The notes: generated by a model not told the origin, from the letters alone. Positions 1-32,000 are shown, counted from the first letter of the stretch. The stretch: DNA of 32,000 nucleotides from Propionibacterium ruminifibrarum (GCF_900289195.1 NZ_OMOH01000004.1:1-32000), one strand, 5' to 3'. Numbers and translations are program-made.

Positions 1-23
1 ACAAACCACCACAAGAACCCTCA

Positions 24-2597
24 TCACGGAATCTCATCCATGTGAGATCGATTTCGCAGCGGATCCTGGGGTATGTAATTATCCGGGTTGCGGTAGTCCT
101 CCAAGAACAGCCTTTCATTCTCGATGGGGTCAGGACTGTACTCGTGATTGAGATACTTGTCTCTCATCTTAGCATACTCTTTACCGGGTTTGTGTCCCAT
201 GTCCCATCCAGAATCCATGTCATTGTGCGGTTCACCCGGCTCCCACTCGACAACCCTCTCTTGGTTATTTATGTCCCTGACGATTACCTCTCCATCCTCA
301 TTCCTAGCAGCCTCGAAGACGCGTTCTTCCTGGCTCGGTATTCCGTTGGCTGGATCTCCCGGGTCGTATGAGGGACGCGAGTTCGCATACGGCATTCGAG
401 TCCCGTTCGAATCATACCCATACGAGTTTGGCTCACCGGTAGGTGGAAGCCCATTCGGGTACCCATTCCCACGGTTCTCAGCAACCCATGTTTCAGAGGA
501 GGGATCCCAGCGCATCTCCCAGCCACGACGACCAGCAGAATCCTCAGAAAGCAATGGCTCTCCGGTGCGATGATCCAACGGGTTCCCATCTTTATCACGC
601 GGAGCATCCTCTAGAGCCTGCCTCACATCGTCAGCAGTATACGGGCGCGGCGCATCCTTCGCCGGAACAGTTTCCGTCGCGTGCTTTCTTTCCGCGCTGC
701 CAGATTCACCATCACCATCTACCCCATTACCAGCCGAGTCGCTTGACTCGCTCCGACGAGCCGTGACATCGCCATCGCCATGCGACCCGCTACTGGAAGA
801 ACCAGCAGCATCGCCATGACCACCAGTCGCATCCGGCGCCGGAGCAGACGATCCAGCCTCAGGCGCGCTATTATCAACCGCAGCACGCTTGGCCGCGCCC
901 GTCTCAGGAGCATCATTGGCACCCACCGAATTGCCGGCCTCGGCACGCTGCGGCACCTCGGAGGAACTTCTAGCACTCTCCACGCCAGAACCAGACTGAT
1001 TTGACGGATCATCCCCACCATGAGCAGTCTTGGCAGAGCTAACAGATTCTGATCCGCCCAGGTCTGGAGCGTTGTGGTGCGATGTATCTGGCAACACTGA
1101 ATGGTCAGCAGAACTACCAACGCCGTTGAGATCTGGCCCGCCGTCACCAAGAGACGGAGCATCAACACCACCAGCGCCGCCACCTCTAAGATCAGAGGTT
1201 ACACCCCCCATATCGGGAACAGAATGAGTTTTCCCCAAATCGTGGAGAAGCATGTTATCGACCGCGGTCGATGCTCGAGCAACCACGCCAAGACTCTCAC
1301 TTGCCCGGGAAGCTACTCCTGCGCCTCTGACACCAATATCTGCAGCAGCTTTCGCGACATATGAGCCACCGGGGAGAATGGTGTCTGCGATAATTCCGGC
1401 TGTTCTCGCACCATAACGCGTAAATCTCGCACCCCTGCTGACATCAGCCCCGACCGCACCCGCCTTGCCAAGATCGGCACTCGGAATGAAAAAGGAGCCG
1501 ACGTTTATCACCGTGGAAGACGCTGCCCTGACGGGATCATCTCGCCACGCCGCAAGAGGTTTGTCCGAGTTGGGGTAGATGTTGAAGAGACCACCAAAAG
1601 CATCCTCCAAGGGCGCAACCATTGTCTCATACCAAGCGAAAACTTGATTCTCTTCAGCGAGCTTCCCCAGAGGATCTACACCGATCTCCTTACCGATCAC
1701 TTTAAGAGGATAGCTGATCGAAACACCAGCGAAGCCGCACGAAAGAAGAAAAGCAAGCCCAAGTTTGCCCACACCAAGGACTGACTGACCTGCGTGTGAA
1801 AAATCTCCCAAGTCACCTGTACGCGGGTTGTAACTAAGAAATGAGAGGCCACCATTTACAATGCCAGCGACACCATCCCAGATACCCATCGCTACTGACT
1901 GGCCGCAATTACTCGCCTCTCGTTCGGTTCTCTGCCCCCAAGGGAGGGCTTGCCCGTCTAACTCAGCCCCAGTAATATCTGTCGGAAGTTGTTCGATGTC
2001 ATCCGAAACCAGCCCGTTGATGGTATTTGCGCACTCATTCTCGGCATTGATGATCTTTGCGACTTGATCATTGATCTTGGCGATCCAGTGGTTATTCTCG
2101 TCAGAGTACCTTTCAGGCGCACTGAACCAATCGGCATGAATTGTTTGCTTTTTCATTTGCGATAACGAAGAGTTGGGTATGTATTCCACAACAGTCTTTG
2201 TCGTGTCTTCGCCCGCCAATGCCTTTTTACGAAATTCTCGCACGCCTTCACGCACGGCATCAAGATCGGGCTTTATCACATCAAGCGCATCGGCAAAATC
2301 ATCAAGTGCGTCAGCTGCACTACTGAGCGCTGTTTCCACCCCATCGGCAGAACTCGACGCAGGATCAAGCAGGTTGTATACCGTTGATGACTCTGGCGCC
2401 TCATAAACACCAGGTGATTTGAGTCTTGCCCACTCTGTCACTATGTCATCGACATTGTCACCAACAGCTGTGCTCATGTTGCGCAACTCAGTCGCGGCAT
2501 CCGTCACGTAACTTGTATCGATTTTGGGGATCATTTCCGGGTCAACCAAACCGGAAGCGCCGCCCCCGTCCATACTCATGGTCATCGATGCTGCCAT
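24..2597 (-). CDS. 857-aa putative T7SS-exported polymorphic toxin. It has an N-terminal helical domain, Gly-rich hydrophobic segments, a long Ser/Gly/Asp/Ala-rich disordered linker, and a C-terminal GH-E-type HNH/EndoVII nuclease-like domain.
   Basis: Long ORF that is the last gene of the minus-strand operon headed by the WXG100-like genes. A GAGGGG Shine-Dalgarno lies ~8 nt upstream of the ATG at 2597. The C-terminal sequence WDMGHKPGKEY...YRNPDNYIPQDPLRNRSHMDE matches my recollection of the GH-E toxin nuclease signature (GH..G.E, then N..N.SH). No signal peptide is apparent. Confidence 0.75.
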   Translation of the reverse strand: MAASMTMSMDGGGASGLVDPEMIPKIDTSYVTDAATELRNMSTAVGDNVDDIVTEWARLKSPGVYEAPESSTVYNLLDPASSSADGVETALSSAADALDDFADALDVIKPDLDAVREGVREFRKKALAGEDTTKTVVEYIPNSSLSQMKKQTIHADWFSAPERYSDENNHWIAKINDQVAKIINAENECANTINGLVSDDIEQLPTDITGAELDGQALPWGQRTEREASNCGQSVAMGIWDGVAGIVNGGLSFLSYNPRTGDLGDFSHAGQSVLGVGKLGLAFLLSCGFAGVSISYPLKVIGKEIGVDPLGKLAEENQVFAWYETMVAPLEDAFGGLFNIYPNSDKPLAAWRDDPVRAASSTVINVGSFFIPSADLGKAGAVGADVSRGARFTRYGARTAGIIADTILPGGSYVAKAAADIGVRGAGVASRASESLGVVARASTAVDNMLLHDLGKTHSVPDMGGVTSDLRGGGAGGVDAPSLGDGGPDLNGVGSSADHSVLPDTSHHNAPDLGGSESVSSAKTAHGGDDPSNQSGSGVESARSSSEVPQRAEAGNSVGANDAPETGAAKRAAVDNSAPEAGSSAPAPDATGGHGDAAGSSSSGSHGDGDVTARRSESSDSAGNGVDGDGESGSAERKHATETVPAKDAPRPYTADDVRQALEDAPRDKDGNPLDHRTGEPLLSEDSAGRRGWEMRWDPSSETWVAENRGNGYPNGLPPTGEPNSYGYDSNGTRMPYANSRPSYDPGDPANGIPSQEERVFEAARNEDGEVIVRDINNQERVVEWEPGEPHNDMDSGWDMGHKPGKEYAKMRDKYLNHEYSPDPIENERLFLEDYRNPDNYIPQDPLRNRSHMDEIP

Positions 2598-2635
2598 TAC
2601 TAGATCCCCTCGAGATCATCGATTCTTACTGGAAG

Positions 2636-3028
2636 TTACTCGCCTAGAACGTTGTTCTCTTTGAAGAAAGTGAAATCGCCGGTCTGAGCCGCAGTGATCA
2701 TCTCAGACTGGAAGGTGGCGGCCATCTCCTCATTGCCTTGGTTGTACGCCACGGTCGCGCTCGCCACCCCCCAGGCGCCTGCTTGTATGTAGTTGCCAAT
2801 CGAGGTCAGATCATCACCCAGCGAGGCGATAAGATTATCCACCGCCGTGGGCACCGAACCCATCACCGAGTTGACGCCGGCCGACCCCTCGGTCGCCCCG
2901 CCTGTCAGGCAGTTCTCCAGATCGGTGAACTCGTCCTCACTCAGACCTTCTTGGAACTGATCCGCGTAGGTCGTTACGTTATCCAGGACGACCTTCACCT
3001 GCGCGCCGTCGATCTTCCAGCTACTCAT
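2636..3028 (-). CDS. 130-aa small, mostly helical protein of unknown function. Candidate toxin partner or targeting factor.
   Basis: ORF placed 4 nt after the upstream gene's stop and 38 nt before the toxin start. Its composition is Ala/Gln/Glu-rich and helical, with an internal AGAWGVA segment reminiscent of WXG100 hairpins. The function is inferred from position only. Confidence 0.6.
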   Translation of the reverse strand: MSSWKIDGAQVKVVLDNVTTYADQFQEGLSEDEFTDLENCLTGGATEGSAGVNSVMGSVPTAVDNLIASLGDDLTSIGNYIQAGAWGVASATVAYNQGNEEMAATFQSEMITAAQTGDFTFFKENNVLGE

Positions 3029-3032
3029 CGTG

Positions 3033-3362
3033 TCACTTCCGTTCCATCACGCGTCCGCCCAGCCTGCGCGCCAGCTCGGCGCAGATCACCCGCCCAGTGC
3101 GGGAATCGGCATAGGGCAATGCCATGTCGGTCCACACCTGCCCGGCCCGGACGTCCTCGAACGTCCCCGTGGCCTCTCGAGCCACGGCCAGGGCCCTGGG
3201 TGGCCACCAAGTGAGGATGCCGTCGTTGTTGTGGTCGCGGAGCAGACAGGACCCGTCGACCAGTTCATGCAGCTCTCCGCCAGGGATGATCGCGGTGATA
3301 GCCGCCTCCCAGTCCTGCCAGGTGGGTGCGGTGCCGCTCAGCAGGACGAGTTCAACGGCCAT
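3033..3362 (-). CDS. 109-aa hypothetical protein. Alternatively, the C-terminal part of a frameshifted ~465-aa protein.
   Basis: High third-position GC in this frame and a non-repetitive sequence (MAVELVLLSGTAPTWQDWEAAITAI...). The ATG at 3362 lies inside the end of the upstream ORF, giving an 11-nt overlap (ATGGCCGTTGA). The 203-aa track ORF is open upstream of this ATG, but its N-terminal 94 aa look like Arg/Ser/Cys-rich noise. Confidence 0.5.
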   Translation of the reverse strand: MAVELVLLSGTAPTWQDWEAAITAIIPGGELHELVDGSCLLRDHNNDGILTWWPPRALAVAREATGTFEDVRAGQVWTDMALPYADSRTGRVICAELARRLGGRVMERK

Positions 3363-4428
3363 TGCCAACCCCGTTTCCGTCCAGCCCGAGGGCATGGCTG
3401 AGGCCGGGCAGTCCGACACTGCGGAACACGTCGCAGAGCTGCCTCCACGGCGCTTCATCGCCGAAGAAGGGCACGAGCACGGTCGGAAGCAGCGAGCGGC
3501 CCAGACGCATCCCGCCGTGCCGGGTGACGATCTCGTCGACGTCGAGACCAGACTCCTTGATCGCCCACGGGCCCGCCATGATGCCCAGCGGGTACTCGGG
3601 TCGCCGCGAGCGCACGTGCTGGTAGCCGTCCGGGTCATCGTCAATGAGCGTTGTCATGGCGAACACCGGGGTGAACGCCTCGTGAACCCTCCGCAGCACG
3701 GCCGTGGACAGCTCGACGGCCCGTTCGACGGCCTCGCCGTAGGAGCCAATCGGCACGGTGCCGCACAGGTGCTCGCTCAAGCCAGAGGCGCCGCGCTCGT
3801 ACTGGAGCGTCGCCACCGCGCCGGGCGCGGGCGCCGAGAGCCGGTAGATCGGCGTGCTCGGCATGTGGCGGCGGGCGTCCATGGTGAGCGCCCGCCGATC
3901 CCACGGCCGGCTGAGCGGCTCGGTGAAACCCAGCAGATCGGGGGCCGGGGCCCCAAGGGTCGCGAAGACGAGTTCGGCCAGGGAACCCACCCGCAGCTCC
4001 TCGGTCGCCCGGTGGTGCACCATGATGTCGAAGCCGACGGCTCCGGCCGCCTGCGGGTCGACACCGGGCATGTCGAGGCGGGGCAGCCGGCTCATCGCGA
4101 CGGGATCGTCGAGCTGATCCAGCGTGTCCAGGTCGCGGCCGGTCAGGGCGTCCATCATGTGCCCGTCGGCGCGCATGGTGACCCACGAACCCATTGAGGC
4201 CGCCATCTCGAAGCCGAGGAGGCGGCTCAGGGCGGCGTCCTCGTCGGTGACGAGGACGGGGCGCAGCTGCTGCATGCGGGCGAGCAGCAGGAACTGCCCC
4301 AGCGCGGGGCTCAGGTCGAGGCGCTTGCGGTAGCTGTGGTAGACCACCGCGTTCGTCGCGACCCCATCGATAACGGGCAGCTGGCCGAACCGAAGCGGCG
4401 CCTGCCCGCTTGTCACTGTTGTGCTCAC
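3352..4428 (-). CDS. 358-aa conserved-looking hypothetical protein associated with the T7SS substrate genes.
   Basis: Balanced amino-acid composition. Its GTG start overlaps the stop of the upstream WXG100-like gene (GTGA at 4425-4428). The antisense ORF 3124..4197 is Arg/Gly/Pro-rich and judged spurious. I recognise no catalytic motif. Confidence 0.65.
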   Translation of the reverse strand: MSTTVTSGQAPLRFGQLPVIDGVATNAVVYHSYRKRLDLSPALGQFLLLARMQQLRPVLVTDEDAALSRLLGFEMAASMGSWVTMRADGHMMDALTGRDLDTLDQLDDPVAMSRLPRLDMPGVDPQAAGAVGFDIMVHHRATEELRVGSLAELVFATLGAPAPDLLGFTEPLSRPWDRRALTMDARRHMPSTPIYRLSAPAPGAVATLQYERGASGLSEHLCGTVPIGSYGEAVERAVELSTAVLRRVHEAFTPVFAMTTLIDDDPDGYQHVRSRRPEYPLGIMAGPWAIKESGLDVDEIVTRHGGMRLGRSLLPTVLVPFFGDEAPWRQLCDVFRSVGLPGLSHALGLDGNGVGNGR

Positions 4429-4751
4429 AGGTGGACGGCGCTGCCGGCTCGTTGGAGGGCGGTCTGGGCGACCTGGTCGGACTCCTCCATCGCCCCGATC
4501 AGCTGAGCGATGATCTGACGCACCTCATGCCCGGCCTTGTTCCAGTTGTCCTCCAACTGGTGCATCTGGTCGGACACTCCCTCTGCCTCGTAGTTCGCCA
4601 TGAGCGACTTCACATCGGCGTCGTGCGAGTCCAGCACCGCAAGCAGCTGGGCGGCCGCGGCCCTCATGTTCGCCCCAGCAGTCTGGGAGTCGGCGATGTT
4701 GTAGTCATTGCGATCGGCGTCGTTCACATTGTCAAAACCTGAGTAATCCAT
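4425..4751 (-). CDS. WXG100-family-like small helical T7SS substrate (~108 aa) with a deviant WXG motif.
   Basis: ~100-aa Ala/Gln/Glu/Asp-rich two-helix-type sequence. The central turn reads NWNKAG rather than the canonical W-x-G. A GGAG lies 10 nt upstream of the ATG at 4751; the track ORF starts 9 nt earlier at a GTG. The gene is paired with a second similar gene and sits next to eccC/eccD. Confidence 0.6.
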   Translation of the reverse strand: MDYSGFDNVNDADRNDYNIADSQTAGANMRAAAAQLLAVLDSHDADVKSLMANYEAEGVSDQMHQLEDNWNKAGHEVRQIIAQLIGAMEESDQVAQTALQRAGSAVHL

Positions 4752-4836
4752 GACAGGCACACTCCAAAAAACAGAACGGATTGGGAATCAAAGACGAAAC
4801 GAGGAAGACCACGAAAGGCAGACCCGAGGGAAGCGG

Positions 4837-5175
4837 TCAGACGTTGCGGGCCACCGCGGCGTCGAAGTTCGCGCCGGCCTGGCTGCTGCTGAACACCTCG
4901 GTGGCCTGCTCGGCGTGCTGCTGGAACGCCCTGCCCTGCTCGTTTGTCGAGTTGAGGATGCCCTGCAGCGAGGTGTTGAGCATGTCCGCCACCGCATTCG
5001 CGTTCTGCTTGAACGAGTTGAACGACGCCTTCACCGGCCCGTTCATGCTCTTGGCGACCGGCTCTGCCGCCTGCACGAACGCCAGCACCATCGCCCCCAG
5101 GTCACTGCTCGACGCGTCGGTCTTCTTCGCATGGTCCGACAACGCCGTGCCCTGCATCGCGAACTTCATACCCAT
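4837..5175 (-). CDS. WXG100-family-like small helical T7SS substrate (112 aa) lacking Trp in the hairpin turn.
   Basis: ~110-aa helical, Ala/Gln/Asn/Ser-rich protein that is the first gene of the minus-strand operon. A GAAGGAGG Shine-Dalgarno lies ~12 nt upstream of the ATG at 5175. The turn region reads SMNGPVKASF instead of W-x-G. Confidence 0.55.
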   Translation of the reverse strand: MGMKFAMQGTALSDHAKKTDASSSDLGAMVLAFVQAAEPVAKSMNGPVKASFNSFKQNANAVADMLNTSLQGILNSTNEQGRAFQQHAEQATEVFSSSQAGANFDAAVARNV

Positions 5176-5497
5176 GACCGGTCAAGGCCTCCTTCATGCT
5201 GACCCCGGAGCACACGAACCACCGGGGCGGGGTGGTCAGACGTGGACCGAAAAAACGGCCGCAAACGTGCAGTACGGTACCGATCAGGCATCCCCTTGAG
5301 CAGCACATTCCGACACCGACACGCCCCCAGAAAACCCCCACAGACACCCCTAAGGGACAGGCGAACCCCTCGTCACACGGCGTTTCACCGTGACTGGCGG
5401 TGAACCCCCGGCTTGGGATGCAGACCGGCGGCCGGTTCGTCTCCCATCAGCGGTTAGGCTGAAAGACGTCTCAGCCAGCCCCCCGGAAGAGGTCATC
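5176..5497. promoter_or_regulatory. Divergent promoter/leader region between the substrate/toxin operon (minus strand) and the FHA-ecc operon (plus strand).
   Basis: A 322-bp non-coding gap between divergently oriented first genes, each with a good Shine-Dalgarno. It contains an imperfect inverted repeat, GTCACaCGG-N7-CCGTGAC, around 5372-5394. I could not identify -10/-35 elements with confidence. Confidence 0.4.
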
Positions 5498-6385
5498 ATG
5501 CCAGCCACCGTCCCCACCATCGTGTGTGGGCGCTGTGGCACGCCCTTCGTCGGCACGGCGGTCTGCGGCAGCTGCGGTCACCCGACCACCGCCACCTGGC
5601 CCTTCGACACCGAGGAGTGGCGCACGCGGCTGCGCCCGGCAGACCAGGAGCGCCTCATCGCGGCGCTCGCCCTCGACGCCCTGTGTCTGCTCGTCCCGGT
5701 GGTGGCCCTGGTCGTCGCCGCGGCGCGCGGCGGCTGGCACCCGTGGGCCATCGTCCTGGTCGCCGTGGCGCTCCTCGGGGCGCTCGCCGGCCTCGGCCTG
5801 TGGTGTCTGCGCGACTGGGGGCGTTTCGTCGGTGGGGCGGCCCTGCGGCTGCGCACGCTCGACAGCCTCACCGGGCTGGCGCCGTCCCGGTTCGTGGCCC
5901 CGCGGCTGCTGCTCGTCGCCGACGCACGGACCGAGGACCCCCTCCTCGTCACGGTCCCCCACCTGGGCGATCTGAGGGCCATCGCGAAACCGCGCTCGCT
6001 GCCGACCCCCGCCACCACGCCCCCGGCGCAGCCCGCGGCGCGCCCCCCGGGCTGCTTCGTGGCCACCAGCCAGAAACTGACACCGCTCGTCGGCCCGCTG
6101 CTCGTCGGCCGCTACCCGGTGCGCCAGATCGGCGCCGAGCCGCTGCCCACCCTCGAACTGCCCGACTTCACGCGCACGATGAGCCGGGCGCACGTCCTGC
6201 TCGAGAACGAGAACGGGCGTCTGTGGGCCACCGACCTGGACTCCGGCAACGGCACCCGCATCCGGCGCCCGGGCGAGCAGCCGGTGGCGATGGTGCCGCG
6301 CATGCGGATGCCGATCATCCCCGGCACGCGCATCGACTGCGGCGAGCAGAGCCTGTTCATCACCGACGGCAGGAGGGTCGCATGA
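5498..6385 (+). CDS. Membrane protein with an N-terminal CxxC...CxxC zinc ribbon, a central RDD-like two-TM domain and a C-terminal FHA domain.
   Basis: The N-terminus reads IVCGRCGTPFVGTAVCGSCGH. Hydrophobic helices follow (LALDALCLLVPVVALVV, WAIVLVAVALLGALAGLGLW). The C-terminal FHA signature is LLVGRYP...SRAHVLLENENGRLWATDLDSGNGTRI. A GGAAGAGG Shine-Dalgarno precedes the ATG at 5498. Confidence 0.75.
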   Translation: MPATVPTIVCGRCGTPFVGTAVCGSCGHPTTATWPFDTEEWRTRLRPADQERLIAALALDALCLLVPVVALVVAAARGGWHPWAIVLVAVALLGALAGLGLWCLRDWGRFVGGAALRLRTLDSLTGLAPSRFVAPRLLLVADARTEDPLLVTVPHLGDLRAIAKPRSLPTPATTPPAQPAARPPGCFVATSQKLTPLVGPLLVGRYPVRQIGAEPLPTLELPDFTRTMSRAHVLLENENGRLWATDLDSGNGTRIRRPGEQPVAMVPRMRMPIIPGTRIDCGEQSLFITDGRRVA

Positions 6386-6843
6386 TCGACCGCGACCGCA
6401 TCCTCGTCGAGGCCACCCGCACCCGCCGCCAGCGGCTGCTGTCGGCCCTCACCTTCGGCACCCTGCCCGACCGGCGCACCGTCACCAACAACGTCGGCCG
6501 GTTCGTCGGCTCGGCGGTGCTGGCCGCGGTGATCGGCGCCGGCTGCCTCGGCGGCTCGTTCGTCGTGAACACCCTGCAGGAGCAGAAGATGTCGACCACC
6601 TCGGCGAACTACCGATCGGCGATCCAGGGCACCTCCACCCTCGACGAGGGCACCAGCGTCGACCCCCGCACCGGCTACCCGATCGACCCCGAGACGGGCT
6701 GGGCCATGGCCCCCGACGGCCTCGCCTACGACACGAGGAGCGGATGGCAGGTGGACACCCGCACCCGCAGACTCATCGACCCCACCACGAAGTACCAGGT
6801 GGACCCCGAGACGCTGCAGGTCTACCCGAAGGAGCGCACCTGA
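6382..6843 (+). CDS. 153-aa single-pass membrane protein with an extracytoplasmic region of short DPxTG/W-x-VD-type repeats. Unknown T7SS-associated component.
   Basis: The ATG overlaps the FHA gene stop (ATGA at 6382-6385). A basic N-terminus is followed by one TM helix (FVGSAVLAAVIGAGCLGGSFVV). The C-terminal region reads DPRTGYPIDPETGWAMAPDGLAYDTRSGWQVDTRTRRLIDPTTKYQVDPETLQVYP. Confidence 0.6.
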   Translation: MIDRDRILVEATRTRRQRLLSALTFGTLPDRRTVTNNVGRFVGSAVLAAVIGAGCLGGSFVVNTLQEQKMSTTSANYRSAIQGTSTLDEGTSVDPRTGYPIDPETGWAMAPDGLAYDTRSGWQVDTRTRRLIDPTTKYQVDPETLQVYPKERT

Positions 6844-8156
6844 TGGACTACACGCGGGTGACGGTGCACGGATCGCAGCACCGCGGCGATCTCGTCGTGC
6901 CCAGCTCGGAACCGCTCGTCACGGTCCTGCCCCGGCTGCTCGAGATGCTGTCCGAGACCAGCCCCGGGGGCGCCGGCGTGGCACTGACCACCTCCGAGGG
7001 CATCCAGCTCGACACGGAGCGTTCCCTCGCCGAGCAGCAGGTGCGCGACGGGCAGCTGCTGCTCGTCCGCCCCGCCGACCAGACGCCCCCGCCCCCGCAG
7101 GTCTCCGACCTGGTCGGGGCCACGGCCGACCGTCGCAGCTCGTCCCGCGGACGCTGGTCGCTCGACACGGCCCGCCTGTGCGTCGTGCTGCTGGAGGCGC
7201 CGCTGGCCGGGCTGGCCACCTGGCAGGCCGGTTCGGCGCTGCCCGCCGCCGCGGTCACCGCCGCCGTCGTCCTCGTACTGCTGGCCGTCGCCGCCTGCCG
7301 CGCCTGGCGGGCCTGGCCCGCGACGGCGGTCGTCTCGGCCGCAATCGGAGTCGCCGGGACGGTCGGGGCCGGCGCCGTCGCCGGGACCGACCTGTCCGGC
7401 GCCCACCCCGTCCTGGTGCCCGCCGCGACCGGTCTGGCCTGCGCCTGGCTCGTCGTCGCGCTGGCCCCCGGTCTCGCCGGCGGGCAGCGGCCGATGCTCG
7501 CCACGGGCGTGGTCGGAGCCGTCGGCTGCGCGGCGCTGCCGATCCTGCTGGCCCTGGGCATGGGCGTCACCGGGGTGGGCGCCGTCATCGCCACGGCCGC
7601 GGTCTGCGGGCTCGGGCTGGTGCCCGCCGCGGCCCTGTCGCTGTCGGGCCTGACCGAGCTCGAGGACGCGGCGATCGCCGGCAGGCCCCCGGCCCGCGGC
7701 ACCGCGCAGGAGGCCATCGACGGTTCGTTCCGCGCGATGACCGGGCTGACCCTGGCGCTGGCCGTGCTGGCCGCCGGCGGACTGTGCCTGCTCGTCGGAT
7801 CACACCCCTCGCAGTGGGGCTGGGGGCTGGCCTGCGCGCTGGGGATCGTCATCGTCTGCCGCACACGGTTCTTCCCGTTCACCGCACAGGTCGTCGCGCT
7901 GGCCGGTGCCCTCACCGCCCTGGTGGCGGTCCTGCTCGCCTGCACGCCGCTGGCCGGCCCGCTACGTGGCCTGGTCATCGCCGCCGTCGCCGCGGCACTC
8001 GCCCTCGTCCTGGTCAAACCGGTCCCCGAGCACACCGCGGCCCGGGTGCGCACCTGGGCGAACCTCGCCGAGCTGATCGCCGTCGTCGCCACCGTGCCGC
8101 TGCTGCTCGGCCACTTCGGCGTCTTCTCCGACCTGCTGGAGGTCTTCTCACGGTGA
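6843..8156 (+). CDS. eccD: Type VII secretion integral membrane protein EccD.
   Basis: The N-terminal ubiquitin-like (YukD-like) segment MDYTRVTVHGSQHRGDLVVPSSEPLVTVLPRLLEML is followed by roughly 11 hydrophobic helices over ~340 aa. The start overlaps the upstream stop (TGATG at 6841-6845). The gene lies adjacent to eccC. Confidence 0.85.
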   Translation: MDYTRVTVHGSQHRGDLVVPSSEPLVTVLPRLLEMLSETSPGGAGVALTTSEGIQLDTERSLAEQQVRDGQLLLVRPADQTPPPPQVSDLVGATADRRSSSRGRWSLDTARLCVVLLEAPLAGLATWQAGSALPAAAVTAAVVLVLLAVAACRAWRAWPATAVVSAAIGVAGTVGAGAVAGTDLSGAHPVLVPAATGLACAWLVVALAPGLAGGQRPMLATGVVGAVGCAALPILLALGMGVTGVGAVIATAAVCGLGLVPAAALSLSGLTELEDAAIAGRPPARGTAQEAIDGSFRAMTGLTLALAVLAAGGLCLLVGSHPSQWGWGLACALGIVIVCRTRFFPFTAQVVALAGALTALVAVLLACTPLAGPLRGLVIAAVAAALALVLVKPVPEHTAARVRTWANLAELIAVVATVPLLLGHFGVFSDLLEVFSR

Positions 8157-9019
8157 AGGCCCTCTCACTGCTCAGCTCAACGCCCGGGGCACGGCTCGAC
8201 TTCCTGCTCGACGCCGACCGGGCCCTGCACGGCGCCGTCCCCCTGGCCCGCCGCGTCGCCGTCGTGAGCGTGGACGGCGGGACCGGCTGCTCGACGATCG
8301 CCGCCGCGGTCGCCACCACGATGGCCGGCCGGCACCGGGGCCCGGTGGTCCTCGTGGACGCCGGCCGCAACGGCCCCGGCGCCGGCGTACGGGCCGGGCT
8401 CAGCGACGACGCCCGCCGGCTGGCCGACGAGGAACTGGCCGCGGCACGCGCCGGCGTCGAGGGCGACGAGCCGCGCCCGCCCACCACCCTGGCCGAGGCC
8501 ATGACCGGCCTGCCCCGCACGGCCTCCGGGCTGGCGTGCCTCGACTTGACGCGAGAAACGTTCCCGGGCTGTCTCGACCTGCGCGACTGGGCTGACAGGC
8601 TGGCACCCATCTCCCGGTTCCCGGACTTCGTCGTCACGGACTTCGGGGTGCGCGACCGTGACGAACTGAGCACGATCGCCGCGTCCAACCACGCCACCTG
8701 CCTCGTCGCCGGGGCCTCACGCGAACGCCTCACCCGGGCCATCGCCCAGGCCACCTGGCTCGAGGACGAGGGGCACGCGCCCCTGGTGTGCATCAACGAC
8801 ACCCGCGGCGGCGTCAGCAGACGACAGCTGCGCCTGCTCAGCCGCGCCCTGCCGCGCCCTGCCGTCCTCATGCCGCACGACCCGACGCGGCTCGGCGCGG
8901 ACCCGGCGCGCAGCACGGCCCTGAGCCAGCGCAGCCGCAACGCCGTCCTCGAACTGACCGCCTCCCTCATGACCGCCTGCCAGCAGACACCCGATGCCGG
9001 AGGGGGCATCGTCCCATGA
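8153..9019 (+). CDS. 288-aa ParA/MinD/CpaE-like (SIMIBI-fold) protein with a degenerate Walker A lacking the P-loop lysine.
   Basis: The GTG start overlaps the eccD stop (GTGA at 8153-8156). VAVVSVDGGTGCSTIAAAVA aligns with the deviant Walker A xKGGxGKT/ST but carries Cys in place of Lys. VVLVDAGRNGPG and DFVVTDFG resemble the switch and Walker B strands of MinD/ParA. The family assignment rests on motifs only. Confidence 0.55.
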   Translation: MKALSLLSSTPGARLDFLLDADRALHGAVPLARRVAVVSVDGGTGCSTIAAAVATTMAGRHRGPVVLVDAGRNGPGAGVRAGLSDDARRLADEELAAARAGVEGDEPRPPTTLAEAMTGLPRTASGLACLDLTRETFPGCLDLRDWADRLAPISRFPDFVVTDFGVRDRDELSTIAASNHATCLVAGASRERLTRAIAQATWLEDEGHAPLVCINDTRGGVSRRQLRLLSRALPRPAVLMPHDPTRLGADPARSTALSQRSRNAVLELTASLMTACQQTPDAGGGIVP

Positions 9020-12000
9020 GCCTGCGCATCATCCACCGCCCAGCCCGCGTCACCGAGCCGCTCACCCGGCCCGAGCCCCGCACGATCTCGTCCCCGCCGA
9101 GCGCCGGCGACGGGCCCAGCGGCGGCATGTCCACCCAGCTGCTGCTGCCCATGGTGGGGGCCCTCAGCTCGACACTCATGATGGTCGTCATGCGCAACGG
9201 CCAGCCGGTGTACATGCTCATCGCCGCCGTCGTCCTGCTCGTCGCCATCGTCAGCGGGGTGCTCATGACCTTCAGCAGCCGCGGGCAGGCCATCCGCCAG
9301 CGCGCCCACCAGCGCGAGCTCTACCTCGACTACCTGGAGGGCATGCACGCCGAACTGGACGAGCAGGTTCAGCAGGTGCGCGAGCAGGCGGTCGCCAGCT
9401 GCCCGACACCGGACGGCCTCATGTCGATCATCGTCGACCCGGCGCGGCTGTGGGAGCGGCGCATGGGCGACGCGGACTTCCTGTCCCTGCGGGTGGGCAC
9501 GGCCGACCTGCCGTGGATCAGGCTGACCATGAACGACGCCGAGTCGCCCATGAACCCGCCCGACCCGGTGCTGGCCGGCGAGGCCAGGCGGCTCATCGAC
9601 GGCCACCAGGTCATCGCGGGCATGCCCGTCCGCCTGCCCGCCGACGCCGCGGGCGACATCTCGGTCATCGGCGACCGCGCCGAGGTGCTCAACGCGGCAC
9701 GCACGCTGCTGTCCCAGGCCGCCGCCCTGCACTCGCCCGACGACCTGAAGATCGCGCTGGCCTGCCCGCCGTCGCGTATGGACGACTGGGCGGGCCTCGA
9801 CCAGCTGCCGCACATGGTCAACGCGCGCCTTCTCGACGGGCCCGTGCCGGCCCGCCGCGTCGCCCCGGACGTCGGCTCCCTGGCCCGCGTGCTGGGCGCC
9901 GAGTTGACCGACCGCGTCGAGCAGGCCGGCCTGAGCCGCCGCTCGATGACCGCCTCCCCGGTGCACACGCCCCGCATGCTCGTCGTCATGGACGAGTGGG
10001 GCTCCAACGCCAGCCCCCTGCCGCTGCCCGACAGCGCCTTCGGGCCGGCGGACGTGGGCATCACCGTCATCCACCTGCTGCAGGACCGGCTGCACGAGCC
10101 GAGCGACGTCTCGGCCCGTCTCGCCGTCGGCGAGGGCGGGGCGCGGCTTGAACTCCTCGGGCGCGAGCCGGCGACGATCGGCCCCATCGCCGTCGACCGC
10201 ACCAGCCAGGCCCGCATGACATCCCTGGTCCGTACCCTGTGCCCGCTGCGGCTGCGCCCCGAGGACCGCGTCGAGGAGCAGGAGACGCCGGTCATGAACG
10301 TCCGCCAGCTGCTCGGCATCGATTCGCCCGACGACATCAGCAAGGATGCCGCGTGGGCGCCGCGCTCGGCCGCGGACTTCCTGCGCGTGCCGATCGGCCT
10401 GGACGACCAGGGCTCCCCCGTGCTGCTCGACCTGAAGGAGAGCGCCCAGTTCGGCATGGGCCCGCACGGCATCTGCATCGGCGCCACCGGCTCGGGCAAG
10501 TCCGAGATGCTGCGCACCCTCGTCCTGGCCCTGGCCATGACGCACTCCCCCGAGGACCTGTCGATGATCCTCGTCGACTACAAGGGGGGCGCCGCCTTCT
10601 CGCCCTTCACCGACCTGCCGCACCTGGCCGGCCTCATCGACAACCTGGCCGACGACCCGCACCTGACCGAGCGCGCCCGCGCCAGCATCCAGGGGGAGGT
10701 CGTGCGCCGCCAGCAGATGCTCAAGGACGCCGGGCACCTGCCCTCCATCACGCACTACCGCGAGGCCCGCCGGCAGGGCGCCGACCTGCCGCCGATGCCG
10801 CACCTGTTCGTCGTCATCGACGAGTTCGGCGAACTGCTCACCGCTGAACCCGAGTTCAGCGAACTCTTCCTGCAGATCGGCCGCATCGGCAGGTCGATCG
10901 GCGTGCACCTGCTGCTGTCGAGCCAGCGCATCGAGTCCGGCAAGCTGCGCGGCCTGGACACCTACCTGTCGTACCGGCTGGGTCTGCGCACCTTCTCCGA
11001 GAGCGAGTCGCAGGTGGTCCTCGACACGAAGGACGCCTTCCACCTGCCGGCCGTGCCGGGGTACGGCTATCTGAAGGTCGACACCTCGGTGTACCGGCGC
11101 TTCCGGGCCGGCTACGTCTCGGGGCCGGTCGAGGAGGACGAGGTCGACACCGACGTGCAGGCCGAGTTCGCCGAGCCCTTCGCGCTGCCGCTCTACAACA
11201 CCATCGCCGCCGGCCGGACCAGCGGCGACGTCGAGGCGGCGCCCCAGCTCACCGAGCCCGAGGTCGGCCAGAGCCTGGTGGACGCCTGCGTCGCGCGCCT
11301 GCGGGACGACGCCCGCGCGGTGCGCCCGGTCTGGCTTCCGCCGCTGCCCGAACGCCTGACCCTCAACGACGTCCTCTCCCAGGACGAGCCCGACCCCGGA
11401 CTGTCCGCGGTGATCGGCCTCGTCGACGACCCCGCGCACCAGTCCCAGCAGCCGTGGCGGCTCAGCCTCACCACCAGCGGCGGCCATGTCGCGGTGATCG
11501 GCGCCCCCGGCTCGGGCCGCTCCACCTTCCTGCGCACCCTCACCGCCTCGCTGGCGCTGACGCACACCCCGCGGGAGGTCAGCGTCTACGGCATGGACCT
11601 GACCGGCGGCGGTCTGGCCCGCCTCGAGGGCTTCCCCCACGTCGGCGGCGTGGCCACCCGCGGCAGCCGCGACCGGCTGCGACGCCTCGTCGAGGAGCTC
11701 ACGGGCATGCTCACCCGGCGTGAGAGGCTCTTCCAGGAACGCGCCATCGAATCGATGGCGCACCTGCGCCACCTGCACGCCCAGGGCTCCCTGCCCGAGC
11801 TGCCGAGCGCCGACATCGTCGTCCTCGTCGACGGCTTCGGCCTGCTGCGCAACGAGTTCGAGGAGCTCTCCGACCAGGTCAACGACCTCATCGTGCGCGG
11901 CAGCAGCTACGGCCTCCACTTCGTCATCGCCCTCGGGCGCTGGAACGAGCTGCGCATCAACCAGCAGTCCCGGTTCGGCACCCGCCTGGAGTTCCGCCTC

Positions 12001-12972
12001 AACGACCCGACCGACTCGGTCATCGACCGCAAACTCTCGCAGACGATCGGCGCCGACCAGCGCGGCCGCATGCTCACCGACGACAAGCTGTTCGCCCAGC
12101 TGAGCCTGCCGGTGCTCGACGACGCGGCCGACGAGGACCTCGGCGACGCCCTGTCCGAACTGGCCAAGCGCGTCGCGGGCACCTGGGGAGGGCCGGCGGC
12201 GGCGCCCATCCGCCTGCTGCCGGTCGCGCTCGACCCCGCCCAGCTCACGCCCCCCGAGCAGGAACCCGACGCGGTGCCCTTCGGCGTGCGCCAGGACTCC
12301 ATGGAGGACGCCTTCTGGGAACTGCTCGACACCGACCAGCACCTGCTCGTCCTCGGGGACGCCCGCTGCGGCAAGTCCACCCTGCTGCGCACGTTGGCGC
12401 GGGGCCTCGTGACGAGGTTCAGCAGCGACGAGCTGGTCATCGCGGTCATGGACTCGCGCGGCACCGTCCCGGCCGCGATCCCCGAGGAGTACCTGGCCGG
12501 CCATGCCAAGAGCACCCGGGACGCCGCGGGGCTGGCCGCCTCGATCGCCAAGGAGCTGGAATCACGGACGGCGATGACCCCGGCCGAGCGCGCCAGGTCG
12601 CCGCGAGTGGTACTCATGGTCGACGACTACGACATCCTCAACGCCGGCGGCACCGAACCGCTGCACCCCATCGTCGCCTACCTGCCCTCGGCCAGGGATC
12701 TGGGCTTCAACGTCGTCCTCACCCGGACGGTGGCCGGGATCACCAGGGCCCTGTACACCGAGGCGATCCAGGGGCTGCGCGACACCGGCGGCACGACCTT
12801 CCTCATGTCCGGCGACCGCTCCGAGGGGCAGATCATGCCGCGCGTCTACGCGCAGACCATGCCGCCCGGCAGGGGCCAGCTGCTGCGCCGCGGGCAGCGC
12901 CCGGTCATCGTGCAGGCCGCGTGCGAGCCCGGTTCGGCCTCGGGCGACCGGCGGCACGAGGAGGTCGCATGA
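9016..12972 (+). CDS. eccC: Type VII secretion FtsK/SpoIIIE-family ATPase EccC (1318 aa; two N-terminal TM helices and three ATPase domains).
   Basis: The ATG overlaps the upstream stop (ATGA at 9016-9019). TM helices are LLLPMVGALSSTLMMVVM and VYMLIAAVVLLVAIVSGVLM. The three P-loops are GATGSGKSEMLRTL (with Walker B FVVIDEFGELL), GAPGSGRSTFLRTL and GDARCGKSTLLRTL. Length and architecture are typical of EccC. Confidence 0.95.
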   Translation: MSLRIIHRPARVTEPLTRPEPRTISSPPSAGDGPSGGMSTQLLLPMVGALSSTLMMVVMRNGQPVYMLIAAVVLLVAIVSGVLMTFSSRGQAIRQRAHQRELYLDYLEGMHAELDEQVQQVREQAVASCPTPDGLMSIIVDPARLWERRMGDADFLSLRVGTADLPWIRLTMNDAESPMNPPDPVLAGEARRLIDGHQVIAGMPVRLPADAAGDISVIGDRAEVLNAARTLLSQAAALHSPDDLKIALACPPSRMDDWAGLDQLPHMVNARLLDGPVPARRVAPDVGSLARVLGAELTDRVEQAGLSRRSMTASPVHTPRMLVVMDEWGSNASPLPLPDSAFGPADVGITVIHLLQDRLHEPSDVSARLAVGEGGARLELLGREPATIGPIAVDRTSQARMTSLVRTLCPLRLRPEDRVEEQETPVMNVRQLLGIDSPDDISKDAAWAPRSAADFLRVPIGLDDQGSPVLLDLKESAQFGMGPHGICIGATGSGKSEMLRTLVLALAMTHSPEDLSMILVDYKGGAAFSPFTDLPHLAGLIDNLADDPHLTERARASIQGEVVRRQQMLKDAGHLPSITHYREARRQGADLPPMPHLFVVIDEFGELLTAEPEFSELFLQIGRIGRSIGVHLLLSSQRIESGKLRGLDTYLSYRLGLRTFSESESQVVLDTKDAFHLPAVPGYGYLKVDTSVYRRFRAGYVSGPVEEDEVDTDVQAEFAEPFALPLYNTIAAGRTSGDVEAAPQLTEPEVGQSLVDACVARLRDDARAVRPVWLPPLPERLTLNDVLSQDEPDPGLSAVIGLVDDPAHQSQQPWRLSLTTSGGHVAVIGAPGSGRSTFLRTLTASLALTHTPREVSVYGMDLTGGGLARLEGFPHVGGVATRGSRDRLRRLVEELTGMLTRRERLFQERAIESMAHLRHLHAQGSLPELPSADIVVLVDGFGLLRNEFEELSDQVNDLIVRGSSYGLHFVIALGRWNELRINQQSRFGTRLEFRLNDPTDSVIDRKLSQTIGADQRGRMLTDDKLFAQLSLPVLDDAADEDLGDALSELAKRVAGTWGGPAAAPIRLLPVALDPAQLTPPEQEPDAVPFGVRQDSMEDAFWELLDTDQHLLVLGDARCGKSTLLRTLARGLVTRFSSDELVIAVMDSRGTVPAAIPEEYLAGHAKSTRDAAGLAASIAKELESRTAMTPAERARSPRVVLMVDDYDILNAGGTEPLHPIVAYLPSARDLGFNVVLTRTVAGITRALYTEAIQGLRDTGGTTFLMSGDRSEGQIMPRVYAQTMPPGRGQLLRRGQRPVIVQAACEPGSASGDRRHEEVA

Positions 12973-14054
12973 GCACCCAGTCACTCCTCGTGGCGGGCAC
13001 GGCCGGGGGTGCCGGGACGACCACCGTCGCCGCGCTCATCATCGCCCTGCTGCGCTCCCGCGGGATCCCCACGGCGGCCTGCGACCACTCGGGCGGCACG
13101 CTCGGCCAGCGCATCGCCCCGGACGAGCCGGCCGCGCAGGGCCCCGCCGGCAGCGAGATGCAGGTCACCGACGCGGGCCGCATGGAGGCCGCCATCGCCG
13201 ACGCCCTCGAAGTGCCCGAGTTCGCGCTGTGCCTGGTCAGCGGCCCCGGCATCGCCGCGGCACAGGCCACCCGGGCCGCCGTGGACGGCCTGCTCGAACG
13301 GTTCGGCCAGCAGATCCGCCGCCGCGTCCTCGTCGTGGTGTGCGCCTCCGCCGCCATGCGCCGGCGCGATGAGCAGCTGGCCCGCGAGATCCTGCGGCCC
13401 GACATCGAACTGCCCCGCTCCCCCGTCCTCGGATCCACCGGCCCCATCAGGCTCGACCTGGCCGACAAGGCGCTGGCGTCGGCGCTCGACAGGCTGGGCG
13501 GCCTGCTGGCCGGTTTCGTCCGGGTGCCGACCGCCCCGCAGGACGAGGACTGGCCCACCAGGATCACCAGGATGCCGGAGCCGGCCGGGGCCGAACCCGC
13601 CACGCCCCAATCCCCCGTGGCGGCTGCTGACAGCCCACCCACTCCGGCCGGGATCAGCGCCCCTGAACCCGCCGAGGCCACCGCCACCGGGCCAGGGGAC
13701 CGGGTCGTTGCGCCCCGTACCCTGGCCGCCATGGCAGCCGTTCCCGACGGCCCGCCCGAACCCGCTCCACGGAGCGCCGTCTCCCCGGCCCAGGTCCCCA
13801 TGGCCGTCGTCCCCGACGGCCCGCCCGAACCGACAGCGACCGGCCCGCTCCCCGCTCGTGGCGCCCCGCCTGACCCGACGCCCCTCACCGCCGCACCCAC
13901 GCGGGGCATCGCCCCAGAACCCGACGAGCCCCTCGAGCCCGAGGACGCCGCGCCGGCCCGGGCGGCCCGGCGGGCGCCCGAGGACCCCGGGGAGCAGGAC
14001 GAGCCCGTGCCCACCGGCCAAGAACGGGCTCGCCGCGGCGACGTGCTCGGTTAG
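12969..14054 (+). CDS. 361-aa protein with an N-terminal ParA/MinD-like domain (lysine-less P-loop) and a long Pro/Ala-rich C-terminal tail.
   Basis: The ATG overlaps the eccC stop (ATGA at 12969-12972). [24 protein letters not shown] matches GGxGxTT with Thr in place of Lys. The C-terminal ~170 aa are Pro/Ala/Glu-rich and contain a repeated VPDGPPEP unit; the DNA repeat cccgacggcccgcccgaacc occurs at about 13742 and 13811. Confidence 0.5.
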
Positions 14055-14142
14055 ATTTGGTTTCCGGAAACATCGTTCGGTGCCGCGCCCGACGGAGCCC
14101 CGGGTGGCCCCGACGCGCACCGCTCAGACCGGAGGAGTCCCA

Positions 14143-15591
14143 GTGACCGGAATCGACGTCACGCAGCAGGCGAGCATCGCCTACCAGGCCATGCTCAAGG
14201 TCATCGAGACCTCTGAGCCCACCGTCGCCGAGGCCATCCGCCAGGAGCTGACCGACCAGCGCACCTCGCTGAAGCTCATCGCGTCGGAGAACTACGCCTC
14301 GCTGCCGACACTGCTCGCCATGGGCACCTGGTTCTCCGACAAGTACGCTGAGGGCACCGTCGGCCACCGCTTCTACGCGGGCTGCCAGAACCTCGACACC
14401 GTCGAGGCGGCCGCGGCCCGGCACGCCGAGGAGCTCTTCGGCGCCGACCACGCCTACGTCCAGCCCCACTCGGGCATCGACGCCAACCTCGTGGGCTACT
14501 GGACCATCCTGTCGCACCGCGTCGAGACGCCCGGGCTCGCCGAGCTGGGGGCCAAGAGCGTCAACGACCTGTCGGAGCAGGACTGGGAGGAACTGCGCCA
14601 CCGGCTCGGCGAGCAGCGTCTCATGGGCATGAGCCTCGACGCCGGCGGCCACCTCACCCACGGCTTCCGCCCCAACATCTCGGGCAAACTGTTCCACCAG
14701 CGCAGCTATGGCACCGACCCGGCCACCGGCCTGGTCGACTACGACGCGGTCCGCGCCCAGGCCCGCGAGTTCAAACCGCTCGTCCTGGTGGCCGGGTACT
14801 CGGCCTACCCGCGCCGCGTGAACTTCGCCACGATGCGGGAGATCGCCGACGAGGTCGGCGCGACCCTCATGGTCGACATGGCACACTTCGCCGGCCTGGT
14901 CGCCGGGAAGGTGTTCACCGGCGACGAGGACCCGGTGGCCAACGCCCCGGTCGTCACCACCACGACCCACAAGTCCCTGCGCGGCCCGCGCGGCGGCATG
15001 GTGCTCGTCGACGACGAGTTCGCCGCCGACGTCGACCGCGGCTGCCCGATGGTGCTCGGCGGGCCGCTCGGCAACATGATGAGCGCGAAGGCCGTCGCCC
15101 TGGCCGAGGCGAAAACGCCCGCCTTCGCCCAGTACGCCCAGGACATCGTCGCCAACGCCAAGGCGCTGGCCGAGGGGCTGCTGCGGCGGGGCGCCACGCT
15201 CGTCACCGGCGGCACCGACAACCACATCGTGCTCGTCGACGCCGCCACGAGCTTCGGCCTCACCGGCCGGCAGGCCGAGTCCGCGCTGCTCGAGGCCGGC
15301 ATCGTCACCAACCGCAATGCGATCCCCCGCGACCCGAACGGCGCCTGGTACACCTCGGGCATCCGGCTGGGCACACCGGCCCTGACCAGCCGCGGGTTCT
15401 CGCCCGAGGACATGGACCGGGTCGCCGGGCTCATCTGCGAGGCCCTCGAGGGCACGCGGCCGGCGGCCAACAGCAAGGGGCTGCCCGGCAAGGCCAAGTA
15501 CGCCATGGCCGACGGCCTGGCCGCCCGCGTCCACGCCGAGGCCGACGAGTTGCTCGGCAACAACCCGCTGTACCCGGGCCTGGAGCTGTGA
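14143..15591 (+). CDS. glyA: Serine hydroxymethyltransferase.
   Basis: Motifs [45 protein letters not shown] (PLP-lysine region) and [13 protein letters not shown]-like [25 protein letters not shown] Shine-Dalgarno lies 5 nt upstream of the GTG at 14143. The rest of the 860-aa track ORF is out-of-context upstream read-through. Confidence 0.93.
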
Positions 15592-15617
15592 CAGGCCTGC
15601 CGCGCCAGTGATCCATG

Positions 15618-15651
15618 AATGCGGGGCCGCGCTCGACGCGGCCCCCGCATT
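15618..15651 (+). terminator. GC-rich hairpin downstream of glyA. Probable intrinsic terminator without a U-tract.
   Basis: AATGCGGGGCCGCG-ctcga-CGCGGCCCCCGCATT forms a 14-bp stem with one bulged C, 27 nt after the glyA stop. There is no T-run, as is common for actinobacterial terminators. Confidence 0.55.
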
Positions 15652-15974
15652 CTCGTGCGAGCCGTCACAGCGCCTGCTGAGCGACCACTGCAGGCGGCCC
15701 GGGCCGGGGAGACGATGCCGGGCCCTCAATGACCGTGCAAGGTCCCTTCCTCGACCCGGGGACCAGGCGGTACGGGCTCCCCCGCACGCCGAATCAGCAT
15801 CGAACCCACCGGTGCACCAACGGGGACCCCGTGCCGGCATGTGCACATGTATCCCCGATCAAGTGAGAGTGTGCACGGCGCGGACATGCGCCCCGCAGGA
15901 AGGACCGGAGGCATAAAGTCATGACTGAGCGGCGCGACGCACCGCCCCTCATGCACTCTCAAATCGGAGCCCCC

Positions 15975-17297
15975 ATGATCTGGTTTCATCTCGTCATCCT
16001 GCTCGTCTTCCTGTTCGCCGGTTCACGCCTCGGCGGCGTCGGTGTCGGTCTGGCCGGCGGCGCCGGCACCCTCGTTCTCATCGCCACCGGCCTGTCCACC
16101 GATGTCGACGCCGACATCCCCTGGACGGTGATCGGCATCATCATGCCGGTCATCTGCACCATTGCTGCCCTTCAGGTGGCCGGCGCGATGGACCACCTGG
16201 TCCATCTCACCGAGGTGATGCTGCGCAGGCACCCGAAGCAGATCACCTACCTGGCCCCGCTGTCGACCTACCTGCTGTCGTTTCTGTGCGGCACGGGCCA
16301 CACCGCCTACTCGGTGCTGCCGGTCATCGTCGAGGTCTCGAAGGAGAACAAGATCCGCCCGTCCCGGCCGCTGTCGATCGCCGTCGTCGCCTCGCAGATC
16401 GCCGTGGCCGCCTCGCCGATCTCGGCGACCACCGCCGCCCTGCTCACCTCGGTCGAGCAGACCCGAGGCATCGGCTACCTGCAGATCCTGGCGATCGTCA
16501 TCCCGACGACCTTCATCGGCTGTGTCGTCGGCGCCGTCGTCGCCTCCCGGCAGGGTCGCGAACTCGAGGACGACCCGGTCTACCAGGAGCGCGAGGCCAA
16601 GGGCCTGGTATCGCACACCTCGGCCTCGACGATGAGCTCCGACTACCAGCCGGCCAAGGGCGCCATCACCAGCCTGTGGATCTTCCTCGGCGCCGTGCTG
16701 CTCATCGTCGTCTACGCCACCCTCAGCTCTGACCAGATCGGCATCATGGAGAACCCGCCGATGGACGCCACCGGCGCGATCATGCTCATCATGCTCACCT
16801 GCGCCGCCGTGATCTGCCTGGTCTCGCGACACGACGTCGCCAAGATCGCGAGCCAGTCCACCTTCCGCGCCGGCATGAGCGCCGCGATCTGCATCCTCGG
16901 CGTCGCCTGGATGGGCAACGTCTTCTTCGGCGCCTACAAGGACACGCTCATCGACGCCACCGGCGGCGCCCTGCACGCGGTGCCGTGGCTGTTCGCCGTG
17001 GTGCTCTACTTCGCCTCGCCGATCCTGTTCTCGCACGCCGCGACGACGAGGGTCTTCATCCCGCTGGCCGTCACCATCGGGCTGAGCTCGCCGACGATCA
17101 TGGCCTGCTACCCGGCAGTGGCCAACTACTACCTGCTGCCGAACTACCCGACCACCGTCGCCGCCATCGAGATGGACGACACCGGTTCGACCAGGGTGGG
17201 CAGGTTCGTGCTGAACCACCCCTTCGTCGTGCCGGGCACGGTGTCGATCGCGGTCATCGTGGCGCTCGGCTTCCTGTGGGCGCCGATCGTGCTGTGA
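15975..17297 (+). CDS. dcuA: Anaerobic C4-dicarboxylate transporter, DcuA/DcuB family.
   Basis: Similarity along the full length to my recollection of E. coli DcuA, for example GSRLGGVGVGLAGGAGTLVL, ALQVAGAMDHLVH, LRRHPKQITYLAPLSTY, RPSRPLSIAVVASQIAVAASPISA, FRAGMSAAICILGVAWMG and MDDTGSTRVGRFVLNHPF. The ATG at 15975 has a GGAG 5 nt upstream. A/B paralog assignment is uncertain. Confidence 0.9.
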   Translation: MIWFHLVILLVFLFAGSRLGGVGVGLAGGAGTLVLIATGLSTDVDADIPWTVIGIIMPVICTIAALQVAGAMDHLVHLTEVMLRRHPKQITYLAPLSTYLLSFLCGTGHTAYSVLPVIVEVSKENKIRPSRPLSIAVVASQIAVAASPISATTAALLTSVEQTRGIGYLQILAIVIPTTFIGCVVGAVVASRQGRELEDDPVYQEREAKGLVSHTSASTMSSDYQPAKGAITSLWIFLGAVLLIVVYATLSSDQIGIMENPPMDATGAIMLIMLTCAAVICLVSRHDVAKIASQSTFRAGMSAAICILGVAWMGNVFFGAYKDTLIDATGGALHAVPWLFAVVLYFASPILFSHAATTRVFIPLAVTIGLSSPTIMACYPAVANYYLLPNYPTTVAAIEMDDTGSTRVGRFVLNHPFVVPGTVSIAVIVALGFLWAPIVL

Positions 17298-17336
17298 CGG
17301 CGACCGTGGCGGCCGGCTGAACACCGCCGGGCTCCG

Positions 17337-17378
17337 GAGGGGCCGGGGGACACGGATGCTCGTGTCCCCCGGCCCCTC
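17337..17378 (+). terminator. Perfect 18-bp GC-rich stem-loop downstream of the dcu gene.
   Basis: GAGGGGCCGGGGGACACG-gatgct-CGTGTCCCCCGGCCCCTC begins 40 nt after the stop at 17297. It overlaps the 5' end of track ORF 17356..18633, which argues for a later start for that gene. Confidence 0.6.
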
Positions 17379-17469
17379 GTGTCCTCCCGGCCCGTGGCGG
17401 CGTCGATCATCCGGCGTCTCATCCCCGGAACGGATGCCCGATGAGCCCTCGGCGCGATGGAATCGGAGC

Positions 17470-18633
17470 ATGCTCGACCAAGCGATCACATCCGTCCTCG
17501 TCGGAGGGGCCCTGTCCCTGGTCATGTCCGTACCCCTGGTGATCCACCAGTACCGCCGGTTCGGACGCCTCTCGGCCGGCCGGTTGGCATGGACGGTCCT
17601 CACCGTCATCTACCTGACGGCGCTCATCGCCTACACCCTGTTCCCGCTGCCCGCCATGACCGAGGCGTTCTGCGCCGGACGTTCACGCGAGTTCCTGCTG
17701 AACCCGGTGACCTACTTCGCCGACATGGCCCGCCATCTGGCGGGCATGTCCCCGATGGAGGCCCTGGCCAGCTGGGACGTGCGTCAGATGGTTCTCAATG
17801 TCGCACTGTTCGTGCCACTGGGCCTGATCTGCCGCGAGTTCATGGGCTGGGGTCCGCTGCGCTCGCTCGTGACCGGATTCGGCGTCTCGCTGTTCATCGA
17901 ACTCACCCAGTTCACCGGGAACTGGGGTCTGGCGCCCTGCCCCTACCGGATCGCCGACATCAACGACCTCATGACCAACACCGCCGGCACCCTGGTGGGC
18001 ATCGGCATCGCGGCGCTCACCCCGCGTCTGGTCGCCGACGCCGGCCATCTGGCCGCGCGCCGCGGCGAGGCCCGGCCGGTCACGCGGGCGCGCCGCTGGC
18101 TGGGCATGGCGCTGGACGGCATCTACTGGTCGTGGGCCTTTCTGCTGGGCATGGCCTGCGGCGTCGTCGCCTGGACCGGCCTGCACGGCCTGCCGATGAA
18201 CGCCCGGCTCGACTACGGGAACGAGATCCAGCGCTGGGGCCTCGTCGGTGCCGTGGCGGCGGAGTTCGTCATCATCGCCGTCCCGGCGCTCGTCGGCAGC
18301 GGCGCCTCGCTCGGCCAGCGCACCGTCTACCTGCGCCCGGCACCGGCCTCCCGGCTGCGCCTGGTGGCCCGCGCCATGGTCGTCGGCGGCGCCATGTGCC
18401 TCGTCTCGAACCTCCAGCCCGTCATGACGAGCCTGTGGACGATCGCGGCCGTCGCCAGCGTCTGGTTCGACACCCGAGGGATCAGCGGCCTCATCACCGG
18501 CTGCCGCATCATCGACGCCAGGAGCCTGGACGGTGAACCGGCCCGGCCCGCCGAGGAGCAGGCCGATTCCGGTCCGGCCGGCGGGGGCGGCCTCGTCAGC
18601 CTCGCGAGTAGAGGCGACCCTGCATCGTCGTGA
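17470..18633 (+). CDS. VanZ-like family integral membrane protein with an additional C-terminal multi-TM region.
   Basis: VanZ-type motifs NVALFVPLGLI, FIELTQF, RIADINDLMTNTAGTLVGIGIA. The start is uncertain: ATG at 17434 or 17470, both downstream of the terminator hairpin. The C-terminal half carries several more hydrophobic helices. Confidence 0.7.
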   Translation: MLDQAITSVLVGGALSLVMSVPLVIHQYRRFGRLSAGRLAWTVLTVIYLTALIAYTLFPLPAMTEAFCAGRSREFLLNPVTYFADMARHLAGMSPMEALASWDVRQMVLNVALFVPLGLICREFMGWGPLRSLVTGFGVSLFIELTQFTGNWGLAPCPYRIADINDLMTNTAGTLVGIGIAALTPRLVADAGHLAARRGEARPVTRARRWLGMALDGIYWSWAFLLGMACGVVAWTGLHGLPMNARLDYGNEIQRWGLVGAVAAEFVIIAVPALVGSGASLGQRTVYLRPAPASRLRLVARAMVVGGAMCLVSNLQPVMTSLWTIAAVASVWFDTRGISGLITGCRIIDARSLDGEPARPAEEQADSGPAGGGGLVSLASRGDPASS

Positions 18634-20365
18634 CGAAGTTGCGCAGCGAATCGGGCAGGTCCGACAGATTCCAGTCGTCGGGCGCGTGGTACCAGGACAG
18701 GTCCTCGGGGTCGGGAACGCCCGGGTCGTCGTCGGCGGCGGCCAGGGCGTCCAGCCAGCGGCCGAAACCACCCAGGACGACCGAGTACGGCAACACCGAG
18801 GAGATCTGCTCGTAGGCGTCCTGCCGGGGGAACGAGTCGGTGGGTTTCGTGGTGAGTTCCATGGCCAGCAGTTCGAGACCGCGGACGACCCGCACGCCGG
18901 CCAGCGTGCGGCGCGGCATCTTCTGGGCGGTGTAGATGAGGCCGAGGCTGACGACGATCAGCGACAGTCCCAGCAGGCCGAAGGTTGTGAAGGCCACGAG
19001 CAGGACGAAGGCGACGACCGACAGGGCCAGCATGGTCCAGCCGGCGACCCCCCAGCGGGTGCGGGCCGCGTCGGGCCGCCCGGAGAACCAGCCCTTGGCG
19101 ACGACCTCGTCGTACAGGTCGTTCTGGATGTCCCGGACGACGGCACCCACCACCGGGGCCAGCTCGGAGACCCGGACCGACGTGGTCTGGTCGCCGACGA
19201 GGGCGTCAAGCAGTTTCTGCTCGTATGGGTGCAGCTCATCCACGGCGGCCCCGCTCGTCGGGCTGGTGCGTTCGAGCAGCCAGTCGGTGGGCTTGTTGGG
19301 ACTCTCGCTGGGCAGCTGGGTGATCCGCAGGTAGCCGCGGACGGCCAGGTCGAGGACGCTGGCGGTCAGGTCGACCGGGTCGACGTGCTCGTCGACGATG
19401 GTGCCGATCTCACCGGGCCGGACGTCGTCCTCGAGGGAGAAGCGCACCTTGCCGGCGGCGACCGGCTTCCAGCGGGCGACGACCGAGGTTGCCTTGGACG
19501 TGTTCGCGTGGTCACGGCCGAGACGACGGTGCAGGCCCCACAACAGGGCGCCGCCGAGCACCAGGGCGCCCAGGCTCACGACGAGCTGCAGCGGGCGGGC
19601 GGTGAAGGCGCGGTCGAGGCTCCAGCGCTGGGTGAGCATCTGGTTGGGGGCGACGGCCGAGGACGGGACCTTGACGGTGAGTTCGAGAACCTGTCCGGCG
19701 CCGAGGGCGCCGTTGGTGAAGACCGGCCACGGGTCCTCGAAGGTCCCGCCCCGCACCGTGGAGCACCTGGTGAGGGCGGCCGGGGCGCCGGCCTCGCAGT
19801 CGACGTCGGCGATCGAGGCCGGGGTCTCGGAGTCGACGGTGAAGCTGCCGCTGACCTCGCCGACACCGACGGACAGGCCCTGCACCATGCGCCACTGGAC
19901 GGTGGTGAGGGTCTCGGCGTCCTTGACCTCGGCGCCGGCGAGGGCGGCGCCCTGCACGGTGTAGCTGACGGTGAGCGTGTCGCCCTCGGCCTGGGAGGCG
20001 TCGACGGTGATGACCTGGTAGTCGCCGTCCGTGGTGCTGGTGACGCCGGCCGGGGAACCGTCCGCCTCGGCGGTGACGTCGGAGATCTCGTACCGGTAGA
20101 CGGTGGCGTTCAGGCCGTCGCGGGTCGTGGCCAGCCGCTGGGTGAGCTCGCCGGGCATCGAGCCGTCCGCGAAGGTGAACTCCTCCGTCACGGTGAGGGT
20201 GCCGTCACCGGAGACGACGCCGGAGACCTCGAGCGAGGTGGCGTTGTCGTCGGCCCGTGCCGTGCCGGGCACGAGGACCCCGAGCAGGGCGACCGCCGCA
20301 GCCAGCGCGCCTGCCGCGCCGCGCCGCGCCGCGCGCAGGCCGTGAATGTTGCGGGTGTGAGCCAT
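18596..20365 (-). CDS. 589-aa DUF2207-like membrane protein with a signal peptide, an extracytoplasmic beta-rich domain and C-terminal TM helices.
   Basis: N-terminal signal-like AAGALAAAVALLGVLVPGTARA, followed by an extracellular domain, a TM helix (LQLVVSLGALVLGGALLWGL), a cytoplasmic segment and two further TM helices. This architecture matches my recollection of DUF2207 proteins. The 3' end converges on and overlaps the VanZ-like gene by 38 nt. Confidence 0.6.
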   Translation of the reverse strand: MAHTRNIHGLRAARRGAAGALAAAVALLGVLVPGTARADDNATSLEVSGVVSGDGTLTVTEEFTFADGSMPGELTQRLATTRDGLNATVYRYEISDVTAEADGSPAGVTSTTDGDYQVITVDASQAEGDTLTVSYTVQGAALAGAEVKDAETLTTVQWRMVQGLSVGVGEVSGSFTVDSETPASIADVDCEAGAPAALTRCSTVRGGTFEDPWPVFTNGALGAGQVLELTVKVPSSAVAPNQMLTQRWSLDRAFTARPLQLVVSLGALVLGGALLWGLHRRLGRDHANTSKATSVVARWKPVAAGKVRFSLEDDVRPGEIGTIVDEHVDPVDLTASVLDLAVRGYLRITQLPSESPNKPTDWLLERTSPTSGAAVDELHPYEQKLLDALVGDQTTSVRVSELAPVVGAVVRDIQNDLYDEVVAKGWFSGRPDAARTRWGVAGWTMLALSVVAFVLLVAFTTFGLLGLSLIVVSLGLIYTAQKMPRRTLAGVRVVRGLELLAMELTTKPTDSFPRQDAYEQISSVLPYSVVLGGFGRWLDALAAADDDPGVPDPEDLSWYHAPDDWNLSDLPDSLRNFVTTMQGRLYSRG

Positions 20366-20574
20366 GAGGCCACCTTTCTGGTCGGCCGATCCACTCGGCT
20401 CGGCGTCGATTCGTGCTGCGCACGCGCAGAACGGTCAGGGTGAGAAACAGCGATGAACCCTACGGAGAAACTATCCCACGTCCGGGTCGCAGAATCAGTG
20501 CACAGGCCGCGACCGGCCATGTCGGGGTGGGAACGGACCGGCGATCGACAACCGAGTCGGTTAGTCTGTGCCCT

Positions 20575-21714
20575 GTGAGTCAATGGGGTCAGCCGAATCA
20601 GCAGTGGCCGGGTCAGCAGTGGCCGGCCCCGTCCGGGCCGGCCGGCTACGGCCAGTGGCCCGTCCGGGGCCAGTGGCCCCCGCAGGGGCAGGGCACCCTC
20701 CCCCCGCCGGCCCAGGGCTCCTGGCAGGCCGCTCAGTACCCGCGGTACGCCGGTGCCCCCACGCCGCCGCGGCGCCGCCGGTCGAGTCCCCTCCGGTTCC
20801 TCTTCGCCCTGTTCGGCGTCTTCGGGGTCATGGTGCTGGCCTACGTCGTCCTGAGCTACGCGGGTGACGGCGCTCCCAGCAGCCAGACCGAGACCACGCA
20901 TGCGGGCAGCTACGAGAACGAGGACTACGAGGTGCCGAGCGCCGACACGAACCCGCCCGCCATCCCCCAGCCCGAGACCTACGCCGAGGCCACGAAGCTG
21001 ATGGAGGACAACAGCCTCTACAGCGCGGCCGTCGCCGACCCGGTGCGCTGCGAGCTGGATGGCCTGGACCTGTCGACGGCCACCGACGCGCAGCTCGAGG
21101 AGCACTTCAACGAGCTCACCGCCTGCCTCATGCGTGTCTGGGCCCCGACCCTCCAGGAGGCCGGCTACGAGGCGGTCCGACCCACCGTCACCGTCTACAG
21201 CACCCCGATCTCGACCCCTTGCGGCGACATGCCGATGGAGAACGCCGCGTACTGCATGGTCGACCAGCAGATCTACTACGCCAGTGACCTGACCGACATC
21301 ATCCCCAAGGACCTGTCGAACGTGCCCCACACGGCCGACGCCGTGATGGCCCACGAGTTCGGCCACGCCATCCAGGCCCGCACGGGCATTCTCTACTCGG
21401 AGAAGGCGTGGGAGTCCAGGGTGAGCAGCAGCGAGGCCGACGAGTTCAGCCGCCGCACCGAGGTTCAGGCCGACTGCTTCGCCGGTGAGTTCACCGCCGC
21501 CGTCTCCGAGTCGCTGGGGATGACGAACTCCGACGTCGACGGCCTGTCCGACATGTTCTACGCCTTCGGTGACGACGTGCTCACCGGCGACAGCACTTAT
21601 GAGGGCAACCACGGGCGCGGCACGAGCCGGCAGCAGTGGTTCCTCGACGGCGTGAACGACCAGCAGCTGGCCACCTGCAATGCGTTCACGGCGCCAGCGT
21701 CCAGCGTCAGGTGA
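20575..21714 (+). CDS. YpfJ-like putative neutral zinc metallopeptidase with an N-terminal Trp/Gln/Pro-rich low-complexity region and one TM helix.
   Basis: HExxH motif (MAHEFGHAIQ), then EVQADCFAG, HGRGTSRQQWF and CNAF, which parallel E. coli YpfJ (HEVGHHVQ, ELQADCFAG, HGTSQQR..WF, CNTF). The GTG start at 20575 was chosen as the first in-frame start after the divergent gap. Confidence 0.8.
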   Translation: MSQWGQPNQQWPGQQWPAPSGPAGYGQWPVRGQWPPQGQGTLPPPAQGSWQAAQYPRYAGAPTPPRRRRSSPLRFLFALFGVFGVMVLAYVVLSYAGDGAPSSQTETTHAGSYENEDYEVPSADTNPPAIPQPETYAEATKLMEDNSLYSAAVADPVRCELDGLDLSTATDAQLEEHFNELTACLMRVWAPTLQEAGYEAVRPTVTVYSTPISTPCGDMPMENAAYCMVDQQIYYASDLTDIIPKDLSNVPHTADAVMAHEFGHAIQARTGILYSEKAWESRVSSSEADEFSRRTEVQADCFAGEFTAAVSESLGMTNSDVDGLSDMFYAFGDDVLTGDSTYEGNHGRGTSRQQWFLDGVNDQQLATCNAFTAPASSVR

Positions 21715-21766
21715 CCGGCCATAGCGCCCGCCGGACCAACGCCACGGCGCCGGCGGTGGGCGCCGG

Positions 21767-22258
21767 TCAGTCGGCTGAGGCGATGAGCGCGGTCGCGACC
21801 GTCGCGACGCCCTCGCCGCGCCCGAGAAAACCGAGGTGGTCAGTGGTCGTCGCCGACACCGACACCGGGGCACCGAGGGCCGCCGAGAGCACCCGCTCGG
21901 CCTCGGCGCGTCGAGCCGTCATGCGCGGACGCTGCCCGATGACCTGGACCGCCGCGTTGACCGGCCGCCAACCCGCCCGGGCAAGGCGCCGCACCGTCTC
22001 CTCGATGAATGCGACACCGCTCGCACCGGCCCACTCGGGCTCCGTGGTGCCGTAGTTCGAGCCCATGTCACCCAGCCCGGCGGCGCTGAACAGGGCATCG
22101 CACAGGGCGTGTGCGGCGACGTCGCCGTCGGAATGGCCGGCCAGGCCGGCCGGTTCGTCCGGGAAGTGCAGTCCCGCGCAATGCATCTCGACGCCGGCGC
22201 GCAGCGCATGGACGTCGGTGCCGATGCCGGTACGGATCTGAGGCAGGTCCACGCTCAC
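21767..22258 (-). CDS. ispF: 2-C-methyl-D-erythritol 2,4-cyclodiphosphate synthase.
   Basis: [41 protein letters not shown] and [14 protein letters not shown] are typical IspF motifs. An AGGAG lies 6 nt upstream of the GTG at 22258. Confidence 0.93.
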
Positions 22259-22348
22259 TCGTCACTCCTGGGCGCTGAGGATCGTCAGGATACGCGCCGG
22301 CCCCAGCACCGCGGCTCCGGACCGGCGCTCGGCCGTGAGGCCGGGGCC

Positions 22349-22834
22349 TCAGGAGGCGAGAACCTCGTCGAGCATGGCCTCCGCGCGGGCCTCCTCGACC
22401 TTCTCGGCCAGTGCGAGCTCGCTCACGAGAATCTGGCGGGCCTTGGCGAGCATGCGCTTCTCTCCGGCGGACAGTCCGCGGTCCTGCTCGCGACGCCACA
22501 GATCACGGACGACTTCGGCGACCTTGAGGACATTGCCCGAGTGGAGCTTCTCGACGTTGGCCTTGTAGCGACGCGACCAGTTCGCGGGCTCCTCGATCTG
22601 CGGGGCGCGCAGCACGGAGAAGACCTTCTCGAGACCGGCCTCGTCGACGACGTCGCGGACGCCGACCAGGTCGAGGTTGTCGGCGGGGACCCGGACGACC
22701 AGATCGGTCTGCCCGAGGATGCGCAGGACCAGGTAGAGCTTGTCCTCACCCTTCACCTTGCGCGTCTCAGTGGACTCGATGACAGCCGCCCCATGATTCG
22801 GGTAGACGACGGTCTCACCGATTTCATATGTCAT
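22349..22834 (-). CDS. carD: CarD-family RNA-polymerase-binding transcription regulator.
   Basis: [20 protein letters not shown]...LVLRI...VRVP (N-terminal Tudor-like/TRCF-RID domain) together with the C-terminal NWSRRYKAN...[13 protein letters not shown]. The first 43 codons of the track ORF are an unlikely upstream extension. Confidence 0.92.
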
Positions 22835-22959
22835 GTGAAACCCCTCTCCGAAGAGAGATTCTACCATACGAATTAATTGTCGACTCGGATATACATTCCC
22901 TGAGACGCAATGAAATCCGGAATCAGCGCGCAGCATTTTCGGGACTGCGCCCCGCGAAT

Positions 22960-23637
22960 TCATTCCTGGAATTTGTAGCCGAGGCCGCGCACGGTGATCA
23001 GCAGCTCGGGATGCGCTGGGTCCTGCTCGATCTTGCCGCGCAGTCGTTTCACGTGCACGTCAAGGGTTTTCGTGTCGCCCACGTAGTCAGAGCCCCATAT
23101 CTGGTCGATGAGCTGTGCCCGGGCCATGACGCGCCCGGCATTGCGGATGAGCACCTCGAGTAGATCGAACTCCTTGCGCGCGAGTTTCACCGATTCGCCC
23201 CGTACGGTGATCTCGTGGCGTTCGACATCCATGCGCACACCGCCGGATTCGAGCACATCGGGAACGGATTCCTCCTCCCGCCCCCGGCGCATGACGGCAT
23301 GGATTCTCGCCACCAGCTCGCGAGGGCTGAACGGTTTCGTCACGTAGTCATCGGCCCCCAGCTCCAGACCGCGGACCTTGTCGGCCTCGGAGTCCCTGGC
23401 GGTGACCATGATGATCGGTACGCCGGCACGCCGACGCAGGGCCCGGCAGACCTCCGCACCGCTCATCCCGGGCATCATGAGGTCGAGGAGCACCAGGTCG
23501 GCGCCGTTCGCATCGAACTCGGCCAGCCCGCTGGTCCCGTCGGAGGCCTGGGAGACCTCGTAGCCCTCACGGGCGAGCATGAAGGCCATGGCCTCGCGGT
23601 AGGACTGTTCGTCCTCGATGATCAGGATCCTCGTCAT
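22960..23637 (-). CDS. regX3: OmpR-family response regulator, RegX3/PhoP-like (phosphate regulon).
   Basis: Collinear with my recollection of M. tuberculosis RegX3 over nearly the whole length, for example [40 protein letters not shown] and [30 protein letters not shown]. The ATG overlaps the kinase stop (ATGA at 23634-23637). Confidence 0.9.
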
Positions 23638-24797
23638 GGCCTCTCCTCGGGCTGAGAGCCGTCATCGTGACCGATGAGGGCCGGCAGCCTCATCGTGAAG
23701 GTCGAGCCGCGTCCCGGCCGGCTCCACAACCGGACGGTACCGCCGTGGGCGATGACGACGTGCTTGACGATCGACAGCCCCAGCCCGGTGCCGCCGTTCT
23801 CGCGCGAGCGCGCATAGTCGACCCGGTAGAAGCGCTCGAAGATGCGCTTCTGGTCCTCAACGCCGATCCCGATGCCGTTGTCGGTGACGGAGACATCCAC
23901 CCAGTGGTCGCCGTCCTCGTCGACGGCCTTGACGGTGACGGAGACCCTGGCACCATGGTCGGAGTAGCTGATGGCGTTCTCGACCAGGTTCGACAGCGCC
24001 ACCCGCAGCTGGTGCCGGTCGCCGATGACGCGCTGCCCCTTGTCGCCTGCGATGGAGAAGTGGATGCCGCGGGCCTGGCAGGATGCGCTGGCACGCGTGG
24101 CCGCCGCCTCGACCACCTCGTCGATGTCGACGGGGGCTGCGTCGCCGAGCGGGTCGTCGGACTGCAGACGACCCAGCTCGATGATCTGCTGGACGAGTTC
24201 ACCGAGCCTGGTGCTCTCGGCAATCATCCGGCTGGCGAAGTGACGCACGTAGTCGGGGTCGTCGGCGGCCTCCTGGATGGTCTCGGCGAGCACGCGCAGG
24301 GCGCCGACCGGGGTCTTGAGTTCATGGGAGATGTTGGACACCAGATCGCGCTTGGACTCGTCGACACGCAGCAGGGCGCTGCGGTCATCACCGACCAGGA
24401 GCACCGCCTCGTGCTCGAGCGGGCGGATGCGCACCTGGAGCCGGCGGGACGGACCGTCGGCGGACTGCCCCATACTGACCTCGCGGTCGGCGCCCTCACC
24501 GGTACGGCGCGCGGCTCGGGCCGCGTCGAGCACCTCACCGATACCGATCCGGGTCCCGCGGACCAGACCGACTGCCCGGGAGGGGGCATTCGCGTAGCGG
24601 ATCTCGTCGTGGGGGCCGATGATGACGACGGGCTGGCGGAAGGCATCGAGGACGACCGGTACCTCGGGGTCGACCACTGGCACCGGTTCGACCAGGCGGG
24701 CCCGGGTCCGGCGTCCCCAGGCGAACACCAGGGCGAGCGCGGCCCCGACCACGGCACCCAGCAGGAAGCTGAGCAGCACAGTCACCAAGGGGCTCAC
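23634..24797 (-). CDS. senX3: Sensor histidine kinase, SenX3/PhoR-like.
   Basis: One N-terminal TM helix, a PAS-like region, an H-box (VSNISHELKTPVGAL), and N, G1 and G2 boxes (LSNLVENAISYS, VTDNGIGI, GGTGLGLSIVKH). It is co-transcribed with the response regulator and divergent from phoU. Confidence 0.88.
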   Translation of the reverse strand: MSPLVTVLLSFLLGAVVGAALALVFAWGRRTRARLVEPVPVVDPEVPVVLDAFRQPVVIIGPHDEIRYANAPSRAVGLVRGTRIGIGEVLDAARAARRTGEGADREVSMGQSADGPSRRLQVRIRPLEHEAVLLVGDDRSALLRVDESKRDLVSNISHELKTPVGALRVLAETIQEAADDPDYVRHFASRMIAESTRLGELVQQIIELGRLQSDDPLGDAAPVDIDEVVEAAATRASASCQARGIHFSIAGDKGQRVIGDRHQLRVALSNLVENAISYSDHGARVSVTVKAVDEDGDHWVDVSVTDNGIGIGVEDQKRIFERFYRVDYARSRENGGTGLGLSIVKHVVIAHGGTVRLWSRPGRGSTFTMRLPALIGHDDGSQPEERP

Positions 24798-24950
24798 GGT
24801 TGAGATTCTACGGGCCGCTCGCTCACCCCCCAGAAGATCACGACCCGCCGACCGGCGATGCGGGCGATCGTCTTGGTTGCGCAGTCAGGTGATGCGAGAC
24901 TGTCAGGGACGCCGCAGAGCAGGTGCCGGCCCGGGCTGGAAGGAGGGACG

Positions 24951-25616
24951 ATGCAGGAGTTCCACCACGGCGCACTGGATGAGATCGTCCACGAGCTCGT
25001 GACCATGTCCGATGCCGTGCAGGTCGCCGTGCGTGACGCCACCCGCGCCCTTCTCGAGGCCGACGCCTCCATCGCCGAACGGGTGATCAGTGACGACGCC
25101 CGCATCGACACCATGCACGACCAGCTGGAACAGCGCTGCTTCAGCCTGCTGGCCCGCTCCACCCCCGTGGCCGGGGAGCTGCGCACCATCGTCGCGGCGA
25201 TGCAGGTCATCGCCGACATCGGCCGCACCGGCGACCTGGCCGCCCATGTCGCCGAGATCGCGCGCATGCGCTACCCGGAGCACGCCGTGCCGGCGCCCCT
25301 CGTCCCGAACTTCACGCGCATGTCCCAGGTGGCGCAGGAGATGGTCGGCAAGGCCGGGCGCACGCTCCTGGAACGCGACCCCGACGCGGCCGCGATGCTC
25401 GCCAGCGAGGACGACGAGATGGATGAGCTGCGCAGCGAACAGTTCCGGCTCATCGCCTCGGACGACTGGACGTTCGGCGTCGAGGCCGCCGTCGACACGG
25501 CCCTGCTGGGCCGCTACTACGAACGCATCGCCGATCATGCCGTGGCGATGGGCGGGCGCATCATCTACGTCATCACCGGCGAGGCGCCCGAGGGCGAGGA
25601 CTGGCCCACCACCTGA
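24951..25616 (+). CDS. phoU: Phosphate transport system regulatory protein PhoU.
   Basis: Two PhoU repeats are present (ADASIAERVISDDARIDTMHDQLEQRC... and ...DDEMDELRSEQFRL...YYERIADHAVAMGGRIIYVITGE). A GGAAGGAGGGA Shine-Dalgarno precedes the ATG at 24951. The divergent phoU | kinase-regulator arrangement is as I recall for Streptomyces phoU-phoRP. Confidence 0.9.
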   Translation: MQEFHHGALDEIVHELVTMSDAVQVAVRDATRALLEADASIAERVISDDARIDTMHDQLEQRCFSLLARSTPVAGELRTIVAAMQVIADIGRTGDLAAHVAEIARMRYPEHAVPAPLVPNFTRMSQVAQEMVGKAGRTLLERDPDAAAMLASEDDEMDELRSEQFRLIASDDWTFGVEAAVDTALLGRYYERIADHAVAMGGRIIYVITGEAPEGEDWPTT

Positions 25617-25681
25617 CGGTCGCACGCATGGGATCCACGCCCGGACGGGCCTTCCGAGACCGGCGACCACCCGGACTCGGG

Positions 25682-25760
25682 CCATGACGAACCGAAGTTT
25701 CAACGAAAAGCCGTTTTCGTTGGAACTTCGCACCGACCGTGTCACGATCGTTGGAAGTTC
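25682..25760. repeat. Direct repeat copy 1 (~79 bp). It contains a 38-nt near-perfect palindrome at 25693-25730.
   Basis: CGAAGTTtCAACGAAAAgccgTTTTCGTTGgAACTTCG is followed by caccgaccgtgtcacgatcgttggaagttc. By manual alignment, about 60 of 68 core positions match 27183-27250. It lies 66 nt after the phoU stop and 164 nt beyond the Fic stop. Confidence 0.8.
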
Positions 25761-25923
25761 ATGCTGAAAGATCAGTCGAAGAAGACCTCAACCCACAGAC
25801 AAACCTCGATCCTATCCGCGCCTGGGCAGTCTCGGGGGCGCCCTTCGCCAGGTCTGTCCCAAGACGACGGAGCGACCGGCTTCGGCGCTCAAAAAACAGT
25901 GGTTGCACTCTGGCCGATGACTC

Positions 25924-27177
25924 CTACCCTGACCACGCCGACGAGTCCTGCGATGACTCCTGGGTCGAGAGCGAAGAGGGGTTCTCGCTCAATTCCGCCG
26001 AACGATCGGACTGTTCGTAGAGCATGGGGGCCTCGAGAACCTGAAGGATCTCGGGCGCCACCCAGGACTCCTGGCCGCCCCTGCCACGTCTGCCGATGCT
26101 GCGCAACCAACCGAGGCCCTCAGCGCGCCGAATCACATTGTGGGCTCCGGCATTCGTGATCCCAAGAGCGTCTTCGACCGAACGCGCCGTCAGATAGGGG
26201 TTCTGCACGATCATCTCCACCAGGCGGGCGAGATGGCCACGAGTCCTGATGGCTTCTTGCCGATACTCCTCGCGGATGCCGATGAGGCGGCGCGATCTGC
26301 GGACCGCGTCATGGGCCTGCTCTCGAACAGCGTCGAGGAAGAAGACCAGCCAGTCCGTGATGTCCCCGCTCTCACGGGTCCGTTGGAGGTGCCCGTAGTA
26401 CTCATCGCGGTGAGTCTCGAAGTAATGAGACAGGTAGAGCAGGGGCTGAGTCAGTCGCTTCCGCTCGGTGAGGATCAAGTTGATCACGAGGCGCCCGATC
26501 CTTCCGTTGCCGTCCAGGAAGGGGTGGATCGTCTCGAATTGATAGTGCGCCATCGCGGCCTGAATCAGAGCCGGCAGAGCACGACCGTCCGCATTGACGA
26601 AGCGCTCCCAGTCGCCCATCAGCGCGGGAAGATGCTCAGGGATCGGTGGCACGAAGACCGCCGAGTAGGGGGTGGCATCGGCTGACCCGACCCACACAGG
26701 AGAACTCCTGAATTGCCCAGGCCTGCGGTTCTCGCCCCGTACGCCCCGCAGGAGGGTCTCATGCACCTGGAGCAGCAGGCGCTGGGTGATGGGGAGCGTC
26801 TTGACCAGGGTGAAGGCCTGTCGGGTTGCCGCGAGGTAGCGCTGCACCTCGCGAGTGGCATCAGTCTTCGCCGCCTCGGTGACCTCGGCCTGGAAGACGT
26901 CTGACAGGGACGTTTGTGTTCCTTCGATCCGTGAGCTGGCAAGTGCTTCCCGGTGCAGATAGGGCCCGATGAGCAGCTGGGGGTCACCGATGAGGATCCC
27001 CAGCCCTTCAAGATTGCCGAGGGCGGCATCGGCCTCCGATAAGACGGTGACGACCGGTTCCGTGAGGGGAGCCCGCCTGGGAAGGGGTTTGGGAAGATAG
27101 TACGTGAACGCATACTTGTTCCCCGGACCCTGCACAGGCGAACCGAACACGCTGTCCACGAAACGCGTCGCATCCAT
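25924..27177 (-). CDS. Fic-family protein (putative AMPylase) of class II type, with an N-terminal inhibitory helix motif and a C-terminal winged-helix-like region.
   Basis: Fic active-site motif HPFLDGNGRIGR. The inhibitory motif (S/T)xxxE(G/N) is present as SSRIEG, N-terminal to it. The start was chosen at MDATRFVD (27177); the 11 upstream track codons are a translation of the repeat element. The C-terminal tail is Ser/Gln/Glu-rich. Confidence 0.88.
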   Translation of the reverse strand: MDATRFVDSVFGSPVQGPGNKYAFTYYLPKPLPRRAPLTEPVVTVLSEADAALGNLEGLGILIGDPQLLIGPYLHREALASSRIEGTQTSLSDVFQAEVTEAAKTDATREVQRYLAATRQAFTLVKTLPITQRLLLQVHETLLRGVRGENRRPGQFRSSPVWVGSADATPYSAVFVPPIPEHLPALMGDWERFVNADGRALPALIQAAMAHYQFETIHPFLDGNGRIGRLVINLILTERKRLTQPLLYLSHYFETHRDEYYGHLQRTRESGDITDWLVFFLDAVREQAHDAVRRSRRLIGIREEYRQEAIRTRGHLARLVEMIVQNPYLTARSVEDALGITNAGAHNVIRRAEGLGWLRSIGRRGRGGQESWVAPEILQVLEAPMLYEQSDRSAELSENPSSLSTQESSQDSSAWSG

Positions 27178-27250
27178 GACGCCAAAGTTACAACGAAAAA
27201 CCGTTTTCATTGGAACTTCGCACCGAGCATGTCACGTACGTTGGAAGTTC
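27174..27250. repeat. Direct repeat copy 2 (~77 bp). It contains a degenerate version of the palindrome (27183-27220) and spans the Fic start codon and 5' leader.
   Basis: caaagttacaacgaaaaaccgttttcattggaacttcgcaccgagcatgtcacgtacgttggaagttc aligns with 25693-25760. The shared ccatgacg upstream shows a 2-nt indel between copies. Confidence 0.8.
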
Positions 27251-27437
27251 CCCATGCGTGGCTTGACGAGGCCGACCGAGAAGCAACGGGAGCACCGTAC
27301 TGCGGGACGGTGCGCTGGGCCCGTCATGACGCCCGTGACAACCGGGCAATCCCTCACAAGGGGCCTGCCCGCCCACCCGCACGCCGCAGGGCTTGTTCCA
27401 TGGCGATCCTCGTGAATGGGATGTTGAGCGGTGCGGC

Positions 27438-27596
27438 TCAACTCTCGGTAGTCTCTTCCTCCCTAAGACGCGACTCCCGTTCCCGTCCGGCCGCCTCGCG
27501 CTCCATCCCGGCGAGCTGGCTCTCGAGGTACTGACCGCCGGGCACATGACGCAGCACGCGACGTCCGCTGTGGTGATCCAGGGTGGCGCGCGCCTT
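27438..27596 (-). pseudogene. Orphan duplicate of the ispD 3' end, i.e. a C-terminal tail fragment.
   Basis: 27491-27596 matches 28342-28447 with only about 3 mismatches by manual alignment. It translates to KARATLDHHSGRRVLRHVPGGQYLESQLAGMEREAA, almost identical to the IspD tail, and then diverges to its own stop at 27438. No IspD catalytic region lies upstream of it. Confidence 0.65.
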
Positions 27597-27678
27597 ACGG
27601 ACCGCGTTACCCTCGGGAGCCTCCGCCCGCCCGCAACCACTTGAACCATTTCGCCCGTTGTTCCGTGAAGGAGTCCTC

Positions 27679-28239
27679 ATGAAGACCACTGTCCTCGTCT
27701 TCCACCCCCGCCTGAACGCCGACTCGCGCGTCAACGCCCGCCTGGCGCAGGCCGCCCGAGCCGTCGAGGCCCCCGACGCGTCCGTCGAAGTCCGTGACCT
27801 GTACGCCCTCTACCCGGACTTCCGCATCGACGTCGAGGCCGAGAAGGCCGTGCTGACCGCAGCTGACCGCATCGTCTGGCAGTTCCCCATGTACTGGTAC
27901 TCCACCCCCGCCCTCTTGAAGCAGTGGGAGGATGACGTCCTGGAGCACGGCTGGGCCTACGGCTCCACTGGCACCGCTTTGCACGGCAAGGAGCTCGGCA
28001 TCGCCGTCTCCCCCGGCGCTCCCGCCGAGCGCTACGACCACAGCGGCGCATTCCACTACACGGTCACCGATCTGCTGCGCCCGCTGCAGGCGACCAGCAA
28101 CCTGATCGGCACCCGCTTCCTGCAGCCCTTCATCACCACCGGCGCCATGGCGATCTCCGACACCGACCTGGAGGCGCAGGCCGACGCCTACTCGGCGTGG
28201 CTGACTGGAGAGGTGCCGACACTCGGCGACTTCGAGTAG
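27679..28239 (+). CDS. Flavodoxin-like-fold NAD(P)H oxidoreductase (KefG/YwrO/general-stress-protein-14 type).
   Basis: MKTTVLVFHPRLNADSRVN..., IVWQFPMYWYSTPALLKQWEDDVLEHGWAYG and GKELGIAVSPGA are typical of the Flavodoxin_2 / NAD(P)H dehydrogenase (quinone) family. A GAAGGAG Shine-Dalgarno lies 5 nt upstream of the ATG. Confidence 0.85.
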   Translation: MKTTVLVFHPRLNADSRVNARLAQAARAVEAPDASVEVRDLYALYPDFRIDVEAEKAVLTAADRIVWQFPMYWYSTPALLKQWEDDVLEHGWAYGSTGTALHGKELGIAVSPGAPAERYDHSGAFHYTVTDLLRPLQATSNLIGTRFLQPFITTGAMAISDTDLEAQADAYSAWLTGEVPTLGDFE

Positions 28240-28267
28240 GTCCGCCGGCCCTCCTCGGACGCGGGGC

Positions 28268-29137
28268 TCAGGCCTCGGCAGCGTTTCCGTCGCGGGAACG
28301 CTGCCCCTGCTCACGCTCGGCCGCCTCGCGCTCGCGTTCCGCGGCCTCGCGCTCCATCCCGGCGAGCTGGCTCTCGAGGTACTGACCGCCGGGCACATGA
28401 CGCAGCACGCGGCGTCCGCTGTGGTGACCCAGGGTGGCGCGCGCCTTCCACAGGGCCTCGGCGATCGTCATGTCGGTCGGCTCGGTGACCTTCATCGACA
28501 TGCGCGAGCCGGGCACCAGGACCACCTCGTAGCCGGCCAGTTCCGCGCAGGAGACGTCGTCGGTGAACTGCTCACCGGCAGCGGCCATGCGCTCGTGGGC
28601 GGCCCAGATGACGTCGAGTGGGAAGCCCTGGGGCGTCTGCACCGCCCGGAGGGTCGAGCGGTCGACCGGGCGACTGTCCCCCTGCCCGCCGAGAACGCGG
28701 ATGGAGTCGACCACGTCGATGACCGGGGCGACCGCCTGCGCCCCGCCCCGCACGGCACCGATGATGTCCCCGACGACATGGGCGGGCACCATCGGGCGCA
28801 CGGCGTCATGGATGAGCACGGCCTCGGCCCGGCTCAGCTCCCGATCTGCACGAATGGCCCTCAACCCGTTGTGCGCCGATTCCTGACGACTCGCACCGCC
28901 CGGCACCTGAATGATGGGGATCGGCAGGGCCGCCTTGGTCAGGCTCAGTTCCCGAGCGACCTTGTCGTTCACGACGACGACGGCATGCGTGCAACCACCG
29001 GCTGCCATGGCCTCGATCGACATGTTCATCAGCGCATGGCCGGTGATCTTCAGGGCCGGCTTCGAGACCGGACCCCCGTACCGGACGCCCAGACCCGCGC
29101 CGAGGATGACGGCGACCACTGGCTGTGACATGGCCAT
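28268..29137 (-). CDS. ispD: 2-C-methyl-D-erythritol 4-phosphate cytidylyltransferase with an unusual ~55-aa charged C-terminal extension.
   Basis: VVAVILGAGLGVRYG, VLIHDAVRPMV, VQTPQGF and KVTEPTDMTIAEAL are IspD motifs. The start is at 29137 or 29131; the GTG at 29182 gives an atypically long N-terminus. The tail HHSGRRVLRHVPGGQYLESQLAGMEREAAEREREAAEREQGQRSRDGNAAEA extends beyond the usual fold end. Confidence 0.9.
   Translation of the reverse strand: MAMSQPVVAVILGAGLGVRYGGPVSKPALKITGHALMNMSIEAMAAGGCTHAVVVVNDKVARELSLTKAALPIPIIQVPGGASRQESAHNGLRAIRADRELSRAEAVLIHDAVRPMVPAHVVGDIIGAVRGGAQAVAPVIDVVDSIRVLGGQGDSRPVDRSTLRAVQTPQGFPLDVIWAAHERMAAAGEQFTDDVSCAELAGYEVVLVPGSRMSMKVTEPTDMTIAEALWKARATLGHHSGRRVLRHVPGGQYLESQLAGMEREAAEREREAAEREQGQRSRDGNAAEA
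28342..28447. repeat. The 106-bp repeat copy inside the intact ispD 3' end, partner of 27491-27596.
   Basis: Manual alignment shows near identity, with 3 mismatches noted. The right-hand boundary is sharp (27596 / 28447). The left-hand boundary is fuzzy because of an internal ~21-bp tandem unit (gccgcctcgcgctcgcgttcc / gcggcctcgcgctccatccc). Confidence 0.8.
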
Positions 29138-29192
29138 GAGTCTGCCACAGGACGCCGGCGTCCCACTGGCCGGGCTCTGCACCCCACATCAC

Positions 29193-29297
29193 ATATGCAT
29201 TTATTTGCATATAAATCTGCTATTGCAAAACAATGTGCAGTGTGAGACGATCGCAGTAAACCCGCACATCTTTCCAAAGTTATGCAAATTAATGCAT
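29193..29297. promoter_or_regulatory. AT-rich divergent control region with two ATGCA-N6-TGCAT inverted repeats (candidate operator sites).
   Basis: ATATGCA-tttatt-TGCATAT at 29193-29212 and ATGCA-aattaa-TGCAT at 29282-29297, the latter 22 nt upstream of the ATG at 29320. This is a strongly AT-rich island in a ~70% GC background, lying between divergent ispD and the TIM-like gene. Confidence 0.4.
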
Positions 29298-29319
29298 CAT
29301 GAGATGAAAGCCAGGGACC

Positions 29320-30024
29320 ATGAGCACAGCAACGACGCAGCCCATCACCGGACCATTCCTCATCGTCAATCCGAAGGCCTACCTCGGCAGCAGCGACACC
29401 CTCAGGCTCGCCCTGCTCACCGATGAACTCGCGGCCCAGTTCGAGACCGACGTCATCTTCACCGCTCAGCACGTCGACCTGCGCATGGTCGCCGAGCGGA
29501 CCAGCAATTTGTGCGTGACGGCGCAGCACATGGACCCGATCGTCAAGGGACGCGGAATGGGCCACATCCTGCCCGAGTCACTCGTCGAGGCCGGCGCCCG
29601 GGCCGTGGTGCTCAATCACGCCGAGCACCAGCTCTCGTTGGCCACACTCGACGCCACCATGGAACGCGCCCGCGAGGTGGGTCTGGCCACCGTCGTCTGC
29701 GCCGACACCGACGCCCAGTGCAGGGCGATCGCCACGATGGGCCCTGACATCATGATCTGCGAACCCACCGCCGCGATCGGCACCGGCACGATGGACGCCG
29801 GCGACTACATCGAACGCACCACTCGGATCGTCAAGGACGTCGACCCGGGCATCCTGGTCATCCAGGCCGCCGGCGTGACCGGGGCCGACGACATCGCCCG
29901 CGTGCTCGCCCAGGGCGCCGACGGCTCGGGCGGCACGAGCGGCATCGTCAAGCACCCCGACTGGCGTCAGGTGCTGACCGAGATGTTCACCGTCATCGCC
30001 GAGCACAAGAAGTCTCATTCCTGA
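29320..30024 (+). CDS. Short (archaeal-type, 234 aa) triosephosphate-isomerase-family protein.
   Basis: LIVNPKAY (the N.K motif), VVLNHAEHQ (equivalent to the catalytic His region) and ICEPTAAIGTG (catalytic Glu region). Its length of ~230 aa contrasts with ~250 aa for bacterial TpiA. The substrate is unknown. Confidence 0.75.
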   Translation: MSTATTQPITGPFLIVNPKAYLGSSDTLRLALLTDELAAQFETDVIFTAQHVDLRMVAERTSNLCVTAQHMDPIVKGRGMGHILPESLVEAGARAVVLNHAEHQLSLATLDATMERAREVGLATVVCADTDAQCRAIATMGPDIMICEPTAAIGTGTMDAGDYIERTTRIVKDVDPGILVIQAAGVTGADDIARVLAQGADGSGGTSGIVKHPDWRQVLTEMFTVIAEHKKSHS

Positions 30025-30093
30025 GCCCAGTCCATCCCCCAGGGCCCGCACAGCCGCTCCGGCCCACCTGACCTCAGCCATCAAGGAGTCACC

Positions 30094-30942
30094 ATGATCA
30101 TCGGCCTTCCCGAGGCGCTCTCCTACGCGGAGCAGCACAACATCGGTCTCGCCGCCATCAACACACCGTTCTTCGAGGGCCTGCTCGGCGTCATCGACGT
30201 CGCGGAGCGCTCCGACGTGCCCATCATCCTGCAGTTCGCCCAGGTGCACGAGCCCATCGTCTCGATCGAGGACATGGGGCCGGCAATGGTGGAACTGGCC
30301 AAGCGCTCCAGCGCCCCGTTCGTCCTGCACGTCGACCACGGCTTCGACATCGACTACATCCGCAAGGGTCTGGACATCGGCTTCAACTCGGCCATGATCG
30401 ACGGTTCGAAGCTGGACTACGACGAGAACGTCCGCGTCACCCGTGAGGTCGTCGAGCTGGCAGGCGAGCGCGGCATCGGGGTCGAGGGCGAGATCGGTGT
30501 CATGACCGGCAACGAGAACGGCGACCCCGACCAGGGCGTCGCCGACGCAGCGCTGTACACCGACCCCCAGGTGGCCGCCGACTTCGTCAAGGCCACCGGC
30601 GTCACCGCGCTGGCCGCCTCGTTCGGCACCGTGCACGGCGTCTACCGCCGCAAGCCGAAGCTGAACTACGAACTCATCGCCCAGCTGCGCGAGGCCACCG
30701 GGGTGCCCATCGTCATGCACGGCGGATCGGGCCTGGAGCCGCGGGAGTACCAGGAGTGCATCCGCCACGGGGTACGGAAGATCAACTACTACACCTACTC
30801 GGCCAAGGCGGCCTACGACGCGTGCCTGCCCCTCATCGAGGACCCCAATGTCATCCTCTTCTCCAATCTCGCCAGGGCAGCGCGCAATGCGGTCGCAGAG
30901 GACGCGCAGAAGTTCGTCGACATCCTCAAGGCCACCGCCTGA
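30094..30942 (+). CDS. Class II ketose/fructose-bisphosphate aldolase family protein.
   Basis: LHVDHG, GVEGEIGVMTG, SFGTVHGVY, VMHGGSG and KINYYT are class II aldolase metal- and substrate-binding motifs. An AAGGAG Shine-Dalgarno lies 6 nt upstream. Confidence 0.88.
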   Translation: MIIGLPEALSYAEQHNIGLAAINTPFFEGLLGVIDVAERSDVPIILQFAQVHEPIVSIEDMGPAMVELAKRSSAPFVLHVDHGFDIDYIRKGLDIGFNSAMIDGSKLDYDENVRVTREVVELAGERGIGVEGEIGVMTGNENGDPDQGVADAALYTDPQVAADFVKATGVTALAASFGTVHGVYRRKPKLNYELIAQLREATGVPIVMHGGSGLEPREYQECIRHGVRKINYYTYSAKAAYDACLPLIEDPNVILFSNLARAARNAVAEDAQKFVDILKATA

Positions 30943-30967
30943 ACCCCCAGACACTGAGAGGAGCACC

Positions 30968-31498
30968 ATGACCGTCTACCACGCGGCACTGAAGCTGGAG
31001 TCCCACGGCGGAACACCGAGCTTCATCGACGTCACGAGCCAGGTACGCGAGGCCATCGCCGCCTCGGGCATCACCAACGGCATCGTCGCGGTGATGAGCC
31101 CCCACACGACCTGCTCGGTGTACTACGACGAGTGGGCGCACGACACGGTCGAGGACGGCTCGGACTTCCTCCAGCACGACCTCAACCGCGTCCTGGGTCT
31201 CATCTGCCCAGACCAGACGCAGTTCCCGCCCGCCGACGGCTACTCCTATCCCGGCATCAAGCACTTCGAGGAGGTCGAGAGCTGGCCGAGCGCCAAGGAG
31301 TACCTGCCCGGCGGCGACCGCAGCGCCCTGCTCAACGCGGACGCCCACCTCAAGGCGTCGATCATCGGTTCGTCGCAGACCTTCCCGGTCATCGACGGCG
31401 AACTCGGCTTCGGCGTCACCGGCTACATCTTCTTCGCCGACTGGGACCGCGACCGGGCGCGCACCCGCACCTGCCGGGTCACCGTCATCGGCGAGTGA
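30968..31498 (+). CDS. YjbQ/UPF0047-family protein (secondary thiamine-phosphate synthase-like).
   Basis: FIDVTSQVREAIAASGITNGIVAVMSPHTTCSV and the later ADAHLKASIIGSSQTFPVIDGELGFGVTGYIFFADWD resemble the YjbQ family. A GAGAGGAG Shine-Dalgarno precedes the ATG at 30968. It is longer than the ~140 aa I expect for typical members. Confidence 0.75.
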   Translation: MTVYHAALKLESHGGTPSFIDVTSQVREAIAASGITNGIVAVMSPHTTCSVYYDEWAHDTVEDGSDFLQHDLNRVLGLICPDQTQFPPADGYSYPGIKHFEEVESWPSAKEYLPGGDRSALLNADAHLKASIIGSSQTFPVIDGELGFGVTGYIFFADWDRDRARTRTCRVTVIGE

Positions 31499-31732
31499 CC
31501 TGGCCATTGACCATTTCACACGAATCATGACACTTATTTGACAATTCAATTCAGATAGCGCGGTGTACGTGTCCCCGTGAACCAGGTCGTCGAGGTCAGC
31601 GCCGGACCCGGTTCGTCGACCTGATGGGAGAAGAGCCCATCGAGCACCGCGACCCACGTCATCACCGGTCGGCCCCAGGGGCCCAACCGGTGCATGCACC
31701 ACCCGTCCAGAAAATCCACCGAAGTGAGGCCA

Positions 31733-31996
31733 ATGATGTCCACCCGTGAAGCCACCGTCGCCGCCGCCGAGGGCCTGCACGCCCGCCCCGCCGCAACCTT
31801 CGTCAAGGCCGCCAAGGAGTGCGGCGTGCCCGTCCAGATCTCCAAGGGCGACAAGGGCCCCGTCCCCGCCAGCTCGATGCTGTCCGTGCTCAGCCTGGGC
31901 GCGCACTGCGGCGACACCGTCGTCCTGAGCGCCGAGGGCGAGGGCGCCGAGGAGGCCCTCGACACCCTGGTCGCCGTTCTCTCGGAGGCCGAGTGA
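31733..31996 (+). CDS. ptsH: Phosphocarrier protein HPr.
   Basis: EATVAAAEGLHARPAATFVKAA contains the His-15-type phosphorylation motif GLHARPA. Also present are SSMLSVLSLGA and GEGAEEALDTLVAVL. Length is ~87 aa, and a GAAGTGAGG lies upstream of the ATGATG start. Confidence 0.9.
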   Translation: MMSTREATVAAAEGLHARPAATFVKAAKECGVPVQISKGDKGPVPASSMLSVLSLGAHCGDTVVLSAEGEGAEEALDTLVAVLSEAE

Positions 31997-32000
31997 TGTC

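Follow-up and report, generated by a model that had tools for sequence, protein, structure and literature searches.

Toxin-linked and system-linked genes in a putative type VII secretion substrate operon of Propionibacterium ruminifibrarum

Introduction

In Propionibacterium ruminifibrarum, a stretch of 32,000 nucleotides (GCF_900289195.1, NZ_OMOH01000004.1:1-32000; hereafter the window) contains six minus-strand genes, g1 to g6, in which a WXG100-like pair is separated from a large toxin gene by three genes encoding proteins of 358, 109 and 130 aa. In a reading made from the sequence alone, these three proteins were taken together as export adaptors or chaperones of an unrecognised type. The question raised by the locus is whether the three serve the toxin as a single class or belong to different parts of a type VII secretion system (T7SS). 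As a general concept, an actinobacterial counterpart of Lap is already in the literature, for the mycobacterial ESX-4 Eat/Tap loci (PMC13444075) and for Schaalia Esx (PMC13622651).

Results

The operon and its divergent neighbour

The six tightly packed ORFs and their junctions were recovered as the sequence-only reading had described them, with a GTGA overlap between g2 and g3 (4428-4425), an 11-nt overlap between g3 and g4 (3362-3352), a 4-nt gap between g4 and g5 (3032-3029) and a 38-nt gap between g5 and g6 (2635-2598). The 76-nt gap given for g1 and g2 holds for a GTG start of g2 at 4760 (111 aa), but the 108-aa version starting from the ATG at 4751 leaves 85 nt. Homologues of each of the six genes were found in the same order on other contigs (E 1e-8 to 1e-200), the relatives repeat the tight spacing and the GC3 of g1-g4 (0.82-0.94) matches that of the host; the six genes are therefore not chance ORFs. 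GC3 drops on the 3′ side, to 0.76 in g5 and 0.47-0.57 in g6, against 0.90-0.97 in the T7SS genes, and the entire g6 gene looks recently imported by its composition.

The divergence from eccD/eccC was borne out by an apparatus operon on the plus strand (5390..14054), identified by Pfam matches and translation. It consists of a gene for a Zn-ribbon/TM/FHA protein (5390-6385; Pfam FHA), p153 encoding a 153-aa single-TM membrane protein (6382-6843), EccD with a YukD domain (6843-8156; Pfam EccD and YukD), a ParA-like gene (8153-9019), EccC (9016-12972; Pfam FtsK_SpoIIIE) and a second ParA/CbiA-like gene (12969-14054), both ParA assignments being based on weak ParA/CbiA matches. The same gene order was seen in L005, L007 and L011. 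EccB, EccE and MycP were not detectable near the locus, and a Pfam scan of the window found no MoxR/vWA/kinase Esr genes. The intergenic region between the two operons (5176..5389) contains a conserved GGGGGTTTTCTGGGGG element at 5324-5339, the GGGTTTTCT core of which does not differ between the window, P. acidifaciens (L011) and L005; no sigma-70 promoter or terminator sites above chance were found in 5176-5389.

The WXG100-like pair

The first gene, g1 (4837..5175, minus strand), encodes a 112-aa EsxB-like member of the WXG100 family, as judged from Pfam WXG100 (E 6.8e-4, 20.3 bits, under the cut-off of 27.3), TIGR03930 (E 1.4e-3) and the position of its orthologues, which are the first operon gene in every complete locus. 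Its C-terminal tail NFDAA is conserved in the alignment, and GAAGGAGG lies 12 nt upstream of the gene. The product of g2 (4425..4751, minus strand; 108 aa from the ATG, which has GGAG 10 nt upstream) is ESAT-6-like, with a match to NCBIfam ESAT6_3 (E 1.3e-20, 73 bits, under the cut-off of 100) and a precomputed PF28026 ESAT6-like annotation on its orthologues; the alignment with M. tuberculosis ESAT-6 from the PDB is full-length but weak (E 0.27). Neither protein has the canonical W-x-G turn, as had been noted: the alignments show M-N-G in g1 (F-N-G in the Curtobacterium relatives) and W-N-K-A-G in g2. Together they would form an EsxB/EsxA-like WXG100 pair.

A toxin with a conserved carrier and an exchangeable tip

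The designation of the 857-aa product of g6 (24..2597, minus strand) as a toxin was supported by its residues 794-853 (39..218, minus strand), which match the GH-E HNH/EndoVII nuclease domain of Pfam PF14410 (E 1.7e-9, 38.6 bits, cut-off 25). The N-terminal ~440 aa are conserved (E 1e-16 to 1e-22 against proteins of Curtobacterium and of L017/L018) and the C-termini vary, with Ntox15, TNT or a GHSLGG lipase-like tip in relatives in place of the GH-E domain, so that g6 is classed as a polymorphic T7SS toxin. Alignment delimited a putative helical trafficking domain at residues 1-225 (1923..2597, minus strand), where W56-A-R stands in place of the WxG of relatives and is followed by a YxxPE motif, Y65-E-A-P-E69; W56, Y65 and P68 are invariant across the alignment. 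The Pfam LXG and WXG100 profiles did not match this N-terminus, and its hhalign comparison with g1 and g2 was not significant. An invariant P-W-G at residues 219-221 precedes a conserved, Gly-rich and moderately hydrophobic region (residues 226-440; 1278..1922, minus strand), which in the window toxin reaches a KD19 peak of 1.72 at residues 278-293, values of at least 1.5 being restricted to the Propionibacterium clade and L018. Residues 441-640 (678..1277, minus strand) form a low-complexity Gly/Ser/Asp-rich linker by composition (G 0.18 and S 0.17 over residues 451-640). Since the toxin stop lies at position 24, the cognate immunity gene would lie off the window; small separate ORFs 3′ of the toxins in relatives are the expected immunity genes.

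DUF6507, the neighbour of the toxin

For two of the three middle proteins, profile searches overturned the statement that no known domain could be assigned, as these two match catalogued Pfam families of unknown function; the 109-aa protein matched none and belongs to an unnamed family. The 130-aa product of g5 (2636..3028, minus strand) matched PF20117 (DUF6507; E 2.4e-14, 54.4 bits, above cut-off), as did all nine orthologues tested. DUF6507 lies directly 5′ of a toxin-family gene wherever one locus holds both; in L019 it is followed by transposase genes rather than a toxin. Near its C-terminus is the motif F119-T-F-F-K-E124 (2657..2674, minus strand), which in the aligned relatives reads F-x-x-F-[DE], that is FxxxD/E, and was found in 11 of the 13 orthologues; in the window protein position +4 is K rather than D/E, and E is found at +5. 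Motifs for comparison are the FxxxD of Lap1, which is required for LXG toxin export, and the YxxxD/E of T7SSa (PMC10801868). The sole link of DUF6507 to WXG100 was an hhalign match to the g1 family (54% probability, E 1.2e-4), and neither the window protein nor the nine orthologues matched the Lap families in Pfam.

DUF6177 and P109

The 358-aa product of g3 (3352..4428, minus strand; GTG start) matched PF19674 (DUF6177) over its full length (E 2.1e-62, 211.6 bits, above cut-off). It is 88% identical in Propionibacterium australiense and 86% in P. acidifaciens, in agreement with the proposal that a non-mycobacterial actinobacterium has here a substrate/toxin operon linked to a T7SS. For the 109-aa product of g4 (3033..3362, minus strand), hereafter P109, a homologue search gave 31 representative matches, of which about 22 were 107-115 aa long at 28-38% identity; none of 24 family members matched Pfam. 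The AlphaFold2 models predict a compact α/β sandwich for P109 (pLDDT 87.5, pTM 0.80) and an α/β fold for DUF6177 (pLDDT 73, pTM 0.64), so that neither is of the small helical kind. A hydrophobicity scan gave no TM segment in P109, and DUF6177 likewise lacks one, since its KD19 maximum is only 1.28. Enzymatic or signalling domains were not found in either protein by profile searches, and the literature searched did not mention them.

Comparison of the P109 model with PDB folds gave nothing convincing (best E 3.8e-3, TM at most 0.47). Among the matches listed for the DUF6177 model, the sole geometrically plausible one was 7drg (Foldseek probability 1.00, TM 0.37, 278 columns; 361 vs 358 aa), which is PA0821, a T6SS immunity protein of the TsiV/DUF3396 type (PMC9635880). 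This fold match and the similar length might suggest that DUF6177 is an immunity-type protein that shields the producer from a conserved and perhaps membrane-active part of the toxin family. We consider this very unlikely, as a TM of 0.37 is weak on a pLDDT-73 model and sequence similarity was not found, and DUF6177 behaves in the genome in the opposite way to an immunity gene: it lies upstream and not downstream of the toxin, is invariant with respect to the toxin domain and may be found inside the apparatus operon (see below), and the small downstream ORFs of relatives already fill the expected place.

Two layouts and two co-varying sets

About 23 loci from a few orders were fetched solely by similarity to DUF6177 or P109. 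In the first layout, ESAT6-like–DUF6177–P109–DUF6507–toxin, junctions are 0-11 nt throughout; it was found in the window, L001-L008, P. australiense (L010), P. acidifaciens (L011) and four distant metagenomic lineages (L017-L020), in which P109 is 28-32% identical and the contigs end short of eccC. In the second, seen in Curtobacterium (L009, L012-L014 and L016), the apparatus side reads FHA–DUF6177–p153–EccD–ParA–EccC–P109–ParA and the divergent arm WXG–ESAT6-like–DUF6507–toxin. The Curtobacterium P109 is recognised over its full length (HMM E 2e-13 to 2e-11) and follows eccC instead of DUF6177, its start overlapping the eccC stop in L009; DUF6177 and P109 are here several kb from the toxin, and DUF6507 is still directly 5′ of it. 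DUF6177 also lies between the FHA gene and eccD in Promicromonospora (L015) and in L021/L022; in Promicromonospora and a 79%-GC lineage it was seen in the apparatus operon, and P109 was not.

Sequence divergence followed the same division. DUF6177 remains 74-92% and P109 64-93% identical while the toxin C-terminus switches family and the N-terminus falls to 39-63%, and between the window and L001 identity declines along the operon (98, 96, 87, 78, 64, 50 and 39%). Over the ten pairs available from five related taxa, which are not independent of one another, the pairwise identities of g3 correlated with those of g4 (r = 0.93), and those of g5 correlated with residues 1-225 of the toxin (r = 0.89), whereas g3 and g5 did not follow each other (r = 0.11).

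The three middle proteins thus do not behave as one adaptor class, since exchange of the toxin and DUF6507 leaves DUF6177 and P109 conserved, and since the Curtobacterium copies of both are inside the apparatus operon. The proposal of the 130-aa protein as a toxin partner fared better: because its identity changes in step with that of the toxin N-terminus and it has the C-terminal FxxxD/E-like motif, DUF6507, which adjoins the toxin upstream, is probably a Lap/Tap-type targeting factor by role. DUF6177 and P109, being soluble α/β proteins conserved with the system while the toxin varies, are probably system-level accessory factors not tied to the toxin.

It could still be argued that all three are dedicated toxin adaptors in one pre-secretion complex, comparable to Lap1/Lap2 or EsxB/C/D–EsaD. 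Their genes are translationally coupled immediately 5′ of the toxin in the window, the gene order is repeated in the distant lineages L017-L020, and in T7SSb a toxin can require three small partners (PMC10653861). The identities and the Curtobacterium arrangement given above count against it, however, and neither DUF6177 nor P109 is small and helical, which makes such a complex improbable. That DUF6177 and P109 are chance passengers with no functional connection to these operons is hardly credible: although neither family has a known function, T7SS linkage was present in every locus recovered with these queries, across two or more orders as well as several lineages without placement, and was kept through rearrangement between the two operons.

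The second layout lends itself to yet another explanation, in which DUF6177 and P109 regulate the machine together with the FHA protein, for example by gating the EccC ATPase or by deciding whether early (Esx) or late (toxin) substrates are exported. In this layout DUF6177 comes immediately after the FHA gene and P109 shows translational coupling to eccC, and in Schaalia the secretion of some, though not all, Esx substrates is under the control of an FHA output protein (PMC13622651). We regard this as unlikely, given two proteins devoid of enzymatic or signalling domains, a window devoid of Esr genes and a recurrent slot after the esx genes and before the DUF6507–toxin pair that suits substrate handling at least equally well.

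Discussion

With moderate confidence, we read the operon as the substrate arm of an EccC/EccD-type T7SS, in which DUF6507 would be cognate to the toxin and DUF6177 and P109 would act at the level of the system in an EspG-like manner. The gene structure, the family assignments, the synteny in its two layouts, the pattern of co-variation, the predicted folds and the shift in composition are observed; we infer the physical interactions, secretion, nuclease activity and chaperone role that follow. The toxin would be an interbacterial polymorphic toxin with an exchangeable GH-E HNH/EndoVII DNase tip, borne on a ~440-aa carrier of a WxG-type helical head and a Gly-rich, moderately hydrophobic segment. 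DUF6507 may pair with the head and contribute the FxxxD/E-type export motif, an action modelled on Lap1 of the LXG toxins and the Tap proteins of the mycobacterial Eat toxins. The most likely role of DUF6177 and P109 would be that of a system-specific cytosolic chaperone/receptor pair, which may keep the conserved region of the toxin family export-competent and hand the toxin to EccC.

EspG proteins are mycobacterial ESX chaperones for PE/PPE export. Like the proposed DUF6177, with or without P109, EspG is soluble, specific to the system and not the substrate, encoded at the secretion locus and directed to a domain common to a substrate family. EspG structures are absent from the best 50 listed fold matches of the DUF6177 model and no sequence match was found; the suggested role of DUF6177 derives from its genomic behaviour. 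A possible analogue of P109 is found in DUF4176 and EsaE, globular T7SSb toxin chaperones that are small, non-helical and non-secreted, are encoded beside the toxin and stabilise it before export (PMC12482557). DUF4176, however, co-varies 1:1 with the toxin C-terminal domain and sits downstream of the toxin. P109 instead varies together with DUF6177 and the system, its gene stands either before the toxin gene or behind eccC, and it has no Pfam similarity.

The LXG/Lap1-Lap4 systems of the Bacillota T7SSb (PMC9600955, PMC10801868) share with the present locus a conserved N-terminal trafficking domain joined to a variable C-terminal toxin, a small partner with an FxxxD-like motif encoded immediately 5′ of the toxin, and WXG100 genes at the same locus. 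They differ in that the window toxin misses the LXG profile and DUF6507 the Lap families, in the machine (EccC/EccD against EssA/B/EsaA) and in the single toxin-linked small partner seen here, DUF6177 and P109 having no T7SSb counterpart by sequence. The Esr-regulated Esx substrates AesA/AesB of Schaalia odontolytica (Wang et al. 2026, preprint; PMC13622651) are likewise non-mycobacterial and actinobacterial, with an EsxA/B pair and an FHA protein at the locus, variant export motifs (FxG), and helical-bundle substrates whose neighbours are small hairpin partners. The C-terminus of AesB is disordered and Gly-rich rather than an enzymatic toxin, the MoxR/vWA/kinase Esr module has no equivalent in the window, and DUF6177, P109 and DUF6507 are absent from that preprint.

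The Tap accessory proteins serve the ESX-4 export of Eat toxins in mycobacteria, and loci of this Tap/Eat kind, with payloads that include HNH and TNT, are reported throughout the Actinomycetota (Benedict et al. 2026; PMC13444075). Eat loci as described there are without DUF6177- or P109-like genes, the conserved toxin N-terminus of the present family is much longer (~440 aa), and the window system is set apart by the lack of detectable EccB, EccE and MycP nearby. Both are actinobacterial systems of the T7SSa type in which a toxin with a helical N-terminal bundle is preceded by one or two small partner genes, and it is to these partners that DUF6507 may be likened by role.

Organisation of the two divergent operons

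Six minus-strand genes were reproduced from the sequence within the first 5.2 kb of the window. These are the WXG100/ESAT-6-like genes g1 (4837-5175, 112 aa) and g2 (4425-4751, 108 aa from the ATG at 4751), g3 (3352-4428, 358 aa), g4 (3033-3362, 109 aa, its product here called P109), g5 (2636-3028, 130 aa) and the toxin gene g6 (24-2597, 857 aa). The GTGA overlap, the 11-nt overlap and the gaps of 4 nt and 38 nt that the sequence-only reading had reported were all found, but its 76-nt gap between g1 and g2 fits a GTG start at 4760 (111 aa), and the 108-aa form of g2 leaves 85 nt. The ATG at 4751 has a GGAG 10 nt 5′ of the start codon.

ORF and Pfam mapping bore out that this substrate operon is divergent from the eccD/eccC operon. 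The products of the latter, the apparatus operon, are a Zn-ribbon/TM/FHA protein, a 153-aa single-TM protein (p153), a YukD-EccD protein, a ParA-like protein, EccC and a second ParA/CbiA-like protein. By Pfam, the T7SSa core was represented by EccC, with FtsK_SpoIIIE at 225.9 bits in three stretches corresponding to three ATPase domains, and by EccD (73.3 bits) with YukD (54.5 bits). No Pfam match to EccB, EccE or MycP (subtilisin) was obtained among the window ORFs scanned, 5390-32000 included, and none was present in the gene tables of two comparison loci, L005 and L009.

The protein encoded by the first apparatus gene, 5390-6385 (+), combines a zinc-ribbon of the CxxC…CxxC type with a region of high hydrophobicity (KD 2.66) and, at its C-terminus, an FHA domain that only just passes the Pfam cut-off. 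The start of the gene may be located further downstream, since the L005 orthologue is 304 aa long. The product is similar to the "EsrG" FHA output proteins tied to Esx in a 2026 preprint (PMC13622651), and no MoxR, vWA or kinase genes were located near the gene. Weak ParA/CbiA-like P-loop genes are found on either side of eccC, at 8153-9019 (+) and 12969-14054 (+), each overlapping a neighbour by 4 nt. The second product carries a long Pro-rich disordered tail, and glyA (SHMT) directly borders the cluster past this gene. Both are kept in Propionibacterium and Curtobacterium loci and lie outside the standard ESX components.

Inside the intergenic region 5176-5389, a G-rich element, GGGGGTTTTCTGGGGG, was noticed at 5324-5339, flanked by T(A/G)GGGG(T/C)GTG-like direct repeats. 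Its core, GGGTTTTCT, is invariant across the window, P. acidifaciens (L011) and L005, and the two divergent operons may share the element as an operator or promoter. Promoter and terminator scans gave matches at chance level only. Long antisense or off-frame ORFs, such as 357 aa opposite g3 (3124-4197, +) and 1496 aa opposite eccC, were rejected as high-GC artefacts. Elsewhere in the window, a Fic/DOC family gene (Fic_N + Fic; 25924-27210, −) lies inside a patch of lower GC (0.64), near a CarD gene (22349-22963), an OmpR-type two-component pair (22960-24797) and genes for a DUF2207 membrane protein and a zinc metallopeptidase.

Family assignment of the substrate operon products

The product of g1 scored 20.3 bits against WXG100 (PF06013), under the cut-off of 27.3, and that of g2 73.4 bits against the NCBIfam ESAT6_3 model (E 1.3e-20), under the cut-off of 100; orthologues of g2 carry a precomputed ESAT6-like annotation (PF28026). 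Alignments agreed that a canonical W-x-G is absent from both, the turn being M-N-G in g1 (F-N-G in its Curtobacterium relatives) and W-N-K-A-G in g2. The two would form an EsxB/EsxA-like pair.

The three middle proteins had been described as lacking any known domain, which is wrong for two of them because Pfam matches DUF6177 and DUF6507, both families without known function. The g3 product is a full-length DUF6177 (PF19674; 211.6 bits against a cut-off of 25, E 2.1e-62, profile positions 2-328 of 330), 88% identical to its Propionibacterium australiense and 86% to its P. acidifaciens counterpart, which points to a Propionibacterium-like source. The g5 product is a DUF6507 (PF20117; 54.4 bits against a cut-off of 25, E 2.4e-14), and the same profile matched all nine orthologues tested. 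For g4 no match was found in Pfam or NCBIfam. An exhaustive HMMER search collected 31 representatives of the P109 family, about 22 of them 107-115 aa long at 28-38% identity, with no Pfam domain in any member.

Pfam comparison of g5 and eight orthologues gave matches to DUF6507 only and none to the Lap families (Lap1/DUF3130, Lap2/DUF3958, Lap3-Lap4/DUF5344 and DUF5082), and the single link of DUF6507 to WXG100 was an hhalign match with the g1 family at 54% probability. An FxxxD/E motif was present in 11 of 13 DUF6507 orthologues; the window copy, F-T-F-F-K-E, has its acidic residue at +5. The gene lies directly 5′ of the toxin gene in every locus that retains one. In L019, DDE transposase genes (1731-2428) occupy the expected place of the toxin gene 3′ of DUF6507, and the toxin seems to have been replaced or disrupted by an IS element.

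Predicted structures were obtained for the other two. The DUF6177 model, from a 27-sequence alignment, has a two-lobed α/β architecture and lacks TM segments (pLDDT 73, pTM 0.64), and P109 was modelled as a compact β-α-β-β-β-α-β-α-β sandwich (pLDDT 87.5, pTM 0.80). Judged by these models, neither is a small helical Lap/WXG-like protein, and hhalign found no relation between the two. The top PDB Foldseek matches of DUF6177, phosphagen kinases (E ~2e-4), were rejected as local 3Di matches because of TM-scores of 0.16-0.19 and an rmsd of ~15 Å. One match was geometrically plausible, the T6SS immunity protein PA0821/TsiV (7drg, DUF3396; probability 1.0, TM 0.37), and is regarded as a weak lead. 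No EspG chain was among the 50 best Foldseek matches listed for DUF6177, and no sequence relation to EspG appeared by Pfam or PDB sequence match. A structure search of a viral fold library and a tblastn search of plasmids with DUF6177 each returned 0 matches. The Foldseek matches of P109 (ZipA C-terminal domain, spermine synthase N-domain and KA1) were set aside as generic α/β sandwiches at TM ≤0.47. Profiles of DUF6177, P109, DUF6507, the toxin N-terminus and g2 retrieved nothing significant from the PDB sequences.

A shared toxin N-terminus with variable tips

The first ~440 residues of the toxin are conserved in both of the gene layouts described below (E 1e-16 to 1e-22). This region contains an N-terminal W-x-G at approximately residue 45-60 (W-A-R in the window, W-Q-P in Curtobacterium), a Y-x-x-P-E seven residues past it, an invariant P-W-G thereafter, and a Gly-rich, moderately hydrophobic stretch. 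A claim of a conserved TM helix in the hydrophobic segment was dropped, as TM-like hydrophobicity is reached in some lineages only. A search for the LXG domain (PF04740) was negative for the window toxin with E allowed up to 1, and likewise for its N-terminal 450 aa and two relatives with a limit of 0.1. Neither did the N-terminus match the WXG100 profile or show any relation to g1, g2 or g5 by hhalign.

The conserved region is followed by a linker of low complexity and then by a C-terminus that varies. In the window, GH-E HNH/EndoVII (PF14410) occupies residues 794-853 of g6 (38.6 bits against a cut-off of 25), with the GH…E signature seen in GWDMGHKPGKEY, and a nuclease is predicted. The C-termini of relatives are Ntox15 (L001, L005, L006 and L010), TNT (L009) and a GHSLGG lipase-like domain (L015). 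In relatives, the toxin is followed on its 3′ side by small ORFs and by orphan genes of the Tdi1_C, Imm33 and Ank types, so that a shared N-terminus, variable tips and downstream immunity-type genes, the features of polymorphic toxins, were all found. The toxin stop codon lies at window position 24, and its expected immunity gene therefore falls outside the window.

Among the relatives, two paralogous ~157-aa ORFs, which are likely immunity genes, follow the Ntox15 toxins of L001 (6171-9144) and L006 (8462-12922). Orphan immunity-type genes (T6SS_Tdi1_C/GAD-like, Imm33, ankyrin) come next, with lower GC throughout, together making up an immunity island. L009, a Curtobacterium-like contig, has its full TNT toxin gene and, at a distance of some kb, a separate 218-aa ORF with a TNT domain (3196-3852), which may serve as an orphan tip to be exchanged by recombination. 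The P. acidifaciens toxin orthologue (L011, 11880-14390) has 835 aa, a low-complexity end and no recognisable toxin domain, and may be truncated or frameshifted.

Distribution of the partner genes between two operon layouts

Similarity to DUF6177 or P109 was the sole criterion by which the comparison loci (L001-L022) were collected, and their genes were then mapped with HMMs and phmmer. The exact-pattern step of a genome scan gave 7 loci, to be read as a sample and not as a co-occurrence census, and a metagenome scan with a narrower alignment gave one new locus. Two layouts were recognised. The first, (WXG)–ESAT6-like–DUF6177–P109–DUF6507–toxin, is that of the window; it was present in all Propionibacterium-type contigs (L001-L008, L010 and L011) and also in four distant metagenomic lineages (L017-L020), with junctions of 0-11 nt. 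The second, in five Curtobacterium loci (L009, L012-L014 and L016), has the order FHA–DUF6177–p153–EccD–ParA–EccC–P109–ParA-like, with WXG–ESAT6-like–DUF6507–toxin divergent from it. There the P109 homologue is full length (E 2e-13 to 2e-11) and starts within the last codons of eccC. DUF6177 was again located between the FHA gene and eccD in Promicromonospora (L015) and in a lineage of 79% GC (L021/L022). From their placement in the two layouts, DUF6177 and P109 therefore both follow the secretion system, in either operon.

Sequence divergence along the operon agreed with synteny on a split between g5-g6 and g1-g4. Identity between the window and L001 declines along the operon through 98, 96, 87, 78, 64, 50 and 39%. 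Among five Propionibacterium-type loci, giving ten non-independent pairs, pairwise identities were correlated between g3 and g4 (r=0.93) and between g5 and toxin residues 1-225 (r=0.89), with r=0.11 between g3 and g5. As a small gene directly 5′ of the toxin that co-varies with the toxin N-terminus, g5 behaves in this respect like the gene of a Lap-type targeting factor. GC3 was 0.90-0.97 in the apparatus genes, 0.82-0.94 in g1-g4, 0.76 in g5 and 0.47-0.57 in g6, compared with ~0.77 in toxin genes of relatives, and the g5-g6 cassette (24-3028) looks like a recent import or replacement. The pattern is indicative of g5 and g6 being an exchangeable unit and of g1-g4 travelling with the system.

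Both the conservation pattern and the second layout run contrary to the sequence-only proposal, disfavoured here, that the 358-, 109- and 130-aa proteins are export adaptors or chaperones, taken here to mean a toxin-specific multi-partner complex. The same two observations speak against an immunity-like role of DUF6177, which is likewise disfavoured. A division of labour is proposed instead. DUF6507 would pair with the N-terminal head of the toxin and supply the FxxxD/E-type motif, and DUF6177 and P109 most likely act at the level of the system, either on the conserved part of the toxin family or at EccC. Such a role would resemble that of EspG, although the predicted DUF6177 fold is unlike EspG. 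A regulatory function of DUF6177 and P109 at EccC or at the FHA protein is a further rival. The interactions and export, like the nuclease activity, are predictions.

DUF6177 and P109 could be obligatory cytoplasmic core components, and the substrate receptor, of a distinct actinobacterial T7SS subtype. This subtype would occur in Propionibacteriales, Micrococcales and related lineages, and would consist of EccC, YukD-EccD, p153, a membrane protein with an FHA domain and a pair of ParA-like proteins, without EccB, EccE, MycP or EspG; the receptor would dock a dedicated family of WxG-headed polymorphic toxins, each with its DUF6507 partner, onto EccC. This joint reading is put forward tentatively, and we consider it rather unlikely.

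Comparison with known type VII secretion systems

The export of T7SS toxins is well worked out in Bacillota (LXG/Lap) and was newly shown in mycobacteria (Eat/Tap) and Actinomycetaceae. The locus offers three candidates that can be tested and whose proposed tasks are clearly divided, DUF6507 as the toxin-linked one and DUF6177 and the unnamed 109-aa family as system-linked globular ones, which bear on substrate recognition in many actinobacterial systems without EccB, EccE, MycP and EspG. Two Pfam DUFs gain a putative function from their genomic context, and the putative trafficking domain of the toxins (~440 aa), which lacked annotation, is defined and could serve to mine actinobacterial toxins.

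In the literature searched, DUF6177, DUF6507, their Pfam accessions and the 109-aa family went unmentioned. Nor did that literature contain a description of a link between DUF6177, P109 and DUF6507 and an EccC/EccD system without nearby EccB, EccE and MycP, of the split between system-linked and toxin-linked partners, or of the shared toxin N-terminal domain. Actinobacterial T7SS polymorphic toxins with upstream partner genes were published in 2026 (PMC13444075, PMC13622651). As T7SS polymorphic toxins with small partners are already known, the locus extends an established type of system and does not found a new one. The role proposed for DUF6507 is paralleled by Lap1 of T7SSb (PMC10801868) and by the Tap proteins of mycobacterial ESX-4 (PMC13444075). 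If the joint reading of DUF6177 and P109 were true, T7SS substrates would be recognised in a third way, in addition to those of EspG/PE-PPE and Lap/LXG.

Follow-up and report, generated by a model that had tools for sequence, protein, structure and literature searches.

A probable variant of the actinobacterial type VII secretion system in Propionibacterium ruminifibrarum, with conserved accessory proteins beside EccC and EccD

Introduction

Mycobacterial ESX systems (T7SSa), such as ESX-P1 of pRAW, are composed of EccB, EccC, EccD, EccE and MycP. In several secretion machines FHA modules couple assembly or firing to phosphothreonine recognition, as in the type VI system, where Fha1/TagH goes with the threonine-phosphorylation switch PpkA-PppA, and in T7SSb, where EssC carries FHA domains.

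Further classes, T7SSc-j, combine a conserved EccC/EssC ATPase and WXG100 proteins with lineage-specific partners, often FHA proteins and small single-pass proteins such as TsdH and TseK (Garrett, Higginson and Palmer 2024, PMC11217815). Among these, T7SSd has FHA domains on its ATPase, a Ser/Thr kinase (TsdD) and an Ig-repeat protein of 1654 aa (TsdI), and lacks a ubiquitin-like component (PMC11217815). In Schaalia odontolytica, FHA/Thr-phosphorylation control has been shown experimentally for an eccC-dependent Esx system with a small-helper/large-effector pair (Wang et al., bioRxiv 2026, PMC13622651). Zinc-finger variants of EsrG are reported for the Esr threat-sensing pathway, and the pathway itself is reported to have its highest prevalence in GTDB Actinomycetales and Propionibacteriales (PMC13622651), which are also the orders of the module described here.

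Here we analyse the window, a 32-kb stretch of Propionibacterium ruminifibrarum DNA. Domain matches and gene order make it reasonably likely that its positions 24-14054 encode a self-contained actinobacterial type VII secretion system of variant type, with a motor, a scaffold, replacement parts, FHA gating and a toxin cargo.

Results

The candidate T7SS variant locus spans 24-14054 and has the following features:

24-2597, minus strand: polymorphic toxin, 857 aa (Pfam GH-E 1.7e-9, residues 794-853)
2636-3028, minus strand: DUF6507 protein, 130 aa (Pfam PF20117 2.4e-14)
3033-3362, minus strand: x109, a 109-aa cytoplasmic protein (orthologues; no family match)
3352-4428, minus strand: DUF6177 protein, 358 aa, cytoplasmic (Pfam PF19674 2.1e-62)
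4425-4760, minus strand: EsxB/ESAT-6-like small helical protein, 111 aa (NCBIfam NF035935, ESAT6_3, 73 bits)
4837-5175, minus strand: EsxA-like WXG100-like protein, 112 aa (Pfam WXG100 6.8e-4; TIGR03930 1.4e-3)
5176-5497, no strand: divergent intergenic region between the substrate and machinery operons (position only)
5498-6385, plus strand: gene 1, 295 aa (FHA and RDD domain matches)
6382-6843, plus strand: gene 2, 153 aa, single-pass (alignment; TM helix 38-56)
6843-8156, plus strand: EccD, 437 aa (TIGR03920 103 bits, cutoff 95; Pfam YukD 1.8e-14, EccD 1.7e-20)
8153-9019, plus strand: gene 4, 288 aa, MinD/ParA fold (PDB profile match ParA 3ea0 1.2e-5)
9016-12972, plus strand: EccC, 1318 aa (TIGR03924 738 bits; TIGR03925 658 bits)
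12969-14054, plus strand: gene 6, 361 aa, second ParA-like protein (hhalign to gene 4 97.7%, E=2e-12)

The machinery operon (5498-14054) consists of six tightly overlapping plus-strand genes, encoding the RDD-FHA protein, the 153-aa single-pass protein, EccD, a ParA-like protein, EccC and a second ParA-like protein. The reading frame of gene 1 begins with ATG 5498, preceded by the ribosome-binding-like motif GGAAGAGG. All six reading frames are backed by their third-position GC (0.8-0.97), and an independent gene call on a public contig with an identical EccD gave products of 295, 153, 437, 288, 1318 and 361 aa. The five junctions described in an earlier, sequence-only reading of this DNA were borne out by the coordinates: ATGA overlaps at 6382-6385, 9016-9019 and 12969-12972, GTGA at 8153-8156, and TGATG at 6841-6845, where the stop TGA (6841-6843) and the start ATG (6843-6845) overlap by 1 nt. 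That reading took them to imply strict co-translation; these start/stop junctions do indicate operon coupling, but nothing exceptional, similar ones being common elsewhere in the window (4 nt between esxB and the DUF6177 gene at 4425-4428, 4 nt in a kinase/regulator pair at 23634-23637). The x109 and DUF6177 genes overlap by 11 nt. As also reported before, glyA follows the operon, the SHMT start being GTG 14143, 88 nt past gene 6. Both promoters presumably lie in the intergenic region 5176-5497; a sigma-70 consensus scan of it gave no match.

The unit had been described as a six-gene block. We found that it extends leftwards to position 24 through the divergent substrate operon, which holds the overlooked 109-aa gene, and that the conserved non-substrate set comprises eight genes, with DUF6177 and x109 added. 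When one genome per GTDB species was scanned, 80 loci came up, in Propionibacteriaceae and many genera of the Micrococcales; counts were taken on the 56 that were fully flanked. Genes 1, 2 and 4 and EccD each occur in 55 of these, and this core spans two actinobacterial orders. Next come x109 (52/56), DUF6177 (51/56), the toxin N-domain (50/56, by an N-terminal HMM), DUF6507 (48/56) and EsxA and EsxB (47/56); gene 6 was detected in only 30. The EsxA/EsxB pair and the DUF6507-plus-toxin pair thus travel with the core. Comparative genomics, which the earlier reading had proposed, upheld the recurrence of the accessory genes (55/56) and not the limit to six.

The housekeeping neighbours of the module differ between loci, and the other clusters seen in at least four loci and inspected were housekeeping genes, a putative immunity gene or spurious ORFs. 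P. australiense carries the module with the same synteny, a distant relative retains all of it with a gene 1 only 30% identical, and in Georgenia all 12 genes lie on a single strand. The plus-strand operon of Curtobacterium reads gene1-DUF6177-gene2-eccD-gene4-eccC-x109-gene6; DUF6177 sits between gene 1 and gene 2 in operons of the Curtobacterium/Microbacterium type, and x109 between eccC and gene 6 in Curtobacterium and Georgenia. DUF6177 and x109 belong to the core operon, being inside the core in Curtobacterium and Microbacterium. Orthologues of x109 include 4856-5185 in locus L006 and 7738-8115 in L005; the protein had no match in Pfam or NCBIfam. For DUF6177, the AF2 model (pLDDT 84, pTM 0.84) had 7drg_B as its closest PDB structure, at a TM of merely 0.36; no convincing solved structural relative was found, and the PDB profile search was empty.

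EccD and EccC had been named as the recognisable core components, and their TIGR03920, TIGR03924 and TIGR03925 matches agree. EccD has an N-terminal YukD ubiquitin-like domain followed by a polytopic membrane domain (hhalign to pRAW EccD, 95%). EccC has two TM helices, three FtsK-type ATPase domains (Walker A motifs GATGSGKS, GAPGSGRS and GDARCGKS) and no N-terminal FHA. By homology to ESX structures, EccC would be the hexameric motor and EccD the ubiquitin-like-plus-polytopic scaffold. Outside Propionibacterium, EccC identity within the group is 53-61%; to other actinobacterial EccC it is only 26-39% (37-39% to other reduced loci, 26% to pRAW ESX-P1).

EccC belongs to the FtsK/SpoIIIE superfamily and ParA-like proteins classically act on DNA, and the locus could be pictured as a DNA-translocation or partition device rather than a secretion system. 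We find this scarcely credible: EccC clears the EccCa/EccCb equivalog cutoffs by a wide margin and reaches only 35 bits on FtsK, and it is linked to EccD, to a WXG100/ESAT-6 pair and to a toxin whose N-terminal domain is conserved. Moreover, the ParA-like proteins lack the ATP-binding lysines that partition ATPases require, and no relaxase, replication or ParB gene was found in the locus.

The absence of EccB, EccE and mycosin from the window, also claimed before, was confirmed: Pfam searches of the window proteins matched no EccB, EccE or subtilase family, and neither did NCBIfam, which was run on the substrate-side genes plus four neighbours, ten in all. The other loci were covered by ORF clustering and single-sequence phmmer, which revealed no recurring EccB-, EccE- or MycP-like neighbour in the 56 fully flanked loci, at low sensitivity, since EccD was also missed by the same phmmer search.

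Two other explanations of this absence were considered. The block could be part of a classical ESX system whose EccB, EccE and MycP genes lie at other sites in the genome, their products joining the EccC and EccD present here. In Tsukamurella, a reduced EccC/YukD-TM locus and, apart from it, a classical eccB-eccCa locus occur in one record, which indicates that split or multiple systems per genome are possible. Nevertheless we consider this unlikely: the flanked loci lack such recurring neighbours, eccB adjoins eccC or eccD in the classical loci fetched, the EccC of this group is strongly diverged from the classical one, and eight other genes are conserved in the operon with it. The missing classical components would also fit a decaying, non-functional ESX remnant, which is very improbable: all genes are intact with a strong coding signal, the toxin cassette is actively diversifying, and the architecture is kept across two orders at protein identities down to 22-35%, which implies purifying selection.

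We therefore favour an alternative T7SS over missing genes encoded elsewhere, because the accessory genes are conserved, EccB-, EccE- or MycP-like neighbours do not recur and EccC has diverged. The sequence-only reading had offered such a reduced or alternative system as one option; as that option would have it, EccC and EccD have the same accessory genes beside them in 55/56 loci, but the six-gene limit did not survive and the partners are not all unprecedented, gene 4 having EspI-type relatives and gene 2 being a possible miniature EccB. In the alternative system the accessory proteins would, we infer, functionally substitute for EccB, EccE and MycP.

Gene 2 has a strongly conserved cytoplasmic N-terminus and TM helix and a variable outside tail with OCRE-like aromatic repeats (OCRE matched in 18/24 members). 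It would be a replacement part whose cytoplasmic helix and TM segment are like the EccB N-terminus. It might even be a truncated EccB, which kept the EccC-contacting cytoplasmic helix and the anchor and swapped the large periplasmic domain for short aromatic repeats; the system would then be a trimmed T7SSa, not an assembly of unrelated parts. In support of this, hhalign of gene 2 against a 9-sequence EccB profile gave 62% (82% against the N-terminal 110 residues), E=7.6e-5 and a score of 39.5, pairing gene 2 residues 11-61 with EccB residues 28-82; reversed sequences scored 25.5 and 23.4, and 30 column shuffles at most 19.4. One of 24 orthologues matched Pfam T7SS_ESX1_EccB (PF05108, E=0.012) and one matched TIGR03919 (E=0.11). 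However, only one member per library reached even this weak significance, the window's own protein has no EccB match, the membrane helix supplies much of the signal, and the cytoplasmic segment by itself scored a non-significant 12. Gene 2 resembles the N-terminal helix and membrane segment of EccB weakly but reproducibly, and a truncated EccB is a tentative reading that we hold at somewhat less than even chances.

Profile comparison makes gene 4 a homologue of the EspI-type MinD/ParA protein encoded next to eccD in classical ESX loci (hhalign to the pRAW EspI-like protein 97%, E=8e-11; its AF2 model matches MinD/HypB/ParA/FlhG at E=1e-8 to 1e-5), and gene 6 is, on the same kind of evidence, its paralogue. 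The gene 4 P-loop is degenerate (GGTGCST, without both lysines, which are missing throughout the family alignment), and that of gene 6 reads GGAGTTT (G.GttT family-wide), the Walker A lysines being absent across the family. Orthologues of gene 6 show weak CbiA/BcsQ matches; its Pro/Thr-rich disordered tail is confined to Propionibacterium. With a ParA/MinD fold and the ATP-binding lysines lost, both proteins are probably nucleotide-independent cytoplasmic adaptors, like a degenerate EspI.

Gene 1 comprises an N-terminal zinc ribbon, a two-helix RDD membrane module (predicted TM helices 54-72 and 85-103), a Pro/Thr-rich linker and, at the C-terminus, an FHA domain. FHA was matched in 24/24 family members and RDD in 20/24; the phosphothreonine-binding residues (GR, S-x-x-H and D..S.NGT) are conserved, and PDB profile matches include ArnA (3e-9) and FhaA (7e-8). 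Operon membership and topology suggest that this two-helix RDD protein with a cytoplasmic FHA is another replacement part. Since the FHA still has the residues that bind phosphothreonine and is preceded by a Thr/Pro-rich linker, Ser/Thr-kinase signalling probably gates secretion post-translationally, through threonine phosphorylation; the parallels are type VI Fha1 and, in Schaalia, the Esx-linked EsrG/Esr2 pathway. Note that no Esr kinase, phosphatase or other Esr gene was found in the 32-kb window.

On the substrate side, two putative cargoes can be proposed from their domains. The first is the EsxA/EsxB pair: the EsxA-like protein scored 20.3 bits on Pfam WXG100, under the cutoff, and the EsxB-like protein 73 bits on NF035935, below the 100-bit cutoff, its orthologues being on record as PF28026 ESAT6-like. 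The second would be the DUF6507 helper with the polymorphic toxin, which has a conserved N-terminal region of ~330 aa, a Gly-rich disordered middle and a C-terminal GH-E HNH nuclease, in a gene of only ~54% GC. The P. australiense orthologue carries Ntox15 in place of GH-E, an exchange of the C-terminus among close relatives. Sub-threshold WXG100 matches at toxin residues ~13-88 in 4/10 orthologues suggest that the N-terminal region is a targeting domain. The analogy of Lap/LXG and AesA/AesB (PMC13622651) makes DUF6507, directly upstream of the toxin in every case, its probable small helical partner in secretion.

Discussion

The variant shares with T7SSa an EccCa/EccCb-type EccC without FHA, an EccD with fused YukD, a WXG100/ESAT-6 pair and a MinD/ParA-family protein adjoining eccD (EspI-type in pRAW, gene 4 here). 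In contrast, EccE, MycP, EspG and EccA are not detectable in it, EccB is missing or cut to the 153-aa protein, and the RDD-FHA protein, DUF6177 and x109 are additional conserved parts. EccC is only 26% identical to that of pRAW, and the ParA-like protein is present twice, both times without the Walker A lysines, where pRAW EspI reads KGGVGKT.

With T7SSc-j the variant has its concept in common, and T7SSd is likewise actinobacterial, but none of these classes matches its gene set, and Propionibacterium and Microbacterium are absent from that paper (PMC11217815). Unlike T7SSd, the variant has an ATPase without FHA, a ubiquitin-like domain (on EccD) and neither a kinase nor an Ig-repeat protein linked to it. 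The machine also differs from type VI Fha1/TagH and T7SSb EssC; here the FHA is on a separate RDD membrane protein. The reduced loci of Tsukamurella and Streptomyces plasmids share EccC (37-39%), an EccD-like membrane protein of the 'EsaB/YukD family' and a WXG100 pair, that of Tsukamurella also a GH-E nuclease toxin, and EccB, EccE and MycP are not in the fetched flanks; yet they lack homologues of genes 1, 2, 4, 6, DUF6177 and x109 and have their own accessory genes (DUF4185, LamG and beta-helix proteins).

The likeness to Schaalia is one of cargo and regulator features, the core composition of that machine not being given in PMC13622651. Common to both are the EsxA/B pair, a small helical partner (AesA in Schaalia) with a larger effector (AesB) whose N-domain is helical and which has a Gly-rich disordered region, and an FHA protein, here gene 1, in which a disordered linker with Thr precedes the FHA and which in Schaalia controls secretion post-translationally (PMC13622651) and probably does so here. 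However, gene 1 is membrane-anchored through its RDD module, the effector here has a nuclease at its C-terminus and gave no match to the GYNVP motif, and the Esr MoxR, vWA, transglutaminase, kinase, phosphatase and beta-propeller genes were not found in the window.

No description of this gene architecture was found in the literature searched, and the variant is widespread and apparently undescribed. From its domains, it appears to export a DNA-cutting toxin, a cargo that points to antagonism of neighbouring bacteria.

Gene content and layout of the locus

The sequence-only reading had described six plus-strand genes, EccC and EccD with four unusual partners, joined by overlapping junctions. 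All six were recovered by third-position GC and direct translation, and independent gene calls on a public contig with an identical EccD gave products of 295, 153, 437, 288, 1318 and 361 aa. Every reported junction was found, the TGATG one being a 1-nt overlap and the others 4-nt overlaps. The overlaps had been taken to imply strict co-translation; genes of unrelated operons in the window overlap too, and the junctions represent ordinary translational coupling and nothing special. As reported, glyA lies directly after the operon. The extent of the block had to be revised: the six genes are real, but the unit is larger, as a divergent minus-strand operon belongs to it, including a 109-aa protein (x109) that had been missed.

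Genes of the locus
24-2597, minus strand: 857-aa protein with a terminal GH-E HNH nuclease (divergent operon, last gene)
2636-3028, minus strand: DUF6507 protein (divergent operon, fifth)
3033-3362, minus strand: x109, 109 aa (divergent operon, fourth; overlaps the end of the DUF6177 gene by 11 nt)
3352-4428, minus strand: DUF6177 protein (divergent operon, third)
4425-4760, minus strand: ESAT-6-like protein (divergent operon, second)
4837-5175, minus strand: WXG100-like protein (first gene of the divergent operon, left of gene 1)
5498-6385, plus strand: gene 1, RDD-FHA membrane protein
6382-6843, plus strand: gene 2, single-pass protein
6843-8156, plus strand: EccD
8153-9019, plus strand: gene 4, ParA-like protein
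9016-12972, plus strand: EccC
12969-14054, plus strand: gene 6, ParA-like protein
from 14143, downstream of gene 6: glyA

The window has about 70% GC overall, and Rfam and tRNA scans detected no rRNA or tRNA genes in it. An rRNA operon, suspected in the low-GC left end (1-3000), was ruled out by these scans; the region corresponds to the toxin/DUF6507 cassette. Likewise, an 860-aa ORF at 13009-15591 was discarded as a frame artefact, since frame-specific GC follows gene 6 to about 13650-14054 and then glyA from 14143. Promoter and terminator consensus scans were uninformative. The remaining genes of the window are housekeeping or unrelated (DcuA, VanZ, DUF2207, zinc peptidase, IspF, a two-component system, PhoU, a Fic protein, IspD, TIM and FBA). 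Note that the Fic/DOC-family gene (25924-27210, minus strand), which encodes Fic_N and HTH-like regions and sits between phoU and a flavodoxin-like gene, is lower in GC (about 64%) and may be a small inserted element.

EccC and EccD occur in the window without recognizable EccE or MycP

The classical ESX system comprises EccB, EccC, EccD, EccE and MycP, where EccB is a single-pass protein of about 500 aa with a large periplasmic domain and MycP is a subtilisin-like mycosin. In the window, EccC and EccD both scored above the NCBI equivalog cutoffs. EccC reached 738 bits on TIGR03924 (cutoff 509) and 658 bits on TIGR03925 (cutoff 347), which identifies it as a membrane FtsK/SpoIIIE ATPase of the EccCa+EccCb type, as in T7SSa. 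EccD reached 103 bits on TIGR03920 (cutoff 95) and matched Pfam YukD and EccD, with the YukD domain fused to a polytopic membrane domain as in T7SSa.

In agreement with the sequence-only reading, Pfam and NCBIfam scans gave no EccB, EccE or subtilase (Peptidase_S8/mycosin) match among the window proteins scanned, none of the window proteins has the size of EccB, and no recurring EccB candidate emerged across 56 related loci with full flanks. Single-sequence phmmer searches with EccB, MycP, EccE and EccA from pRAW, a plasmid with a classical ESX-P1 locus, returned no matches among all ORFs of 89 loci; this negative is weak because pRAW EccD also went undetected. When gene 1, gene 2, DUF6177 and x109 were compared with pRAW EccE, hhalign probabilities were at most 0.2%, and gene 1, DUF6177 and x109 gave no signal against pRAW EccB, EccE, EspG, EccA and MycP, a subset of pairs being run for each. 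Beyond the window, the negative evidence for EccB, EccE and MycP comes from ORF clustering and low-sensitivity searches of flanks that reach at most 10 kb to either side of a match, and the three proteins could be encoded in trans.

A loose catalytic-triad motif scan for MycP matched only three Gly/Ser-rich effector ORFs, which are orthologues of the window effector (L033, 1905-4127; L047, 810-3872; L083, 3-2756, in the handles of the fetched loci). These are probably chance matches in Gly/Ser-rich sequence; some effector C-termini could, in turn, be proteases.

Gene 2 as a possible EccB stub

The first 65 residues of gene 2 are strongly conserved and comprise an Arg-rich cytoplasmic segment followed by one membrane helix, while the outside tail is variable. 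One gene 2 orthologue matched Pfam T7SS_ESX1_EccB at E=0.012 and one matched TIGR03919 at E=0.11. Compared with nine EccB sequences from annotated plasmids, the gene 2 profile gave a probability of 62% (score 39.5), rising to 82% against the first 110 residues, and the alignment pairs residues 11-61 of gene 2 with residues 28-82 of EccB, a stretch made up of the cytoplasmic and membrane helices. Controls with reversed sequences scored 25.5 and 23.4 and thirty column shuffles did not exceed 19.4; the cytoplasmic part of gene 2 alone was not significant against EccB. The similarity to the EccB N-terminus is weak but repeatable, and we treat an EccB-derived gene 2 as a lead, less likely right than wrong.

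In the window (6700-6843) and in orthologues (e.g. 7253-7747 in locus L039), the gene 2 extracellular tail consists of aromatic D-P-x-T-G-Y/W repeats. The OCRE aromatic repeat was matched in 18 of 24 family members, and the tails of several orthologues exceeded the cutoff of this eukaryotic model; in other genera the tail is absent or replaced.

Gene 1 carries a conserved FHA domain

Pfam FHA was detected in all 24 gene 1 family members and RDD in 20 of them; a zinc ribbon (CxxC...CxxC) at the N-terminus is found in about half. In the window protein, two membrane helices are predicted, and a linker rich in Pro and Thr leads into the FHA domain. This domain contains the Gly-Arg, Ser-x-x-His and Asn-Gly-Thr signature, so it is predicted to bind phosphothreonine. 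G204, R205, H232, D246 and G252 are invariant and T253 nearly so, and a 68-sequence consensus retains the S-x-x-H and NGT motifs. By sequence, the nearest solved relatives are the FHA proteins ArnA and FhaA, and an exhaustive search retrieved 39 cluster representatives at E<=1e-10.

Two ParA-like proteins with degenerate P-loops, DUF6177 and x109

Genes 4 and 6 encode paralogues (hhalign 97.7%) with a MinD/ParA fold, and the gene 4 profile matched ParA 3ea0 at 1.2e-5. In Foldseek, a predicted gene 4 model of moderate confidence (pLDDT 64, pTM 0.65) retrieved HypB, MinD, CooC, ParA and FlhG with E-values between 1e-8 and 1e-5. In the ESX-P1 locus of pRAW, an EspI-type MinD/ParA protein is encoded immediately upstream of eccD, and gene 4 is its homologue (hhalign 97%, E=8e-11, 241 columns). 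The pRAW protein has an intact deviant Walker A motif (KGGVGKT, consensus KGGxGK[ST]), whereas gene 4 reads GGTGCST and gene 6 GGAGTTT, and the Walker A lysines are missing throughout both families. In Propionibacterium, gene 6 ends in a disordered tail rich in Pro, Thr and Ala (about 160 aa; window 13570-14054), absent in other genera, which could be a kinase target or FHA ligand.

DUF6177 gave a confident AF2 model (pLDDT 84, pTM 0.84). Against solved structures its sequence profile found nothing meaningful and the best TM-score was 0.36, for which reason a fold shared with the T6SS-associated PA0821, the best model match, was not accepted. The exact DUF6177 sequence had nothing on record, and x109 matched no Pfam or NCBIfam family.

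The gene set is conserved across Propionibacteriales and Micrococcales

In the complete genome of Propionibacterium australiense, all twelve genes recur in unchanged order with glyA, dcuA and vanZ after them, and the gene 4 protein is 84% identical to that of the window. A metagenomic contig shows the same twelve-gene layout with quite different neighbours and proteins just 22-52% identical to those of the window. An EccC-alignment scan, with one genome per GTDB species, yielded 80 loci, from Propionibacterium, Arachnia, Micropruina and Microlunatus on the Propionibacteriaceae side and from many Micrococcales genera, among them Microbacterium, Curtobacterium, Frigoribacterium, Cellulomonas, Georgenia, Sanguibacter, Pseudoclavibacter, Janibacter, Brachybacterium, Kocuria and Sinomonas. 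Outside Propionibacterium, EccC identity in these loci was 53-61%. Complete genomes with the module include those of P. australiense (LR134442.1), Curtobacterium sp. L1-20 (NZ_CP151473.1), Microbacterium sp. F51-2R (NZ_CP197470.1), Georgenia sp. 1P01AC (NZ_CP154855.1), Sinomonas sp. P47F7 (NZ_CP186327.1) and Propionibacteriaceae bacterium Y1685 (CP189572.1).

To count the components, iterated profiles built from the window and its relatives were searched against all ORFs of the 56 fully flanked loci. Gene 1, gene 2, EccD and gene 4 were each present in 55/56 loci, x109 in 52, DUF6177 in 51, the toxin N-terminal region in 50, DUF6507 in 48, EsxA and EsxB in 47 each, and gene 6 in 30. There are two dominant layouts, the first being the Propionibacterium type of the window. 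The plus operon of Curtobacterium has the order gene1-DUF6177-gene2-eccD-gene4-eccC-x109-gene6; DUF6177 likewise separates genes 1 and 2 in Microbacterium loci, x109 is found in some genera between eccC and gene 6, and in Georgenia all twelve genes are on one strand. Because both DUF6177 and x109 sit inside the plus operon in other layouts, they behave as components of the machine. The leftover ORF clusters that were inspected (at least 4 loci) were housekeeping enzymes, transporters, putative immunity proteins and a spurious antisense ORF.

Candidate substrates and an exchangeable toxin

Two adjacent proteins of about 110 aa are candidates for the WXG100/ESAT-6 pair. One scored 20.3 bits on WXG100 (cutoff 27.3) and the other 73 bits on ESAT6_3 (cutoff 100), and their orthologues are recorded as WXG100/ESAT6-like; the substrate assignments rest on these sub-threshold scores and on synteny. 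The AesB motif (GYNVP/GYVNP) was absent from all loci.

The effector has the organization of a polymorphic toxin in the Zhang/Aravind sense: a conserved N-terminal region, presumably for trafficking, interchangeable C-terminal toxins and then a presumed immunity gene, which in the window is cut off by the window edge. While the N-terminal HMM is conserved, the C-terminus is GH-E in the window and Ntox15 in P. australiense, where two 156-aa genes after the toxin are plausibly immunity genes. The exact toxin sequence had nothing on record. The toxin and DUF6507 genes (1-3030) have 53-57% GC, compared with about 70% for the rest, and the toxin is 41% identical to its P. australiense counterpart, with a different C-terminal nuclease, compared with 84-99% for the machinery genes except gene 6 (65%). 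Toxin and DUF6507 look like a laterally exchanged effector cassette.

Comparison with known secretion systems

Only EccC, EccD, the EspI-like protein and the candidate substrate pair are common to the window and classical ESX. The window EccC has 26% identity to pRAW EccC and 35-39% to the EccC proteins of Streptomyces and Tsukamurella replicons. Two of these replicons carry reduced loci with EccC, a YukD-TM protein and a WXG100 pair, but their accessory genes differ from those of the window. In these loci (L089, Tsukamurella tyrosinosolvens NZ_LR134454.1, 975-16164; L090, a Streptomyces coelicoflavus plasmid, 11000-28000), the YukD-TM protein is EccD-like, EccB, EccE and MycP are missing from the vicinity, and unrelated accessory genes encode DUF4185, LamG and beta-helix proteins. 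The Tsukamurella locus also encodes a 1591-aa GH-E nuclease, and a classical eccB-eccCa locus lies about 140 kb away on the same record.

The locus differs from T7SSb (the Ess system of Bacillota) in several respects. EssC has two N-terminal FHA domains whereas the window EccC has none, and the latter reached 533 bits on the EssC model TIGR03928, under the 778-bit cutoff. YukD is stand-alone there (EsaB) but fused to EccD in the window, and there was no EssA, EssB or EsaA family match. T7SSd, the only one of the types T7SSc-j given for Actinomycetota in the survey defining them, has an FHA-bearing ATPase, the Ser/Thr kinase TsdD, TsdH and the Ig-repeat protein TsdI, with no ubiquitin-like protein (PMC11217815). 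In contrast, the window has a YukD domain and lacks a kinase or giant Ig-repeat protein. The same 2024 survey gives ESX-4 as the sole T7SS in non-mycobacterial Actinomycetota (PMC11217815).

According to a 2026 preprint, the Esx system of Schaalia limits Saccharibacteria and secretes EsxA/B together with a small helper and a larger effector (PMC13622651); in S. odontolytica F0309 the esx cluster lies around OBNOAD_00323-00330. The preprint also links esx genes to a pathway with FHA output and Thr phosphorylation, which reportedly has its highest prevalence in GTDB Actinomycetales and Propionibacteriales; the full set of this epibiont-sensing Esr pathway (EsrA-G) comprises a beta-propeller/Ig sensor, MoxR, vWA, transglutaminase, kinase, phosphatase and FHA output (PMC13622651). 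Of these families, the window has only an FHA protein of domain-linker-FHA layout, the others being absent from the 32 kb. The core composition of the Schaalia machine is not given in the preprint (PMC13622651). The literature searched contained no paper on DUF6177 or DUF6507 and nothing relevant on T7SS in Propionibacterium or Micrococcales.

A probable compact type VII secretion variant

The sequence-only reading had left two options, that the missing genes lie elsewhere or that this is a reduced or alternative T7SS in which the four partners substitute for them. The alternative T7SS is better supported, but with a larger unit, an EspI-like gene 4 and a possibly EccB-derived gene 2. The locus is best read as a new, widespread and compact T7SS variant that is undescribed in the literature searched. 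We tentatively propose, with slightly less than even confidence, that it represents an unnamed T7SS class of much of Micrococcales and Propionibacteriales, having EccC and EccD, no EccE or mycosin genome-wide and EccB as a 150-aa stub, the rest being an RDD-FHA phospho-sensor, two catalytically dead ParA-like proteins, DUF6177 and the 109-aa protein.

In the mechanism proposed for the variant, EccC and EccD would act as motor and scaffold, as in ESX, with gene 2 and gene 1 completing the membrane complex. A cytoplasmic adaptor/chaperone layer may consist of DUF6177, x109 and the two dead ParA-like proteins, and the FHA domain would gate secretion when threonines are phosphorylated by a kinase from another locus. 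The exported cargo would be EsxA/B and the DUF6507-toxin pair, and the nuclease would act on competing cells.

Structural and mechanistic models of actinobacterial T7SS are built on the mycobacterial EccB-C-D-E-MycP complex. If our class reading is true, the minimal conserved T7SSa core would consist of EccC and EccD plus the N-terminus of EccB, and the machine would serve monoderm actinobacteria as a phosphorylation-gated toxin launcher. A widespread compact variant retaining only EccC, EccD and perhaps a stub of EccB would define the truly indispensable T7SS parts, give function to Pfam DUF6177, DUF6507 and several unnamed families, and make structural studies simpler. It would also connect common actinobacteria of soil, plants and hosts with nuclease toxin export and FHA phospho-regulation. 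The 2026 preprint shows that related oral actinobacteria use Esx secretion as a defence against parasitic epibionts (PMC13622651), and the ecological role is therefore directly testable.
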